The notes under the pieces: generated by a model
Databases searched by the model: none
Seen by the model: only the letters and a program-made list of their open reading frames with translations
Told to the model about the DNA's origin: nothing
Shown: positions 1 to 64,000 of the stretch, piece by piece
Numbering within the stretch: the stretch's first letter is position 1
How the letters are laid out: each line of letters opens with the position of its first letter
Made by a program: the position numbers and the translations under genes
Source of the DNA: a virus
Taxonomy: Duplodnaviria > Heunggongvirae > Uroviricota > Caudoviricetes
Strand: one strand, 5' to 3'
IMG/VR virus record: IMGVR_UViG_3300023179_004209
Coordinates: 167,832-231,831 of that record
Length of the DNA stretch: 64,000 nucleotides

Positions 1-384
1 AACTGGATTATCATAAGTGTTATAAAATAGTTGTTTATTGGTATTATATACCAATCTCATATAAGTGCCATCAGTATTAGTTGGGTTGGATGCTGAATTA
101 TAATACTGATTTCCAACGGGAAAAAATGTGCCTGTAATATTTAAACCACGGTGATATTGAATAAAATCATCACTTTGTTGTTGTAATGCTAAATCACAAT
201 AACTGTTTGTTGTAGGCAAACTTGTGCCGTCACCATAATCAATATAAATATGAGATATCGACCCACTTAATGATCCGGACATCCATAATATCAAATCTGT
301 AGCTTCAATATTTGTAGGATTCCAGAGTTTTTTAGCAACAAATGGGGTAACTTGGACATCATCTCTATTTAAACTTTTTATCAT
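1..384 (-). CDS. Putative virion structural protein (partial, runs off window start)
   Basis: Manual translation from ATG at 384 (MIKSLNRDDVQVTPFVAKKLW...) is open to position 1; co-oriented with the baseplate module. Confidence 0.75.
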   Translation of the reverse strand, partial: MIKSLNRDDVQVTPFVAKKLWNPTNIEATDLILWMSGSLSGSISHIYIDYGDGTSLPTTNSYCDLALQQQSDDFIQYHRGLNITGTFFPVGNQYYNSASNPTNTDGTYMRLVYNTNKQLFYNTYDNPV

Positions 385-396
385 TTATCCATTAGT

Positions 397-1503
397 TTAA
401 AAATCAAGTCTAACTCTAATCAATAATTCACTATCAAAAGTTTTTTGTGTTGGTTGACTCAATTTTGCAACTGCTACAAGTTCATTATCACTATCATATA
501 AACCAACTGTGGTAATATATGTTGTAGGATTATTTACAAAATCACTAATCTTAATCGCACCTCTTGCTAATACTGTACCATTCAAACTATCCGTAGTACC
601 ATTAGCAATAAATGTTGGGTTATTTGTATAATTAAAGTCTTGGTTTTTTACTCTTACGAAATATTGAGAGGATGGTAAATATTCAGATTTTCTTACTTTA
701 AATGTTTTTGTTGTACATTTAGTAATTGCTTGGAACATAGTTCTTTGATTCAATGCGTATGTATTGGTTTGATCAGCAACACTTGCAAATGATCCAGTCA
801 AAGATACACCAACCGATGAACTAATCGCACCAGCGTTTAATACAACTGTACCTGTTTTTGGATAAAACAATCCAATTGAATTATATGTAATTACTCCACC
901 ACTTGAATATGCAGATGGTACGCCGTCATTTACACTACCACTAATGATATTATAAACATCCAATTGTTTCTTAACTACAGAAGAATCGTCGATAAATGTA
1001 AATTGTCCGTTAGCACCACTGATACTAAATTCGATTTGTCCTTCATCTACACGGTCTTTATATTTATCAGCTGAGAAATTCAAAACTACTATACCAGATG
1101 CGGTAACAGATGTAGTAGAATCGGTAGATGTAGCTACTGTATAATTACCAGATTTAAAATTAAAAAATGTATCGTCAGGAGTCAATAGTATATTCTTATA
1201 TTGATTATAAATTGCTTGTGTTGGACGAATATATAATGTAGTTGAATCTGTTACCGATGAACCAGAACCATAATAATCACCGTATGTTATTGAAAAATGT
1301 GGTTGATTTTGATAATATACATTGTAATAATACAATCCATTTTGAACATCATATTGGTTTGAACCAGTTAACACTACTTGAGTAGATGATGTTGTAAAAG
1401 ATGATTGTGTTACAGCATAATTGCCGTCAACCCAAAATCCAGAAGAAACCTTATTGATTCTTCCGGCTACTATATCTGTAGATTCAAAGTTTTTAAAAAT
1501 CAT
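397..1503 (-). CDS. Baseplate/tail-associated structural protein
   Basis: 368 aa; C-terminal YITTVGLYDxxNELVAVAKLSQP..K..RVRLDF motif typical of phage tail-collar/baseplate proteins; structural gene context. Confidence 0.6.
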   Translation of the reverse strand: MIFKNFESTDIVAGRINKVSSGFWVDGNYAVTQSSFTTSSTQVVLTGSNQYDVQNGLYYYNVYYQNQPHFSITYGDYYGSGSSVTDSTTLYIRPTQAIYNQYKNILLTPDDTFFNFKSGNYTVATSTDSTTSVTASGIVVLNFSADKYKDRVDEGQIEFSISGANGQFTFIDDSSVVKKQLDVYNIISGSVNDGVPSAYSSGGVITYNSIGLFYPKTGTVVLNAGAISSSVGVSLTGSFASVADQTNTYALNQRTMFQAITKCTTKTFKVRKSEYLPSSQYFVRVKNQDFNYTNNPTFIANGTTDSLNGTVLARGAIKISDFVNNPTTYITTVGLYDSDNELVAVAKLSQPTQKTFDSELLIRVRLDF

Positions 1504-1509
1504 ATTTTA

Positions 1510-2154
1510 TTAAGCGGTTGTAGTTGGAACTGTAATGGTCACTGGAATTGTCAAACTACCACCACTTTCATTTCCAATAATAGTTAATGTTGTAGTTATA
1601 GTAGATATCAAAGCGTTATTTGGTACAAACTTGAATTTGTTACCAACTACTACTTGAGAAGCAGCAGTAACAGCATCACCTGCAAAACTTGGAACTGTTG
1701 CACTAGTAGAATTAATACTATTTGTTTCAGTTACCAACAGTGTTCCTGCATTCTTATTACCCAATATAGCAGTATATCCTAATGTTGTATTATATGTTGG
1801 ATTGGTACTTGGTGAAATTATAAATTCACTTGTATTCAATCTGTCGGTTGTAATACTTGTTTGTGCGATAGAAATCACTGGAATTGCTGTAACACCTGAT
1901 GGTAATGTTACCAATTTATACTTCATTACTTGGGTTTCATCACTAAATGGTTCCAACACTGGAGTATTTCTGATAGCAATATCATAAAATGCACTGCCAA
2001 GTGGATGTGTTGAATTATATAAATTATAGTCAATTTCATCATCCGCAAGAGCAAATGATGTAATGTTCAACGAACCGTTCTTTGCTAACAATTGTCTACC
2101 TTTTTGGGTTAAAATCGCATCAACTGTTATTGTTTTGTTATCTAGATATGCCAT
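1510..2154 (-). CDS. Virion structural protein (baseplate region)
   Basis: 214 aa ORF, beta-rich Thr/Ser composition, contiguous with baseplate genes. Confidence 0.55.
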   Translation of the reverse strand: MAYLDNKTITVDAILTQKGRQLLAKNGSLNITSFALADDEIDYNLYNSTHPLGSAFYDIAIRNTPVLEPFSDETQVMKYKLVTLPSGVTAIPVISIAQTSITTDRLNTSEFIISPSTNPTYNTTLGYTAILGNKNAGTLLVTETNSINSTSATVPSFAGDAVTAASQVVVGNKFKFVPNNALISTITTTLTIIGNESGGSLTIPVTITVPTTTA

Positions 2155-2200
2155 ATAATATAAGTATATTTATCAATAAATATTATTCATTAAATCTTTT

Positions 2201-5200
2201 TTATGAACTAATCAATGAATTTTCAGAAACTTGTAGATTTATTTGAGTTCTTTCGATTGGTGATGAATTATCACTATTGCCTTTATCATCTACAGTTGTA
2301 TATCTAGTTTGACTAGATTTTTTATAAAATGATCCAGTTGATGAATTAACAAAATATTGATTGGTTGAAAATCTTGAAATTCTTCTCTTTAAAGAATAGT
2401 GTCCTACTGGATATGATTCTGTATCAAAAGTTGAAGAATTATTATCGTATGTATTAAATAAAGATGACGAATTTGTATTTACATAGGAATACGTATTTAC
2501 GAACTTACTGCTAGAATTTTCCAAATTAGTATTTGGGTTTCTACCAAACAAATACACCTTTTTATTGTTTCTATAGATATAATTACTTTCATATTTATCA
2601 AAAAACGATCCGCTGATATCAAATACACTCAATCTTTTATCATAGTTTAAACTAGAGAACTGGAATGTTGTATAGTTATTAGACGTATATGATGCAGGAT
2701 GCATCGATGATGTCAATGAACCATATGTAGAAGAAGTTAATGGGAAGTTTAATCCATTTTTACTTAAATTAACTTGACTAGTACTTCTATAATTTCTTTC
2801 AAATGATGCAGAAAAGTTTTTTAATGGTTGATAAGAACTACTTAAATCGTATGCAATAGCACTATTTATTGGACGGTTTTGATATTTATTTCTTTCTAAA
2901 AGACTTGGTTCAATTAATATTCCATCAATTACTTTACTTCTTGCTGGAAGCAATTGTCTTACAGTTTCAAAAAAAGATCCATCAAAATAATTCTTATAAA
3001 GAGTCATAAACTCTTGATATAAGACTTGTTCAGATAAATTATATTTGTTATAATTGTTTCTTAATGTTTGTAAATTTTCATAATTTTCGGAATAAATATT
3101 TGATGGATTACCAATCAAATCCATTATATCATATTCACCCAAGAAATTCAAAATATCATCATCTCTTACTTTAAATGGCGAAATATAGACTGCTAATAAA
3201 TTTGAATCGGTAGTTACTAAATTATTTACAACACTAGTTTCATTAGCCATCAATCTGGCTTCAACTGTTTGTGTTGCTTTATTAATCTTTACATTTTTAA
3301 ATTTATTAGGTCCGTATTGTCCCAATTTAATATTTTGATTAATTTCAATTTCATCAAATTGATATGGATATAAAGATGCGGATACAATTAAACAATTTGA
3401 TTGAGTAGTAGTATTTTGTGCGAAATTATAGGCAGAAGCACTATATTGTGAGTATAATTTATTGGCATTTCTTACAACAAATAAAGCAGGTGAAGAACCA
3501 GTGTACATATTAACTGGATAATCATAACTATATCTAAAATACAAATTGTCGTAAGTTGTACTATCATCGTTTGTTTTATATGAATCAAAATTCTTACAAT
3601 GTTCAATAAATGATTCGTCATCCAACTCATGTTTCCATAGATTTATTTTGTCAATATTTCCTTGGAATAAATTACCTCCACCTGTATAGTTTCCTATATA
3701 GAGCAAGCCAAATGAATTGAATGTTTCATTTATACCTTCAGTTCCACTAATAATTGATTTTGTATCATCAAATACAATTTCATCGTTATCAACAGATGTT
3801 ACTCTTAAAGAATATTGATATGGCAATTGTCCACCTGAACCAGTATCATAACTGGAAGATAAATTAATTTGTTTAATTAATACATTGAATACATTCCCAT
3901 TAAACAATGGTAAAGAATCCGTTTCAAGATAATCCGTTGGTCTTCCATATGGAGAAGACATATCAAATTTTAATTTTCCAAAAGTATCTTTAGATTCTTT
4001 AGTAATTGATACATCCCAATTAGTAGTTTTTAGAAGACTAACTTTAGTATTTTGTGGATAAATATAATCACTATCAATTCTGAATTTGAATTCTATTGAA
4101 TTGACATAATTTGATGACCCGGACACTGGAATTACTATTGCATCCCCATTTCTAGTATATTTTGTAAAATAATATTTGTTTTGGTATGTGTAGGATGAAT
4201 TATCCTCATCAGATATCTTATTACCACCGTATTCCTTAACATTCAATAAACTACGAGGAATTCCATATATATTAGATACTACTCTAATGCATTCTTCGGT
4301 TCCTTTGGTCTTATAAATCAATGGAAGAGTCTTTAAAATTCTATTCCAAATTATCTTTAATTTGTCATAATCGGAATAAGCGTTTGATCCAGTCAAGTAA
4401 TTAGATTCGATGGATGAATTGTCAAATGAACTGATTGGATTCCATCCAAATTGTTGTAATAATGTATTTGCTACAGTACTTACATAACTTGATGATAAAT
4501 TACTTTCAACATATTGTTGAGTTGGAAAGTTCTTAATGTACAAGTAAATATTATCAAAATGATGTCCGATCATTGATAAAAATATCAAATAATCAGTGTT
4601 ATTATCATCTAAAAGAATATATTCAGGCGTATTATTTACAAGACTATCTCTGTTATTTTTATCGAATTCAATTGCATTTTCAATATAATCCGGATAATTG
4701 TAATTTTGTACATATGCACCATTAACAAATGATGTTGTACTACCGCTTACTAATGTAATATTTTGATACAAATATGAATCATATCCATCAAATGAATTAA
4801 ATATAGTATTTAATTGTGATTGGTATTGATTTATTTCTTCTGCATATGATGCACTAATAAATGAATATGATGTTAATAGTGTATAAGATGACGCACTATT
4901 CGCAGCAGATGCGGATAGAGTAGTCAATATAGAATTAATTGACTTATTAAGTTGATTGATTGACGTAACTTTATTTAAAAATAACTTGGTTCTTAATTCA
5001 GCAGAACCGAATACAATGAAATTTGAGAAATCGGAATAATCTACATTAAGATTGTTTAATTTCTTATAAAATTCTACATCATTTTTTGTAGTATTATCTA
5101 ATTTCAAATCATTCGAATTTTGATAATTTACAGGAGAACTTTTATATGAATCGGTTGCTATTTTAAAATTTGGTCCTGATATTTTAAAATTTCTTTTAAC

Positions 5201-6439
5201 TATAGGAACGTTGATTACAAATTTTTGAATTACAGGTACAAGTGATATATTTGAAATCCAACATTTGTCTCTTAAAGAAACATTTAATGGTAGTTCGTCA
5301 AATAGTTTTACAATAACATTTGTATTACCGTTTTCTTCGACAAATGTGTAATTTAATATTGTATAAAATATATCGTTGCCAAAATTCAATGCGTTTTTCA
5401 AATACGCATACAACTTATTGTTATGATAAATTTGAACAGTATCAACTACATTTAAAATGAAATTTGTAAAAAATAAATCTGTAATGAAATTTTCAACTTG
5501 AGTAGTAAAATCAATATTACTAGTATAATAGGAATTGATTTGATTTAATCTAATTGATATTGACTTTTGAACAATATACTTAAATTGAGTTTTAATCTGA
5601 TCAAATGAATAAATTGATTTGTAATATGTATACAACCAATCCTTAATATAATTTTTAGTACCTTCAAAACTGTTTTGTATCAATTGTCCGTTTTGAGAAT
5701 TTACATAAGGACGATTGAATCCATTATAAGTATCATCTAAAAATGCAAGTATATCTGCATCTGATTTAAATCCAAAATTAGTTCTTAATAGTGTAAAAAT
5801 TGCTTTATTATTTTGAATTAATGAATCACTATTTTTATAGATTTGATATGAATCCAAAAAATAATTGAACAATGGAATTGTATCTCTAATCAATACTGCT
5901 TTTCTGGCAAATGCTTGATATTGAAGATTAACAAGTATGTTTTCTTCACTTGTTAAATCTAATTTAAATGATGGTGTAAGTTTAATTTCTCGTCTATTAG
6001 GAGAAATTTCTTTAATGTAGAGTTGATAATCAGGATTACCACCAACATTTCTAATAAAATTATAACTTGCAACGTGATTGCCGGAATTAATATTTGAACC
6101 GGAAAAATCTTGAAGTGTACTTAATAATATATTTTTATTGAACGCTATAGTATAACTGCTATTATATTGTTTGTAACTATAAGTTAATGTATTATTATCA
6201 ACATCTTTGTATGTTTTATTTAATACTGTATATGTTGTTGAAACTGGTAAATATTTCCATACATTTATGTTACCTTCAATGTCATATACACTAAATTCGA
6301 TTAAATCTTGTTCAGAATTTCCGAAATAATATTCTTGAAATGGTACATCAACGAATGTATCCAAATCGTTTTGTAAAAAGTAAGAACCACTATTTAGTGA
6401 TCCACTATTTGATGATATTGTTGGAAATGGAAATGCCAT
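2201..6439 (-). CDS. Large baseplate wedge-like protein with probable LamG/concanavalin-like domain
   Basis: 1412 aa; SIEFKFR...LYIG...FQGNIDKINLW segment resembles LamG; YGIP..LNVKEYGG segment resembles wedge proteins. Confidence 0.55.
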   Translation of the reverse strand: MAFPFPTISSNSGSLNSGSYFLQNDLDTFVDVPFQEYYFGNSEQDLIEFSVYDIEGNINVWKYLPVSTTYTVLNKTYKDVDNNTLTYSYKQYNSSYTIAFNKNILLSTLQDFSGSNINSGNHVASYNFIRNVGGNPDYQLYIKEISPNRREIKLTPSFKLDLTSEENILVNLQYQAFARKAVLIRDTIPLFNYFLDSYQIYKNSDSLIQNNKAIFTLLRTNFGFKSDADILAFLDDTYNGFNRPYVNSQNGQLIQNSFEGTKNYIKDWLYTYYKSIYSFDQIKTQFKYIVQKSISIRLNQINSYYTSNIDFTTQVENFITDLFFTNFILNVVDTVQIYHNNKLYAYLKNALNFGNDIFYTILNYTFVEENGNTNVIVKLFDELPLNVSLRDKCWISNISLVPVIQKFVINVPIVKRNFKISGPNFKIATDSYKSSPVNYQNSNDLKLDNTTKNDVEFYKKLNNLNVDYSDFSNFIVFGSAELRTKLFLNKVTSINQLNKSINSILTTLSASAANSASSYTLLTSYSFISASYAEEINQYQSQLNTIFNSFDGYDSYLYQNITLVSGSTTSFVNGAYVQNYNYPDYIENAIEFDKNNRDSLVNNTPEYILLDDNNTDYLIFLSMIGHHFDNIYLYIKNFPTQQYVESNLSSSYVSTVANTLLQQFGWNPISSFDNSSIESNYLTGSNAYSDYDKLKIIWNRILKTLPLIYKTKGTEECIRVVSNIYGIPRSLLNVKEYGGNKISDEDNSSYTYQNKYYFTKYTRNGDAIVIPVSGSSNYVNSIEFKFRIDSDYIYPQNTKVSLLKTTNWDVSITKESKDTFGKLKFDMSSPYGRPTDYLETDSLPLFNGNVFNVLIKQINLSSSYDTGSGGQLPYQYSLRVTSVDNDEIVFDDTKSIISGTEGINETFNSFGLLYIGNYTGGGNLFQGNIDKINLWKHELDDESFIEHCKNFDSYKTNDDSTTYDNLYFRYSYDYPVNMYTGSSPALFVVRNANKLYSQYSASAYNFAQNTTTQSNCLIVSASLYPYQFDEIEINQNIKLGQYGPNKFKNVKINKATQTVEARLMANETSVVNNLVTTDSNLLAVYISPFKVRDDDILNFLGEYDIMDLIGNPSNIYSENYENLQTLRNNYNKYNLSEQVLYQEFMTLYKNYFDGSFFETVRQLLPARSKVIDGILIEPSLLERNKYQNRPINSAIAYDLSSSYQPLKNFSASFERNYRSTSQVNLSKNGLNFPLTSSTYGSLTSSMHPASYTSNNYTTFQFSSLNYDKRLSVFDISGSFFDKYESNYIYRNNKKVYLFGRNPNTNLENSSSKFVNTYSYVNTNSSSLFNTYDNNSSTFDTESYPVGHYSLKRRISRFSTNQYFVNSSTGSFYKKSSQTRYTTVDDKGNSDNSSPIERTQINLQVSENSLISS

Positions 6440-6442
6440 AAA

Positions 6443-6895
6443 TTATTCATTTTCAGATTTTAAATTAAACGGAAATTGATCAGAAAAATCTTCTGATTTG
6501 GTTCCTTGTTTTAATTTAATTCTTAATTCTACTATTAAATCTCTTGCCGCACTTAATTGTGATTTTGAAGGATCTGACTGTACTTCATCAACCAATTGAT
6601 TTAATTTTTCCTTCAAACCTTGATTTTCATACAATACTTTATTATATTCAGTTAAGAAAGTTTGGTCAAATACTTGTTTTTGAACGATAGGTTCTGTTTG
6701 TATTTCAGTAATACCTACATCATATAAATTTTCAATTTCTTCTTTTTTATAATTAAAATTTATCAATTCAAACGCTATATATTGTTCATTTGCTTCACTT
6801 GAACTAATATATAAATTTACATTACCAAATTCATCAATATTATTAGTGAATTGGCCTGTTAATAAAAAATCATTTATTTGGGATTTTATACTCAT
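6443..6895 (-). CDS. Hypothetical protein with coiled coil
   Basis: 150 aa ORF in operon, ATGA overlap with upstream gene. Confidence 0.6.
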   Translation of the reverse strand: MSIKSQINDFLLTGQFTNNIDEFGNVNLYISSSEANEQYIAFELINFNYKKEEIENLYDVGITEIQTEPIVQKQVFDQTFLTEYNKVLYENQGLKEKLNQLVDEVQSDPSKSQLSAARDLIVELRIKLKQGTKSEDFSDQFPFNLKSENE

Positions 6896-8517
6896 CTTGA
6901 TACTTTAAATATGTTTCCATTATCAAATATTATGACTTCACCGTTAATTTCTGTTTTTATTAAAATTCTGTAATATCTTTCAACGGGTAAACCAGTTGTA
7001 TCTAATCTGAAATAATGAATTACGCCATCACAACTTAATTTTGTGTAATCATCAAAATCAATTACGAAATTTTCACTTTCATTATCTTTAATCGCATAAT
7101 ATGAATCAGATGGTAATAAACTTGAACTCAAATATTGACTTTGTTGATATCCTTTAACAAAGTTTTTAAGTGGTGCCTTTTCTCTCGCAAATATGTTTAT
7201 ACGAGGTATACTTCCAAATTTATACTCTCTGCCTACATTCTTAATAACTACGGTATATGGACTTAATCCTGTTAATGCTATTAAACTGCCTGTAGAATAT
7301 GTACTATCATCCCACTTGACATCCAAATATGGTTGATAAATGGTATTTGTTTCTTTACTAAAGAATCTAATACTAGAATTTATATCGTTTGATTGAATCA
7401 ATTCAAGTGAGCTAATCAAAATAAATCCGTTATTTGGTACACATCCACATATCCAACCTTTAACAATTGGTGTAACATCCATATAAATATCAGATGTACT
7501 GTATGAATATGATTGTGAACAAATCAATGAACTTCCGCTCAATGATGATGAACAAAATGAAGATATATAAACAGATGAACTCAACGTATTATAAAATGAT
7601 GATGATGTATTTGATGTTGGTTGCGAATATGTTGAAGGTACATTATAAAACCATGTCGCACCACCATTTTGGAATGATGATGATCCCAAACTTGAAGTCA
7701 ATAAATAATCACTGAAATTATATGTAACTGAAGATGCAGTTGGACTATACCATAAACTAGATGTATTCTGAGTAGTATTATAATACCAACTAGCACCAAA
7801 ACTACCTAATCCTTCAGTATCATATCTTCCCGTACCCATATCCCAACTCTTGCTAACTGGATATGCATATATTTTATAGTCCAATGGCACTTCACTTGTA
7901 GAAGATGCTTTTAACTTTAAGAAAAATTTAGAACCATTGTTTATATCTCCGGACAAAAGAGAACTTGAAATTGAAGTTAAATCAAATTGGATCAAAATTC
8001 TACTAAATTCGGGATCATTTGTAAAATTTGTAATTGGATCGTATACGCTTTGTGTTCCTTGTAATGTTCCATTTATACATCCATCAAAATTACTTAAAGA
8101 TCCACTAGCAAAGAAAATCGAACCAGTGAAAGATCCTACTATACTTCCACTAATACTACCTGTTACTGGACCATTATAATTAGTTAAACTTGATGTTATC
8201 GGTATACCTGCGCCATATGTTCCCGATACATATCCATTATAATTAATTGATCTGAATTGTGATGATCCACTGCCATATATGTTTGATGATTCTGCGGCTC
8301 CTGATATATAACTTCCAGAAATACTTCCTGTATAATTCAATACATCAAAAGTTGAGTAACTACCAGAAAGACTTGCTGAACTGTAAAAAGTTACATTACT
8401 TACTAATTGATTTTGTGCTTTTAATTCTAAAATTTCGTCAATTCCAAAATTTTTATCGGCATAACCAGTTTCGTTAGTTATGAATGTGTCTTGTTTTGGA
8501 AATATAAATGTGTGCAT
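6892..8517 (-). CDS. Virion structural protein (DNRLRE-like beta domain)
   Basis: 541 aa; KQDTFI...NFG..EILEL, RILIQFDL and YQPYLDVKWDD motifs; Ser/Gly-rich insert. Confidence 0.5.
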   Translation of the reverse strand: MHTFIFPKQDTFITNETGYADKNFGIDEILELKAQNQLVSNVTFYSSASLSGSYSTFDVLNYTGSISGSYISGAAESSNIYGSGSSQFRSINYNGYVSGTYGAGIPITSSLTNYNGPVTGSISGSIVGSFTGSIFFASGSLSNFDGCINGTLQGTQSVYDPITNFTNDPEFSRILIQFDLTSISSSLLSGDINNGSKFFLKLKASSTSEVPLDYKIYAYPVSKSWDMGTGRYDTEGLGSFGASWYYNTTQNTSSLWYSPTASSVTYNFSDYLLTSSLGSSSFQNGGATWFYNVPSTYSQPTSNTSSSFYNTLSSSVYISSFCSSSLSGSSLICSQSYSYSTSDIYMDVTPIVKGWICGCVPNNGFILISSLELIQSNDINSSIRFFSKETNTIYQPYLDVKWDDSTYSTGSLIALTGLSPYTVVIKNVGREYKFGSIPRINIFAREKAPLKNFVKGYQQSQYLSSSLLPSDSYYAIKDNESENFVIDFDDYTKLSCDGVIHYFRLDTTGLPVERYYRILIKTEINGEVIIFDNGNIFKVSR

Positions 8518-8572
8518 ACTCTATTATATAAATATAAGTATGAAATTTATAAGACTTTTAATGATAAATTTA

Positions 8573-10555
8573 TTAAATTACTGCTCCTCTAATGTCATTA
8601 TCTGGATATTTGACTTCAAATACAGAAGGATCTAATGATGGATATATAATTTTATTATGAGTTGCTTCGGACAAATTATATTCATGTGGAGAATAATCTC
8701 CATCATTTTGGGTAAGATTCTTAAACTTTACTTCCGCAACAGATTGTACACCTTCAACTTTAGCCAATTCTAATTCTAATTGATTAATATTGATTGGTTG
8801 ATTAAAATACCATTTATCAATATTAAAGAAATCTTTGGCTTTTTGAAGACATTGGTCCAAAACTTCCTTTTTATTAAAATTGTTATAAACTAAAATTTTA
8901 AAGTCTACACCGATGTTAATAATATAACCGTCGATTATATTAACACTATCTGAAATGATCTTATATTTTTGTAGATATTGTCTGATGTTGTATACCAATG
9001 CTTCATTAATTTGAGTCAAATTTTTGTTTGAATTATAACTTAAAACATATAAATTCAAACTAAATGGATTGGATACATCAAAATTTACTTTTCTGTAATT
9101 ATTTTCCGAACTATTATTAATTAATGTTGTTTGATTTTCATTATTTATAAATCCACTTAATAATGTTTGGTTTGTTGAAATTGATAAATCCGAATTTGGT
9201 ATTACCATTACTTTTGCAATTGAACCAAATCTTGGTGGTATTGAATATATTCTGGAAATATAATCATCTACCGTAACTGTTCTATTTTGAGAACCAAAAT
9301 TAGCCAAAGCATTTTGTCTTATTTCTTCTACACTTTCTTCGTTTTTTCCACCAATTGCAGGATTTGGGTTGGATATTCTCAATGAATTTTTAACAGTAGT
9401 TAATAAAGAATTTTGAGATGGTGTTAAACCTGTAGTATCATTTAAATATGTAACAGATGATATATTTTTGATAGTATCTGATGGCGAATTTGATAACAAT
9501 CCACCACCAACCAAATATTGTACAGTTAATACTGTATTAGATGGTGCTTGACCAAATGTTTCCGAATTTAATAATTTACTGGTATCATAATTCAAATTTA
9601 AATTGCTGATATTTGTCAGTCCTATACCTACCAATTCTGAATTTGGATATATTACTTCATCCGAAGTTGCATCTGTACCCGCACCAAATTCAAGATATGT
9701 TATATTATTAGCGGTAACATTTACAACAAATTTTCTTGATGTCTTGAAACTTTTAATTAACTTAGGAACTTCAGATGAATACTGAACATATGTATTATTA
9801 GTAAAATCAGTATTTTCTGTCTCAGTAAACACTAAATCTTGAGCCAAGTAATCAACTTCATACCATTTATTGTTATCACTATCTTTTACATCAATTATGT
9901 CAATAACATTAAGTTCAGACAGTGATATTTTATAAAATGGTACTGCGGCTCCTACCGTAAATGATTTAGTAGTAATTTTACCTGCAATAACTTTTACGGA
10001 TTTTTTTAACAAGAAAAATTGCGGTATACCATAATTGTCTCTTGAATAAACAGTAACTTCTCTGGGAGAAAATTTACTATCAAGAGAAAAATCAACAGGA
10101 TCAGTTGTAATGAAACTCACGCCGCTTTCATTAGAAACTTCCATATACTCTCTTATTTTTAGAGCATAGTTATTGTCGGGAATATAATTATTGTCGGAGT
10201 CTTTAGTAGAAGGAATTAATTGATATAAATCAATGGTTGTTGTAGCAGATTTGGTTGGTTTTGTTTTATATCCAAGATAGTTTGCTAATGCTAGAACATT
10301 CTTTCTTTCTTCTGCATATGGCATTAAACTTTCTTTAAATTGATAGTCAGTATAATATGAAAGAACATCTCCAATATAAGATGCCATTTCAATGAACATC
10401 ATACCAGGAGACGCATCACTAAAATCTTTATATGTTCTTGGAAAATAAGTCTTTGAATATTCAATTAAAGATGATTTAAAAGAAGAAAAGTCTCTGTTAA
10501 GATACTTAATTTCTCTGCTGGAACCATTAAAAGACTTTTGTATAATGTCTGCCAT
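8573..10555 (-). CDS. Baseplate wedge subunit (T4 gp6/baseplate J-like)
   Basis: 660 aa; DFSDASPGMMFIEMASYIGDVLSYY, GG..EESVEEIRQNA and QNRTVTVDDY motifs. Confidence 0.85.
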   Translation of the reverse strand: MADIIQKSFNGSSREIKYLNRDFSSFKSSLIEYSKTYFPRTYKDFSDASPGMMFIEMASYIGDVLSYYTDYQFKESLMPYAEERKNVLALANYLGYKTKPTKSATTTIDLYQLIPSTKDSDNNYIPDNNYALKIREYMEVSNESGVSFITTDPVDFSLDSKFSPREVTVYSRDNYGIPQFFLLKKSVKVIAGKITTKSFTVGAAVPFYKISLSELNVIDIIDVKDSDNNKWYEVDYLAQDLVFTETENTDFTNNTYVQYSSEVPKLIKSFKTSRKFVVNVTANNITYLEFGAGTDATSDEVIYPNSELVGIGLTNISNLNLNYDTSKLLNSETFGQAPSNTVLTVQYLVGGGLLSNSPSDTIKNISSVTYLNDTTGLTPSQNSLLTTVKNSLRISNPNPAIGGKNEESVEEIRQNALANFGSQNRTVTVDDYISRIYSIPPRFGSIAKVMVIPNSDLSISTNQTLLSGFINNENQTTLINNSSENNYRKVNFDVSNPFSLNLYVLSYNSNKNLTQINEALVYNIRQYLQKYKIISDSVNIIDGYIINIGVDFKILVYNNFNKKEVLDQCLQKAKDFFNIDKWYFNQPININQLELELAKVEGVQSVAEVKFKNLTQNDGDYSPHEYNLSEATHNKIIYPSLDPSVFEVKYPDNDIRGAVI

Positions 10556-10557
10556 AA

Positions 10558-10953
10558 TTATATATTATTTTGATTAATTCTCAAACTAACAGTATCAGTT
10601 TGGTTATTAATCGTAAATTGTATTTTTATATATAATATATAACTATCTGTAAGTTTATTTTTTTCTTGATTTGATACATTAATATCGACTTTATTTACTG
10701 TTACACCAGGTACATAATTTTTAATTTCATCCGTTATAATCTGTTTTATTATATCTGGAGATTCTTCTATATTTTGTTCAAATAAATATTCTTGTAGACC
10801 AGAACCAAAGTTGGGATTCATCCGTCTTTCCCCTTTTTTGGTTCTCAATAAATTAGTAATATTGGATTTTACTTGAGTTAAAGTATCATAACTCTGTTGA
10901 AAATATCCATTTTTACCAATTTGAAGTGGTAATGTTAGTCCTATTGGATTCAT
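10558..10953 (-). CDS. Baseplate wedge subunit gp25/GPW-like
   Basis: 131 aa; NLLRTKKGERRMNPNFGSGLQEYLFE motif; adjacent to gp6-like gene. Confidence 0.9.
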   Translation of the reverse strand: MNPIGLTLPLQIGKNGYFQQSYDTLTQVKSNITNLLRTKKGERRMNPNFGSGLQEYLFEQNIEESPDIIKQIITDEIKNYVPGVTVNKVDINVSNQEKNKLTDSYILYIKIQFTINNQTDTVSLRINQNNI

Positions 10954-10954
10954 A

Positions 10955-11428
10955 TTATCCCATTGATACCATACTAGAACCTAAAGTTCCGTGTTGTTTC
11001 TTTTTATCTACTGCTTTCATTAAACTTCTAAAGTCTCTATTAAGAACATTCATTACTTTACCTTGTTCTTCAGTAACAGGAGCAACAGGTTGTGGTGTTT
11101 CAACTGTTTCATTCATTTGCATACCAGCAAATGCTTGTGATTTAAAATTAGAATCGAGTCCAGCGATTGAACCTTCACTTGGTATTTTTACAACGGTTTG
11201 ATTCAAAATTTCATTTAAAACTGGATTGCTTGAATATTTCTTAATTTCTTTTGGTTTTTGTACTGATTCCTGAACAGTGTTTTTTACAACTTGATTAGAC
11301 TGAATCATTTCCGATGGTTTACCGGAAAGAATTTCAGTCAATACCTTTGGAATTAATGTAGGTAATGTTTTATCCAACTCTTCTTTAATTACTGATCTAA
11401 TTATCTCTTTTAATTCGTTGCTTTTCAT
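10955..11428 (-). CDS. Hypothetical protein (N-terminal MKSNELKEIIRSVIKEE motif)
   Basis: 157 aa ORF preceded by TAATTATA motif. Confidence 0.6.
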   Translation of the reverse strand: MKSNELKEIIRSVIKEELDKTLPTLIPKVLTEILSGKPSEMIQSNQVVKNTVQESVQKPKEIKKYSSNPVLNEILNQTVVKIPSEGSIAGLDSNFKSQAFAGMQMNETVETPQPVAPVTEEQGKVMNVLNRDFRSLMKAVDKKKQHGTLGSSMVSMG

Positions 11429-11445
11429 ATACTATATAATTATCA

Positions 11446-12390
11446 TTAAATATTGTCTATTGTATTATTTATTTTGTTATTTATCGCAGTCGTATCTGGT
11501 AATTTTGGTATTTTTACAACTTTTACACGTTTACCAATCGTTTCTTTAATTTTTGCTTGTGTTTTAATTCCTGTTTTTTCTCCTGCAAATTTACCTATTT
11601 TAGATCCTAATGTACTAGAATTAGAACTTATTACTCCTGCAATTTTATTATTAGGTAAATATCCTCCAACTGCGGCTCCTATTTTTGATCCAGCAATTTG
11701 TCCAATTTTAGATCCAACATATCCTCCTACTTTTTCACCTATACTACTATTTAAGACAGAATCTGTAATAGAACCTAACTTTTCATTTAATCCTCCGATT
11801 TTCCCTCCCGTTTTTTGATCAATTGAATTAATACTAGATGAAACTTTATCTGTAACGTTTCCAGTTATACGATCTATACTTTTATTTGATAAATTCGTAG
11901 CATCAAAATTATATGGACTATATTCAGTTACATCAACTATTCCATTTGTTTTTTCATTGATTGCATTTCCAACTACTCCTACTTTAGAAGTAATACCGCC
12001 AGCAACATCACCAACTTTTGATGAAATTCCACCAACAACATCGTTCGTTTTAGTTATTATACCACCTGTAACACTATCAATTTTTGATGATGCATTTCCT
12101 ACTACTCCATAAACTTTTGATGTAAGATTGCCTAAAACTCCAGTATCATTTCCACTTAGAACATCTTTAGTAAAATTACCAACACCTTGTATTGTTCCGC
12201 CAACAAAATTACCAGCTGTATCTCCAATCGCAGTTTGTTTTTTTAATGCAAATGCGTCAATTTTATTTCCAACTTTATTAGATACATCGGATTTTAAAGC
12301 AGAAACAAATTTTAATCCATTTGAACCTTCAGTTGGTGGTCCAGGTAATGCGGGATCAATATCAACTAATGATTTTAATTTATTAATCAT
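11446..12390 (-). CDS. Gly/Ser/Lys-rich low-complexity protein with imperfect repeats (GGITSKVG)
   Basis: 314 aa ORF between spike and gp25-like genes. Confidence 0.6.
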   Translation of the reverse strand: MINKLKSLVDIDPALPGPPTEGSNGLKFVSALKSDVSNKVGNKIDAFALKKQTAIGDTAGNFVGGTIQGVGNFTKDVLSGNDTGVLGNLTSKVYGVVGNASSKIDSVTGGIITKTNDVVGGISSKVGDVAGGITSKVGVVGNAINEKTNGIVDVTEYSPYNFDATNLSNKSIDRITGNVTDKVSSSINSIDQKTGGKIGGLNEKLGSITDSVLNSSIGEKVGGYVGSKIGQIAGSKIGAAVGGYLPNNKIAGVISSNSSTLGSKIGKFAGEKTGIKTQAKIKETIGKRVKVVKIPKLPDTTAINNKINNTIDNI

Positions 12391-12393
12391 AAT

Positions 12394-14058
12394 TTAATTT
12401 TCTTCATATTGAATTTCTACTGGACCTTCTCTTCTTACTTTTCCTTTGAAATTGCCAGGTAAACCAGCACCTGATACAATATTTACTGAAACGGGTTCTG
12501 TCCCATTTTTCATATTTGGTGGCAATTTACCATCCGCTCCTGGCGCATAACCACCACCTGTAACAAATACTCTTCTACTCATCAATTTATCAAGATTGTC
12601 TCTTAAAAACTTTAATTGTTGATCTTGAACCGATTCTTGCGTTTTATTTGGATTTGCATTACCTGTCTTTGGATGTGTATGATTATACCAATGAATGTGA
12701 TTTAATAACCAATTACATAAATCATATAACCAATCTACGGTTGTTTGACCTAATAATACTGGTTCATTGGTTTGACCATATTGTCCCAAATAAATTGCAG
12801 GACTATTAAATACGGTTTTATTATTTGTAGTCATTACAATTTGATCATGCGCATCAACTGTATATTCACTATCCGTTACAATTCCATATCTTTCTTTTGA
12901 AAAATGTAATGTTTCACCAAATCTACTGCTTAAAATTAATCTATCAGTATTAATTACAATTTGATCTCCTTTTAAATTTTCTATATCAAAATTAAATGCA
13001 GTAGAACCAATTGGTGAAAATAATGGTTGTTCTTCTTTTCCTTGTTGGAATATGGATTTATAACAGGTTGTTCTCCATTTTGATTTTGTTAATCCGGATG
13101 TAATATAAATTGAACTACCGTCATGATTTATATCTTCATCTATTAAACCACCAACATTTTTTTGTGAATCTACAATTCCAGGAATCGGTGGAAGCTTAGG
13201 ATGAACTGCTATAGGTTTATCTAAAGACAACTTTCTTTGTCTATTTCTAATTATAACCATAGGATTTCCACATCCTTCAGTAGGAGAATTTACTGTTGAA
13301 TCTCCTTTATAATCAGGATAAAAACCTTTATCATTATCTCTTACATTATCATAAGCACTAAAACGAATAGACTGTCCGTGACGACTCTCAAGAACTGTAT
13401 CTCCTTCGTATCTTCTCAATTTTCTAATTTTAGAATTTGCTAAAAAATATGAACCAAGTACTCCTTTTACTTGATTATTTGCAATTTTTTTATATGAATT
13501 TAATGATAATGGACCATCAACAGATTCTGTTTTTAATCCGTCTTCTGATACCAAATCTTTATTTCCATCATTATTACCATAAAATTTTTCAAGACGAAAA
13601 TTAGATTCTTGATTAATGAATCCATTTAAATTTAATTTTCTTGTATAAAAAAGTTTATCTAAATACTTTACAACAATTACAACTTCATTCAATAATGGAT
13701 ATTCTACTATACCTGTAGATTCCATCGGAAATGCCCACGATAACTTTTCTTTTTCCAATCCTTGTTGTGAAAAACACAATCTTACTCTACAAGCACCTAT
13801 ATAACTATAATCTACATCTTTTTGATCAGGCAATTCATTTTTATAATTTGCTGGGATATTTCTGACATCAACCAAATGTCTTTTATTTATTATTTCTGGA
13901 TGTGTTTCATCCAAAATTACATCCAATACAATTGCTGGTTCCAATTCGTAAAATTCATTTGTTGAAGATACATTACTTGATTGATTTCCAACAGACAATC
14001 CAATATTATTTAATTGTCCAAAACTAATTGGAGACGATTTAATATTAAAATATGGCAT
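12394..14058 (-). CDS. Baseplate hub/spike protein (gp5-like)
   Basis: 554 aa; N-terminal OB-fold-like YPLLNEVV segment, RYEGDTVLESRHGQSIRF motif, C-terminal HxHxHxH zinc-tip-like motif. Confidence 0.7.
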   Translation of the reverse strand: MPYFNIKSSPISFGQLNNIGLSVGNQSSNVSSTNEFYELEPAIVLDVILDETHPEIINKRHLVDVRNIPANYKNELPDQKDVDYSYIGACRVRLCFSQQGLEKEKLSWAFPMESTGIVEYPLLNEVVIVVKYLDKLFYTRKLNLNGFINQESNFRLEKFYGNNDGNKDLVSEDGLKTESVDGPLSLNSYKKIANNQVKGVLGSYFLANSKIRKLRRYEGDTVLESRHGQSIRFSAYDNVRDNDKGFYPDYKGDSTVNSPTEGCGNPMVIIRNRQRKLSLDKPIAVHPKLPPIPGIVDSQKNVGGLIDEDINHDGSSIYITSGLTKSKWRTTCYKSIFQQGKEEQPLFSPIGSTAFNFDIENLKGDQIVINTDRLILSSRFGETLHFSKERYGIVTDSEYTVDAHDQIVMTTNNKTVFNSPAIYLGQYGQTNEPVLLGQTTVDWLYDLCNWLLNHIHWYNHTHPKTGNANPNKTQESVQDQQLKFLRDNLDKLMSRRVFVTGGGYAPGADGKLPPNMKNGTEPVSVNIVSGAGLPGNFKGKVRREGPVEIQYEEN

Positions 14059-14059
14059 A

Positions 14060-14422
14060 TTATTTCTTAATTTCTATTGGTGTATTCATTGTTTCGGTGA
14101 TTTTACCAACTTCAGCCATTAACTGTTGTCTTTCTTCTTCTGACAATCCACCTACTTCTTCTGCACCTTTATTATCATTGCTTACTAATCGTTGTACTAT
14201 CGCAGCTAATTTTACTAGTTGTTCATCGTTCCTTACACTTACATCCAAGTAATCTTTAATGAGAGGAACAATGACAATAGCATCATTTGGTGTTTTAATC
14301 ATACTTCTTAAATCAGATACTAAGATATCAATTTGATCTTTTTTCTGTTCAGAATTGATTACAACATCTTTGAGTAAGTTTGAATATTTCTTACCCTTAT
14401 ATAGTTCAAAATCTAAATCCAT
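14060..14422 (-). CDS. Hypothetical protein
   Basis: 120 aa ORF with upstream TATTTATA motif. Confidence 0.65.
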   Translation of the reverse strand: MDLDFELYKGKKYSNLLKDVVINSEQKKDQIDILVSDLRSMIKTPNDAIVIVPLIKDYLDVSVRNDEQLVKLAAIVQRLVSNDNKGAEEVGGLSEEERQQLMAEVGKITETMNTPIEIKK

Positions 14423-14458
14423 ACCTATAAATAGATATGGATTTGAATAATTACACTA

Positions 14459-15379
14459 TCAATTTAATTTACCTCTATCTAAATAAGATTGAGCAATTAC
14501 CTTTTGGTAACTCTTCATTTTATTTATTACTTTGGTAATTTGTTGTGTCTTACATGATGAAATTTCTCTAATATAAAGATACAATGCTTTTTTATTAAAT
14601 GCATCAATTCTATCACAACTTCTAAACAATTCTATTACTGCATTAGCAATGTTCAAATCTCTTTGTTTAGTAAAAATACGACCAACATTTCTTTCCCAAT
14701 AATCAACCATTAATTTAAGAAATTCATTGGTTTCTGTATCTTTATGATGTGAATCAACAGTTTGTAAACAGACTGAAGATTCACTTGGAGTATCAGCAAT
14801 ATTTACATGTTGATTATATTTTTTGTAATTACCATTATTATGAAAAATAAGATAATTCTTAGCAACAATGCTGAAATAACTAAATGCTTTACCTTTACCT
14901 TCTTCAAACTTATTCATATTAGAAACCAAATGCGCAACAGTTTCTTTCTGAATTTCGATGGGGCTATTATCAAAATATGTAAATTTGAATGTGTTGAATA
15001 CATTTTCTACCAACTTTTCAAATGCATTCTTAATATGAGTTTCATAAATATCATTTCTAATATTTTGGTCTTCTTCTTTATTGTATTTGATAATATACAT
15101 TTCTGTATCTTTAGTAAAATACATCTTTTCTGTAGATTTCTTCTTGGGAGATTCTGGTTCTACATAAGGTTCTTCGATGATAATCTTAGGTGTTGGTTTC
15201 CTAATATTTTTTTCCTTTTTAAGTGGAATAACTTTTTTTTGTTTCTTAACTTTGTTTATAACCATTTTCTTTTTTTGTTTAGTTGATTTTAGGGAGATTT
15301 TTTTATTAAGATTTTTTACAACTTTTTTCTTAACATCTCTTTTTTTTAAAACCTTCATTTTTTTCTTGGATTTTTTCAT
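14459..15379 (-). CDS. Putative phage RNA polymerase sigma-like factor with Lys-rich N-terminus
   Basis: EIQKETVAHLVSNMNKFEEGKGKAFSYFSIVAKNYLI resembles sigma70 region 2. Confidence 0.55.
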   Translation of the reverse strand: MKKSKKKMKVLKKRDVKKKVVKNLNKKISLKSTKQKKKMVINKVKKQKKVIPLKKEKNIRKPTPKIIIEEPYVEPESPKKKSTEKMYFTKDTEMYIIKYNKEEDQNIRNDIYETHIKNAFEKLVENVFNTFKFTYFDNSPIEIQKETVAHLVSNMNKFEEGKGKAFSYFSIVAKNYLIFHNNGNYKKYNQHVNIADTPSESSVCLQTVDSHHKDTETNEFLKLMVDYWERNVGRIFTKQRDLNIANAVIELFRSCDRIDAFNKKALYLYIREISSCKTQQITKVINKMKSYQKVIAQSYLDRGKLN

Positions 15380-15642
15380 TTAGATTTTTCTTTGATTAAT
15401 TCAATCAGTCTAACTATCTCTGAAAAAACAAAACCAACATCGTCATCTTTTTCAAAAATTTGTTTATCATCAATTTCTTTTAATTTACGATATGTGTTTT
15501 CTACCAAATTTTTGTATTGGTCATTCCATTGTTGCATTGTTTCGATCACATCTAACAAATCATTCATTTTAATAAAAAAATAAATGTTTGCGCATATTGA
15601 AACCGTCAATACTACTGTGAGTATTATTATTAGTGTTAACAT
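15376..15642 (-). CDS. Small membrane-anchored protein
   Basis: 88 aa, N-terminal hydrophobic helix. Confidence 0.65.
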   Translation of the reverse strand: MLTLIIILTVVLTVSICANIYFFIKMNDLLDVIETMQQWNDQYKNLVENTYRKLKEIDDKQIFEKDDDVGFVFSEIVRLIELIKEKSK

Positions 15643-15645
15643 AAA

Positions 15646-15783
15646 TCAATCATAATCTGAACCGTCTTCATTATCAAGATATTCTTCCATAAATGATATT
15701 GCTTCATTCACTAAATCCCAATCTTGGTTTTTTTCTGCTTCCTTAAGAATATCCAATACTTCTTTTATATCAAATTCATCCAT
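15646..15783 (-). CDS. Small acidic hypothetical protein (45 aa)
   Basis: Manual translation MDEFDIKEVLDILKEAEKNQDWDLVNEAISFMEEYLDNEDGSDYD; fills the gap in the operon. Confidence 0.65.
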   Translation of the reverse strand: MDEFDIKEVLDILKEAEKNQDWDLVNEAISFMEEYLDNEDGSDYD

Positions 15784-15867
15784 AATATTTTAATAGTAAA
15801 CTGATAATTAAATATATCGTAAAAATTTCTAAAATCAAATAATTATTACTAATTTAGTAATTTTAAT

Positions 15868-16887
15868 TTAAAAACTAAAATGGTTAGGTTTATAACTATT
15901 ATCCACCACCACTTCTTTTATTACTTCCTTTTCTACAGGTACTTCCTTTTCGATATGAACAGGAACTTCTTTAATAATTTCTTTTATTATTTGACCCTCT
16001 TTAACTTCTAGTGTAGCTTCTTTTTTTGCTTGTTCAACAATTTCTTCTAATGTTGGTTCTTTTTTTGGATTTTCTTCCACTTTAACTGTAGGTTTTACAT
16101 AGATTACATCACCTAATGTAGTATTATAGGCTAATAATAAACAAATTGCAAGTGGGTCAAATACTGATATAAGACAAATAATAAACCATTTTACTACTTT
16201 ATTTATATCTACACCAAATTCATCCGCAACAAATTTAAATGTTTGTAAATCTTTTTGACCACCGCTTTTTATCTTAATATCTGATATTTGTTTATCCAAT
16301 TTTTGTATTTCATCAACAGTTGACTGAATCTTATTATTTTCAGTATCTATGTCCTTTTCACTCTTATCAATAAACTCTTTTGTTGATTGTTGTATCTGTG
16401 CTAGTTGAATTGGGTTACGACTGATGATTACATTGGTCATACTTTCATTCAATCTTTCTTCTTGACTAACCCTTAATTTAGTAATATTTTCAATTCTTTT
16501 CTTTGCATCACTTATTTTATCACTGTACATCTTTTTTTGGTCTTGTATATAAACAATTTTTTCTTCACTCAATTTATTTTCAATTGCCGATTGTTGATAT
16601 GCAGATGTTAAATAACCAAAAATACCTAAAGATGTAATAAACATCAATGCAACAACTGCCAAAATAAGATATGTCTTTAATAACAATTGTGATCTTTTCC
16701 AGTATCTATATAAAAATGTAGTAGCAACCAATTTACCAATTTCAAGTGAACTAGCCATAATCATAGATGCTATTGCCGATCCACTAAACAACATACCTAT
16801 ACCAATTATACTAAAAAATGCAGCGCAACTCGCTATAAATAACGAGGATAAGCCTACTATTCTTTCAAAGGTAAATTGTGTTTTCAT
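15868..16887 (-). CDS. Membrane protein with coiled-coil domain
   Basis: 339 aa; three N-terminal TM segments, heptad region, further TM, EKEV repeats. Confidence 0.7.
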   Translation of the reverse strand: MKTQFTFERIVGLSSLFIASCAAFFSIIGIGMLFSGSAIASMIMASSLEIGKLVATTFLYRYWKRSQLLLKTYLILAVVALMFITSLGIFGYLTSAYQQSAIENKLSEEKIVYIQDQKKMYSDKISDAKKRIENITKLRVSQEERLNESMTNVIISRNPIQLAQIQQSTKEFIDKSEKDIDTENNKIQSTVDEIQKLDKQISDIKIKSGGQKDLQTFKFVADEFGVDINKVVKWFIICLISVFDPLAICLLLAYNTTLGDVIYVKPTVKVEENPKKEPTLEEIVEQAKKEATLEVKEGQIIKEIIKEVPVHIEKEVPVEKEVIKEVVVDNSYKPNHFSF

Positions 16888-16904
16888 ACTGTATATATAG
16901 TCAA

Positions 16905-16945
16905 AAAAGAAAAAACCCTCTACTGTTTATAACAATAAAGGGTAT
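16905..16945 (-). terminator. Intrinsic terminator after hsp20
   Basis: Minus strand ACCCTTTATTGTT-ATA-AACAGTAGAGGGT followed by T tract. Confidence 0.65.
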
Positions 16946-16964
16946 ATAATAAATATATAACCAA

Positions 16965-17447
16965 TTACTTAATCGTAACTTTTCTTACTTCAGGTACCGA
17001 AGGTTTTACTTTATTGAGTGTAATTAATAGAATACCGTTTTCAAATGTAGCGGATACAGTATCTTTTTCTATATTATCTCCCAAAGTAAATGATCTTCGG
17101 AAACTAGATCGTTTCAATTCTCGTCTAATATACTTTCCACCTTGTGAATCTGTAACATTTTTGCTTTTTCCACCACTAACTGTAAGTACATTCTGTTCCA
17201 CTTCAACATTTACATCTTGTTTACTTAAACCTGGAACTTCGGCTTCTATAACAACTTTATCACTATAGTCAATAACATCTACTCTTGGATATGACCCTTT
17301 TTCAAAAAAGTCTGCACCAAAATCTTGACTAAAAGAAGGAGCATTTGCTTTGAAAAATTCATCGAAAATTTGATCAAATGGAGTTAAAAACTCATCACGA
17401 TGAACTGCACGAAATAACGGATTATTTTGATATTTTACTACTGACAT
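16965..17447 (-). CDS. Small heat-shock protein Hsp20
   Basis: 160 aa; PRVDVIDY..VVIEAEVPG, RRELKRSSFRRSFTL and ATFENGILLITL alpha-crystallin motifs. Confidence 0.95.
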   Translation of the reverse strand: MSVVKYQNNPLFRAVHRDEFLTPFDQIFDEFFKANAPSFSQDFGADFFEKGSYPRVDVIDYSDKVVIEAEVPGLSKQDVNVEVEQNVLTVSGGKSKNVTDSQGGKYIRRELKRSSFRRSFTLGDNIEKDTVSATFENGILLITLNKVKPSVPEVRKVTIK

Positions 17448-17575
17448 ATATATTTTTCCTTTCTTAAATGGTCTATTATAGACCCATTTTCATGTATTCC
17501 TTTAGGGACATACAAGGATTACCACATTAGTAATCTGTTCAATATATATCATTTACTTAAGAAAAAATCAAATTT

Positions 17576-18520
17576 TTATTCAATTGGATTTGGAGGAAAT
17601 AAATTATTTTTTGTGTATTCACTTATATAACGATCTTTAAATCTAATACCTGCATACATTTCATAATCTTCAATAGTTCTAACATTTCCAAAATTATAAA
17701 TCGAATCTATTAATTTATCAAAACCATCCATGCCAAATAACTTTTTATGTCTATTTGTGGAATCATTATCCATTTTACTCCAATCACTTCCTTCTATGAT
17801 ATGATCGTCCCAATGTTTTGGTCTTTTTTCTCTAGTATAATAATGCCAAGCAATAATTTTATTTGGATGATATAAATCATACCCATGTGTATAAGCTCTT
17901 ACACCAATATTAGTTTCTTCACCATAAAAATAATAGTTTGGATCATGTTGTACTAATTTACTAAATTCACCATCTGTAAAAGCAAAATGTCCACTATAAA
18001 ATCTTGATGGAATTGGATTATTATATGTTTCAGTTAATGGTTCAGGTATGAAAAACATCGGTCCTTCATCCATAAACTTTTCCAAATTCATTTTCCAGAC
18101 TTCTTGTAAAAATTCTTCTTTGTCTGGATCATAATGAGGTAAATAAGCAGTAATCAATGGTTTTTCACTTCCCATTTCTTTACATTTATTATACATTTTA
18201 ATCAATTCAATATCCCAATCTTGAATAAATCTATGATGACTATCCAATTGAAGTGTATATTCTTCACCGTTATATTTTTGTTGAATTAAATTTCTTGCCC
18301 AACATACACCTTTACTTTCAACATATGGTATATCAATAAATTCAATCAAATGTTTGATTGGTTCCAATGATTCATTGTCATCGTGTTGCCAAGCAACAAC
18401 AATTCTCAATGATTCTGGATTCTTAGCTTTTTCAACCAAGTCCAAAACTGTTGGAATTAATTCGGGATCTCTATAACTTGCTATTTGAACAAATATTTTA
18501 TAACCTATTTTATAACTCAT
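17576..18520 (-). CDS. Glycosyltransferase (GlcNAc-transferase, Skp1/Gnt1-like GT-A family)
   Basis: IFVQIASYRDPEL, GVCWARN, LQLDSHHRF and YFYGEE motifs. Confidence 0.75.
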   Translation of the reverse strand: MSYKIGYKIFVQIASYRDPELIPTVLDLVEKAKNPESLRIVVAWQHDDNESLEPIKHLIEFIDIPYVESKGVCWARNLIQQKYNGEEYTLQLDSHHRFIQDWDIELIKMYNKCKEMGSEKPLITAYLPHYDPDKEEFLQEVWKMNLEKFMDEGPMFFIPEPLTETYNNPIPSRFYSGHFAFTDGEFSKLVQHDPNYYFYGEETNIGVRAYTHGYDLYHPNKIIAWHYYTREKRPKHWDDHIIEGSDWSKMDNDSTNRHKKLFGMDGFDKLIDSIYNFGNVRTIEDYEMYAGIRFKDRYISEYTKNNLFPPNPIE

Positions 18521-18521
18521 T

Positions 18522-19637
18522 TTATGATAAACTTGCAGATCTTAATGTACCATTCGCACTTCTAGCAAATAAATACATAACACCATTATTTTCTATTACA
18601 GCAAAACTTCCAGATGAAAGTGAACTTGTATATGCAAAATTTGAACTGCTAATTACATTATATCCTGTGGAATATACTTGTCCACTACTACTTACACAAA
18701 AAGTTGTATTCAAACTGGAACTTCCATATCTTACTTCAATTGCTTTACCAAGATGATTTATTACAGGATTTGATGCATTACTACCACTATATACATCTAT
18801 TAAAAATCTAGTTGAAGTATTTTGTGTACCTGAATCTACACCAATATTAAATGTACTGTCCTTTGACAAAGATTGTACACTTGATAACGGCCAAAAATAA
18901 ATTCCACTAGATTTGACTCGCATCATTCTTGTAATATCTTGATATGTACCGGCTACAGTTGGTTGTTTTGATGAAAATAAGCTATTACTAGTATATGTTG
19001 ACCAATCCAACGCACCTTTAACTCCAGGAGATACTGCATCTTCTCCGTCACCACTAACTACCATTACCCAACTATCTGATGCCGTATTATAATTTCTTAA
19101 ACTTAATGAAGAATTATAATGTCCACTAACAATTAAAAATGATTGTCCACTTGTTGATTGTTCAATATTAAGAGCAGTATATGAAGTAACATTTTTTAAA
19201 TAATATTGTGACGAACTTAAATAAAATTTAGAATCACCTAATGTTTTAGTTGCTGTCCAAATTGGAAGATAATTTGTAGTTCCTGTTCCTGATAAATCTC
19301 CCGCATTTGAATTTAATGCATAACTTGCTGTTAATGCATTAGACGAACTCAATGCGTAACTACTACTATTTGAAAAATCGGAATATGAAGAACTAATAGA
19401 TCTACTAGAACTAATTGCCCAACTACTTGTTCCTACAAATTGAGGAGATGTACCTGTTCCTATAATTCTACCAGTTAAAGATCCTGTAAAACTTCCTGTA
19501 GAAAATAAATTTTGTAATTGTGTCAGACTAGCTCTATAAGTCTTTATTGAACTACTTTGGTCAATAGGAAAAAAATCGCTGCCAGTTAAACTAGCAATCG
19601 GATCTAATTGACTGATTTTTATACTTGTTGTTGGCAT
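18522..19637 (-). CDS. Tail fibre-like virion protein
   Basis: 371 aa Ser/Thr-rich; N-terminal IKISQL..LTGSDFFPI motif, GSFTGS repeats. Confidence 0.5.
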   Translation of the reverse strand: MPTTSIKISQLDPIASLTGSDFFPIDQSSSIKTYRASLTQLQNLFSTGSFTGSLTGRIIGTGTSPQFVGTSSWAISSSRSISSSYSDFSNSSSYALSSSNALTASYALNSNAGDLSGTGTTNYLPIWTATKTLGDSKFYLSSSQYYLKNVTSYTALNIEQSTSGQSFLIVSGHYNSSLSLRNYNTASDSWVMVVSGDGEDAVSPGVKGALDWSTYTSNSLFSSKQPTVAGTYQDITRMMRVKSSGIYFWPLSSVQSLSKDSTFNIGVDSGTQNTSTRFLIDVYSGSNASNPVINHLGKAIEVRYGSSSLNTTFCVSSSGQVYSTGYNVISSSNFAYTSSLSSGSFAVIENNGVMYLFARSANGTLRSASLS

Positions 19638-19654
19638 AGTCTATTTTTAATTAA

Positions 19655-20797
19655 TTATTTCCAAACTCTAATCCTATAATTCCATTTAGTTGTATTAACA
19701 TAATTCCAACCGCCACCAGTTTTATTTGGTATATAGAAATAACCTCCTGAATTGGCTATGGTTACTGACACACCAGCATAAGTTGAATTAGTCCACGCCG
19801 CAAATAGATTGGAATCATTAGCATCTATTTCAGCACTATTTACATCAACTTCATCACCAGTTACATATCCTACATTTGCATCATAACTATTACAATATAA
19901 TGTAGCCCTTATTAATGATGGCGTTACACCAAATCCATGTGCTACAGCATAACAATATGTACCTACACCACCTTCATTTGCACCAGCTAAGAACTGTCCC
20001 ACTGTGTTTGAACTAATTGTATTAGAAAATGTAGATGAGGGAAATTCTGATAATGATATTGAACTAATATAACTTGCAGTTACCGCATAACTTGCAGATG
20101 TAACAAAACTTGCAGATGTAGCAAAACTTGCAGATCTCGCATTAGAAGATGAAACAGAAAAACTTGCAGTACCAAAATAACCAACTGCATTTGTTACGCT
20201 AGAACTAAAAGTTGTAGAAGATACATTTCCTCCTACTGTTAATTTATTATTATTGGTTGTATCCCAAGAAAGATTAGAATTTCCACCAAATGTTCCCGCA
20301 TTAGAATTAAATTGAACATTTCCAGTTGCACCACCCGGAGATGTTAATGTACTTATTGCAGATATTTTTACAACATTATTATCACCGGTATCTAAACCAA
20401 TAAGTACATTATCTCCACCCGCAATTTTTTTAAATCGTAAATCCACTCCAACTTTATCTGTTACCAATCCATATCCATATGAACCAGTATTTGATGCAGT
20501 ATTGGCTTCTCCCGATCCACCTATCACTGAATCTGCAACTAAAGCCCTATTTGCCCAACTACTAGTACCATTTAAATCACCTTTAAAACTGCCAGTAAAT
20601 GAACCTGTAAAACTACCAGTATAATTACCATTAAAAATAGATGCGGACTTTGCACTAATAACATAGTCCGCAAGATCTATTGAAGTAATTTTTTTAGTTT
20701 CTTGCGCAGCAATATCTGTAATAAACAACAAGTCATTTGATTGAACTTGTGAATCAGTATAATCTGTTAAATCAGTAATTTTCTTACTATTGGACAT
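19655..20797 (-). CDS. Tail fibre-like virion protein
   Basis: 380 aa; KKITDL N-terminus, GSFTGSF and TSASYA repeats, HGFGVTP C-terminal motif. Confidence 0.5.
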   Translation of the reverse strand: MSNSKKITDLTDYTDSQVQSNDLLFITDIAAQETKKITSIDLADYVISAKSASIFNGNYTGSFTGSFTGSFKGDLNGTSSWANRALVADSVIGGSGEANTASNTGSYGYGLVTDKVGVDLRFKKIAGGDNVLIGLDTGDNNVVKISAISTLTSPGGATGNVQFNSNAGTFGGNSNLSWDTTNNNKLTVGGNVSSTTFSSSVTNAVGYFGTASFSVSSSNARSASFATSASFVTSASYAVTASYISSISLSEFPSSTFSNTISSNTVGQFLAGANEGGVGTYCYAVAHGFGVTPSLIRATLYCNSYDANVGYVTGDEVDVNSAEIDANDSNLFAAWTNSTYAGVSVTIANSGGYFYIPNKTGGGWNYVNTTKWNYRIRVWK

Positions 20798-20819
20798 ATA
20801 TCTTTAATAGATATATATA

Positions 20820-21596
20820 TCATTGTGGTTTGACATTTTTTAATTTTTTAACAATATATTTTACTAAACTGCTTCTAACAATATCTTCTTCAGTAAATTT
20901 AAATGTATAAATACCATTTTCTTTACTTTCATCGTCGTCAAAAGCATTCATTATCTTAGTAAAACCGCTTTTACCATTAATATCACTTTGATCTGGATCT
21001 CCCAATATAAACACTTTACTGAATTCACCTACTCTTGTAATCAAAGTAGTTAATTCTTTAACTGTCATATTTTGTGCCTCATCAGCAACAATACATTTGG
21101 CATTCCAGTTTAATCCTCTCAAAAATCCAAGGGGAATACTATCCAAACGATCTTCTTTTTGTAAAGTGTCAATGTCTCGTTTTGGTAACAATTCTGCCAA
21201 TTTTTCCAATAATGGTTGAATATATGGAGCCATTTTTTCATCGGCTTCACCAGGCAAAAATCCAATTTTGCTATCAGCGCTTTCTACAGCACTTCTGATA
21301 TAAAGTAAATCACTTACTTTCTTTTGATTTAATAATTTTAAAGCACTATAAATTGAAATATATGTTTTACTTGAACCTGCAGGACCACTTACAAAAATTA
21401 ATTTTGTGTCCTTATTTAATGCAATATTTAAAAATTCTTTTTGTTTTTCTGTTAATTCTCTTTCAAATATAGATAACTCATACTTTAATTTTGTTCTTTG
21501 ATATACGACTGGGCTTGTATCATGTTTATGTTCGACGCTGGTTTCGTTGTTGTTATTATCATTTTTTGACTTTTGAAGTTTTTTGCTTTTTTTCAT
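20820..21596 (-). CDS. phoH: PhoH-family ATPase
   Basis: GPAGSSKT Walker A, IGFLPG, LRGLNW, VADEAQN, GDPDQSD and DIVRS motifs. Confidence 0.95.
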   Translation of the reverse strand: MKKSKKLQKSKNDNNNNETSVEHKHDTSPVVYQRTKLKYELSIFERELTEKQKEFLNIALNKDTKLIFVSGPAGSSKTYISIYSALKLLNQKKVSDLLYIRSAVESADSKIGFLPGEADEKMAPYIQPLLEKLAELLPKRDIDTLQKEDRLDSIPLGFLRGLNWNAKCIVADEAQNMTVKELTTLITRVGEFSKVFILGDPDQSDINGKSGFTKIMNAFDDDESKENGIYTFKFTEEDIVRSSLVKYIVKKLKNVKPQ

Positions 21597-21915
21597 GCGT
21601 TAATTTATTTAAAGCTGAGTTTAACTTTTGTTCGACATTTTTAACTCTGATACATAACTCATAATGTTCCTTCTCAATATAATATTGATATACATTTTCC
21701 AAATTTTCTTTGAATTGATCTTTTGGTAATGTAACTACAAAATCAGAATCATTAAAACTAAATAATTCAACAAAACTTAATTTCTTGTCTATTGCATATT
21801 CAATCGACGAAACAACATGTTCCATCATTTGAATTTTATTGTGTTCAATGAACTTATTCATTTCATTGAAATTTGAAGGTAACGAGTATAATTTATGTTT
21901 GGATGCTTTTGGCAT
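21559..21915 (-). CDS. Hypothetical protein
   Basis: 118 aa ORF with upstream TATTTATA motif. Confidence 0.65.
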   Translation of the reverse strand: MPKASKHKLYSLPSNFNEMNKFIEHNKIQMMEHVVSSIEYAIDKKLSFVELFSFNDSDFVVTLPKDQFKENLENVYQYYIEKEHYELCIRVKNVEQKLNSALNKLTHEKKQKTSKVKK

Positions 21916-21944
21916 ACGAATATAAATATCAAAAACATTGTTAC

Positions 21945-21990
21945 AAAAAACAAAAAACGCTATTAAAGTTATTTTAATAGCGTTACATCA
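21945..21990 (-). terminator. Intrinsic terminator
   Basis: AACGCTATTAAA-(loop)-TTTAATAGCGTT followed by TTTTGTTTTT on the minus strand. Confidence 0.7.
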
Positions 21991-22008
21991 ATTTACTATT
22001 TTATTAAA

Positions 22009-22239
22009 TTATGATACTTTATGACGAGTTTCGTTGTATTCAACTAACTCAATTTTAGTACCATCAGGCCACTTCTTAACAATGCCAGACCAATGATCAA
22101 ATTCAGTCTTAGCATCATTCTTATTAGTATATACTAACTCACTTACTCTCAACCCACTTCGTGTAACTACATAACATTTTTGTTCTGTAGTAACATTACT
22201 TTCTGCACCGTTTTCTTTTTTATTAGTCTTTTTAGACAT
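22009..22239 (-). CDS. Hypothetical protein
   Basis: 76 aa ORF, plausible composition. Confidence 0.65.
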   Translation of the reverse strand: MSKKTNKKENGAESNVTTEQKCYVVTRSGLRVSELVYTNKNDAKTEFDHWSGIVKKWPDGTKIELVEYNETRHKVS

Positions 22240-22312
22240 ATTAACTATATAGTTTAATTGTTATTACTTTGGTTTTAATGTAAAAATTTATGATAACCAG
22301 TCATAAATTAAA

Positions 22313-22510
22313 TCATTCATCGTCACCTTCAATATCTTTTGAAGATGCCAATGGAAGTGAATTTGTTTCTTCAACAATAGCTTTAATTTCGCTCTCAATC
22401 TCTTTCATCTTTTCTTTATAACCAGCAGCTACATCCTTGAAATCTTTCTTCACAAAGATTAACTTTTCTGTCAACTCATACACTTTCTTTTCTGCTTCTT
22501 GTTTTGTCAT
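22313..22510 (-). CDS. Small coiled-coil hypothetical protein
   Basis: 65 aa ORF. Confidence 0.65.
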   Translation of the reverse strand: MTKQEAEKKVYELTEKLIFVKKDFKDVAAGYKEKMKEIESEIKAIVEETNSLPLASSKDIEGDDE

Positions 22511-22550
22511 ATACTATATTTTATTATTTGTTTTTACTTATTACCGAAAT

Positions 22551-22935
22551 TGGTGGACATAAAGGGAGTCGAACCCTTGTCTTTAAAACAGTATCATAAT
22601 CAGACTACGTGTGTATACATTTTTTAGTTGTTAAGAACAATTATATTAAATGTCAAAACTAATTGTCCTAAAGATTTACAAAATATTCAACCAACAACGC
22701 AAATCAAATTGTTGATATAGCCTGATAGTTTACACTCAATATTATTATCAGACATCATAATATCAAATGTGCAGCCAAATTAGGCTGCTAGTGCTACTGC
22801 ATCACGGGAGGTGAAGTTGTAGCTGATTACATTATCTTCAGCAGTTAATGTTTTGATAGAAGTTTTAAGAGGCCAACTATCATCCTCTACACGCCTAACT
22901 AGTCAATTGTCTTAAATCGAAACCAGTATATGCCC
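22551..22935 (-). ncRNA. ssrA: tmRNA; tag AEDNVISYNFTSRDAVALAA encoded at 22780-22842
   Basis: 5' GGGCATA pairs with 3' TATGTCC-ACCA with a G3:U70 Ala wobble; T-arm AAGGGTTCGACTCCCTT; tag ORF ends ALAA-stop within the GCAGCC/GGCTGC hairpin. Confidence 0.95.
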
Positions 22936-22943
22936 ATAAATTC

Positions 22944-23198
22944 TCAAAGATCAAAAAATTCTTTATACGAAATTGTTTCATCCAACCCTAATTCTCGTCT
23001 CATATTTGCAAATAACTCTTTACCTCTTTCAACAGAAACTGGTTGGTTTAATTCTTCTCTTTTAATATCTTTAATAACAATTTCTATCTCACGACGAATT
23101 CTATTAGATTCAATCGGATTATTATCCTTTGTTTCTAACTCGTCTTGTAATTGACTCAATTTATTTTTTAAGTCATTTAACTTTTTATTTGTATTCAT
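22944..23198 (-). CDS. Hypothetical protein
   Basis: 84 aa ORF between tRNA array 1 and tmRNA. Confidence 0.65.
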   Translation of the reverse strand: MNTNKKLNDLKNKLSQLQDELETKDNNPIESNRIRREIEIVIKDIKREELNQPVSVERGKELFANMRRELGLDETISYKEFFDL

Positions 23199-23226
23199 TC
23201 TTATAAATATATAAATATTTTAAAAA

Positions 23227-23300
23227 TGGAGCGGGTAGCCGGAATCGAACCGGCACATCGACCTTGGCAAGGTTGCAGGCTACCACTACATCATACCCGC
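23227..23300 (-). tRNA. tRNA-Gly(GCC)
   Basis: Cloverleaf, loop TTGCCAA, encoded CCA. Confidence 0.9.
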
Positions 23301-23309
23301 TTACAAATT

Positions 23310-23384
23310 TGGTGGACCGTAAGAGAATCGAACTCTTCCCTAAAGCTTGCAAAGCTCCCGTGCTACCACTATCACTAACAGCCC
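23310..23384 (-). tRNA. tRNA-Ala(TGC)
   Basis: Cloverleaf, loop TTTGCAA, G3:U70, CCA. Confidence 0.9.
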
Positions 23385-23443
23385 ATATCTATTAAAGAAC
23401 TTACACCAATATATAGTATAAGTCAAATCAAAAAACAAAAATC

Positions 23444-23559
23444 TATCAGACACCTTGACGGTTTTATGGGCATATTTAACCCACAGATTATTAGCCAAAC
23501 ACAGCCGTTGGTTATTGTTTCGGACCTAACCAAGTTCAAACCTCTACCTTTGTCTGATA
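23444..23559 (-). ncRNA. Putative structured non-tRNA RNA inside array 1
   Basis: Terminal 9-bp stem TATCAGACA/TGTCTGATA enclosing hairpins TTGGTTA/TAACCAA and TGGG/CCCA. Confidence 0.5.
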
Positions 23560-23566
23560 TAAAAAA

Positions 23567-23642
23567 TGGTCGGAATGACAGGACTCGCACCTGCAACCTC
23601 CTAGCTCCAAACCAGGCCGTCTACTATTGACATTACATTCCG
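23567..23642 (-). tRNA. tRNA-Pro(TGG)
   Basis: Cloverleaf, loop TTTGGAG, T-loop variant TGCGAGT, CCA. Confidence 0.88.
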
Positions 23643-23649
23643 ATTAAAT

Positions 23650-23723
23650 TGGCAGGGGATAAGGGAATCGAACCCCCACAAGAAGATTCAAAGTCTTCCG
23701 CACTACCATTATGCAAATCCCCA
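23650..23723 (-). tRNA. tRNA-Gln(TTG)
   Basis: Cloverleaf, loop CTTTGAA, CCA. Confidence 0.9.
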
Positions 23724-23730
23724 GTTAAAT

Positions 23731-23804
23731 TGGAGCGGGTAGAGGGAATCGAACCCTCTCATGGGCTTTGGAAGAGCCCCAGGCTACCGTTACATCACAC
23801 CCGC
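23731..23804 (-). tRNA. tRNA-Gly(TCC)
   Basis: Cloverleaf, loop CTTCCAA, CCA. Confidence 0.9.
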
Positions 23805-23811
23805 TTTAAAA

Positions 23812-23901
23812 TGGCGGAAAGAGAAGGATTTGAACCTTCGGGGGTTTTAAGGCCCCGGAGCTTTAGCAAAGCTCTGCATTAGACCACTCTGCCACCTTTC
23901 C
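23812..23901 (-). tRNA. tRNA-Ser(GCT)
   Basis: Long variable arm, loop TTGCTAA, CCA. Confidence 0.92.
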
Positions 23902-23984
23902 GTAAAATTTTGACAATCTCTGATTTCTTCATGGGACGATATTATCAGTCCTCAGTTCCAATGTCAAGTGGAGTTGTATTAAAA

Positions 23985-24071
23985 TGGCGGAAGCAGTAGG
24001 ACTTGCACCTACGAGGGTTTCTGGCCCCAGGCGTTTTCAAGACGCTTTCCTCGACTAGCCGGACTACTTCC
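23985..24071 (-). tRNA. tRNA-Ser(TGA)
   Basis: Long variable arm, loop CTTGAAA, atypical D-arm, CCA. Confidence 0.82.
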
Positions 24072-24082
24072 GTAAAATAAAT

Positions 24083-24160
24083 TGGTGGACCAGGTGAGAA
24101 TCGAACTCACATCAGATTGATTGCAAATCAGTCTCGCTTAGCCTTAGAACATGCTAGCCC
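24083..24160 (-). tRNA. tRNA-Ala(TGC), divergent copy
   Basis: Loop TTTGCAA, G3:U70, atypical D-arm, CCA. Confidence 0.75.
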
Positions 24161-24171
24161 ATAAAATAAAT

Positions 24172-24256
24172 TGGTGGGCATAGAGGGACTTGAACCCCCA
24201 CGGATTGCTCCACGAGCTTCTAAGACTCGCATGGCTGCCAATTACATCATACGCCC
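24172..24256 (-). tRNA. tRNA-Leu(TAG)
   Basis: Long variable arm, loop CTTAGAA, CCA. Confidence 0.92.
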
Positions 24257-24263
24257 AATAAAA

Positions 24264-24341
24264 TGGTCGGAATGATAGGATTTGAACCTACGACATCTTG
24301 CTCCCAAAGCAAGCGCTCTAGCCAAACTGAGCTACATTCCG
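24264..24341 (-). tRNA. tRNA-Pro(TGG)
   Basis: Canonical cloverleaf, loop TTTGGGA, CCA. Confidence 0.93.
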
Positions 24342-24348
24342 ATTAAAA

Positions 24349-24423
24349 TGGTAGGCGGTAAAGGATTTGAACCTCTGGCCTTGACCGTGTAAAGGTCCTG
24401 CTCTTCCACTGAGCTAACCGCCC
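24349..24423 (-). tRNA. tRNA-Val(TAC)
   Basis: Canonical cloverleaf, loop TTTACAC, CCA. Confidence 0.92.
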
Positions 24424-24455
24424 ATTTAAAAATCGTTATTTAACTTATTCCAATT

Positions 24456-24552
24456 ATCGCCAGTTGGGTTCTGCACTAAACATAACACCCAGTGACCGAT
24501 CAAGTGTTTTAACTTTCGTTGGGGACACCAGATAGAGTTTCAACCCCGAACA
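24456..24552 (-). ncRNA. Conserved structured leader RNA, copy 1 (5' of tRNA array 1)
   Basis: Homologous to 33477-33590: TTGAAACTCYATCTG, TTGATYGGTC, TGGGTGTTATGTT...TGCAGAACCCA...GGCGAT, with compensatory stem changes. Confidence 0.7.
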
Positions 24553-24559
24553 TGTATTT

Positions 24560-24587
24560 AATTTACCACACCTTCTCATTTTGTCAA
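24560..24587 (-). promoter_or_regulatory. Sigma70-type promoter of tRNA array 1
   Basis: TTGACA-16bp-TAAATT with extended -10 TG. Confidence 0.7.
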
Positions 24588-24592
24588 CACCT

Positions 24593-24635
24593 AAAAATCA
24601 AAAACCCGTCATTCTTTTTTTGAAGTGACGGGTTG
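24593..24635 (-). terminator. Attenuator terminator 1
   Basis: AACCCGTCA..TTC/GAA..TGACGGGTT stem plus TTTGATTTTT. Confidence 0.85.
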
Positions 24636-24662
24636 GTTCTTTAAGAGCAAACAACCTCGCAC

Positions 24663-24716
24663 TCAACTTCCGGATGGGAGTTGACTTGCTTGACTAGGTT
24701 GTGAAACTGAATTCAT
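24663..24716 (-). CDS. Leader peptide 1 MNSVSQPSQASQLPSGS (17 aa)
   Basis: Manual translation; preceded by TATATATT promoter-like motif; stop codon overlaps the antiterminator strand; composition matches array 1 tRNAs. Confidence 0.8.
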   Translation of the reverse strand: MNSVSQPSQASQLPSGS

Positions 24717-24758
24717 ACTATGACAATATATATGTAAAAATTTTTGAAATCAACAAAT

Positions 24759-26117
24759 TTATTTACATTTTATTAAATTTTTAAACTTGTCTAATACTGA
24801 TGACTTGGTTTCAACAATAAAATTATTCTTGTTATTAACCAATTTAATTTCATTAATCACTGGCTCATTTGGTACTGGACCTACAGGTACGGCATTACCA
24901 TATGAATTGATTGGTGGCCACCATCCACCCAAATTCTTCAATAAATTATTTGTATCAACATTAATATTATTTTCTTGAATTATAATATTTTTAAATGCAG
25001 GCGTAGATAAATTCAAATCTCTATCCATACTGTATCCCAAAAATATTCCATCCCATGGTGCATACTTTCCTGGCTTCCAATTCCATGTTCCTTTACCAGT
25101 TGTTTTAACATTATTGTTTCTAATAATCAAATCATGATGATATGCATAGTTTACCGCCCACCATTCATTGCCATATTGTCTTACATAGTTTTGCGCACTT
25201 AATCTAATAAAACAAGGAACTTCTAGTCCACTATTTTCTTCGACAATTGTTCCAATATTCATTCCAGTGTCAACATAATAACACATTCCTTGAAATCCAT
25301 CAAAGTTATTTTTTCTAATCACCGCACCTTTTGTATTAGCAACACTAATACCAGCTAATGGAGAAAATTGTGTTTTACCAGCGTCACCTCTAAATGTACA
25401 ATATTCAACTAAACATTGTGCAGCAAACACTTTACCAGCCAAATGTCCACCTACTTGTACATGTACAATTTGTTCTGTATCATGTTCTGGATATCTATTA
25501 TTTCTGCCTGGTGAATGAAAATCGCATCTTCTTACAGTAGTTCCTTTTGCACCATCTTTTGAATTCTTTGATAATAATGATATGATAATAAATGATGTGG
25601 CATTATCTTTACCCACATTAAATCCTTTAAATTCACAATCTTCATATAATGTATTACTACCAAATGTAGTACAACCGGCAGTGGTTAATTCACCGCCTTT
25701 AGCTTCATTTATTTCATCATAGTTACCGTCAAAAGTAATTCCTTTAAATACTATGTTCTTACAATCTACACTACCATCACCACCAGGTCCAACTGCCTGA
25801 ACCATAATCAATTGATTTCCATTTACCGCCAAATCTCTTCTACCACTTAAATATTTGGATAATTTTAAAATTGTTTTACCTTTACCCTTTCCAATTATTT
25901 GAACTCCTGATTCATTTTGTTTTGGATTCCAACCCCATAAAATACCACTTTTTAATACCTTTTCTGGATCATTTTCACTGATTCCTTCTCCACCAATATA
26001 ATATGTACCTTCATCAAGTTCACAAATATTATTTTCCATTATACACTTATTGATTGCGTATGCGGAGTTTACTTTTATATCATTTGGCTTTGCGCCATAT
26101 TGTTCTGGTTTACTCAT
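24759..26117 (-). CDS. Right-handed parallel beta-helix protein (pectate-lyase-like; possible depolymerase)
   Basis: 452 aa; N-terminal EQYGAKPND motif, G.GKGKTILK, repeated xExNxF/IxNN beta-helix rungs. Confidence 0.6.
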   Translation of the reverse strand: MSKPEQYGAKPNDIKVNSAYAINKCIMENNICELDEGTYYIGGEGISENDPEKVLKSGILWGWNPKQNESGVQIIGKGKGKTILKLSKYLSGRRDLAVNGNQLIMVQAVGPGGDGSVDCKNIVFKGITFDGNYDEINEAKGGELTTAGCTTFGSNTLYEDCEFKGFNVGKDNATSFIIISLLSKNSKDGAKGTTVRRCDFHSPGRNNRYPEHDTEQIVHVQVGGHLAGKVFAAQCLVEYCTFRGDAGKTQFSPLAGISVANTKGAVIRKNNFDGFQGMCYYVDTGMNIGTIVEENSGLEVPCFIRLSAQNYVRQYGNEWWAVNYAYHHDLIIRNNNVKTTGKGTWNWKPGKYAPWDGIFLGYSMDRDLNLSTPAFKNIIIQENNINVDTNNLLKNLGGWWPPINSYGNAVPVGPVPNEPVINEIKLVNNKNNFIVETKSSVLDKFKNLIKCK

Positions 26118-26139
26118 ATATTATATTCCTTCTATATAA

Positions 26140-26177
26140 ACTAAAAACCTGCCATCCTTTTTGAATGACAGGTTTAC
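26140..26177 (-). terminator. Intrinsic terminator
   Basis: AAACCTGTCATTC-AAAAAA-GGATGGCAGGTTT-TT. Confidence 0.75.
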
Positions 26178-26196
26178 AATTTATATTTTTATTTTA

Positions 26197-26301
26197 TTAT
26201 CTAGCTCCACTTGGTTTTGGAGTTCCACTTGGCTTTGGTGTGCCTGTTGGTTTTGGAGTTGAACTTGGAGTACCACTTGGTTTTGGAGTTGGTGTTGGCA
26301 T
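26197..26301 (-). CDS. Small TPKPSG-repeat peptide (34 aa)
   Basis: MPTPTPKPSGTPSSTPKPTGTPKPSGTPKPSGAR; AAAGGA upstream; synonymous variation between repeats; downstream terminator. Confidence 0.65.
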   Translation of the reverse strand: MPTPTPKPSGTPSSTPKPTGTPKPSGTPKPSGAR

Positions 26302-26344
26302 AAACTATATATTCCTTTCTTTAGAGATACATATTACTCAAAAA

Positions 26345-26380
26345 TAAAAAACCGTTAACTTTTTACGGTTAACGGTTGTA
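26345..26380 (-). terminator. Intrinsic terminator after outer-membrane barrel gene
   Basis: ACCGTTAAC/GTTAACGGT stem followed by T tract. Confidence 0.7.
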
Positions 26381-26402
26381 ATTCTTTATTTTAATTTTAC
26401 TA

Positions 26403-27089
26403 TTAGAATGTGTACTTAACACCTGCGGAATATAGAACTTCAGCAGTCAATTCTTCAGTAGCAAAACGGTACTTAGCAGTACTAAAGTTGTTGTCAATTA
26501 CACCAACTTCAGCATATGGTACAAAGTTACCAATTGGACGAGATACATTCAACTTGGCAGTAACTGCATCATATCGTTCAAACTTTACGAATTCAGCAGA
26601 TGGAGTTGCCTTGAATCCATATGGCAGACTAAATGTATGATACGCACCAAAACCTGCACCAGCTTGTTCTAGGTTAATGTCATAAGCACCACGAACATAT
26701 GGAGTCAACCATGGATTCTGTGCTTCCAATTTTACACCAAATTCAGTGGAATTCTTAATACCAAATCCACCGGCTTGGTGACGAGTAGCAGTTGCATCCA
26801 AACGAAGGGTCAACCATTCAAAGGTCTTTACACCCTTACCTGTACCAACTGTCCAGTGGGATTGATCAACACCATCCTTTGGCAATAACAAACCACTAAC
26901 ATATACATCCGCATACTTTAGTGACTTTACCGCAGCAAAACCAACATATGCAGAACCTTCTGCACGACTAACACCGTTAACGATGTATTGGTTATTGTAT
27001 CCAGCATCAAGAGTCAATGATGCAGTATCTTCTGCGGTTACGGCGACAGCTGCGAAAAGAGCAGCCAATACTAATACTAGTTTCTTCAT
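26403..27089 (-). CDS. Outer-membrane beta-barrel protein (putative porin)
   Basis: Sec signal MKKLVLVLAALFAAVAVTA, alternating amphipathic strands, C-terminal GVKYTF BAM signature; higher GC than neighbours. Confidence 0.8.
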   Translation of the reverse strand: MKKLVLVLAALFAAVAVTAEDTASLTLDAGYNNQYIVNGVSRAEGSAYVGFAAVKSLKYADVYVSGLLLPKDGVDQSHWTVGTGKGVKTFEWLTLRLDATATRHQAGGFGIKNSTEFGVKLEAQNPWLTPYVRGAYDINLEQAGAGFGAYHTFSLPYGFKATPSAEFVKFERYDAVTAKLNVSRPIGNFVPYAEVGVIDNNFSTAKYRFATEELTAEVLYSAGVKYTF

Positions 27090-27301
27090 ATTTATTTATT
27101 ATTTATCTTTAATGTTTTTGTTTAACTAATAAACTTCACTCAAAGTTTATTTACTTAACTTATTCATCATACATTGATCTTCAAGAATATCAACTTATTA
27201 TATAATGACAGTTCTGAACATAACTATCACTCCCATTTTATAAAAATTAAAAATAATTTTAACCCATTATTTATCTATATATAAAAAACTATTTTACATT
27301 T

Positions 27302-28114
27302 ATGGATAATATTACAACTGAAAAACCTTCGTTCATCAAACAATTAGATGCAAAAAAATTAGTAAATAATTTGATAGTACCCATCATTTTTTTAGGTCTA
27401 ATTGTTTATTTTGTATTCTTAAATAACAGTTATAAAAACCTAACAGGTAAATTCAATAAACAAACCGAAATCGTTTCAAATCAAAATTTGCTCATTACAA
27501 ATCTTAATTTAAAAAATTCAGAACTATCCACTGTAATTAAAAATTATGATCAAAAATTCAGCTTTTTACAAACAAATGTAGCACATTTACAACAACTTAC
27601 AGATAACTTAAAAAAGTCATCTGAAGACAAGGATATTAAAATTAAATTGCTTGAACAAGAAAAAGGAGCACTAGAATCTGATGTCAAATCACTTCGTAAT
27701 ACTATAGTAAAAATGACCGCAGAAATCGTAGAATATAGCGACGAATTGAAAAAAGCCAAAACTGAAACTGAGCAAAATGATCTAATAAACAAGATTACAA
27801 AGCTCACTGAAGAAAGAAATTTCCTACAAGATCAAGTCAAACAATATGAAAAAATCATCGACGACTTAAGAAAAGAAAACACCTTTTTAGCAGCAAAATT
27901 AAGAGAAAATCTCAAAAAAGAAGGTTATGAATTCAACTCTCCAATAGGTACTTGGCCGAAAGGAGCCGAAGCATTAATGAAAATTTCCAGAGAAAATCTA
28001 AAGAAAAAGCTGGATGAATTGAACAAAATCAAAGAAAAAGAAGAACCAAAAAAAGAAGAAAAAAGTGATGAAAAACCCAAAAAACAAGGGTTTTTTAGAA
28101 ACCTTTTCAAATAA
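27302..28114 (+). CDS. Membrane-anchored coiled-coil protein
   Basis: 270 aa; single N-terminal TM, long heptad region. Confidence 0.7.
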   Translation: MDNITTEKPSFIKQLDAKKLVNNLIVPIIFLGLIVYFVFLNNSYKNLTGKFNKQTEIVSNQNLLITNLNLKNSELSTVIKNYDQKFSFLQTNVAHLQQLTDNLKKSSEDKDIKIKLLEQEKGALESDVKSLRNTIVKMTAEIVEYSDELKKAKTETEQNDLINKITKLTEERNFLQDQVKQYEKIIDDLRKENTFLAAKLRENLKKEGYEFNSPIGTWPKGAEALMKISRENLKKKLDELNKIKEKEEPKKEEKSDEKPKKQGFFRNLFK

Positions 28115-28127
28115 ATAAATACAAATT

Positions 28128-28601
28128 ATGCCATACGAATACCACGCAAAAGTAACAGAAGTTGTTGACGGAGATACCATTGTCATTGATATTGATTTAG
28201 GTTTTGATGTCATCTTTACCAAACAAAAAGTACGACTTTTAGGAGTTGATACCCCAGAAAGTCGTACCGCAGATAAAACCGAAAAAGTATTTGGTTTAGC
28301 AAGCAAAGACTATGTAAAAAAATTTATTGAGTCTTGTCCTGATAAACATGTCATTATTAGAACCCATGTCAGTGATGATGTAGATAGTAACGGTAGAGAG
28401 AAATTTGGCCGTCTTTTAGGTGAAATCATACAACCTGACACCAAAAAAGTACTCAATGACGAACTTATCAATAACGGTTACGCCGTTCGTTATATGGGCG
28501 AAAATAAAGATAAAGTAAAAGACCTCCACCTAAAAAATCGTAAACGACTCATAGATGAAGGTCTCGTTAAAATGTCTTATAAAGACGCTGGTATACTATA
28601 A
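28128..28601 (+). CDS. Thermonuclease (SNase-like) family nuclease
   Basis: VVDGDTI, VRLLGVDTPE and KFGRLLGEI motifs. Confidence 0.9.
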   Translation: MPYEYHAKVTEVVDGDTIVIDIDLGFDVIFTKQKVRLLGVDTPESRTADKTEKVFGLASKDYVKKFIESCPDKHVIIRTHVSDDVDSNGREKFGRLLGEIIQPDTKKVLNDELINNGYAVRYMGENKDKVKDLHLKNRKRLIDEGLVKMSYKDAGIL

Positions 28602-28609
28602 AAATACCA

Positions 28610-30127
28610 TTATTCAATTACAGTAAACTTCAAACTTCTAATAAGGAGTTTGAAGTTTTTATCTTTTACATTATTCAAAACTAATTTAATTGATTTTGGA
28701 TATCCCACAAATTTAGTATTCAAATCAGTTGTCAATGACTGCGGTCCAGTTCCTATTGTAATTGGAAAATCATGAGATGTATCAATACCCTTATCTGGTT
28801 GTCTACCATCTAAAATATTAACACGACCAACATAATTACCATTTACATATACACTAATTTTAAATTTATCAACATATGAAATTGGACCAGTTTCAACCGT
28901 CAATATTGACAATTTTGACTTTAAATTTAGTAATTCTTTGATTTTATCACTTTCTGGAATATCCAACACAACTCCAGCAGATGTTAATGTTCCGGTAACA
29001 GGAACTGTAACTGTCTTCGGAATATTTGTATTAATATTAGAAATTAACTTAACAGGTTCATCAGATGGTGATTGATACTTTACATTAGTCATTTTAGTAA
29101 CAATATCTTTTACAGTTACCTTTACAGGACTACCATCAATATCAGTATATGTATATTCTTGTTTTCCCCAAGGACCATTGATATCTGGCATTTCATTTTT
29201 ATACAATGACCAAATACGATCTATATTTCCATGATGCATAAAGAATATAGGATCGTTAGCTGCATATCTCAATGTTCCCATCGTTCTATTACCACCATAA
29301 CGAGTTCCTACCCAATCGTGTCCATTGTTATGTGGTCCTTGTTCCAATAAACCTTGACCAGTATTTCTATCAGTGACTGACTTACCACCGAAAATTTCAA
29401 ATGGTGCCTGTAAAATAGCATTAATATAATCACTACTCATATACCACTTGGTTTCAATAATATGTTGTTTTGAATCTGGACTTACTTCATTATTAGGGTC
29501 CATAGTTGGTTCCGCAATAGATGGCTTTCTATTACCATCATATAATGCCAAATTATCAAAATCCAGATTATCTGCACTTACCATATCTTCTTGAGTCAAA
29601 TCATATCCAAATAATGGACTAGATAAACCAGATTGTTTACGATTCTTTGTATTAGGCATTTCTTGATGATTACTCCAATCCCAATATGGATATGCAAAAG
29701 CAACACCGTTCCATCCAAAATTAGTCTTTAAAATATTATCCAATATTCTTTCCAAGAAATAAATATATCCACGATGCCATGGCAAAAAGTACCAACTCCA
29801 ATGTACTTGATCCATAGGAACACCTGAATCTGTACAATGATACGCATGCAATTTAGCATAGTTTTCCCATTGTGTAGGACTATTCAATGGTACATTTCTA
29901 CGCATATATCCAACTGCACGACACAAATTCTTTACTTCATCATCCGTCAAATCATAAAAACTCTTACGAATTCTTGTCGGTTCATTATTAAAATTAAACC
30001 TCTTACCACCAACAGCAGGTCCACATGTTGGATCATTAATCGGTTGTTTAGATGCCGCATTTAAATTTAATCCAAGTGTACTAGTAAGTAACCCAGACTT
30101 TAAAAAAGTTCTTCTTGTTGTATCCAT
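28610..30127 (-). CDS. Tyrosinase/polyphenol oxidase with Tat signal
   Basis: TRRTFLK twin-arginine signal; CuA HAYHC...HWSWYFLPWHR; CuB HNNGH...DPIFFMHHGNIDRIW. Confidence 0.9.
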   Translation of the reverse strand: MDTTRRTFLKSGLLTSTLGLNLNAASKQPINDPTCGPAVGGKRFNFNNEPTRIRKSFYDLTDDEVKNLCRAVGYMRRNVPLNSPTQWENYAKLHAYHCTDSGVPMDQVHWSWYFLPWHRGYIYFLERILDNILKTNFGWNGVAFAYPYWDWSNHQEMPNTKNRKQSGLSSPLFGYDLTQEDMVSADNLDFDNLALYDGNRKPSIAEPTMDPNNEVSPDSKQHIIETKWYMSSDYINAILQAPFEIFGGKSVTDRNTGQGLLEQGPHNNGHDWVGTRYGGNRTMGTLRYAANDPIFFMHHGNIDRIWSLYKNEMPDINGPWGKQEYTYTDIDGSPVKVTVKDIVTKMTNVKYQSPSDEPVKLISNINTNIPKTVTVPVTGTLTSAGVVLDIPESDKIKELLNLKSKLSILTVETGPISYVDKFKISVYVNGNYVGRVNILDGRQPDKGIDTSHDFPITIGTGPQSLTTDLNTKFVGYPKSIKLVLNNVKDKNFKLLIRSLKFTVIE

Positions 30128-30128
30128 A

Positions 30129-30329
30129 TTATTTTATTTTAGTATTAACCCAACCAATTCGATGTTTACACATCCAATCAATCAATGCCTTTTCAAATCC
30201 TATATCATTACCTTTCTTTTCGCTTTCAATCCATTTATGTTTTTCTATTTCCTTCTTCAATTCCATAAATTTTTGATATAGATTAGAATTTTGCATACAA
30301 AAATAAATACAACTCTGAAACATAAACAT
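30129..30329 (-). CDS. DUF4032-like small protein
   Basis: EIEKHKWIESEKKGNDIGFEKALIDW motif; real start probably the later Met (MQNSNL). Confidence 0.65.
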   Translation of the reverse strand: MFMFQSCIYFCMQNSNLYQKFMELKKEIEKHKWIESEKKGNDIGFEKALIDWMCKHRIGWVNTKIK

Positions 30330-30351
30330 AACAAATTTATTTATCTAAAAA

Positions 30352-30426
30352 TGGAGTCCCGTGTTGGATTTGCACCAACCTAATACTGTTTTGCAGACAG
30401 TTGCCTAACTACTCGACCAACGAGAC
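30352..30426 (-). tRNA. tRNA-Cys(GCA)
   Basis: Loop CTGCAAA, U73, CCA. Confidence 0.88.
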
Positions 30427-30432
30427 ATTAAA

Positions 30433-30507
30433 TGGAGCCTGTTACTAGAATCGAACCAGTGCTTTCTCGTTACGAAGGAGAAGTGCTACCACTATCACTA
30501 AACAGGC
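30433..30507 (-). tRNA. tRNA-Thr(CGT)
   Basis: Loop TTCGTAA, C2-G71, CCA. Confidence 0.85.
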
Positions 30508-30515
30508 ATATTAAA

Positions 30516-30592
30516 TGGAGCCTCATTCCAGACTTGCACTGGATTCTCAAGTTTACCGAACTTGCATAATAAACTACTTATACGAATAAGGC
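30516..30592 (-). tRNA. tRNA-Thr(GGT)
   Basis: Loop TCGGTAA (C33 atypical), CCA. Confidence 0.78.
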
Positions 30593-30600
30593 ATTTAAAA

Positions 30601-30677
30601 TGGCACACCCGGTAGGACTTGAACCTACAACCTTCTCGGTAGAAACGAGTTGCTCTATCCAATTGAGCTACGAGTGC
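30601..30677 (-). tRNA. tRNA-Arg(TCT)
   Basis: Canonical cloverleaf, loop TTTCTAC, CCA. Confidence 0.9.
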
Positions 30678-30684
30678 GTTAAAA

Positions 30685-30761
30685 TGGTAGGGTAGAGGAG
30701 ATTCGAACTCCTGACCTTCTGTGTGTAAAACAGACGCTCTCCCGAATTGAGCTACCACCCC
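30685..30761 (-). tRNA. tRNA-Val(TAC)
   Basis: Canonical cloverleaf, loop TTTACAC, CCA. Confidence 0.92.
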
Positions 30762-30772
30762 GTTATATAAAA

Positions 30773-30846
30773 TGGTTGACCGTGCCGGTTACGCTCCGGC
30801 GTAGGACGATTATCAGTCGTCTATTCTGCTATTGAATTAACGGTCA
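30773..30846 (-). tRNA. tRNA-Ile(GAT)
   Basis: Loop CTGATAA; atypical T-loop AGCGTAA; CCA. Confidence 0.8.
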
Positions 30847-30853
30847 ATTGAAA

Positions 30854-30927
30854 TGGCGGCCATACGGGGTTACGCTCCCCGGACTTCCCTTAGACAGAGG
30901 GTTAGGTTACTATTACTTTATATGGCC
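30854..30927 (-). tRNA. tRNA-Asp(GTC)
   Basis: Loop CTGTCTA; G73; atypical T-loop AGCGTAA; CCA. Confidence 0.78.
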
Positions 30928-30932
30928 AAAAT

Positions 30933-31010
30933 TGGTGCTGTGCTCTCCACGCCGTCTCTGTGTTTTACCGATTGTACCGGTCGGCAGTCACTTATGGGGC
31001 CAGTTACCCA
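30933..31010 (-). ncRNA. CCA-ending non-canonical RNA in array 2
   Basis: GC-rich ~78 nt unit spaced like its tRNA neighbours and ending GCACCA, but with no cloverleaf; hairpins TGGG/CCCA, ACCG/CGGT and GCCG/CGGC. Confidence 0.4.
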
Positions 31011-31016
31011 TTAAAT

Positions 31017-31095
31017 TGGTGGAGCCAGTGGGTAATGCTCCCACACGAATCGTCCGGTTAAAAGCCGGCTGCCCGTCTATTGTGGCTTTGACTCC
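31017..31095 (-). tRNA. tRNA-Lys(TTT)
   Basis: Loop CTTTTAA; atypical D- and T-loops; CCA. Confidence 0.8.
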
Positions 31096-31101
31096 ATAAA
31101 T

Positions 31102-31217
31102 TGGTGGTCTAGGTATGGACTTTAACCATACATTCACTGCTTTCGTTTCGGATTGATTACCGTATCCAGCAGCCCTGCGTTTAAATTTCGCCCGATCTTG
31201 CGTTGATCTACTAGACC
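31102..31217 (-). ncRNA. Oversized tRNA-like RNA (116 nt)
   Basis: Perfect acceptor GGTCTAG/CTAGACC-ACCA, D-like GATC/GATC arm, T-like GTATGG/CCATAC arm, very large variable region, no standard anticodon loop. Confidence 0.65.
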
Positions 31218-31226
31218 ATCATAAAT

Positions 31227-31305
31227 TGGTGCAAGTGGTGGGTACTGCCCCCACACGAATATTCTGATTAAGAGTCAGATGCCCGTCTATTGTAGCTTCA
31301 CTTGC
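31227..31305 (-). tRNA. tRNA-Lys(CTT)
   Basis: Loop CTCTTAA; same atypical D-arm as Lys(TTT); CCA. Confidence 0.82.
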
Positions 31306-31344
31306 ATTAAAAATTGTATCTACTACTGTCAATGAACTATAAAC

Positions 31345-31372
31345 ATCTTAACACATTATTTAGTTCCGTCAA
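31345..31372 (-). promoter_or_regulatory. Internal sigma70-type promoter in array 2
   Basis: TTGACG-16bp-TAAGAT with upstream A-tract. Confidence 0.6.
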
Positions 31373-31388
31373 CAACTTTCTTAAAAAA

Positions 31389-31464
31389 TGGTCCCAGTTG
31401 TTGGTTCCGCCCCAACCTCTATTCGTCTTCAGCGAATCGCTTTCACTAGGTTAGCTTAACTGGG
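31389..31464 (-). tRNA. tRNA-Phe(GAA)
   Basis: Loop CTGAAGA; atypical T-loop; CCA. Confidence 0.8.
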
Positions 31465-31477
31465 ATTATAGATAAAT

Positions 31478-31556
31478 TGACAAGTCAAAGGAATCGAACC
31501 TTCTCGGAACAGAGTCGCCCGCTCCTTTACCACGCCATGCGCACTAGCACCTGTCA
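31478..31556 (-). ncRNA. Degenerate tRNA-like RNA (canonical T-arm, no CCA)
   Basis: TGACAGG/CTTGTCA stem, GAAGG-TTCGATT-CCTTT T-arm, no recognisable anticodon loop. Confidence 0.45.
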
Positions 31557-31561
31557 AATTC

Positions 31562-31667
31562 TGATTGCGTGGTTGGAATCGAACCAACGGCCCGTGCTTA
31601 TTCACACTTTTACGGTGTCATTTACCATCATAGTGAGCACTGATCTACCTCTGAACTACACACAATC
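31562..31667 (-). ncRNA. tRNA-like RNA with 37-nt expanded anticodon loop
   Basis: Normal acceptor, D- and T-arms; anticodon stem GTGCT/AGCAC closes a 37-nt loop with an inner ACAC/GTGT hairpin. Confidence 0.6.
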
Positions 31668-31672
31668 TAAAA

Positions 31673-31759
31673 TGGTGGGAGCAGTAGGACTTGCACCTAC
31701 GAAGGCCTTTCGGCCGGGAGATTTACAGTCTCCAGCAATTGCTACTATGCGATACTCCC
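31673..31759 (-). tRNA. tRNA-Tyr(GTA)
   Basis: Long variable arm, loop CTGTAAA, CCA. Confidence 0.9.
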
Positions 31760-31764
31760 AAAAA

Positions 31765-31890
31765 TGGCTCCAGAGGAGGGTTTCGAACCCCCAACCCTGC
31801 GGTTAACTTTGGCCTTGTGAGATTTGCACTCTCTATTAAATAATACTTTATGGCCCACAGCCGCATGCTCTACCATTGAGCTACTCTGGA
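31765..31890 (-). tRNA. tRNA-Asn(GTT) interrupted by a 51-nt insertion in the anticodon
   Basis: Removing GTGGGCC...GGCCAAA restores the canonical 75-nt tRNA with loop CTGTTAA. Confidence 0.75.
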
Positions 31891-31891
31891 A

Positions 31892-32368
31892 TTAAATTGT
31901 CAATAAACCTGCGTGAACTTCTCCGTGACAATTATGACATAATAACTCACACTTGTCAACTTCTAATTTTAACTTATCAAAACTAACAGATTGTCCACTA
32001 ATTTGAAAATCTTTTTGTAAAGGATCTTTATGATGAAATGTAAGATTACCAAAATAATTTTTGTATCCACACTTTATACACTTACCGCCTTTATATTCAA
32101 CTAATTTTTGTTTAGTTCTTACTCTCCAATCAACAACGGATTTTACTCTTCTGGTTTTTCTTTCTTCATTCGTTAATTTATTTTTGCCTACCGGTCTAGT
32201 ATTTAGATACTTTATCAGAGTTCCTCTACAATGTCCATATTTTTTTTGACAATCTCTTAAAGAATTTCCATCGTCATAAAATGCTTGAATTTCTTTAAGT
32301 TCAGAATCAGTGATTGTTTTAATCCCCGCTAAAATTCTTTTTTGTTTTATAATATCAGATGTTACCAT
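31892..32368 (-). CDS. HNH endonuclease (free-standing, inside tRNA array)
   Basis: CIKCGY...LTFHHKDP...KCELLCHNCHGEVH motif; N-terminal HTH-like segment. Confidence 0.9.
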   Translation of the reverse strand: MVTSDIIKQKRILAGIKTITDSELKEIQAFYDDGNSLRDCQKKYGHCRGTLIKYLNTRPVGKNKLTNEERKTRRVKSVVDWRVRTKQKLVEYKGGKCIKCGYKNYFGNLTFHHKDPLQKDFQISGQSVSFDKLKLEVDKCELLCHNCHGEVHAGLLTI

Positions 32369-32435
32369 ATAATTAACTTTCTATGTTAATAAATAGGTAA
32401 CAGGTTAACAAAACAATTATAATTTTATTAGAAAA

Positions 32436-32509
32436 TGGCTCCCAAGGAAGGACTCGCACCTTCACAAGAACGTTAACAGCGTTCCGTGCTACTTTGACAC
32501 TACTCGGGA
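32436..32509 (-). tRNA. tRNA-Asn(GTT)
   Basis: Loop CTGTTAA, G73, CCA. Confidence 0.88.
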
Positions 32510-32628
32510 ATTTTTAAAAATTAAACGTTTACTGGATTTCACTATGCTTGTTCCACCTACTAATCATAACCTCGTCAGATTATAACCTTCAATGTCTATC
32601 AGTGTCAATACATTACTTACTACTTCAA

Positions 32629-32701
32629 CTATTGATTCAGATTCGAACTGAATGACTCCTGCATATGGTGCAGTTGCTTTACCAGTTAAGCTACGTTCGT
32701 T
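32629..32701 (-). pseudogene. Pseudo tRNA-Met/Ile2(CAT)
   Basis: D-, anticodon (ACCATAT) and T-arms intact, but the acceptor strands do not pair and there is no CCA. Confidence 0.55.
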
Positions 32702-32726
32702 GCCTTCACCTAATGTATTTGAAAAA

Positions 32727-32804
32727 TGGCATCCACCGTAAGAATCGAACTTACCCACGGGCTTTTGGAGAGCCTGTCGCCTAATCCTTGGAACATTGGC
32801 GGAT
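32727..32804 (-). tRNA. tRNA-Trp(CCA)
   Basis: Loop CTCCAAA, G73, CCA. Confidence 0.82.
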
Positions 32805-32814
32805 ATACTATAAA

Positions 32815-32891
32815 TGGTAGTCGCATGGGGATTTGAACCCTATTCTCCATCTTGAGAGGATGGTGTCCTATCACACATAGACGATGCGACC
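32815..32891 (-). tRNA. tRNA-Glu(CTC)
   Basis: Loop CTCTCAA, CCA. Confidence 0.88.
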
Positions 32892-32901
32892 GTTAAATAT
32901 T

Positions 32902-32989
32902 GTGACGAGATTACCCCAGTAGGAATTACCCGGCATGCAAGGGCTCCTTCAATCTTTTGGGTTTAAGTCTCTTTGTTGCCCTCGTCACT
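32902..32989 (-). ncRNA. Putative structured RNA between the Glu tRNAs
   Basis: Terminal 8-bp stem GTGACGAG/CTCGTCAC enclosing a GC-rich interior. Confidence 0.45.
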
Positions 32990-32996
32990 TTTAAAA

Positions 32997-33074
32997 TGGT
33001 AGCCCCACGGGGAATTGAACCCACGATTTGTAGATTGAAAGTCTACCGTCCTATACCCATTAGACGATGAGGCC
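32997..33074 (-). tRNA. tRNA-Glu(TTC)
   Basis: Loop CTTTCAA, CCA. Confidence 0.9.
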
Positions 33075-33085
33075 ATTATATAAAT

Positions 33086-33163
33086 TGGCGCTTCAGTGAG
33101 GATTCGAACCCCAAACTCAACGTTCGTAGCGTTGCGTGATAAATCCATTTTCACCACCGAAGC
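33086..33163 (-). tRNA. tRNA-Arg(ACG)
   Basis: Loop CTACGAA, CCA. Confidence 0.9.
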
Positions 33164-33169
33164 ATAAAT

Positions 33170-33245
33170 TGGTTACCCCACTTGGATTTTCACCAAGGTT
33201 GATGTCTCAGAGAACACATCCGTCCTAAACCTAGACGATAGGGTA
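33170..33245 (-). tRNA. Atypical Glu-like tRNA with 10-nt anticodon loop
   Basis: Glu/Asp-type D-arm TCGTCTA..AGGAC, stem GATGT/ACATC closing GTTCTCTGAG, CCA. Confidence 0.55.
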
Positions 33246-33253
33246 ATTAAAAT

Positions 33254-33332
33254 TGGGGTGTACGGCGGGATTCGAACCCGTATCTGCCAGACTCACAATC
33301 TGGGACATTATTCCAGTTATGCTACATACACC
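33254..33332 (-). tRNA. tRNA-His(GTG)
   Basis: Loop TTGTGAG, G-1:C73, CCA. Confidence 0.9.
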
Positions 33333-33344
33333 ATTACTATAAAT

Positions 33345-33419
33345 TGGAGCCTCCTTCCGGGCTTGCGCCGAACTCTGGGGTTTACAAAACCTCTGCATCG
33401 CTGCCTATGCTTAGGAGGC
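33345..33419 (-). tRNA. tRNA-Thr(TGT)
   Basis: Loop TTTGTAA, C2-G71, atypical T-loop, CCA. Confidence 0.85.
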
Positions 33420-33476
33420 ATCTAGAAAATTACTTCATACTTGCCTTAACACAGTAATCACCTCAGTAATACTGTC

Positions 33477-33590
33477 ATCGCCCTATGGGTTCTGCATCTC
33501 AACATAACACCCACGGACCAATCAATTGATTTTCCCAGTCTTTAACCTTTGGTTACTGGCGGCGGCTCAACAGATGGAGTTTCAAGCCTT
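33477..33590 (-). ncRNA. Conserved structured leader RNA, copy 2 (5' of tRNA array 2)
   Basis: Homologous to 24456-24552, with covarying stems. Confidence 0.7.
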
Positions 33591-33605
33591 ATCTAATCTT
33601 CACTA

Positions 33606-33633
33606 AGTCTATCAGAACTTCAGAGTTCGTCAA
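33606..33633 (-). promoter_or_regulatory. Sigma70-type promoter of tRNA array 2 (second candidate TTGAAG-16-TAGATT at 33696-33723)
   Basis: TTGACG-16bp-TAGACT with upstream A-tract. Confidence 0.7.
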
Positions 33634-33727
33634 CAACTTTTTAAAATTTTCTTTTCATCATCCAATGAACTACTTACGTCGTTCACTGTTTAACTAATCT
33701 ACCACACTTACAAAGAACTTCAAGAAC

Positions 33728-33766
33728 AAAAACAAAAAACCGTCACTTTCTTCTCAGGTGACGGTT
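33728..33766 (-). terminator. Attenuator terminator 2
   Basis: AACCGTCAC/GTGACGGTT 9-bp stem plus TTTTGTTTTTG. Confidence 0.85.
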
Positions 33767-33796
33767 GACATTGTTTAAATTTCTCTACACTCAAGT

Positions 33797-33874
33797 TTAT
33801 ACAATATCACCGTCAACACATTCACAATTTGTAAATGTATCCCAACGCTTAATATTTGTATAATGTACTCTCAT
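33797..33874 (-). CDS. Leader peptide 2 MRVHYTNIKRWDTFTNCECVDGDIV (25 aa; alternative start 33883)
   Basis: Manual translation; TATATATA motif upstream; last codons form the antiterminator; composition matches array 2 tRNAs. Confidence 0.82.
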   Translation of the reverse strand: MRVHYTNIKRWDTFTNCECVDGDIV

Positions 33875-33918
33875 TATAATCATATATATAAACAAAAAAT
33901 AAAAAACACCAAACTATT

Positions 33919-34326
33919 TCATCTTTTTACACTTTTTCTCACCATACTCACCACACTGCTGCCATAATCCCTCTCTACCTCAAACCCAAACCGACCATAA
34001 AACCGCATCAACCGCTCATCACCTCCTCCATCATCATCACTACTAGGTATACACCGTATATCTAACCCATTAATATCCGCAAACTCACACAACCGCCCCA
34101 TAACCTCCCCACCTACGCCCTGCCCACGATACTCCTCCCTCACATACATATCACTCAAATACACACTGCCACTGTCATTTATATACACTCCAAACCTATC
34201 TATCTGTATATACTCATTTATCACATTTCTCTCAAATACCTCTATTTTCTCATTTATTGTATCCATATATCTATATATCCTTTTTTCCCATAAAAAAATT
34301 TTACCCCAGGATTTTTTAAGTTTCAA
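33919..34326 (-). CDS. GNAT-family N-acetyltransferase
   Basis: VYLSDMYVREEYRGQGVGGEVM motif A and LMRFYGRFGF motif B; true start probably downstream of the ORF-track start. Confidence 0.85.
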   Translation of the reverse strand: MKLKKSWGKIFLWEKRIYRYMDTINEKIEVFERNVINEYIQIDRFGVYINDSGSVYLSDMYVREEYRGQGVGGEVMGRLCEFADINGLDIRCIPSSDDDGGGDERLMRFYGRFGFEVERDYGSSVVSMVRKSVKR

Positions 34327-34632
34327 TACGAAAATTCAAAAAAATAGGGTACCAAAACAGTGTTTAAAACAATTATACATATGCTAAAATCCCCAAAGAA
34401 AAATTGACTCCGTATCTAAAAGAAGCATCGTTGGGCTGGGGGGGCTGCTGCGCTCTATGTTAAGCAGTAGGGGATGCTGGGTGGGTAGGGCCGTCAAGTT
34501 ATTATAAAGTGTAGCCTACCCTACCGGCATGGGGTTGTCAAGTATATAATGCGGATGGGGTGGCTGGGTGGTGGGGCGTGTAGGGTTTTGATATAGGGTG
34601 ACCCATAACCTATGTGTATATGTATATATGTA

Positions 34633-35133
34633 TTAGGCCCACTCAGTGAAGTTCATAGGTTGTCCGTTCCAAGGATATGCGGAAGCGTAACTGGCGATCT
34701 TGAAGCTGGGTTTGTTGTTATAGTAGTTGAGGCGCTTGGTGATGACCTTGTTACCTTTGTTGTTGAGGTTAGGAACGCAGTTACCTTGCATTGGACCAGT
34801 GTAAGTGCGATCTTCGCCGATGGAGACTACTTTGACACTGGATTTGGTTACTTCGACGACCATGTAGAAGTCAATGTTGGTTTGGTCGTAGCCCCAGCTG
34901 GAATAAAAGATATCATTGACTTTGACGGGGTTGGATTGGGGAACTTCCTTCAGGTTATCTTTGGTGGTGACGATGACATTGAAGCGGTGGTTTTCGTGGC
35001 TGCAGTAGACATAACCCTTACGGTTGACTTTGTAGACGGTGAGGGTTGAGCCAGCGGGGATGACGGTTTTGGAAGCGTCAACGGTGATGATGTCAACGAT
35101 GTTGGTGACGGTGGAGTAGCGTTTGATGGCCAT
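34633..35133 (-). CDS. Hypothetical early protein
   Basis: 166 aa; DIFYSSWGYDQTNIDFYMVV motif; own promoter. Confidence 0.75.
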   Translation of the reverse strand: MAIKRYSTVTNIVDIITVDASKTVIPAGSTLTVYKVNRKGYVYCSHENHRFNVIVTTKDNLKEVPQSNPVKVNDIFYSSWGYDQTNIDFYMVVEVTKSSVKVVSIGEDRTYTGPMQGNCVPNLNNKGNKVITKRLNYYNNKPSFKIASYASAYPWNGQPMNFTEWA

Positions 35134-35186
35134 GGTATTGTTTATTTTATCAGGTTTGACGGGGGTGATTCCCTTACCGTGAGAAC

Positions 35187-35215
35187 AAGGTACAGGATGT
35201 TGCTGCGGCTGTCAA
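35187..35215 (-). promoter_or_regulatory. Sigma70-type early promoter
   Basis: TTGACA-17bp-TACCTT with A-tract UP element. Confidence 0.75.
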
Positions 35216-35297
35216 AATCTTTTTAAGACTTTTTTTAAAAAGGTGAAGAGGGTTTTTGACTTGACTGGGTTACCCACAACCATTTACCTACTCAACC

Positions 35298-35867
35298 TTA
35301 GAGAGCCTGATAAACCAGTGCCGGCTTGCCACGGCCGCTCTCGTTACGAACACTATCCACCACACCAACCTTAGCCTCAGCAATCCACTTCTTGACAATC
35401 AGATATAGAGTAGGTTGAGGAAGTTGATATTCAGACATAAGCATCTTCATAGTGAACTTACCACTAGGAACATTGACGGTAGCAGTCTTGGGATTGGACT
35501 TACGGCCACGCTTCACTGGATTACCAGTCTTGACCGCTTCTTCCTTGGCATCTGCACTAGCCTTGACCTTCTCAACCAACTCAACAAACCGTTCCTCTGC
35601 ACGATCAATGGTCTTACAGTCAAAGGCAGTCTTACCAAAAGCAGCACAACCTGGATACTGTTCATAGGTTTCTTGGACAGTGTTACCACCAGGAAGTGCA
35701 GTTCCCTTGGGTACAACCTTCACAATAAACACTTCATAACTACGAGTAGTACCATCCATGTTCTGTCGTTCATAGATAGCAACACCGTTCTCCTTCTTAA
35801 TCTGGATAAACTTAGTGTTACCAACTCGGTCAAAATTACCAGTGAATTCCTTTTGGAGCTTCTTCAT
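35298..35867 (-). CDS. Hypothetical early protein, C-terminal winged-HTH-like
   Basis: 189 aa; FTMKMLM..QPTLYLIVKKW..GRGKPALVY. Confidence 0.7.
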   Translation of the reverse strand: MKKLQKEFTGNFDRVGNTKFIQIKKENGVAIYERQNMDGTTRSYEVFIVKVVPKGTALPGGNTVQETYEQYPGCAAFGKTAFDCKTIDRAEERFVELVEKVKASADAKEEAVKTGNPVKRGRKSNPKTATVNVPSGKFTMKMLMSEYQLPQPTLYLIVKKWIAEAKVGVVDSVRNESGRGKPALVYQAL

Positions 35868-35876
35868 GTTGTATAG

Positions 35877-35905
35877 AGTATAGGTTAAAATTGTGGTGGT
35901 GTCAA
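35877..35905 (-). promoter_or_regulatory. Sigma70 promoter, near-leaderless
   Basis: TTGACA-17bp-TATACT, ATG 9 nt downstream. Confidence 0.8.
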
Positions 35906-35916
35906 CTTATTTTAAT

Positions 35917-36243
35917 TTAGATAGTGCCCATGGAGTACACGTAGTCATATCGTCCAGCAGGAACAGCATAACTCTCTTCAGTGGTTTCTTCAACTACATT
36001 CAGAGCAGGAATCTCAGCCCGGATAGAAGCCAGAAACTCCATCTTCTCATTGTACCGAGCCAGCTGTTCCTCAGTAGCCACAGGCAGTTCAGCCACGGTG
36101 GCGGTCAGTTCATCCTGGATACGGATGTCGTCCATAGCTTCCAGTTCGGTTTCGGTCAGTTCGATGTCGGGAGTCATAGTTTCGGTGATGTCAACGGTGA
36201 TGAGGTTGCGGAGGTCAGAAGCGGTGTCGATCATGTCGTTCAT
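35917..36243 (-). CDS. Acidic hypothetical early protein
   Basis: 108 aa, Glu/Thr/Asp-rich. Confidence 0.7.
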   Translation of the reverse strand: MNDMIDTASDLRNLITVDITETMTPDIELTETELEAMDDIRIQDELTATVAELPVATEEQLARYNEKMEFLASIRAEIPALNVVEETTEESYAVPAGRYDYVYSMGTI

Positions 36244-36252
36244 TGTGAAGAT

Positions 36253-36281
36253 AGGTTAGACTAAGTTTAGGGTGGTGTCAA
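36253..36281 (-). promoter_or_regulatory. Sigma70 promoter, near-leaderless
   Basis: TTGACA-17bp-TAACCT, ATG 9 nt downstream. Confidence 0.75.
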
Positions 36282-36300
36282 AAAGTTTTTTTAAAATCTT

Positions 36301-36588
36301 TTAACGGGTGTAAATCGGGGTACCATCAGCACGACGGTTTTCTTTGCTGGCCAGCCAAGCGATACGAGCACGGCGTTCACCATACTGGATACCTTTAACC
36401 GAATTGGGTGAACCAATCAAAGCATTGAAGATCTGGACCAACTGCTTGCGATTATTCTGAAATGACTTGACACACAGAGGAAGGTTGTTCTTGGAAGCAT
36501 TGGCTTCTTGCGCCTTGAGCCACTTGATTTGAGCGGCAATCTGGTTGATTTGGGCCTTGGTGTTCTTGGAGTCAGAGGTCATCTTCAT
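36301..36588 (-). CDS. Basic hypothetical early protein (95 aa; start revised)
   Basis: ATG at 36588 lies 9 nt after TTGACA-17-TACTCT; the ORF-track start at 36639 runs through the promoter. Confidence 0.7.
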   Translation of the reverse strand: MKMTSDSKNTKAQINQIAAQIKWLKAQEANASKNNLPLCVKSFQNNRKQLVQIFNALIGSPNSVKGIQYGERRARIAWLASKENRRADGTPIYTR

Positions 36589-36597
36589 CGTGGGTAT

Positions 36598-36626
36598 AGA
36601 GTAGACTAGGTTTTGGTTGGTGTCAA
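36598..36626 (-). promoter_or_regulatory. Sigma70 promoter, near-leaderless
   Basis: TTGACA-17bp-TACTCT. Confidence 0.78.
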
Positions 36627-37363
36627 CAGTTTCGGCCAACTTTTTTTAAATTTTCTTACCGTCAACCGTTTCAACTGCTTCCCAACCGTGGATATAAGGT
36701 ACAGGAGGAAAGGGGTACCGTCAAGCCTTACCGTCAACTTTTTTTAAAAATCTTTGGTGTTGACCGCATCGGTTCCAAAATGGTAGTATCCTGATTGTTC
36801 CAATGGAATAGTAGTGTCCGACACTTACAAGGACGATGGGGATCATCCTCTTTTTTTTTGGAGTCCTAGCATGGGGTACCATGACCTGCGTATATATCGT
36901 TATCGTTAACCTAACAATGAATAAAATAAGTTGTTTTGACAATTATGGTTGACAAAGTGTGGTAAATGTGGTAAATGGTGGGTGAATATAAAAAGTCGTC
37001 AAAGCAAAAAATAATCCTGTACCGCAATAACCACACTACTAGACAACAACCACCACAACCGCATCATTAATATATACTCAATTACACAATTACAAAAAAC
37101 CCCAGAAAAAATATTGACAACCGCATCAATGACACGAATATATTTTATAATGATGCTTGTTGTAGTTGTCCATAACGGACACTATGAATGATTATAATTG
37201 TGTAAAGGTGTATATGTTGATATGAGTATTTATACAAATTGCGGTTAGGGTAATGGGTAAAAGGGTGTATAGGGGTATTGTTATATGAATTAGAATAAGA
37301 TAGTATATAAAAGGGGTAATAAGGGAGGATATGGGGTGAATAGGGTAGAAAGGTGTTGACTGG

Positions 37364-37933
37364 GTGAATGTAGTGGTTTATAGTGTAGGATATATGGGTA
37401 TTAATGGTGAATATGATAATAGTAAGATGGATATGTTATTGAGTAAGTATCCTATGGTTAATATGGGATGGAAGTATGTGGGTAGTAGTGATACTATAAG
37501 GTGGAGTTTGGGTGATGTGGTGGTGAATATGTATATTGGTAATGGAGGTAATTTGGTTAATAAGGATGGTATGACGCCATTTGATATAGTGAATGGGGAG
37601 TATATCAATGGTGCGGTTGAGAGGCGTGGGTATAACAAGGTGTATAGTTATTTTATTAGGCAGGTGGAGTATAGCAGGATGGTTAGTGTGAATGGAGGTC
37701 AGGAGTATTATATTAAACATCATAATGAAGTATCTGAGTTATTGACTGATCCGTGGGGACGGAGGTTTATTAGGTATATGGGGATAGTGCGTAATGATAT
37801 GGTGGATAAGTATAGTGATGTGTATGAGGGGTTGAGTATACAGAGTAGTAGGAACATTAAGAATGTGATATGTAGTGTGGATGTTACTAGTATAGAGGGG
37901 CATAGGGTGTATTGTTTGCATTTGTATCGTTGA
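37364..37933 (+). CDS. Hypothetical protein, paralogue A (probable start 37394)
   Basis: Shares LLxKYP..N..WKY and TSIEG..+YCL motifs with the next ORF. Confidence 0.65.
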   Translation: MNVVVYSVGYMGINGEYDNSKMDMLLSKYPMVNMGWKYVGSSDTIRWSLGDVVVNMYIGNGGNLVNKDGMTPFDIVNGEYINGAVERRGYNKVYSYFIRQVEYSRMVSVNGGQEYYIKHHNEVSELLTDPWGRRFIRYMGIVRNDMVDKYSDVYEGLSIQSSRNIKNVICSVDVTSIEGHRVYCLHLYR

Positions 37934-37987
37934 TGATTTAATATTTTTATAAGATTTGACGGGAGGATTTTTGGGGAAAGGGTATAT

Positions 37988-38398
37988 ATGGAGGGGTATA
38001 ATAGTGTTATGGGGGATATATTGATGAAGTATCCGGTGACTAATAATAGTCAGTGGAAGTATGAATGTGTGTATGGAATAACGTCGTATATTACAAGTTA
38101 TAATGATGTTGGATATGATAGTTTATTGGAACAGAGGTATGCTGGAATAAGGGGTATATTTGTTAGGCATAGTATGTATGATGATAACGAGGCTCATTAT
38201 AGGTATAACAATGTTGATCCGTGGTTTAGAAAGTTTAAGGCGTATAAGAATGGTAATAAGATTAATTATGTTAAACAATATGTGTGTGAACCTATATTTG
38301 AGAACAGTTTTAATGTGACACCCAAGGCGTATGTGTTGACTACCAGTATAGAGGGTAGTATGATATATTGTTTGGATGTGATAGAGCATATAAAGTGA
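37988..38398 (+). CDS. Hypothetical protein, paralogue B
   Basis: ILMKYPVTNNSQWKY ... TSIEGSMIYCL. Confidence 0.65.
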   Translation: MEGYNSVMGDILMKYPVTNNSQWKYECVYGITSYITSYNDVGYDSLLEQRYAGIRGIFVRHSMYDDNEAHYRYNNVDPWFRKFKAYKNGNKINYVKQYVCEPIFENSFNVTPKAYVLTTSIEGSMIYCLDVIEHIK

Positions 38399-38552
38399 TG
38401 GAGATAATATTTTTATAAAGGTATGACGGGGATGTTTTTGAATCAATCAAAACATTTGAAAATATTATTACTTTTTCAAACGGTTTGATAAATTATCTAC
38501 TATTTATATTTAGACTTTCAAATGGTTTGAAAGTTTTAATGAATATAAAAGT

Positions 38553-39398
38553 ATGGATAATAATATAATAAATGATGATATAATAGAAAAAGTTGTAATT
38601 AAGAGTGTGGCAATATATAAAGCAATGAGTGTATTGTCAGCGCCGCCATTTGAAGATAAATTTTTAAACAAACAAGATATATGCCAACAAAACGAGAATA
38701 TACAGAAACAGAGCTTAGAGAAATGCTTGAAAGAAACAGAGCTAAGCAAAGAGAACGAAATAATAGACACTACGAACGACATAAAGAAAAGCTTAGAAAA
38801 GAAAAGTTGGAAAGATATCACGAATCCAAAGGAAAGAAAGAAAGCATACCATAAAGTTTATTATGAAAGTAATAAACAAACTTTAAATGATAAACAAAAA
38901 GCTTACAATAAAGTTAACAAAGATAAAATAAAAGCTTACAATAAAGTTAATGAAGATAAAATAAAAGCGTATAAGAAGGATTATTATCAAGATAATAAAG
39001 ATAAAATAAAAGAATATCTGGATGCTAATAAAGATAAAATAAGAGTTAAAAAAAATAATTATTTTAAAAATAGGTTAAAAACAAATATACAATATAAATT
39101 AAGTCATAATCTAAGAACTAGATTAAATATCGCAATTAATCGTAATCAAAAAATTGGAAGTGCAGTAGATGACTTGGGTTGTAGTATACCAGAACTTAAA
39201 GTTTATTTAGAATCTAAATTCCAGACTGGAATGACTTGGGATAATTGGAGTGATGTTGGTTGGCATATAGACCATATAAAGCCACTTGCATCATTTGATT
39301 TAACAGATAGAAAACAATTTCTTGAAGCTTGTCACTATACCAATCTACAACCATTGTGGGCTAAAGACAATCTAATTAAAAGTGATAAGTTAATATAA
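38553..39398 (+). CDS. HNH endonuclease (copy 1)
   Basis: LGCSI..LES.F..GMTWDN..WHIDHIKPLASFDL..CHYTNLQPLWAKDN. Confidence 0.85.
   Translation: MDNNIINDDIIEKVVIKSVAIYKAMSVLSAPPFEDKFLNKQDICQQNENIQKQSLEKCLKETELSKENEIIDTTNDIKKSLEKKSWKDITNPKERKKAYHKVYYESNKQTLNDKQKAYNKVNKDKIKAYNKVNEDKIKAYKKDYYQDNKDKIKEYLDANKDKIRVKKNNYFKNRLKTNIQYKLSHNLRTRLNIAINRNQKIGSAVDDLGCSIPELKVYLESKFQTGMTWDNWSDVGWHIDHIKPLASFDLTDRKQFLEACHYTNLQPLWAKDNLIKSDKLI
38681..38854 (+). CDS. Overlapping alternate-frame basic peptide in HNH copy 1 (57 aa)
   Basis: MPTKREY...HYERHKEKLRKEKLERYHESKGKKESIP; same frame offset as in copies 2 and 3. Confidence 0.6.
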   Translation: MPTKREYTETELREMLERNRAKQRERNNRHYERHKEKLRKEKLERYHESKGKKESIP

Positions 39399-39421
39399 TT
39401 GTCATATATTTATAATATACT

Positions 39422-39676
39422 ATGACTAAGAATGAACTTAAGCAATTGATTAAAGAAGTTATTAATGAAACATTGACGGTTGAGAATTATGAGGATGGTA
39501 TTAAAGATGTCAAAGACAGAATGGCATATTTGGCGTTGAGAACGCAAGAAAAGGATTATATTAGTAAGAGTAAGCAAAGTAGTAGTCCTATCAAGAAGCA
39601 GCATTATATGGATATGTCCAAGCAAGTATTGGATAAAGCACTTGCAATTTTAAAGAAGCATAAAGTAATTGATTGA
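39422..39676 (+). CDS. Hypothetical protein, possible internal head protein
   Basis: 84 aa; MTKNELKQLIKEVINE N-terminus. Confidence 0.7.
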   Translation: MTKNELKQLIKEVINETLTVENYEDGIKDVKDRMAYLALRTQEKDYISKSKQSSSPIKKQHYMDMSKQVLDKALAILKKHKVID

Positions 39677-39680
39677 ATCA

Positions 39681-40340
39681 ATGATTAAGTTAAAAGACAT
39701 ATTATTAGAAGGTAAGCCGTCAAGCATTTTTGTTCCAAGAAGGTTGGAAGATAGAGTTGAGCGGATGATTAAAAACTATATTCGTAATGGTAGCAAAGGT
39801 AACTTAAGTTTAAGTGACTTGAAATTAACTAAGTTACCTGAGATATTAAAGGATATAGATGTTGGTGGAAGTTTTGTTTGTAGTGGTAATTTGTTAACAT
39901 CATTAAATAATTTACCTAAATATGTTGGTAAAAGTTTTTACTGTGATAATAATAAATTGACATCATTAGAAGGTATTCCTGCATATGTAAGTGGTAATTT
40001 TGTTTGTAGTAATAATTTGTTAACTGAATTACCATCTATTTTAAAAGATATAGATGTTGAAAAATTTTTTAATTGTTTTAATAATAAGTTAACATCACTG
40101 AATAATTCACCTAAGAGTGTTGGTGGAAGTTTTTACTGTGGTCATAATCAATTAATTAGTTTAAAAGGTGCTCCTACATATGTTGGTAAAAATTTTGTTT
40201 GTAGTAATAATCTATTAACATCATTGGATGGTGTTCCTAAGTTTGTTGGTGAAAATTTTATATGTAGATTTAATCCAGTGAGATTTACAGAAGAACAAGT
40301 AAGAGCAGTATGTGAGGTCAAAGGACATATATTTGTATGA
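39681..40340 (+). CDS. LRR-like repeat protein 1 (MIKLKDILLE tag)
   Basis: 22-aa LTSLxGxPxxVGxxFxCxxNx repeats. Confidence 0.85.
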   Translation: MIKLKDILLEGKPSSIFVPRRLEDRVERMIKNYIRNGSKGNLSLSDLKLTKLPEILKDIDVGGSFVCSGNLLTSLNNLPKYVGKSFYCDNNKLTSLEGIPAYVSGNFVCSNNLLTELPSILKDIDVEKFFNCFNNKLTSLNNSPKSVGGSFYCGHNQLISLKGAPTYVGKNFVCSNNLLTSLDGVPKFVGENFICRFNPVRFTEEQVRAVCEVKGHIFV

Positions 40341-41113
40341 TTAAACTTAAACAAATACTATTAGAGAATACCGCACCAGATATCTTTGTTCCAAGGAGAA
40401 TGGATGACAGACTTGAGCGGATGATTAGTGTTTATATTCGTAATGGAAGTAAAGGCGGTTTAAATTTGGCAAATAAAAATTTGACTGTATTACCTGCAGC
40501 ATTAAAGGATATAACTGTTAACGGATATTTTGATTGTAGTGATAATAATTTAACTACATTAGAAAACAGTCCTAAGATTGTTAATGGAACTTTTAATTGT
40601 AAAGAAAATTTGTTAACATCATTAAAAGGTGCGCCTATTAGTGTTAGTGAAGGTTTTATTTGTAGTGACAATAAATTAACATCACTGGAATTTACGCCTA
40701 GTAGTGTTGGTGGAAATTTTGGTTGTAGTCATAATTATTTAACATCATTAAAAGGTGCGCCTGAGAGTATTAGTGGGACTTTTAGTTGTAATGATAATAA
40801 GTTAACATCATTGGAGGGTGCGCCTAAGAAGGTTGGTAAAAGTTTTAGTTGTGCTAATAATCTATTAACATCACTAGAAGGTGCGCCTAAGAAGGTTGGT
40901 GAGGGTTTTTATTGTGGTTCTAATAAATTAACATCACTGGTTGGTGCTCCTCGTACTATTCCTGGATATTTTGCTTGTAATGATAATAAGTTAACATCAC
41001 TAGAAGGTGCGCCTAAGGATGTTAATGAATTTTGGTGTAGTGATAATCCAGTTAAATTTACAGAAAAACAAGTAAGAGCTGTATGTAATGTTTGGGGATA
41101 TGTATTTTTATGA
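40337..41113 (+). CDS. LRR-like repeat protein 2 (MIKLKQILLE tag)
   Basis: Same repeat family; ATGA coupling. Confidence 0.85.
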   Translation: MIKLKQILLENTAPDIFVPRRMDDRLERMISVYIRNGSKGGLNLANKNLTVLPAALKDITVNGYFDCSDNNLTTLENSPKIVNGTFNCKENLLTSLKGAPISVSEGFICSDNKLTSLEFTPSSVGGNFGCSHNYLTSLKGAPESISGTFSCNDNKLTSLEGAPKKVGKSFSCANNLLTSLEGAPKKVGEGFYCGSNKLTSLVGAPRTIPGYFACNDNKLTSLEGAPKDVNEFWCSDNPVKFTEKQVRAVCNVWGYVFL

Positions 41114-41574
41114 TTAAGCTTAAAGACATATTATTAGAAGGTAAGCCGTCAACTATTTTTGTTCCAAGAAGGATTGAGGATAGATTTGAGCGTAGAATTA
41201 GTCTTTATATAAAAAATGGTAGCAAAGGGTCATTTGATTTACAATATTCAAATTTAACTAAGTTTCCTGAAATATTGAAGAATGTAGATGTAGGAGGATA
41301 TTTTGATTGTAGTCATACTAATTTAACATCATTAGAAAATAGTCCTAAAAGCGTTAGTGGGGATTTTTATTGTGTAAATAATAAGTTAACATCATTGGTT
41401 GGTGCGCCTAAGATTGTTGGTGGTGATTTTTGGTGTAGTTATAATTTATTAACTACATTAGAGGGTGCTCCTAAAGTGGTTGGCAAAGATTTTTTTTGTA
41501 ATGGAAATCCAGGTAATTTTACATCGGAACAGGTAAGAGCTATTTGTGATGTTAAAGGAAGGATAATCGTATGA
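41110..41574 (+). CDS. LRR-like repeat protein 3 (MIKLKDILLE tag)
   Basis: Same family; start revised to the ATGA overlap. Confidence 0.85.
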   Translation: MIKLKDILLEGKPSTIFVPRRIEDRFERRISLYIKNGSKGSFDLQYSNLTKFPEILKNVDVGGYFDCSHTNLTSLENSPKSVSGDFYCVNNKLTSLVGAPKIVGGDFWCSYNLLTTLEGAPKVVGKDFFCNGNPGNFTSEQVRAICDVKGRIIV

Positions 41575-41972
41575 TTAAACTTAAAGAAATATTATTAGAG
41601 AATACCGCACCAAATATCTTTATTCCTAGAAGAATGGAAGATAGATTGGATAAATACATTCGTCTTTATATAAAGAACGGTAGTAAAGGCAAGTTAAGTT
41701 TACAAGATTTAAATTTAACTGTATTACCTGAAATGTTAAAAGATATAACTGTTAATGGAGATTTTTTTTGTGGTAATAATCATTTAACAACATTAGAAAA
41801 TTGTCCTAAGATTGTTACTGGAGTTTTTGGTTGTAGTAGTAATTTCTTAAAATCACTAGAAGGTGCTCCTAAGTTTGTTGGTGAAGATTTTTATTGTAGA
41901 TTTAATTCAGTTAAATTTACAGAAAAAGATATAAGAGCCGTTTGTAATGTAAAAGGAGATATATTTTTATGA
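41571..41972 (+). CDS. LRR-like repeat protein 4 (MIKLKEILLE tag)
   Basis: Same family. Confidence 0.85.
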   Translation: MIKLKEILLENTAPNIFIPRRMEDRLDKYIRLYIKNGSKGKLSLQDLNLTVLPEMLKDITVNGDFFCGNNHLTTLENCPKIVTGVFGCSSNFLKSLEGAPKFVGEDFYCRFNSVKFTEKDIRAVCNVKGDIFL

Positions 41973-42523
41973 TTAAACTTAAAGATTTATTAACAGAAGG
42001 TAAGTCACCTGACATCTTTATTCCTAGAAGAATGGAAGATAGAGTTGAGCGGATGGTTGCAACTTACATAAGAAATGGTAGCAAAGGTTATTTAAATTTA
42101 AGACAAATGAACTTAAATAAATTACCAGACATATTGAAAAATGTTAATGTTGGTGGATCTTTTAATTGTTCTGTTAATAATTTAACTTCATTAGAAAATG
42201 CCCCTATGAGTGTTGATGGTGATTTTTATTCTAGTGGCAATGAATTAACATCATTGGTTGGTGCGCCTAAGACAGTTGGTGGTGATTTTTATTGTAGTTA
42301 CAATTTGTTAACATCACTAGAAGGTGCGCCTGAAACTGTTGGTGGTGACTTTTATTGTGGTTATAATAAATTAACATCATTAGTTGGTGCTCCTAAATAT
42401 GTTGGTGGAATTTTTGTTTGTAATAGCAATCCTGGTAATTTTACAGAAGATCAAGTAAGAGCAGTGTGTGATGTTAAAGGTGAAGTGGTAGCTTTACCCT
42501 TAAAAAATCCTAAAAAAAGTTAA
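41969..42523 (+). CDS. LRR-like repeat protein 5 (MIKLKDLLTE tag)
   Basis: Same family. Confidence 0.85.
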   Translation: MIKLKDLLTEGKSPDIFIPRRMEDRVERMVATYIRNGSKGYLNLRQMNLNKLPDILKNVNVGGSFNCSVNNLTSLENAPMSVDGDFYSSGNELTSLVGAPKTVGGDFYCSYNLLTSLEGAPETVGGDFYCGYNKLTSLVGAPKYVGGIFVCNSNPGNFTEDQVRAVCDVKGEVVALPLKNPKKS

Positions 42524-42531
42524 AAAAAGTT

Positions 42532-42560
42532 TTGACGGCTGCGGTTCCGTGGTGTAAAGT
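42532..42560 (+). promoter_or_regulatory. Sigma70 promoter, leaderless
   Basis: TTGACG-17bp-TAAAGT, ATG 6 nt downstream. Confidence 0.75.
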
Positions 42561-42566
42561 CTTTGC

Positions 42567-43313
42567 ATGGTTAATGAACTGCTTTCCTTCCAGAAGGGCA
42601 ACGCCAAGCTTGGTAAGAAGATTTATACCTTTTCCATCGTTTCTGGTTACACCTGTCCCTTCGCCAAGGATTGTTTGGCCAAGGTGGACCGTTTGACCGG
42701 CAAGTTGACGGATGGACCTGATACCCAATTTCGGTGCTTTAGTGCTTCCCAAGAAGCTTTGTTTCCTGCGGTGCGTAAAAGTCGGTGGGATAACTTTGAA
42801 AAGATTAAGAATGCTATCAAGAATAATACCTTGGTTGAACTGATTCTGAATAGTATTCCCAAGAAAGCTACTGTTATTCGTGTTCATGTTGCTGGTGATT
42901 TCTTTAGTCAAGCTTATTTCAATGCTTGGATGGAAGTAGCTAAAAAGCGTACTGATATTATCTTTTATGCTTATACCAAGAGCATTGGTTATTGGGTTCA
43001 CCAACTTAATAACCTTAATAACATTCCCAATAACTTTAAGTTGAATGCTAGTTATGGTGGTGCGCAAGATAGTTTGATTGAACAGTATAACTTGAAGAGC
43101 GTTAAAGTTGTTTATAGTGTTGAAAAGGCTGGTGATATGGTGATTGATCATGATGATACCAGTGCTTTTATGCAGGATAAGTCGTTTGCTTTGCTTCTCC
43201 ATGGTGTTCAGCCTAAAGGCAGTGAGGCTTCTAAGGCTTTGAGTGTGTTGAAGAAGCAGGGAATTCACGGATATGGTAAGAAGAAGGATATTCGTGAATT
43301 GGCGGTTGGTTAA
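42567..43313 (+). CDS. Phage GP88-like protein
   Basis: GNAKLGK, TCPFAKDC, CFSASQE, RVHVAGDFF and YAYTKS motifs. Confidence 0.75.
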   Translation: MVNELLSFQKGNAKLGKKIYTFSIVSGYTCPFAKDCLAKVDRLTGKLTDGPDTQFRCFSASQEALFPAVRKSRWDNFEKIKNAIKNNTLVELILNSIPKKATVIRVHVAGDFFSQAYFNAWMEVAKKRTDIIFYAYTKSIGYWVHQLNNLNNIPNNFKLNASYGGAQDSLIEQYNLKSVKVVYSVEKAGDMVIDHDDTSAFMQDKSFALLLHGVQPKGSEASKALSVLKKQGIHGYGKKKDIRELAVG

Positions 43314-43358
43314 TTTATATATTAATAAGATTTAACAGTCATATATTTATAATGATAT

Positions 43359-44051
43359 ATGGCTAAAGTAATAGAAGGTGATGTAAGTTTAGAAAGTCTT
43401 TATTTAAAAGATATACCTGACATATTAAATGGTGTTGCCGTTAATGGTTATCTTTATTTATGTAACAATAAATTAAGTTCATTAAATAATTGTCCTATTA
43501 GTGTCGGAGGCAAGTTTGAAGTATTTAAAAATAAGTTAACATCATTGATTGGTGCGCCTAAAGTTGTTGGTAGTGACTTTGATTGTTATCATAATCTATT
43601 AACTTCATTAGAAGGATGTCCCCAAAAAGTAGGAGGAGAATTTGATTGTAGTCGTAACAAGTTAATATCATTAGAAGGTGGACCCGTTGAAGTTGGAGGA
43701 GCTTATGCGTGTAGTTATAACAGATTAACATCATTAAAAGGTGCTCCTAGAATTATTCACGGAAATTTTCTTTGCAGTAACAATAATTTAATAACATTGG
43801 AAGGCGCACCTTGGAAGGTTGGACTTGGTTATAGTGTTTTTAGATGTAGATTTAATAAAATTAGATCATTAATTGGAGCTCCTGAAGTTGTTTATGGAGA
43901 GTTTGATATTAGTAATAATCCTGAATTAGAGTCATTGGAAGGTATTCCTAAAAAAGTTACCGGAGACTTTATGTGTCATGCGTGTAAAGGTAAGTTTAAT
44001 AGAAAACAAATTGAAGCGGTATGTGATGTAGGCGGTACAATTTACTATTAA
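43359..44051 (+). CDS. LRR-like repeat protein 6 (untagged)
   Basis: Same 22-aa repeats; N-terminus MAKVIEGDVSL. Confidence 0.85.
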   Translation: MAKVIEGDVSLESLYLKDIPDILNGVAVNGYLYLCNNKLSSLNNCPISVGGKFEVFKNKLTSLIGAPKVVGSDFDCYHNLLTSLEGCPQKVGGEFDCSRNKLISLEGGPVEVGGAYACSYNRLTSLKGAPRIIHGNFLCSNNNLITLEGAPWKVGLGYSVFRCRFNKIRSLIGAPEVVYGEFDISNNPELESLEGIPKKVTGDFMCHACKGKFNRKQIEAVCDVGGTIYY

Positions 44052-44132
44052 CAAATAGTTTATAATTTTAATATTTCCTTGATTTTTATTCCTTGACTAT
44101 ATATTTATATAGACAAGGAAATATTTTTATTT

Positions 44133-44840
44133 ATGGAAAATATACAACACGAATTTTTTATATGGGAAGAAAACAATTATATAGAACAAAAGAAGAACGA
44201 CAAGAACAACAACGAATCCGTTCACTACGACACTACAACAGAAATAAAGAACGACTTAACGCAGAAAGACTGGAAAGATATTACAGATCCAAAGGAAAGA
44301 AGGAAAGTTTATCTCAAAACATACAATAAAAAATATCGCATTTCTAATAGAAAAAAAATAGATAAAACAAAAAAAGAATATTATAATAAAAATAAAGAAA
44401 CAATCAATTATAAAAATAAACTTTATAAAATTAAAAATAAAGATAAGATAAAACTTAATTGTGAACTTTATAAAGATAAAAGAAATGAAAAAAGAAGAAA
44501 AAGAATGAAATGTGATGTTAGTTATAAACTACAAGAATATCTAAGAAATAGATTATATTTAGCATTAAAAAATAATCAAAAAAATGGAAGTGCTATAAGA
44601 GATCTAGGTTGTAGTGTAGAAGAATTAAAACAATATATAGAATCAAAATTTTTACCTGGAATGACTTGGGATAATTATGGTTATTATGGGTGGCACATAG
44701 ATCATATAACCCCACTAGCCAGTTTTGATTTAACAAATAGACAACAATTATTAGAAGCTTGCCACTATACTAATCTACAACCAATGTGGGCTAAAGATAA
44801 TATGACTAAAAGTGATAAAATACTTACAATAATTCAATAA
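44133..44840 (+). CDS. HNH endonuclease (copy 2)
   Basis: Same C-terminal HNH domain as copies 1 and 3. Confidence 0.85.
   Translation: MENIQHEFFIWEENNYIEQKKNDKNNNESVHYDTTTEIKNDLTQKDWKDITDPKERRKVYLKTYNKKYRISNRKKIDKTKKEYYNKNKETINYKNKLYKIKNKDKIKLNCELYKDKRNEKRRKRMKCDVSYKLQEYLRNRLYLALKNNQKNGSAIRDLGCSVEELKQYIESKFLPGMTWDNYGYYGWHIDHITPLASFDLTNRQQLLEACHYTNLQPMWAKDNMTKSDKILTIIQ
44162..44329 (+). CDS. Overlapping alternate-frame basic peptide in HNH copy 2 (55 aa)
   Basis: MGRKQLYR...RNKERLNAERLERYYRSKGKKE. Confidence 0.65.
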   Translation: MGRKQLYRTKEERQEQQRIRSLRHYNRNKERLNAERLERYYRSKGKKESLSQNIQ

Positions 44841-44861
44841 TATTTCTATATTTATAGGAAT

Positions 44862-45593
44862 ATGAAATATACTGACTTTTATCCATCCGTACTACAAGAA
44901 AATAGAAAAGTTGCTAAAGAATTAGTTGTTCAAGGCAAGTTATCACCTACTGATTTTGAAAAATTGGTAGGAATAGATCCATCTCAAACAAAAAAATATA
45001 CAGGATGGATGGCAAAACAATGGATTGCTAAGAATGTTACAGACATTGATGAATTAAGAAACAAGATAGAAGAATATGACGCATTTGTAAAAAATGGTAA
45101 GGCTAAGACAAAAGATATCTATCAATTTCCATCATTTGCTGATTTGAAGAAGGAAGTTGATGAATTGAATGCGGCTGGTAGTGAAAGCAAGAGTGAATTG
45201 CGTGATGATTATGAAGTTATAATGGATACTGATAAGTTACTTATTGCTGTTCCTCATACGCATGAAGCTAGTAGATATTTGGGATTGAGTAAGTTTCAAT
45301 ATAGAGATTGTGAAGGTGGTGGTAAAGATAGTGCGTGGTGTACAACATATAAGGCGCCTGATCATTTCAATGATTATTATTTCAAACAACAAATTACTTT
45401 TTATTATATAAGAATCAAAGATGAAGCAATGATTGAGTTGGCAAAAGCAGCATTTCCAGCAAGAGGTGCAGCAATGGTTGTAACAGCATTATTGGTTGAC
45501 AAGAATGGTAAGGTAAGTAGTTGTTATGACGGCAATGATAAAATGATGAGTGGACCAGAAATAACCAAATTCCGTAAAATCATTGGTATTTGA
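44862..45593 (+). CDS. Hypothetical protein with AWCTT motif, possible internal head protein
   Basis: 243 aa; N-terminus MKYTDFYPSVLQE. Confidence 0.7.
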   Translation: MKYTDFYPSVLQENRKVAKELVVQGKLSPTDFEKLVGIDPSQTKKYTGWMAKQWIAKNVTDIDELRNKIEEYDAFVKNGKAKTKDIYQFPSFADLKKEVDELNAAGSESKSELRDDYEVIMDTDKLLIAVPHTHEASRYLGLSKFQYRDCEGGGKDSAWCTTYKAPDHFNDYYFKQQITFYYIRIKDEAMIELAKAAFPARGAAMVVTALLVDKNGKVSSCYDGNDKMMSGPEITKFRKIIGI

Positions 45594-45597
45594 TACT

Positions 45598-46059
45598 ATG
45601 ATTAAGTTGAAAGACTTATTATTAGAAGGCAAGCCGCCAAGTATTTTTGTTCCTAGAAGAATGGAAGATAGAGTTGAGCGGATGATTAGTCTTTATGTAA
45701 GAAATGGAAGCAAAGGTAATTTGAGTTTAAAAGAGTTGAATTTAACTAAGTTACCTGAGAGCTTGAAGGATGTAAATGTTACGGGTAACTTTCAGTGCAG
45801 TAGAAATAAATTAACAACATTAGAAAATAGTCCTAAAAGTGTTGGTAAAGATTTTTATTGTTACGCTAATAACTTAATATCATTAACTGGTGCGTCTGAG
45901 TTTGTTGGTAATAATTTTGATTGCAGTAGCAATTATAAATTGACATCACTGGAAGGTGCGCCCAAATTTGTTGGTGGAAACTTTTATTGTCTTCGTAATT
46001 CTTTTACAGAAGAACAAATAAGAGCAGTATGTGATATTAAAGGAAAGGTGTATGTATGA
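45598..46059 (+). CDS. LRR-like repeat protein 7 (MIKLKDLLLE tag)
   Basis: Same family; start revised. Confidence 0.85.
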   Translation: MIKLKDLLLEGKPPSIFVPRRMEDRVERMISLYVRNGSKGNLSLKELNLTKLPESLKDVNVTGNFQCSRNKLTTLENSPKSVGKDFYCYANNLISLTGASEFVGNNFDCSSNYKLTSLEGAPKFVGGNFYCLRNSFTEEQIRAVCDIKGKVYV

Positions 46060-46838
46060 TTAAACTAAAAGATTTACTGTTAGAAAATGAAACGCCTAAT
46101 ATCTTTGTTCCTAGAAGGATGGAAGATAGAGTTGAACGGATGATTAGTGTTTATATCCGCAACGGTAACAAAGGCAATTTGAGTTTAAAACAAATGAAGT
46201 TAACTAAATTGCCATCTATATTGAAGAATATAACTGTTGATGGACATTTTGATTGTTATAATAACCTTTTAACATCATTAGAAAATGCGCCTAAAAGTGT
46301 TAGTGGAGATTTTATTTGTTGTAATAATAAGTTAATGACATCATTAGCTGGTGCTCCTAAATATGTTGGTGGAGATTTTTGGTGTTCTTACTGTATGTTA
46401 ACAACATTAGAGGGTGCGCCTGAATTTGTTGACAAAAGTTTTATGTGTTATAATAATAAGTTAACTTCATTGGTTGGTGCGCCTAAAACTGTTGATGGAG
46501 ATTTTGATAGTGACAACAATTTGTTAACATCACTAACAGGTGCGCCTAACAGTGTAGGTGGAGATTTTTATTGTAATTATAATAAATTAACATCACTAAC
46601 AGGTGCGCCTGAAACTGTTGGTGGAGTTTTTCTTTGTAATAATAACCTTTTAACATCATTGGAGGGTGCTCCTATCAGTGTTGGTAGAGATTTTTATTGT
46701 AGTTATAATAAACTAATTTCATTGGAGGGTGCGCCTAAATATGTTGGCGGTGATTTTATGTGTCATCATAATCCTGTAAAATTTACTGAAGATCAAGTTA
46801 GAGCCGTTTCTGAAGTTAAAGGAAAGATATTTGTATGA
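46056..46838 (+). CDS. LRR-like repeat protein 8 (MIKLKDLLLE tag)
   Basis: Eight or more 22-aa repeats. Confidence 0.85.
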   Translation: MIKLKDLLLENETPNIFVPRRMEDRVERMISVYIRNGNKGNLSLKQMKLTKLPSILKNITVDGHFDCYNNLLTSLENAPKSVSGDFICCNNKLMTSLAGAPKYVGGDFWCSYCMLTTLEGAPEFVDKSFMCYNNKLTSLVGAPKTVDGDFDSDNNLLTSLTGAPNSVGGDFYCNYNKLTSLTGAPETVGGVFLCNNNLLTSLEGAPISVGRDFYCSYNKLISLEGAPKYVGGDFMCHHNPVKFTEDQVRAVSEVKGKIFV

Positions 46839-47728
46839 TTAAGCTTAAAGATTTATTGTTAGAAAATGAAACGCCTAATATCTTTGTTCCTAGAAAGATT
46901 GAAGATAGAAATGCTAGATATAATCAAATGACCCAAAAAGCGGTGAATAAAATAATTGATGATTATAACGCTAGCAAAAATAAAGGTGATTTGGATTTAT
47001 CTGCTCCTGGTACTGATGATGATTATTGGGATGAGACCAGTGACTTAAATTTAAGTGGTGAATTTATAATACCAGATACATTAAAAAAAGTAAATGGTGG
47101 ATTGAGTTTAGAAAATAGTAATGTAACTAAATTACCAGACAATTTAGCTGTTGGTGATTTTATTGATGACTATAGTCATTTGGATATTTCTTATTGTAAA
47201 AAATTAAAAGCATTACCAAAAGGTTTAAAAGTTCATAGAATTGACGCTTATAATAGTGGTTTAATTGAAATACCTGATGACCTACAATGTTCTTACCTGG
47301 ATTTACAACATACAAGAGTATTAAAACAATTGCCATTGTTCAAACATTTTATAAAAGGAATTGATTTAGAAGGTTGTAGATTTTTCAAAACATTACCTGT
47401 TGGATTTACCACTGGTAAAGTAACAATTCAAGAAAGTAATTCATTTGTATCAATTCCTAATAATGTAAACATAAAAGAACTTTGGATCAATGACTGTCCC
47501 AAATTTACATCAATTGGTTCAAATTGTACAATTGATCGTTTATTTATTGGTTATAGTTGTACTAGTTTTATTATATTACCAACTGATATTAAAGCAGATT
47601 TACTAAGCCTTACATACATTTATACACCATTAAGAATACAATTATTTAATAAATATAAAACTAAACCAAAAGTTTTAAAAGCATTGAAGATAATGTACCC
47701 TAATGTAAAAGAATTCCAAATTGGTTAA
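46835..47728 (+). CDS. Divergent LRR protein 9 (MIKLKDLLLE tag)
   Basis: NVTKLPDNL and LKALPKGL repeats. Confidence 0.8.
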   Translation: MIKLKDLLLENETPNIFVPRKIEDRNARYNQMTQKAVNKIIDDYNASKNKGDLDLSAPGTDDDYWDETSDLNLSGEFIIPDTLKKVNGGLSLENSNVTKLPDNLAVGDFIDDYSHLDISYCKKLKALPKGLKVHRIDAYNSGLIEIPDDLQCSYLDLQHTRVLKQLPLFKHFIKGIDLEGCRFFKTLPVGFTTGKVTIQESNSFVSIPNNVNIKELWINDCPKFTSIGSNCTIDRLFIGYSCTSFIILPTDIKADLLSLTYIYTPLRIQLFNKYKTKPKVLKALKIMYPNVKEFQIG

Positions 47729-47732
47729 ACAA

Positions 47733-48206
47733 ATGAAAATAATAAAAGGAAATGTTGATTTAGACAGTCTGCATTTGAAAGAATTGCCAGAGATTTTATC
47801 TACGGTTGATAAAATTGAAAGTTATTTCAGTGTAAGTTATAATGTTTTAGAATCATTAAAGAATTGTCCTAAAGAAATTGGTGAATCAGTATATTTTAGT
47901 TATAATCCTAAAATTAAAAATCTCGTTGGTGGCCCTTCAATTGTTGGTAAAGATTATAGTGTAACAAGTTGCTCAGAATTAATTTCCTTGCAAGGAATAC
48001 CAGAAATAATACCTGGTAATTTGAATGTTTCATCCAATTATAAATTGATTGATTTTACATATTTTCCTAAAAAAATTGGTGGAACTTTACAAGTAGGACA
48101 TTATTATGGTGGCAATCGTAGATTTCCAAGAGAATTTACAGAAAAATTCTTTAGATCTATTTGTGATATTGACGGTGAAATAGAAATTTATCGTTGGGAC
48201 TTTTAA
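47733..48206 (+). CDS. LRR-like protein 10 (untagged)
   Basis: MKIIKGNVDLDSLHLKELPEIL resembles protein 6. Confidence 0.8.
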   Translation: MKIIKGNVDLDSLHLKELPEILSTVDKIESYFSVSYNVLESLKNCPKEIGESVYFSYNPKIKNLVGGPSIVGKDYSVTSCSELISLQGIPEIIPGNLNVSSNYKLIDFTYFPKKIGGTLQVGHYYGGNRRFPREFTEKFFRSICDIDGEIEIYRWDF

Positions 48207-48208
48207 AT

Positions 48209-49072
48209 ATGATTAAATTAAAAGATTTATTATTAGAAAATGATGATATCTTTATTCCCAGAAGAATAGAGGACCGTCAAACTAAATACAATAATCGCAC
48301 TCAAAAAGAAGTAAATGCTATTGTTGATGATTTTATTGCTAAGCGTTACAATATGGCATTGACACTATCACCAAAAGATATAGATGATAATGGATATGAA
48401 TATGGTACATTACAACATAATGGAGAGTTTGTTGTACCAGATAAATTAAAACATACACCAAGTTCTTTAACATTAGACGATTCAAATGTAACAAAATTAC
48501 CAGATAATTTAACCATAGGAAATGATATCTATTCATCATTAAATGTTGCTAGATGTTATAAACTACACCAATTACCAAGAGGATTAAAAGTTAAAACTAT
48601 TCATGCGATTTCAAGTGGCGTAAGAGTTATACCAGATGATATAGAATGTGAGTATCTTAATCTTGATAGTGCAGCATATATCACTGAATTGCCATTGTTT
48701 AAACATTATATAGAAACTATTAATTTATTATTTGCGGTTAGATTCAAAACATTACCAGCTAAATTTACCTGCGGTACACTTAATATATGTGATACAATAG
48801 TTGAACACATACCAGCTGATGTCAAAATAAAATATTTAAAAGCATCTCATTGCCCTCGTTTAGTATCAATTGGTAATAATTGTGAAATTGATAATTTGAT
48901 ATTAATAAACAGTGAAGTTGAATCAATTCCTACAGACATCAAATGTAGTAATTATATGAATATCAGAAATACACCATTTGTAAATAAATTTCTAAAAGAA
49001 CATGGTACCCGTGACAAAGTTATGGAAGAATTGAAACGGTCATATCCATATGTAAATGATTTTGGTATATAG
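48209..49072 (+). CDS. Divergent LRR protein 11 (MIKLKDLLLE tag)
   Basis: Paralogue of protein 9 (SNVTKLPDNL, LPLFKH). Confidence 0.8.
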   Translation: MIKLKDLLLENDDIFIPRRIEDRQTKYNNRTQKEVNAIVDDFIAKRYNMALTLSPKDIDDNGYEYGTLQHNGEFVVPDKLKHTPSSLTLDDSNVTKLPDNLTIGNDIYSSLNVARCYKLHQLPRGLKVKTIHAISSGVRVIPDDIECEYLNLDSAAYITELPLFKHYIETINLLFAVRFKTLPAKFTCGTLNICDTIVEHIPADVKIKYLKASHCPRLVSIGNNCEIDNLILINSEVESIPTDIKCSNYMNIRNTPFVNKFLKEHGTRDKVMEELKRSYPYVNDFGI

Positions 49073-49123
49073 AATAAGTTACAGTGTTTCAAATCTGTAA
49101 CATACTATTTGATACTTATATAA

Positions 49124-49852
49124 ATGAAAGTAAGAGCATTATTTATAAGTGATTGTCATATAGGTAGTGATTATTGTAACCATGAAAAATTATTGAAGTT
49201 ATTGAGTGAGATAGAATGTGAATATTTATACATTGTAGGTGATTTTATAGATGGGTGGATATTGAGCAGAAAGTTCAAGTGGAATAGTAACTACAATACA
49301 ATATTACAAAAGATATTGCGTATGAGCAGAAAAGGTACGCAAGTATATTATGTGTGGGGAAATCACGATGATTTTATAGAACCATTTACTGGTATATACT
49401 TTGGTGACAATGTACAGGTTGTAAGAGAAACCAGTCATGTTACATTAAACAATGAAAAGATATTGATTATTCACGGGGATCAATTTGATGGTATAGTGAC
49501 TAAAAACAAGTGGATACAACATATTGGTTCTGTTATATATGATTATAGTTTGGCGGTAAATAAGTTATTTAGAGTATTTAAGTTTAGTTTCAGTAATTTC
49601 TTGAAACAAAAAGCAAAAGAAGCAGTTAAGTATATTAGTAATTATGAACAAACTGTTGTAAATTATTGTAAAAACAGTAATCATGACAGTATTCTTTGCG
49701 GACATATACATAAACCAGAATGTAATTTTATTGACGGTATAAACTATTACAACACTGGAGACTGGATTGAAAATAATACATTCATAGTAGAAACAACTGA
49801 CGGTAAAATTGAATTAATTAAATATGAAAATACTATTTGGAGCTTGTACTGA
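49124..49852 (+). CDS. Metallophosphoesterase, LpxH/PlcP-like
   Basis: SDCHIG, VGDFIDGW, GNHDD, IHGDQFD and CGHIH motifs. Confidence 0.88.
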   Translation: MKVRALFISDCHIGSDYCNHEKLLKLLSEIECEYLYIVGDFIDGWILSRKFKWNSNYNTILQKILRMSRKGTQVYYVWGNHDDFIEPFTGIYFGDNVQVVRETSHVTLNNEKILIIHGDQFDGIVTKNKWIQHIGSVIYDYSLAVNKLFRVFKFSFSNFLKQKAKEAVKYISNYEQTVVNYCKNSNHDSILCGHIHKPECNFIDGINYYNTGDWIENNTFIVETTDGKIELIKYENTIWSLY

Positions 49853-50843
49853 GGGAAACGGTCATTTGACACAAACAATTGCCTTAAAACAAATACTAAA
49901 AAATAACTATGATTACGACATTAGTTGTGCTTTGGTTGCTAAAAAAAATAAGGGATTGGCGAAATACTTCACGGATGAATTCAAAGTAATACAATTCGAC
50001 GGATTTGATTTTGTATTCAATAACAAAGGTAAAGTTATTATATACAGAACAATATTAAAGAATTGGATGGAATTACCCCGTTTAATCTATTCATTCATCA
50101 AAATTTGTTACATCATCAAAAAAGAAAAACCAGATGTCATATTCAATTTTTATGAACCATTGATAGGTTTAACCGCTTTGTTTTTCCCAAACATAAAATA
50201 TATCAGTGTTGCACATCAATACGCAATGGATGCTGATGTATATCCAAAAATCAAAGGGTTTTATATACAAAAAATGTTTATAAAGTTAATCAATTGGGTC
50301 ACAAGCATAAAAGCAACCAAATTAGCATTGAGTTTTTATGAATTTGAAGATGATAATCTAATACCATGTCCACCAATACTAAGAAAAGAAAGTTATACAT
50401 TCAATAATAATACAGAAGACTTTGTATTGGTATATTTGATGCATGAAGATATGGTTCCAAATTTGATAGTACAAGCAGTATACAATCCAAATATAAAAAT
50501 ACAATGTTTTACCAAATTAACCAAGAAATTTGAATGTCCATCTAATTTAACATTGAATAATTTGGACGGTAAACTATTTCAAGAAAAGATGAAAGTATGT
50601 AAAGCAGTAATTTGTAGTGGTGGGTTTGAAACTGCTAGTGAAGCAATATTACAAAAAAAACCGTTGTTGATGATACCAATGGAAAATCATTATGAACAAT
50701 ACTGTAATGTAAATGATGCTAAATTTCATGGTTATGCTGAATGGAGTAAGAAAATTGATTTGAGTAAGATTCCAAATATACAAAGAGGAAATGAAATTTG
50801 GTTTAATAAAGTAAATGAAGTGATTAATAAGGTATTACAATAA
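49824..50843 (+). CDS. Glycosyltransferase, MJ1255/VC2487-like (GT-B)
   Basis: TEGNGHLTQ, NFYEPL, VICSGGFET.SEA and P.ENHYEQYCN motifs. Confidence 0.82.
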   Translation: MKILFGACTEGNGHLTQTIALKQILKNNYDYDISCALVAKKNKGLAKYFTDEFKVIQFDGFDFVFNNKGKVIIYRTILKNWMELPRLIYSFIKICYIIKKEKPDVIFNFYEPLIGLTALFFPNIKYISVAHQYAMDADVYPKIKGFYIQKMFIKLINWVTSIKATKLALSFYEFEDDNLIPCPPILRKESYTFNNNTEDFVLVYLMHEDMVPNLIVQAVYNPNIKIQCFTKLTKKFECPSNLTLNNLDGKLFQEKMKVCKAVICSGGFETASEAILQKKPLLMIPMENHYEQYCNVNDAKFHGYAEWSKKIDLSKIPNIQRGNEIWFNKVNEVINKVLQ

Positions 50844-50846
50844 TAT

Positions 50847-51407
50847 TTGATATTTATAATAATGATATTATTATTAATTATACCGTTGCTCATTCTTTGG
50901 TGTTCAATATGCGAATGGTCAATACACAGATTTGTTATGCATAGACCACCATTTGGGTTTGAATATGCTTATACAGCTCATACCAAAGTACATCATAATA
51001 TTTATAAAGCAGACAACACTTATCACGCTCAAGAAGGTGATGATGGTAAAAAGATTCCTATGGCATGGTGGAACGGTATTGTCATTTCTACATTAGCTGG
51101 ATTACCTATGTTAGTATTTGGTTATAAATTGTTTATATTGACATTTGTTGTTGCAATGTGTTATTATGGTGTATATGAAACCATACATTGGTATATGCAT
51201 TTGCCTAACAGAAGAAGTGTAGAGTATGTATGGTGGTTTAGAAAGTTGAATGGACATCATTTATTACATCATAGATATATGCAAAAGAATTATAATGTAG
51301 TGTTACCATTTGCAGATTGGTTGTTTGGAACATTATTGAGAAGAAGTCCTGTAAAATTTATGCAATGCAGAGAAACATATTGTTTGCCAAATGTTCAGCC
51401 TAAATGA
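50847..51407 (+). CDS. Fatty-acid hydroxylase/sterol desaturase family membrane protein
   Basis: His boxes EWSIHRFVMH, HTKVHH, YETIHWYMH and HHLLHH; TM segments. Confidence 0.85.
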   Translation: MIFIIMILLLIIPLLILWCSICEWSIHRFVMHRPPFGFEYAYTAHTKVHHNIYKADNTYHAQEGDDGKKIPMAWWNGIVISTLAGLPMLVFGYKLFILTFVVAMCYYGVYETIHWYMHLPNRRSVEYVWWFRKLNGHHLLHHRYMQKNYNVVLPFADWLFGTLLRRSPVKFMQCRETYCLPNVQPK

Positions 51408-51447
51408 GGCAATTTTTAGGAAAAATAAAAAAAGTTAGAAAATTCGG

Positions 51448-51476
51448 TTGACTTCGTTGGAATTTCGGTGTAAGGT
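51448..51476 (+). promoter_or_regulatory. Sigma70-type promoter
   Basis: TTGACT-17bp-TAAGGT. Confidence 0.65.
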
Positions 51477-53660
51477 ATGGGACGAACAATGAATAACGTT
51501 GTGAAATATCCTAAACTTTACGCTTGGACAACTGAACTTTACCAGACCAAAAATTGGTTGAAGATTGGCGATACCATGTTTGATGTTGATAACCGTATCA
51601 GTAATACAGATACAACGGGCATGGCAGAGCCTCCTATCAAAAAGTTGGACTATGATCTTGAAAAGATCTGTATTCGTTATAATCTCCCACCAACTAATAA
51701 AGTTGATAAGTGGATTCATTCTCGTTTGGAAAAAGATTACGGTATCAATCGTATTCGTAATAATCGTGAATTCTTTGAAGTTACTGTTGATAAACTCAAG
51801 AGTATTTTGAATGATCTTGAAATTGGTGTTCTAAGACCCAATAGTTATGCAATGCGTCAAGAACAATCTGATGCTGTTAACAGTGCATTTAACTATTTTA
51901 ACAATGGTGGAAATGAGTTTCTTTTGAATTGTAAGTGCGGTTTCGGAAAGTGTTTTGTAACATATCAACTTATCAAGAAGTTTGGATATGATATGAATGT
52001 TTTGATTCTTACAAGCAAGCCTTCTGTAGAGGATAGTTGGAAGAATGATTTGGATAATCATGTAGACTTTGTTGATTTTAATTATAATTACATTAAAACT
52101 GATAAGGTTGTATTCAAGAATAATAGTACCAACATTGTTTTTGGTTCATTCCAAGATGCTATTGGAAAGAATCAAAATAAAGAAATGAAGTCTAAATGGG
52201 TTGAACTTACAAAAGTTAAGTTTGATCTTTTGATTATTGATGAAGGACATTATGGTGCCAACACTGAAAAGGCGCATGATTTTCTCAAGAATATTTCTTT
52301 TAAACATAAGATGATTCTTAGTGCCACTCCTCTTAAGATGTTGATGAGTGGACGTTATGATCATGAAAATACGTTTACATTTACTTATGCAGATGTTCAA
52401 CATTTGAAGTCTTCATATCCTAATGAAGAGGCTTATAAGTGGCATCCAGTGATGAATGTTTTCACTTATAACATTGGAGATAAAGTCAAAGATTCTCTTG
52501 AATATTATTCTTCAGAAGAAGGACTTACACTCAATAAGTTTTTCAGTAGTGATGACGGTGAAAAGTTTAATCATGCGTCAGCAGTAAATAAATGGTTGGA
52601 TCTTCTTGCAGTTGAAGACGAACGTATTTTTGCATCTCCATTTAACAATAATATTACTGCTGGAAAATTGAATCATACACTTTGGTTCATGGAGTCCGTA
52701 AATTCTGTTATGGCAATGAAACGGACGTTGAATAATCATCCATATTTCTCCAGTTATCGTGTTATTGCTGCTGCAGGTGATAATGATAATGAAGGAAATG
52801 ATACAATTGAATTGGTACGTACTTGTATCAAAAAAAATCCCAAGACAATTACTTTGAGTTGCGGTAAGTTGAATACTGGTGTTACTATCAAAGAGTGGAG
52901 TGGCGTGCTTATGTTGGACGATACCGTAAGTGCAGAAACTTATTGGCAAACTGTATTTCGTGTTGAACGTCAAAATGTAGGTGTAAAGAGTGATTGTTTT
53001 GTATTTGACTTTAATCCCAATCGGTTTTTGAAGGTTACTTACGAATACTGTCAATATACTGCTAAGAAGAATCAATCTACATCCGGTGTCATTCGTGAGA
53101 TGTTGGATACGATGAAGGTGTTTACTTACAGTGATAACAAACTTGTGAAAATGAACAACGAAGAGTTTGTTAAAATTATTGAACACTCTAATACCGTTGA
53201 TTCTATTGTTAGTAAGGCAGCATCTGAGACTATTGTTAATATTGTAGATGTTGATGATATTACTGATGAAGTATTTGAGATTCTTAATCTTTTGAAAAAC
53301 AATGCAGGAAAGAATGTTAAAGTTGTAAACATTACTAAGAGTGATTTGACAAAGGGTAAAAATTCAGTTGTTGTTGGTGGTAATAAATCACCTAATAAGA
53401 AACAAAAGAATTTGTTGAAAGATGTAATTTCAAAGATTACTTCAGTCACTCGTCGTATTCCAACATTTCTGTTTATTGATAACACTAAACGATATGAATG
53501 TCTTAACGATCTGATTACCAAATCTGATGAGGATATGTTTGAAACCGTGGTGGGGATCAGCCTGAGTAATTTTAAAATTTTGGTTGACAACCAAGTTTTG
53601 AATGTTAAACTTATAAATAAGATTATTGAAGCGTACACTTGCGCTTATAATAAAGTTTAA
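51477..53660 (+). CDS. GIY-YIG (T5orf172-like) plus SF2 helicase, restriction-subunit-like (probable start 51489)
   Basis: N-terminal LYAW..LKIGDT..REFFEV; CGFGKC Walker A variant, IIDEGH, LSATP, KLNTGVTI and QTVFRVER motifs. Confidence 0.75.
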   Translation: MGRTMNNVVKYPKLYAWTTELYQTKNWLKIGDTMFDVDNRISNTDTTGMAEPPIKKLDYDLEKICIRYNLPPTNKVDKWIHSRLEKDYGINRIRNNREFFEVTVDKLKSILNDLEIGVLRPNSYAMRQEQSDAVNSAFNYFNNGGNEFLLNCKCGFGKCFVTYQLIKKFGYDMNVLILTSKPSVEDSWKNDLDNHVDFVDFNYNYIKTDKVVFKNNSTNIVFGSFQDAIGKNQNKEMKSKWVELTKVKFDLLIIDEGHYGANTEKAHDFLKNISFKHKMILSATPLKMLMSGRYDHENTFTFTYADVQHLKSSYPNEEAYKWHPVMNVFTYNIGDKVKDSLEYYSSEEGLTLNKFFSSDDGEKFNHASAVNKWLDLLAVEDERIFASPFNNNITAGKLNHTLWFMESVNSVMAMKRTLNNHPYFSSYRVIAAAGDNDNEGNDTIELVRTCIKKNPKTITLSCGKLNTGVTIKEWSGVLMLDDTVSAETYWQTVFRVERQNVGVKSDCFVFDFNPNRFLKVTYEYCQYTAKKNQSTSGVIREMLDTMKVFTYSDNKLVKMNNEEFVKIIEHSNTVDSIVSKAASETIVNIVDVDDITDEVFEILNLLKNNAGKNVKVVNITKSDLTKGKNSVVVGGNKSPNKKQKNLLKDVISKITSVTRRIPTFLFIDNTKRYECLNDLITKSDEDMFETVVGISLSNFKILVDNQVLNVKLINKIIEAYTCAYNKV

Positions 53661-54849
53661 TATGAATTCAATCAGCAAATTGAAGACAAACCAAGAGTTT
53701 GTCAGTAAACTCTATTCTCCATCGTCATCGGAGGTTTATACTCCTTTGTTTTTGGTTAATAGTATGTTAGATAAATTGCCAAATGAGGTTTGGAAAAATC
53801 CCAATTTGAAGTGGTGTGATCCTTTTTGTAAGAGTGGTATTTTTCTTACCGAAGTTGTTATTCGTTTGTTTGATTCTCTTCGTGAATGGGAAAGTGATGA
53901 TACAAAAAGGTACAATCATATTGTTAAAAATATGGTTTATGGATTTTGTTATACTGATATTGGATATCTTGTTACAAAACGAGTTCTTAATGATATTTCT
54001 ATTAAGAATCAATCCGTAAAAGGTAAGTTTGATATTGTTGTAACCAACATGCCGTTTAATGAAACTGGCAACAAATTCAATACTATTTGGGAAGACAACT
54101 GTGACAAGATTCTGTCTAACATTCTTGTCAATGGTGGTTATCTGTTAACTACAGTATTGCCAAAATGGAGAAAGCCCAATAGTGATGTATGGGAATTGTT
54201 TATTAAAAAGAATAAACTTGTACATTCTAAATTTTACGGAATCAATAGTGTGTTTAAAACCGCTGTTGATTTTGTACTGGTGAAAAAGGAAAAGTCATCT
54301 AATTACAACTATGTTATTTGTGATGTCGATGACAATACCTTTACATTTTCCAACAAAGATTGGGATTTTCTTCCTAATTGTAACTTTGATATTGTTCGTA
54401 AGTTGACGGTATCAAATTTGACTGATTCTAACCGATTGAAGGTAATGAAGTGTGAGTATATTTATGATACTCATAAGACAAATAAGAATCAATCTATGGA
54501 AGAGAGTGAATTTCATAAACATCCTTGTTTGCACACCCTTCATAAGGGATATAAGCCTGTATTTTATTATACATCTAAAAAACGTGGACATTTTGGTGTA
54601 CGAAAGGTAATTCTCAGTAGAACTGGTACATTCAGAGCTTATAATGATTATGAAGGTAAGTTGGGAATGACTCAACATTGTTGTGCAATTGTCGTAGACA
54701 ACAATGATATGGCAGAAAAGATCTGTAAATTTATCAATACCGATAAGTTTGAAAAATTTGTTAAAAAAACATTTTGTTGGGCTGGTATTGAAATTGAAGA
54801 TGCTATTCTTTTTTATCTAAAGAATAACTTTTGGGAGAAAGAAGTATAA
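53626..54849 (+). CDS. Eco57I-like N6-adenine DNA methyltransferase
   Basis: EVYTP..LVNSML, WCDPFCKSGIF motif I, FDIVVTNMPF motif IV variant. Confidence 0.75.
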   Translation: MKRTLALIIKFNMNSISKLKTNQEFVSKLYSPSSSEVYTPLFLVNSMLDKLPNEVWKNPNLKWCDPFCKSGIFLTEVVIRLFDSLREWESDDTKRYNHIVKNMVYGFCYTDIGYLVTKRVLNDISIKNQSVKGKFDIVVTNMPFNETGNKFNTIWEDNCDKILSNILVNGGYLLTTVLPKWRKPNSDVWELFIKKNKLVHSKFYGINSVFKTAVDFVLVKKEKSSNYNYVICDVDDNTFTFSNKDWDFLPNCNFDIVRKLTVSNLTDSNRLKVMKCEYIYDTHKTNKNQSMEESEFHKHPCLHTLHKGYKPVFYYTSKKRGHFGVRKVILSRTGTFRAYNDYEGKLGMTQHCCAIVVDNNDMAEKICKFINTDKFEKFVKKTFCWAGIEIEDAILFYLKNNFWEKEV

Positions 54850-54895
54850 TATCTTGTATTTAGTAGTGTTATACTGTATAGATATTTAATAAATT

Positions 54896-55636
54896 ATGAA
54901 TGACTATTTAGATCCGAATTTATATTATATTGGACCAATTAAAAAAGATGACGCAAAGAAATTGATTGTTGCAAATCATTATAGTCATGCATGGACTAGT
55001 TGCAGATATGCTCTTGGAATCTTCAAAAAGAGTAAAGAAGAGGAATTCTTTATTGGATCGGGTGATAAAATAATTGGAACACTAATCTATGGATTTCCTA
55101 TTGGAAGACAGGTAATTAATGGATTATCTGATTTATTGACCAATGAAAATGTATTGGAGCTTACCAGACTATGGATTGAAGATGGTCATGGCAAAAATAT
55201 TGAAAGTTGGGCTATTAGTCAGAGTTTTAAATGGTTGAAGAAACACGACACTAATATTAAAGTATTAGTAAGTTATGCCGATCCTTCTCAAGGACATTTG
55301 GGTAAGATTTATCAAGCAACAAATTGGTTGTATCAGAAAATAGAAAATACACCGGATGAATGCGATTATCTCATTAGCTTTGAACCACCTCCTAATTGTA
55401 AATGGGTACATACCAGAACAATTGGAGCTAAATTGGGTGGAGTAAGAAATAAAGCAATTATTGAAGAAAAAATTCAAAAACCTTATTGGAAACGTTTCAA
55501 CAGAAGAAAGTTTAGATATATTTATATTCTTACTGATAAACGTGAAAAGAAAAAGATACTATCATCATTAAAACATCCAACAAGTGATTACCCAAAACAA
55601 CTGGAATATAAAGATGATATAATTAAAGTTGAATAA
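54896..55636 (+). CDS. Mom-like DNA-modifying acetyltransferase
   Basis: HYSH, LELTRLW, VSYADPSQGHLGKIYQATNWLY and KFRYIY motifs. Confidence 0.7.
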   Translation: MNDYLDPNLYYIGPIKKDDAKKLIVANHYSHAWTSCRYALGIFKKSKEEEFFIGSGDKIIGTLIYGFPIGRQVINGLSDLLTNENVLELTRLWIEDGHGKNIESWAISQSFKWLKKHDTNIKVLVSYADPSQGHLGKIYQATNWLYQKIENTPDECDYLISFEPPPNCKWVHTRTIGAKLGGVRNKAIIEEKIQKPYWKRFNRRKFRYIYILTDKREKKKILSSLKHPTSDYPKQLEYKDDIIKVE

Positions 55637-55661
55637 ATATTATATACTATTTATTTAGTAT

Positions 55662-56468
55662 ATGCAACAAATAGTAGTAATAGATAAAAAGACAGGTAAG
55701 AAAAAATTAGTAAATGTACCCAGCCATAATATTGGTGTAAATGAAGTTGGATGGGACAGTCATGGTGGATATAATGATTATGCCAATTTTTTATCTCCAC
55801 TATTATATTTGGATGCTGGTAGAAATGATAGTTACACTTCCAGTTTTGGAACAACTTGGGTAGATGTTGCTAGTAGTGGTAGTGCTGATAATGGTACATT
55901 AACCAATGGTGCGTCTTATAGTAGTGATAATTTTGGTACAATGAACTTTGTTAGTGCTAGTAGTCAATGGGTAAGTGTACCGGATTTGGGTAATTTACCA
56001 AGATTTACTGTTATTACTTTTGCTAAGTTTGATGTTGCTCCAGTTGCAGGAACAAATGCTTTAGTTACCAACAGATTTACTGGTGTAGAAACATATCTTA
56101 ACTTTGCTATTGGTTCATTTGGATTGGATAATAAGATTGTAGGTGGTTTTTGGACAAATACATTGGGGTGGAAATATCCAACTGGTTATACAGTATCAAC
56201 CAATACTTGGTATATGTTTGCTGTAAGTTATGATGCAAGTACAATTAGATTTTATGTAAACGGAGCTGAATATTCTAATTTAGCCGTTGCAACAACAGTA
56301 GGTACAAGTGCTAAAGGAATTAATATTGCTAAAAGATGGGATAGCAGTGTTGCTGGGGATTTCTTTGATGGTATGATTCCAGTTGTATTGATATACAACA
56401 AAACATTGAGTGCAAGTGATATTACATTAGTATACAATCAATTTGCACCACGATATAGATTATCTTAA
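55662..56468 (+). CDS. LamG/concanavalin A-like lectin domain protein
   Basis: LYLDAG..SY, WYMFAVSYD..IRFYVNG and IYNKTLS..I..YN motifs. Confidence 0.8.
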   Translation: MQQIVVIDKKTGKKKLVNVPSHNIGVNEVGWDSHGGYNDYANFLSPLLYLDAGRNDSYTSSFGTTWVDVASSGSADNGTLTNGASYSSDNFGTMNFVSASSQWVSVPDLGNLPRFTVITFAKFDVAPVAGTNALVTNRFTGVETYLNFAIGSFGLDNKIVGGFWTNTLGWKYPTGYTVSTNTWYMFAVSYDASTIRFYVNGAEYSNLAVATTVGTSAKGINIAKRWDSSVAGDFFDGMIPVVLIYNKTLSASDITLVYNQFAPRYRLS

Positions 56469-56882
56469 ACTATCTAAGTATTTGTTATACGCTACATAAC
56501 TGTCAAATACTCTATCAAATATAAATAAATTATTACCACCAGATAATTTAACTCCCTTTTTTGTAACAATAGGTGAGGTTTTATTAATATAAACTATCAT
56601 ATGAATTGATGGATTTTGTCTATGAATCTCCACTCCAAATATCATCAATCCAGTTTTTTTATTTTTAAACTTTTCTTCAAACACTGGTTTACCGCCAGGT
56701 GTTTTTGGATTTGATTGAGATTGATTCCAATCACTAAACCAACTTTTTACATAGGTTAAGTTGTCATCTGATAACTTACTCTTATCATCAATAAAATTAC
56801 GGGTGACTCTCATTCTATCACCGGCATTTTTTAAATATCTAAATGCCTTTTTAATAGTAACAGCTTCAATCAATTCAATCAT
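56460..56882 (-). CDS. Hypothetical protein
   Basis: 140 aa, ATGA-coupled to the upstream gene. Confidence 0.6.
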   Translation of the reverse strand: MIELIEAVTIKKAFRYLKNAGDRMRVTRNFIDDKSKLSDDNLTYVKSWFSDWNQSQSNPKTPGGKPVFEEKFKNKKTGLMIFGVEIHRQNPSIHMIVYINKTSPIVTKKGVKLSGGNNLFIFDRVFDSYVAYNKYLDSLR

Positions 56883-57091
56883 AGTATTTCCTCTATATTA
56901 TCAACCTCAATTGATTCATTTACTATACGGTTATATTCAGATTCGTTGATTTCAACTTCAGGAACAGAATTTAACATTCCTTTTTCCACCATTTCTTGAA
57001 TAGTAAAAACTTTTTGAGGTTGACTTTCATTCAAAACTTCATCCACACATTCCTTGATGAGGTCTTTGAGTTCGTTCTTGGTCATCTTCAT
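56879..57091 (-). CDS. Hypothetical protein (MTKNELKDLIKECVDE motif)
   Basis: 70 aa. Confidence 0.6.
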   Translation of the reverse strand: MKMTKNELKDLIKECVDEVLNESQPQKVFTIQEMVEKGMLNSVPEVEINESEYNRIVNESIEVDNIEEIL

Positions 57092-57211
57092 GACAATAAA
57101 TATCGCAGAAATTTCAAAAAAGTCAAGAGATTTTTTATATTTTTTCGTTGAAGTTCACAATATTACTATTAATTTAATTTTTATTTTAACTTTATATATT
57201 TATATAGACAT

Positions 57212-57574
57212 ATGACCAAAAGCGATCTTAAAAATATTATCAAAGGCTTAATCATTGAGTCTATCAATGAATCCAAATCCAAGAACTTTGTATCTCCAAA
57301 GAAAACAAAGAAACTCAAGGAACAAGATGAAATGCAACCAGTTGACCCACAAGCATCTGCTGAACCAGATGCAGGACAAATAGAAACACCACCGACAGCA
57401 GAAGAAACTGAGCACGCAGAACTATTGGCTCAAATTGAAAGTATCATTGGTTCACTAAATAGTCTAAAGACTAAATTAATTGGTCATTCAGAAGAAGGTG
57501 AAGAAGTAAGTGACGAAAATGAGCTTGGAGAAGAAGATTTAGAAGATGGTTCAGAAGAATCTGAACAAGTTTAA
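57212..57574 (+). CDS. Acidic hypothetical protein (MTKSDLKNIIKGLIIE motif)
   Basis: 120 aa, Glu-rich; upstream TATTTATA motif. Confidence 0.7.
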   Translation: MTKSDLKNIIKGLIIESINESKSKNFVSPKKTKKLKEQDEMQPVDPQASAEPDAGQIETPPTAEETEHAELLAQIESIIGSLNSLKTKLIGHSEEGEEVSDENELGEEDLEDGSEESEQV

Positions 57575-57596
57575 TAATTAAATAACATCATTATGA

Positions 57597-57626
57597 CCCC
57601 CCACCATAAGTGGGGGGTTTTTTATT
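57597..57626 (+). terminator. Intrinsic terminator
   Basis: CCCCCCAC-CATAA-GTGGGGGG-TTTTTT. Confidence 0.85.
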
Positions 57627-57706
57627 TAAAATGTAAAATAATTTAACTTTTCCTACATTTTATATCCTCTACATACTATTTATATATTGACAAAGAGATA
57701 ATAATT

Positions 57707-58435
57707 ATGGAAAATATACAACACGAATACTTTATATGGGAAGAAAAAAACTCAACAGACCTGAATCAGAACTTATTGAAGAAAGAAAAATCCGACAAAG
57801 AGAATTCTATCATAGAAACAAAGAACGACTCAACGCCGAAAGATTGGAAAGATATTACAGATCCAAAACTAAGAAGGAAAATACAGAAAAAAACTTGGCG
57901 GGAAAATAATAAAGAAAAAATAAGTGTTCAAAAGAAAAATTGGGATAAAATACATAAAAATGAAAGAAAAGCTTACCGTGAAGATAATAAAGAAAAAATA
58001 AAAATTAAACAGAAAATTTGGCGTGACGTTAATAAAGAAACGAGAAAAGTTAAACGAAAAATATATCGTGAAACTAATAAAAATAAAATAAAAGTTTATA
58101 ATAAAAGTAAATATAAAAACGACATTCAATATAAATTAAGTCGTAATTTAAGAGGAAGATTATACAAATCAATTAATGGCAATTTTAAAGTTGGTAGTGC
58201 GGTAAGAGATTTGGGATGTAGTGTAGAACAATTAAAACAACATCTTGAATCTAAGTTTTTACCAGGAATGAGTTGGGATAACTGGGCGCATGACGGTTGG
58301 CACATTGACCATATCAAACCATTGGATAGTTTTGATTTGACAGATAGAAACCAACTATTAGAAGCGTGTCATTACACTAATTTACAACCATTGTGGGCGA
58401 AAGACAATTTAGTTAAAAGTAATAAATTAATTTAA
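57707..58435 (+). CDS. HNH endonuclease (copy 3)
   Basis: Same HNH domain; MENIQHE start shared with copy 2. Confidence 0.85.
   Translation: MENIQHEYFIWEEKNSTDLNQNLLKKEKSDKENSIIETKNDSTPKDWKDITDPKLRRKIQKKTWRENNKEKISVQKKNWDKIHKNERKAYREDNKEKIKIKQKIWRDVNKETRKVKRKIYRETNKNKIKVYNKSKYKNDIQYKLSRNLRGRLYKSINGNFKVGSAVRDLGCSVEQLKQHLESKFLPGMSWDNWAHDGWHIDHIKPLDSFDLTDRNQLLEACHYTNLQPLWAKDNLVKSNKLI
57736..57909 (+). CDS. Overlapping alternate-frame basic peptide in HNH copy 3 (57 aa)
   Basis: MGRKKLNR...RNKERLNAERLERYYRSKTKKE. Confidence 0.65.
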   Translation: MGRKKLNRPESELIEERKIRQREFYHRNKERLNAERLERYYRSKTKKENTEKNLAGK

Positions 58436-58444
58436 TAATATTAT

Positions 58445-58477
58445 AACCCCACTAGTGTTTTATTGGTGGGGTTTTCT
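58445..58477 (+). terminator. Intrinsic terminator
   Basis: AACCCCACTAGT/ATTGGTGGGGTT stem plus TTCT. Confidence 0.65.
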
Positions 58478-58488
58478 ATTTAATATAG

Positions 58489-58860
58489 ATGTCTACAAAA
58501 ATTTACATAGATTGGGAAGATAACGATGTCTTATGGAATGAAGAAATAAGAGATTGGGAGGATGTTTATTATATTATATACGACTTGGGAGGCGCAAGAG
58601 ATCCCAGAGAATGGTGTGAACATCCATTTGATAATTATGAAAATGAATGTAAAGTAAACGAAATACGAGATCAGCTGCAAAGAAATCTAGATAGAATCAG
58701 TGAACAATATAAACAAAGACTGATTGAAGTGATGATACAGATGGGACCAGATAAGTTTAAAGATAAAAAACAATTTAATAAAAAAGATATAAAAATAACA
58801 GTTGATGACATTCAAAGTATAGCGAAAGAAGTAATTGTCAAATTAGATGAAATTAAATAA
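58489..58860 (+). CDS. Hypothetical protein
   Basis: 123 aa ORF. Confidence 0.65.
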   Translation: MSTKIYIDWEDNDVLWNEEIRDWEDVYYIIYDLGGARDPREWCEHPFDNYENECKVNEIRDQLQRNLDRISEQYKQRLIEVMIQMGPDKFKDKKQFNKKDIKITVDDIQSIAKEVIVKLDEIK

Positions 58861-58881
58861 AATTATAACTATTTATACTTT

Positions 58882-59418
58882 ATGTATACTATTCAACTTG
58901 ATACCGTTAAAAATTTTGAATGTACTTTGAAAATACAAGGTGCAAGTCTTACTAAATCCAAAGTTAACCTTGTAATTGAATCCAACGATATGGATATAAG
59001 ATGTAGGGGTACAATTAATGAAAAAGGTAAAGTATCAATACCAGTAAAGAAATTAAAAGGTATTCTTGATGAAAATTCAAAAGGTAAAATGTATTTGGAA
59101 GTAATAGCTGAAGATTCTTATTTTACACCATATAAAACAGACTATGTAACCGAATTAAGTAAAAAAGTTGATATTAGTGAAAATATAACGGTCAAATCAG
59201 TTGAAAAAATTGTAGAAGCAGAAACACAAGATATACAATGTCACGCAGGTAAAATTATAAAATCTATCACCGAGTCTAAGTTGAATATATATAATCCCGA
59301 TCATAAAGATAAAGTGTCAACATTAATTAGACAATATTTAAACAATACTAATCTAACAAAAGAAGAATATACTCAATTGATGGAAGAAGTTTTAAACGGG
59401 TTATCAATGATAATTTAA
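58882..59418 (+). CDS. Hypothetical protein
   Basis: 178 aa ORF. Confidence 0.65.
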   Translation: MYTIQLDTVKNFECTLKIQGASLTKSKVNLVIESNDMDIRCRGTINEKGKVSIPVKKLKGILDENSKGKMYLEVIAEDSYFTPYKTDYVTELSKKVDISENITVKSVEKIVEAETQDIQCHAGKIIKSITESKLNIYNPDHKDKVSTLIRQYLNNTNLTKEEYTQLMEEVLNGLSMII

Positions 59419-59419
59419 A

Positions 59420-59821
59420 ATGCAATACGATTTAACAAATAATAAAATCAGTTTTACTTACGGTAGAGTTGTACAAGTTGTATCTGGCAGTTATTATGAC
59501 GGATTTGGTAATCCATTAAATCTTCCAGGTTATCAATCCATATCTAATATTACCGCAAATACTTCCAGTTATAATGTAACATTTAATGATTATACAATAC
59601 TATGTGACGCTTCTAGTGGTTCTATGGATATTATATTACCTACACCATCATCTGGTAGCGGTAAACTATTTAATATTAAAAAAATAGACAATACTGGTAA
59701 TATGGTCAATGTATATTCCACCGATGGCTCTTACATTGATTTTTCATTAACACAAAGTCTAACAAGTAGAGGTACTAATTTAGCAGTTCAATCATCAACT
59801 ACACAATATTGGATACTATAA
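59420..59821 (+). CDS. Virion structural/fibre-type protein
   Basis: DYTILCDASSG...LP......GK.FNIKKID motif seen in phage fibre modules. Confidence 0.55.
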   Translation: MQYDLTNNKISFTYGRVVQVVSGSYYDGFGNPLNLPGYQSISNITANTSSYNVTFNDYTILCDASSGSMDIILPTPSSGSGKLFNIKKIDNTGNMVNVYSTDGSYIDFSLTQSLTSRGTNLAVQSSTTQYWIL

Positions 59822-59825
59822 TTTT

Positions 59826-61034
59826 ATGTCTTATTTTGAAAAAACACAAATACTCGCAGCAGATTCTCCAAGCATTGACGCATTTGGTAAATGGAGAGTA
59901 AGTAATCCATCCACTTTGTTTGATAGTAAACAAGTATTCAATAACAATTCATTCTTTTTTGACTCGTACAGTACAGGTTCATCCAATATAGTTTATAACA
60001 GTGGCAGCGCAAGTAGTAACTTGAATCTCACAGGCACAGGAAGAGCAATAAGACAAACAAAAAGATCATTTCATTATCAGCCTGGTAAATCTCAACAAAC
60101 TATTATTACAGGTATTTTTGGTGATGGCGTATCTGGTGTAACAAAAGGAATGGGAAGTTACGATGATAATGATGGTATTTTCTTTCAACAAAATGGAAAT
60201 AGTTTCGGCGTAACATTGAGAAAAACTATTAACGGTGTAAAAACAGATACATTTGTAAGTCAAAGCAACTGGAATGTAGATAAATTAAATGGAACTGGTC
60301 CATCTGCTCTAACATTGGATATAACAAAAGCTCAAATCTATTCAGTAGATTATGAATGGTTGGGTGTTGGTAGAGTAAGATACTATGTAGTTTTAAAAGG
60401 AGTACCAAGACTAATACACGAAATTACAAATTATAACGCATTGGATACTGTTTATATGCGTAATCCAAACTTGCCTATACGATTTGAAATAAGTGGTTCT
60501 GGTACAAGTACATTAACACAAATATGTTCTACTGTAATTAGTGAAGGTGGATTCAATGACAATGGTGAAAGAACAGTTGTACACGATGGTTACTCTGCAA
60601 TATCAGCAAGTCAATATTCAGTATTAATGTATGTTAGAATACATCCAAGTGCGTCAAATGTAACAATCATACCAGAACAATTAGATTTATTAGTATCACC
60701 TGGAAATAATGCAAAATACGGTGGTAGATGGGATTTATTATTGAATCCAACTACAACTGATACTCCAGTCTGGAGCACAGTAACAGGATCATCTGTTACA
60801 CAATTTTCAGTTCAACCTACTCCGGGATCAATTAGTAATGTTGGAAAAGTTATTGCAACTGGATACTTCGCTGGTACTGGTGGTTCCAATTTTGCAAATA
60901 ATGTCAAATTTGACCCATTTTTTGGATTGGGTAAAACATATCAAGGAACATCTGATGTATTAGCAATAGCAGTAAAACAAATTGACAATGCTTATGATAT
61001 TTACCCAACTCTGGTTGTAAGAGAACTTTTTTGA
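59826..61034 (+). CDS. Putative virion structural protein
   Basis: 402 aa; DAFGKWRVSNPSTLFDS and QTKRSFHYQPGKSQ motifs. Confidence 0.55.
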   Translation: MSYFEKTQILAADSPSIDAFGKWRVSNPSTLFDSKQVFNNNSFFFDSYSTGSSNIVYNSGSASSNLNLTGTGRAIRQTKRSFHYQPGKSQQTIITGIFGDGVSGVTKGMGSYDDNDGIFFQQNGNSFGVTLRKTINGVKTDTFVSQSNWNVDKLNGTGPSALTLDITKAQIYSVDYEWLGVGRVRYYVVLKGVPRLIHEITNYNALDTVYMRNPNLPIRFEISGSGTSTLTQICSTVISEGGFNDNGERTVVHDGYSAISASQYSVLMYVRIHPSASNVTIIPEQLDLLVSPGNNAKYGGRWDLLLNPTTTDTPVWSTVTGSSVTQFSVQPTPGSISNVGKVIATGYFAGTGGSNFANNVKFDPFFGLGKTYQGTSDVLAIAVKQIDNAYDIYPTLVVRELF

Positions 61035-61084
61035 TTTCGAGTGCTTGACTTTTTCTAAAACTCTAGTAGACTGTTGGAAGATGT

Positions 61085-61207
61085 ATGAAAACTACCATCA
61101 AAGTCCGCAAATTCTGGGGAAATCTCAATCCTGTTACGAAAAAAATTGATTCCAGCAAGATTTATTCCCGCAAACAAAAGTTTCAAAAAAAGTTTGACGG
61201 CGAGTGA
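61085..61207 (+). CDS. Small basic protein (40 aa)
   Basis: MKTTIKVRKFWGNLNPVTKKIDSSKIYSRKQKFQKKFDGE, downstream of TTGACT-16-TAGACT. Confidence 0.65.
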   Translation: MKTTIKVRKFWGNLNPVTKKIDSSKIYSRKQKFQKKFDGE

Positions 61208-61222
61208 ATCCTCCTGTATCTT
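61194..61222 (+). promoter_or_regulatory. Sigma70 promoter, near-leaderless
   Basis: TTGACG-17bp-TATCTT, ATG 9 nt downstream. Confidence 0.75.
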
Positions 61223-61231
61223 GTTTTCACG

Positions 61232-61465
61232 ATGAACGAACCAAGAATCGCTGTCAACAAGGTTACCGTCACCAAACCCATTTCCATCGAAGGCGACCTT
61301 TACATTGAAGTGCAGGTTCCTTATGGATGGGATGATGTTAAAAAGCTTGTAAACAAGGTTATTGAAGTCAATCAACTTGACTTTAGTTATACTGGTTGGA
61401 ACAGTGATAAGAATATTGCATATTTTAAACATAATCATAAGACTGTCGGTATCATCAAAAACTAA
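61232..61465 (+). CDS. Hypothetical early protein
   Basis: 77 aa with own promoter. Confidence 0.7.
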   Translation: MNEPRIAVNKVTVTKPISIEGDLYIEVQVPYGWDDVKKLVNKVIEVNQLDFSYTGWNSDKNIAYFKHNHKTVGIIKN

Positions 61466-61480
61466 CAATAAATTATCTAT

Positions 61481-61723
61481 ATGAGCATTAAATTCAATAA
61501 TGTTACCACCGCATCATTTAGTGTTAATAACTTCAAGGAAGAAATGGCAATGATGATGTTTGGTCGTAGTTTTGCACTGGCTCAAGCTGGAAAACAGTGT
61601 GTGGTTTGTGGTAAACGAGCTGAATTCTTTTCGTGTGACCGTGCTGCCCGTGAGTTCAAGATTAGTTCCATGTGCGAGCCGTGTCAGAATGAAGTCTTTG
61701 AATCTATGGCGGATGAAGCCTAA
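61481..61723 (+). CDS. Small zinc-finger protein
   Basis: CVVCG...MCEPCQ. Confidence 0.7.
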   Translation: MSIKFNNVTTASFSVNNFKEEMAMMMFGRSFALAQAGKQCVVCGKRAEFFSCDRAAREFKISSMCEPCQNEVFESMADEA

Positions 61724-61741
61724 AAATTTTTAAAAAAAGTT

Positions 61742-61770
61742 TTGACTTAGTTTGGGTTTTAAACTATTCT
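61742..61770 (+). promoter_or_regulatory. Sigma70 promoter, near-leaderless
   Basis: TTGACT-17bp-TATTCT, ATG 9 nt downstream. Confidence 0.78.
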
Positions 61771-61779
61771 GTTCTCGTT

Positions 61780-62505
61780 ATGAATGACGCTCTTATCTCC
61801 AAATTGAAGAAACTCCTTGCTCTGGCCGGTAACAACCCCAGCCAACAAGAAGCTGAAGCTGCTCTGTCCAAGGCTCAGGCTCTTGCCATTGAAAATGGTA
61901 TCGACCTGGCTTTGATTGGTTCCAATGAAAATGAGGAAGAAATTGTTCGTGAAAATATGGAGTTTGGTCAACGGCTTCCTACTGTCAATGTGTATGTTTC
62001 GAATGTTTTGACCAAGTTCTTTAATGTTCGTATTATCATTAGTGGCGGTCGTTATGGTGGTCGTAAGCTTATCTTTATTGGTAAGCAGAGTGATATCAAT
62101 ACCGCCAAGTATGTTTATACTTGGTTGAGTGAAACTATGGTCCGTTGTTGGCACAGTTATTACAAGGCCAATAGTTACACTGTTAACATTAAGCACAAAC
62201 AGAGTTATCTGTTTGGTTTTTACAATGGACTTATCAGTAAGTTGGAGTCCAATAAGAAGAGTGTTGAAAATGATAAGTTGAAGACCGAGGAACAGAAGAA
62301 TAAGTATTCTGTTGCTATTGTTAATTTGGAAAAGAAGATTCAAACTTTCATTGATAACGAGTTTGACAATCTTCGTAGTGGTGCTACTAAGCGTATTAGT
62401 ATGAATAAGGACAGTTATTCCCGTGGTTTGACTGACGGTATTAACTGTAACATTGCTAAGGGTGGTATTGGTGTTAGTAAGGCTGTTGCTCAGTTGGCTT
62501 ACTAA
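61780..62505 (+). CDS. DUF2786-domain protein
   Basis: LISKLKKLLALAGNNPSQQEAEAALSKAQAL N-terminus; C-terminal YSRGLTDG. Confidence 0.8.
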   Translation: MNDALISKLKKLLALAGNNPSQQEAEAALSKAQALAIENGIDLALIGSNENEEEIVRENMEFGQRLPTVNVYVSNVLTKFFNVRIIISGGRYGGRKLIFIGKQSDINTAKYVYTWLSETMVRCWHSYYKANSYTVNIKHKQSYLFGFYNGLISKLESNKKSVENDKLKTEEQKNKYSVAIVNLEKKIQTFIDNEFDNLRSGATKRISMNKDSYSRGLTDGINCNIAKGGIGVSKAVAQLAY

Positions 62506-62562
62506 GGTCCAAAAAGGTTTGGGGTGATCCTGAAAAACCCTGAAAATTTCTTAAAAAAAGTT

Positions 62563-62591
62563 TTGACGGATGGGTTGGTGGCTGGTATAGT
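62563..62591 (+). promoter_or_regulatory. Sigma70 promoter, near-leaderless
   Basis: TTGACG-17bp-TATAGT, ATG 9 nt downstream. Confidence 0.8.
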
Positions 62592-62600
62592 ATTCTCACG

Positions 62601-62927
62601 ATGAAGATCAAAGTTGCTGAGTACATCAAGAACAAGTTGGCGACCAATGAAGCTTGGGCTGTTAAGGCTCTGGTGAAGGTTTACACTCTTCAAACTCTGG
62701 ATGAACAGGCCACCGGTCAGACTTCCAATTTGAATGGTGTTGGATTCAACGGCCTTGATAGTAAGATTCTTTCCAGTTTTGCTGAACAAGTGAACAAGGG
62801 TCGTAATCTTAGTGCCAAACAGATGGCTATTGTATTTAAAAAGATGCCCCGTTATCATAAGCAGGTGGCTAGTTTTATTCCGGCAGAAAAGATGGTTGAG
62901 ATTGAGAAAAACTTGGCGGTTAACTAA
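62601..62927 (+). CDS. Hypothetical early protein
   Basis: 108 aa; NGVGFNGLDSKILSSFAEQ..LSAKQ. Confidence 0.75.
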   Translation: MKIKVAEYIKNKLATNEAWAVKALVKVYTLQTLDEQATGQTSNLNGVGFNGLDSKILSSFAEQVNKGRNLSAKQMAIVFKKMPRYHKQVASFIPAEKMVEIEKNLAVN

Positions 62928-62949
62928 TAACATTAAATAAACTAAATAT

Positions 62950-63162
62950 ATGAATGATGATTTGAAGGAATTGCTTGGTAAGTTGGTTGGATATACCATT
63001 GGTGTGTTGGTTGCTAATGGTATTATCATGTGGGTGTATAATATGGTTGTACCTGATGTATTTGGGTTGAAGCCTATTGGGTATTGGCAGTTGTTTGGGT
63101 TGTATATGGTTTGTCATTATTTGTTTAAGCCCCATTCGTATCCTAAGAACAAGAACAATTGA
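62950..63162 (+). CDS. Small membrane protein
   Basis: Two hydrophobic segments; WVYNMVVPDVFGLKPIGYWQ. Confidence 0.75.
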   Translation: MNDDLKELLGKLVGYTIGVLVANGIIMWVYNMVVPDVFGLKPIGYWQLFGLYMVCHYLFKPHSYPKNKNN

Positions 63163-63176
63163 TTAATAGTAATAAT

Positions 63177-63389
63177 ATGAATATGATTGATTTTGATATG
63201 ACTATTAAGGTTACCCACATTGTTTATGACACTATTGATAATGTGGATAAGGATCTTCCTACTGAGTTGGTGTTTGATATTGATGCTGATACAGATGATA
63301 TTGATGATGATATCGTTTCTGCTATTCACAATATTACTGGCTTTCGTAGGCGTGTGAAGAGTTACAAATGGACTGAGGTGGTTGATTAA
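63177..63389 (+). CDS. Small acidic protein
   Basis: ORF-track 63159-63389; ATG start at 63177 more likely. Confidence 0.65.
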   Translation: MNMIDFDMTIKVTHIVYDTIDNVDKDLPTELVFDIDADTDDIDDDIVSAIHNITGFRRRVKSYKWTEVVD

Positions 63390-63436
63390 TCAAAAAAACT
63401 GGTTGACTTTCTTTAAAACTCCTGTACTCTACATCT

Positions 63437-63607
63437 ATGAAAATTCGTTGGTATCATTGGATGGTATACCGTTTGTTTTATTGGGTATGGACTCCCATTT
63501 TCAAGAATAATCCGCAGATGGTTGAGGGCACGGTCAAACACATGACTATATGGCTCAAGACCAACAATTACCAAGTTTACAACAATAGTTTGGGTAAATT
63601 TGATTGA
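63437..63607 (+). CDS. Small hypothetical protein (56 aa)
   Basis: MKIRWYHWMVYRLFYWVW...; ATG 6 nt after TTGACT-16-TACTCT (63403-63430). Confidence 0.6.
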   Translation: MKIRWYHWMVYRLFYWVWTPIFKNNPQMVEGTVKHMTIWLKTNNYQVYNNSLGKFD

Positions 63608-63655
63608 CTTCTTAAAAAAAGCTGGTAAACTAAAAGAGTAAATTAAATAAAATAT

Positions 63656-64000
63656 ATGGCTACCCGTGGAAATATCGGTATTATCAATGAAGATGGCAGC
63701 GTTACTGGTATCTATGTTCATTGGGATGGATATCCTGAACATGTAGGAAAGCTTCTGTTGAAGTATTACAATACTACTGGTATTGTGTATGAGTTGATGG
63801 ATTTGGGTGATTTGTCTAGTTTGAACAAGAATCTCTATTGTGAAGACAACAGTCACTCGTTTGAGAATCCGGCCCCTGGAGTGTGTGTTGCTTATGGACG
63901 GGATCGTGGTGAGAAGAATGTTAATAGTAAGAAGTTTATTAGTGAGATTGAGTATAAGATGAATGGCAAAGGAGTGGATTATCAGTATCTTTTCAACAAT
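63656..64000 (+). CDS. Conserved phage protein, YxHWDGYP family (partial)
   Basis: MATRGNIG...IYVHWDGYPEHVG...LGDLSSL; open to window end. Confidence 0.75.
   Translation, partial: MATRGNIGIINEDGSVTGIYVHWDGYPEHVGKLLLKYYNTTGIVYELMDLGDLSSLNKNLYCEDNSHSFENPAPGVCVAYGRDRGEKNVNSKKFISEIEYKMNGKGVDYQYLFNN

Follow-up and report, generated by a model that had tools for sequence, protein, structure and literature searches.

An array of LRR genes in a large T4-type phage

The window analysed here is a 64,000-nt stretch (positions 167,832 to 231,831) of IMG/VR record IMGVR_UViG_3300023179_004209, the 296-kb genome of an uncultured T4-type phage whose closest relatives in culture (50-53% capsid-protein identity) are Flavobacterium phage immuto and Microcystis phage Mel-JY01. 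Within positions 39681 to 49072 we counted 11 LRR-type ORFs, all on the plus strand (Table 1), the same number of LRR-like paralogues as given in an earlier note on this DNA. Accessory genes surround the array, which is some 55 kb away from the head module. A Pfam search with the HNH-type ORF located between the array halves returned no match, and p243, which heads the second LRR operon, resembles the N-terminal domain found fused to the same LRR type in other phages. Six of the nine LRR genes that carry the N-terminal tag described below overlap the stop codon of the preceding gene, and the ribosome-binding site of the next gene is contained within conserved C-terminal codons of the one before it. 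Gene turnover is apparent, as a relative with flanking genes that are 89-95% identical lacks one-to-one orthologues of three copies; the divergent LRR I belongs to a stable orthologue family of 227 homologues, the best 120 of which are 71-95% identical.

Table 1. Genes of the LRR array and its immediate surroundings (window coordinates)
Feature	Position	Strand	Remarks
84-aa ORF, head of first LRR operon	39422..39676	+	second common N-terminus (MTKNELKQLIKEVINE)
LRR A, 219 aa	39681..40340	+	MIKLKDILLE and IFVPRRLEDR; 86% identity to L089 orthologue
LRR B, 258 aa	40337..41113	+	tag MIKLKQILLE; start overlaps stop of A (ATGA)
LRR C, 154 aa	41110..41574	+	tag MIKLKDILLE; no one-to-one orthologue in related phage locus L089
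LRR D, 133 aa	41571..41972	+	tag MIKLKEILLE; shortest copy, 2 canonical repeats
LRR E, 184 aa	41969..42523	+	tag MIKLKDLLTE
GP88-family gene (PF17338)	42567..43313	+	interrupts the array; neither LRR nor tagged
LRR F, 230 aa, untagged	43359..44051	+	N-terminus MAKVIEGDVSLESL; own ATATTTATA motif
HNH-type endonuclease paralogue	44133..44840	+	between array halves; HNH motif read from sequence
p243, 243 aa, untagged	44862..45593	+	head of second LRR operon
LRR G, 153 aa	45598..46059	+	tag MIKLKDLLLE
LRR H, 260 aa	46056..46838	+	tag MIKLKDLLLE; copy modelled with AlphaFold2
LRR I, 297 aa, divergent	46835..47728	+	MIKLKDLLLE and IFVPRKIEDR
LRR J, 157 aa, untagged	47733..48206	+	N-terminus MKIIKGNVDLDSL
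LRR K, 287 aa, divergent	48209..49072	+	MIKLKDLLLE and IFIPRRIEDR; linker two residues shorter than in other copies

Repeats, fold and surface variation

The repeat has a period of 21 residues (LTSLEGAPKxVGGDFxCxxNx) rather than the 22 of the earlier note, which was right about the variable repeat number (2 to 8 canonical repeats per copy) and about the hypervariable positions. Across 41 repeats, positions 1, 3, 4, 8, 11, 15, 17 and 20 are near-fixed, and positions 14, 16, 18, 19 and 21 (also 9 and 10) show entropies of 2.4-3.4 bits; the most variable positions would be expected on the concave binding face. The dN/dS ratio was 0.80 at variable repeat positions versus 0.33 at scaffold positions. 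With L1, L4, P8, V11, F15, C17 and N20 conserved, the repeats belong to the short bacterial (LPX / YopM-IpaH) LRR class, which is marked by tandem repeats of 20-22 residues having an LxxLxLxxN core and a connecting stretch that contains Pro; matches to Pfam LRR_4 fall below the cut-off of that model. The AlphaFold2 model of LRR H (pLDDT 92, pTM 0.84) is a curved solenoid with an N-terminal helical cap, while LRR matches were weak for the model of the divergent LRR I. In both models residues 1-19 are disordered (pLDDT <50) and precede a confidently predicted fold. The LRR proteins (133-297 aa) are composed of leader, LRR and a short C-terminal cap, with no further domain found, and the predicted mature forms of six of the nine tagged copies are mildly basic (pI 7.7-9.1). 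Overall, these proteins have as their body an LRR solenoid whose surface positions vary, and their genes turn over between related phages.

The top PDB matches of the LRR H model in Foldseek were the LRR domains of SspH1, IpaH, SspH2 and YopM. These NEL-family effectors (SspH1, SspH2, IpaH, SlrP) and YopM, matched with a probability of 1.00 and TM scores of 0.5-0.66, have LPX-type repeats of 20-22 residues, an N-terminal helical cap and a concave target-binding face, as the phage proteins do. Sequence identity to the phage LRRs is, however, 17-25%, and the phage repeat differs in its 21-residue period and in having a Cys at a core position; moreover, the phage proteins possess neither the C-terminal NEL E3 ubiquitin-ligase domain nor any other enzymatic domain.

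A decapeptide tag conserved as a peptide

Nine of the 11 LRRs open with the tag MIKLK(D/Q/E)(I/L)L(L/T)E, exactly as had been reported, followed by a variable linker of 3-5 residues and by IF(V/I)PR(R/K)x(E/D)DR. This second motif, first described as IF(V/I)PRRxEDR, is present in all nine but is not strict, one copy reading PRRMDDR and another PRKIEDR. L8 and E10 are common to all nine tags, and the LRRs at 43359 and 47733 carry neither the tag nor an IFVPRR-type motif. The divergent LRRs at 46835 and 48209, on which the earlier note had based the modularity of the tag, retain the whole leader (tag, linker and IFVPR motif) together with a predicted helix from residue 22; because this entire N-terminal portion is common to them, they are weak evidence for modularity, which is borne instead by the unrelated tagged proteins presented below. 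Within the LRR family the tag is always accompanied by the equally conserved IFVPRR motif, so that the leader could have a function specific to this family.

Comparison of the paralogues gives the tag a pS of 0.54 and a pN of 0.09, the rest of the gene having a pS of 0.45-0.63; between orthologues, a small number of sites gives it a dN/dS of 0.09. Selection acts on the tag as a peptide, and gene conversion at the DNA level is not what keeps the copies alike; the synonymous variation also argues against an effect at the RNA level. The earlier note had set against its own proposal a tag explained purely by DNA-level gene conversion of the ATGA junction. In the form considered here, tandem duplication with conversion across this stop-start junction would have left a shared start that is functionless, as the stop overlaps and the C-terminal codons supplying the ribosome-binding site of the next gene might suggest. 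Yet the tag is as diverged as the rest of the gene at synonymous sites and nearly frozen at nonsynonymous ones, the 30 nt upstream of the tagged copies are only 46% identical, and the tag heads unrelated genes devoid of an ATGA junction, here and in many other genomes. Conversion at the junction was rejected on the basis of the pS and pN values and of these junction-free genes, and we consider the probability of this alternative to be vanishingly small.

The tag on unrelated proteins of this and other genomes

A scan of the whole genome, one of the checks proposed in the earlier note, placed the tag on at least four unrelated families outside the array (at 268623, 269473, 269811, 270350 and, on the minus strand, 153108). 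A further four proteins have looser versions of it, including those at 81714, 136805 and 141224, all on the minus strand; the head module contains two of these looser versions. In total, at least 13 genes are clearly tagged and four carry the looser form, these 17 proteins representing 9 families, so that a single short leader is found on otherwise unrelated proteins of one phage. All six-frame matches to the tag across the genome (10/10) are located at ORF starts and, in four other phage genomes, the looser pattern M-I-K-L-x-x-h-h-x-E matched 13 times in the forward versus 0 times in the reversed orientation. Scanning IMG/VR blindly with a DNA pattern for the tag yielded at least 120 loci and at least 129 tagged ORFs; pooled with the tagged proteins of this genome, this sample comprises 144 proteins of at least 60 aa in at least 79 families. 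LRR homologues from another phage lineage begin with a different leader, MKHLKTYQLFE, which also heads many unrelated proteins in that lineage.

The tagged set includes proteins that resemble ordinary enzymes of nucleotide metabolism, NT5C-like here and P-loop kinase-like, Nudix-like and HAD-like elsewhere, for which a packaged role is not obvious; exonuclease-like proteins are also tagged in other genomes. In addition, 6 of the 15 LRRs of this type in the genome are untagged. Considered together with the LRR/p243-like-domain fusions of other phages, they indicate that this LRR type can also work without the tag. An untagged tandem array of LRRs of the same type (hmmsearch E 1e-33 to 1e-44) adjoins a PcfJ-like gene of this genome, and the window's untagged copies at 43359 and 47733 start like the genes of that array. 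It differs from the array studied here in that its four genes have neither the tag nor the IFVPRR module; the nearest counterpart of the PcfJ-like partner in the window is p243, for which there is no more than a weak PcfJ lead.

Association of the tag with head genes

The genome encodes both a gp21-family protease and a gp23-type capsid protein, the Pfam matches to Peptidase_S77 (94 bits) and Gp23 (194 bits) being above the cut-offs. Aligned to T4 gp21 (5jbl; E 4.6e-16), the protease shows His, Ser and Asp in the expected columns; in the capsid protein, ILLE51 and LLNE60 immediately precede the region that aligns to mature gp23*. Of the 129 sampled tagged ORFs, 19 belong to a homologous head module by position and a further 20 are no more than 5 kb away from such a module, an enrichment that may be inflated because IMG/VR favours contigs with structural hallmark genes. 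Where tagged ORFs share a locus with head genes, 43 of 45 are on the strand of the latter, and the commonest tagged family in the sample is positioned between protease and scaffold. The (L/I)xE motif, itself short and common, is enriched in this family, in a tagged basic protein adjoining the capsid gene and in the scaffold. One complete tag-bearing genome gave no match in an S77 search. Taken together, these data show that the tag is real, selected as a peptide, modular and associated with T4-type head modules.

A promoter-like motif, ATATTTATA, occurs in a single orientation upstream of 37 of the 380 genes, with its end 3-7 nt before the ATG. The set includes the portal gene, large genes that look structural and the heads of all three LRR operons, among them the 84-aa ORF at 39422..39676, where the motif lies a few bases 5' of the ATG; the LRR genes appear, from this motif, to be co-regulated with structural genes. 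Such co-regulation, and the fact that LRR proteins are surface adhesins in many bacteria, would suit external virion parts (adhesins or decoration proteins) with the leader as a propeptide lost at maturation. We find this very improbable, considering that the LRR proteins lack an attachment domain, a signal peptide and a position in a structural module, that their genes sit far from the head genes, that the conserved Cys of each repeat suits a reducing compartment, and that the dozens of unrelated small proteins bearing the same tag cannot all be surface parts.

The decapeptide might also be a genuine peptide-level signal unrelated to the capsid, acting for example in translation or folding of the nascent chain, in timed degradation or in docking onto a phage or host machine, with the LRRs functioning in the cytoplasm of the producing cell. 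The tagged enzymes, expected to be cytoplasmic, are in its favour, and so are the untagged LRRs and LRR/p243-like-domain fusions and the tag-bearing genome with no detectable S77 protease. It leaves unexplained, however, the gp21-type (L/I)-x-E ending and the T4-like layout of the tag, the small tagged genes between protease and scaffold, and the promoter-like motif of structural genes on tagged operons, and we regard it as unlikely, if well worth keeping in mind.

Discussion

The T4 internal proteins IPI, IPII and IPIII (and Alt) reportedly carry a capsid-targeting sequence (CTS; Mullaney and Black 1996). In the T4 record, IPII and IPIII start with MKTYQEFIAE, ending in I-A-E. This leader and the present tag agree in length (10 residues) and in having hydrophobic residues at positions 4, 7 and 8, an acidic one at position 6 and Glu at position 10; the phage tag too ends in (L/I)-x-Glu and heads otherwise unrelated proteins. 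As in T4 (CTS and internal proteins are reviewed in PMC9958956 and PMC3012670), there is a gp21-family protease and a gp23-type capsid, and the cargo genes look non-essential, evolve fast and vary between relatives. On the other hand, MIKLKDLLLE and MKTYQEFIAE are identical only at M1 and E10, ten residues being too few for a homology test, and this 296-kb phage represents a distant T4-type lineage. Its cargo set (at least 13 clearly tagged genes and four looser ones) is far larger, a single family of LRR paralogues, with the second motif IFVPRR after a variable linker, accounts for nine of the tagged genes, and small head-module proteins carry the tag, unlike the T4 small core proteins gp67 and gp68, which have no CTS (PMC9958956). 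Packaging and cleavage are, in our phage, predicted.

The capsid-targeting reading is partly supported, every sequence-level prediction that was tested having held. Because the tag looks like the T4 capsid-loading signal, the nine LRRs are probably delivered into the host together with the DNA. That they are capsid-loaded, protease-trimmed and ejected binder proteins is, in our judgement, somewhat on the probable side. The LRR genes would be expressed alongside the structural genes, and the leader would bring each protein into the prohead scaffolding core, where a gp21-type prohead protease would cleave after Glu10 at the (L/I)-x-E site. The mature solenoids, of 14-33 kDa, would remain in the filled head and exit with the DNA at infection, and once in the host they would bind host proteins through the fast-changing concave face. 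The most plausible targets would be those of first-line defence or takeover, as for T4 Ip1-3. We infer packaging, cleavage after Glu10, injection, an anti-defence role and the nature of the targets.

The same link to the head would hold if the leader addressed the LRRs to the prohead core and they worked there, in the head or its assembly, for example by organising the core or the packed DNA, rather than as effectors against host proteins after ejection; the mostly mildly basic mature forms would agree with this. Such a role does not predict variation concentrated on the expected concave face, a dN/dS of 0.80 or turnover in copy number. Furthermore, in the nearest structural class LRR domains have proteins as their binding targets, and T-even Ip1-3 are defence inhibitors (GmrSD inhibitors; PMC12373910). 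We therefore hold a role confined to the head or its assembly to be improbable.

Ejected, capsid-loaded proteins would have parallels in SPN3US, the phiKZ-group giant phages and the P1 Dar system, which reportedly have many different head-packed proteins, several of them trimmed by a prohead protease, that are delivered with the DNA (PMC7411985, PMC5694885, PMC12810830). No single short leader common to those proteins is described and none of them is reported as an LRR family, and these systems differ also in their protease sites and head types. The NEL-family effectors and YopM are delivered into the target cell by an injection machine, a likeness that we propose for the LRRs of our phage; these are phage-encoded, and their proposed route is the phage head and tail and not a type III system.

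It is possible, if on balance doubtful, that a widespread aquatic T4-type phage lineage maintains a diversifying repertoire of small LRR binders that are loaded into the capsid by means of a lineage-specific address tag. If true, each infection would open with the delivery of a cocktail of pre-made binders against host factors, a phage equivalent of the LRR effectors that bacterial pathogens inject, and the injected cargo of uncultured phages would be readable from sequence alone.

Organisation of the LRR array

Eleven genes for leucine-rich-repeat (LRR) proteins, here called LRR A to K, occupy the + strand of the window between 39681 and 49072 in three translationally coupled groups, the array being interrupted by a GP88-family gene and an HNH endonuclease gene. 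Alignment of 41 repeats showed that L1, S3, L4, P8, V11, F15, C17 and N20 are almost invariant, while the entropy reaches 2.9-3.4 bits at positions 14, 16, 18, 19 and 21, and 2.4-2.9 bits at positions 9 and 10. The array of 11 LRR-like paralogues with variable repeat number (2 to 8 canonical repeats per protein), as described in the earlier note, is real as a whole, once the repeat length is corrected from the 22 residues claimed to a measured period of 21. Nine of the genes start with the 10-residue leader MIKLK(D/Q/E)(I/L)L(L/T)E (the tag), followed by a variable linker of 3-5 residues and then by IF(V/I)PR(R/K)x(E/D)DR, so that the reported order of tag and motif holds but the motif is looser than the RRxEDR form first given. 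LRR F and LRR J are devoid of both the tag and the IFVPRR element, and their starts correspond to about residue 35 of the others.

A family profile search retrieved 15 members from the genome, namely the 11 array genes and a separate array of four; 6 of the 15 are untagged. For all 11 proteins, Pfam gave nothing but sub-threshold LRR matches, PHROGs assigned LRR H (the copy at 46056) to families of unknown function and the divergent paralogue LRR I (46835) to none, and no GenBank phage was matched when the complete array was compared by megablast. When paired with the related phage contig L089, the flanking genes were 89-95% identical and eight LRR genes had orthologues (77-90%), three copies here (C, G and H) and four in L089 being without a one-to-one partner. 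In four orthologue pairs, dN/dS was 0.80 at the variable repeat positions versus 0.33 at the scaffold positions. This contrast, together with the gene turnover, is consistent with binders under diversifying pressure.

The C-terminal V-K-G codons of each LRR gene spell AAAGGA(G/A), 10-12 nt ahead of the next ATG (e.g. 40326-40336), so the ribosome-binding site of the following gene may account for some of the C-terminal conservation. HNH-type endonuclease genes, three paralogues in all, lie beside or within the LRR arrays; the L089 gene that occupies the corresponding place ahead of the array is GIY-YIG in the precomputed Pfam annotation. Such endonuclease genes may play a part in array rearrangement.

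Features of the window and of the genome (the whole virus record), each in its own coordinates
Feature	Coordinates	Strand	Remarks
LRR A-E	window 39681-42523	+	group 1, preceded by an 84-aa ORF
LRR F	window 43359-44051	+	stands alone
LRR G-K	window 45598-49072	+	group 3, preceded by p243
p243	window 44862-45593	+	untagged 243-aa protein
Second LRR array	genome 264-267 kb		four untagged genes
HNH-type endonuclease genes	window 38553-39398, 44133-44840, 57707-58435	+	paralogous
MTKxELK N-terminus	window 39422-39676	+	first gene of LRR operon
MTKxELK N-terminus	window 57212-57574	+	
MTKxELK N-terminus	window 56879-57091	-	
MTKxELK N-terminus	genome 53178-53840	-	
MTKxELK N-terminus	genome 255520, 257857, 291090		
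Four tandem tagged genes	genome 268623-270850		tag or close variant; unrelated to LRRs
260-aa tagged protein	genome 152326-153108	-	beside head module
NT5C-like protein	this genome		tag or close variant
146-aa protein	between protease and scaffold		tag or close variant
203-aa basic protein	genome 136194-136805	-	directly downstream of capsid gene; starts MINLTDIVDE (relatives: MIKLTDILDE)
Peptidase_S77 (gp21) prohead protease	genome 142906-143523	-	S77 match
Gp23 capsid protein	genome 136883-138565	-	Gp23 match
tmRNA gene	window 22551-22935	-	
21 tRNA genes	window 23227-33331	-	one (33170-33245) called with four-base anticodon CTCT

Selection on the tag peptide

Across the nine tagged paralogues, pS in the tag codons was 0.54, versus 0.45-0.63 in the remainder of the gene, with a pN of 0.09; the 30 nt upstream of the starts were only 46% identical, and between the orthologues of this phage and those of L089 (a 196-kb contig) the tag showed a dN/dS of 0.09, based on few sites. 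Taken together, these values indicate that selection acts on the tag peptide itself. The adjoining linker is free to vary (pN 0.39), and IFVPRR is constrained (pN 0.05). Gene conversion at the ATGA junction, which the earlier note had named as the alternative that could undo its proposal, might also have produced a common start; the comparison of pS and pN excludes it, the tag being as diverged as the rest of the gene in pS and conserved in pN. Chance occurrence was likewise rejected, as the looser pattern M-I-K-L-x-x-h-h-x-E gave 13 matches read forward and 0 read backwards in four other phage genomes. A Sec or lipoprotein signal peptide was rejected as well, the tag being, to judge from its sequence, short, charged and without a hydrophobic core.

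The tag and a second leader on unrelated proteins

The earlier note had regarded the tag as modular on account of its presence in the two divergent LRR paralogues, I and K (48209). The evidence does not come from these two, as they have not only the tag but also the linker, the IFVPR motif and a following helix in common with the other copies, but modularity itself stands, in that the tag heads unrelated proteins: with the tag removed, 17 proteins of this genome that carry it or a close variant fall into 9 families. One of them, the 203-aa protein, is very basic in its C-terminal half (pI 9.5) and looks like a DNA-associated internal head protein. Scanning IMG/VR with a DNA pattern for M-I-K-L-K-D-h-L-x-E yielded at least 129 tagged ORFs in at least 120 loci, only one sampled ORF being an LRR, and the sample combined with the genome's own set gave 144 tagged proteins of at least 60 aa in 79 families. 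Some tagged proteins resemble enzymes of nucleotide metabolism.

Among the best 120 metagenomic LRR homologues, most keep the tag and IFVPRR, while some longer ones start with MKHLKTYQLFE(A/S), a leader that is closer to T4's than is the MIKLK tag and that is found, in its own contigs, at the start of many unrelated proteins, one of them a lysozyme adjoining an LRR gene. As each leader is found both on LRR homologues and on unrelated proteins, one LRR body evidently stands behind two leaders, each common to unrelated proteins of its own phage lineage. The form MKHLKTY(Q/K/R)LFE(S/A) occurs in another phage lineage, represented by L087 (an ENA metagenome contig of 40% GC) and L215-L234; the L087 lysozyme bears a looser variant, MKHIKLFEGFLKE, and large contigs with MKHLKTY-type leaders contain distant S77-like domains within ORFs of 660-710 aa. 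Separately, seven otherwise different proteins of this phage share the N-terminus MTKxELKxLIKE(V/C)xxE, which also ends in (I/L/V)-x-E.

The phage and its head module

The genome is a single IMG/VR virus record of 295,831 bp (31.7% GC), rated complete by CheckV, of which the window covers bases 167832-231831, and the phage is tailed, with a T4-type head. The head module runs in the order terminase, portal, protease, scaffold, capsid. Among cultured phages, the most similar capsid proteins are those of Flavobacterium phage immuto (53% identity), Microcystis phage Mel-JY01 (50%) and Rhodothermus phage RM378 (38%), and such low values set the phage far apart within the T4 superfamily. Phage immuto has an annotated prohead protease of the S77 family and one tagged gene, immuto35A_41, the product of which starts MIKLIDLLTE. 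In the alignment of the protease of the present phage with T4 gp21 (5jbl), Ala residues of the crystallised chain are matched by His and Ser, and Asp is conserved. We take these three to be the catalytic residues, the crystal presumably being that of an inactive mutant. In the capsid protein, ILLE51 and LLNE60 lie directly before the stretch matched to residue 19 of mature gp23*, and (L/I)xE motifs are about 2-3 times more frequent than expected from composition in the scaffold, the 146-aa protein and the 203-aa protein. Of 3 other large tag-bearing contigs, 2 gave S77 matches. One complete tag-bearing genome is without a detectable S77 protease.

Association of the tag with head genes

T4 IPII and IPIII start with MKTYQEFIAE (T4 record). 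This capsid-targeting sequence (CTS) loads proteins, also foreign ones, into the prohead core and is then removed by gp21 (PMC9958956; PMC3012670). In length and layout the tag agrees with it: positions 4, 7 and 8 are hydrophobic, position 6 is acidic and position 10 is Glu, so that the tag ends in L-x-E. Of the 129 sampled tagged ORFs, 45 share a locus (mean length 8.7 kb) with homologues of this phage's head genes; 19 of these lie inside the head module, mostly in the protease-to-scaffold slot, another 20 within 5 kb of it, and 43 of the 45 are on the same strand as the head genes. The size of this enrichment is to be read with caution, since IMG/VR is biased towards contigs carrying structural hallmark genes; the protease-to-scaffold slot is informative regardless. 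When the first 45 residues of an LRR protein were modelled in complex with the prohead protease, the prediction scored 0.00, a result counted neither for nor against binding.

Expression

In 37 of 380 genes, the ATG is preceded at a distance of 3-7 nt by the end of the motif ATATTTATA, versus 1 of 380 for its reverse complement. Many very large structural-looking genes have the motif at or close to this distance, as do the portal gene, the tagged head-module genes and the tagged 268623 cluster, and it also precedes all three LRR operon heads (39422, 43359 and 44862). ATATTTATA is probably a late-type promoter that would give nearly leaderless mRNAs and, being common to both, would place the LRR genes in the same regulatory class as the structural genes, as head loading requires. 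Scans for sigma-70 promoters and intrinsic terminators between 38000 and 50000 gave sites not above shuffled sequence.

Predicted fold

The AlphaFold2 model of LRR H (260 aa; pLDDT 92, pTM 0.84) is confident from residue 20 on, where it shows a cap helix (22-35), a regular solenoid and a helix at the C-terminus, while pLDDT is below 50 over residues 1-19; the strongly conserved IFVPRR motif sits in a low-confidence stretch. The best PDB matches were the LRR domains of SspH1, IpaH, SspH2 and YopM (TM 0.5-0.66, identity 17-25%). The phage repeat matches the LPX/YopM pattern, but is one residue longer; membership of the NEL effector family was rejected, as the LRR proteins have no ligase domain. 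The most variable repeat positions flank F15, C17 and N20 and, given canonical LRR geometry and the strand that the model shows at positions 15-16, would form the concave binding face. For LRR I, the model (pLDDT 87) shows disordered residues 1-19, a long helix (22-46) and weak LRR matches. A search retrieved 227 homologues of LRR I, the best 120 of which are 71-95% identical over the full length, as befits a stable orthologue family, and its tag is invariant in the alignment that was built.

Untagged LRR proteins and p243

The untagged protein p243 resembles the N-terminal domain of metagenomic proteins of 435-448 aa (BLASTP E 8e-6 to 3e-4), the C-terminal half of which is of the array's LRR type. 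This arrangement suggests that the p243-type domain and the LRRs are functionally paired, and because that domain is fused to such LRRs in other phages, at least part of the LRR family appears to function untagged, in combination with a partner domain. The protein atlas gave a weak PcfJ lead for p243; BLASTP against the genome's PcfJ-like protein gave no significant match.

Discussion

The following course of events is proposed. The LRR genes would be expressed late; the leader, we infer, would carry each LRR protein into the prohead core, where the protease would cut after Glu10; the mature solenoids of 14-33 kDa would stay in the head, exit with the DNA and bind host proteins through their variable face. 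Capsid targeting, taken over this whole chain, is the best supported explanation, and we judge it slightly better than an even bet; for the tag alone our confidence is higher. This reading is complicated by the tagged proteins that resemble enzymes of nucleotide metabolism, by the complete tag-bearing genome in which no S77 protease was detected, by the six untagged LRRs of this genome and by the p243-type fusions.

A phage first acts against host defences through proteins that are packaged in the head and injected; to our knowledge, these have so far been described in detail for only a few model phages. It was only recently that targets, in every case type IV restriction enzymes, were assigned to the three internal proteins of T4. 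As T4 Ip1-3 each block a different GmrSD restriction enzyme (PMC12373910), first-line defences are by analogy the most likely targets of the LRR proteins. In the literature on the "capsid targeting sequence" we found work on T4, P1 and SPN3US only, with a CTS described just for T-even phages; literature searches found no mention of the MIKLKD tag or of LRR cargo, and nothing relevant on virion data for Mel-JY01 or immuto.

Should the tag work as proposed, sequence alone would be enough to list what uncultured T4-type phages inject, and this phage would inject at least nine variable LRR binders, a type of cargo that our literature searches did not turn up. The short tag could then also be a packaging handle for engineering phages other than the T-even ones, while the LRR scaffold with its variable face would offer ready-made binders, the targets of which could reveal unknown nodes of defence or takeover in freshwater bacteria.
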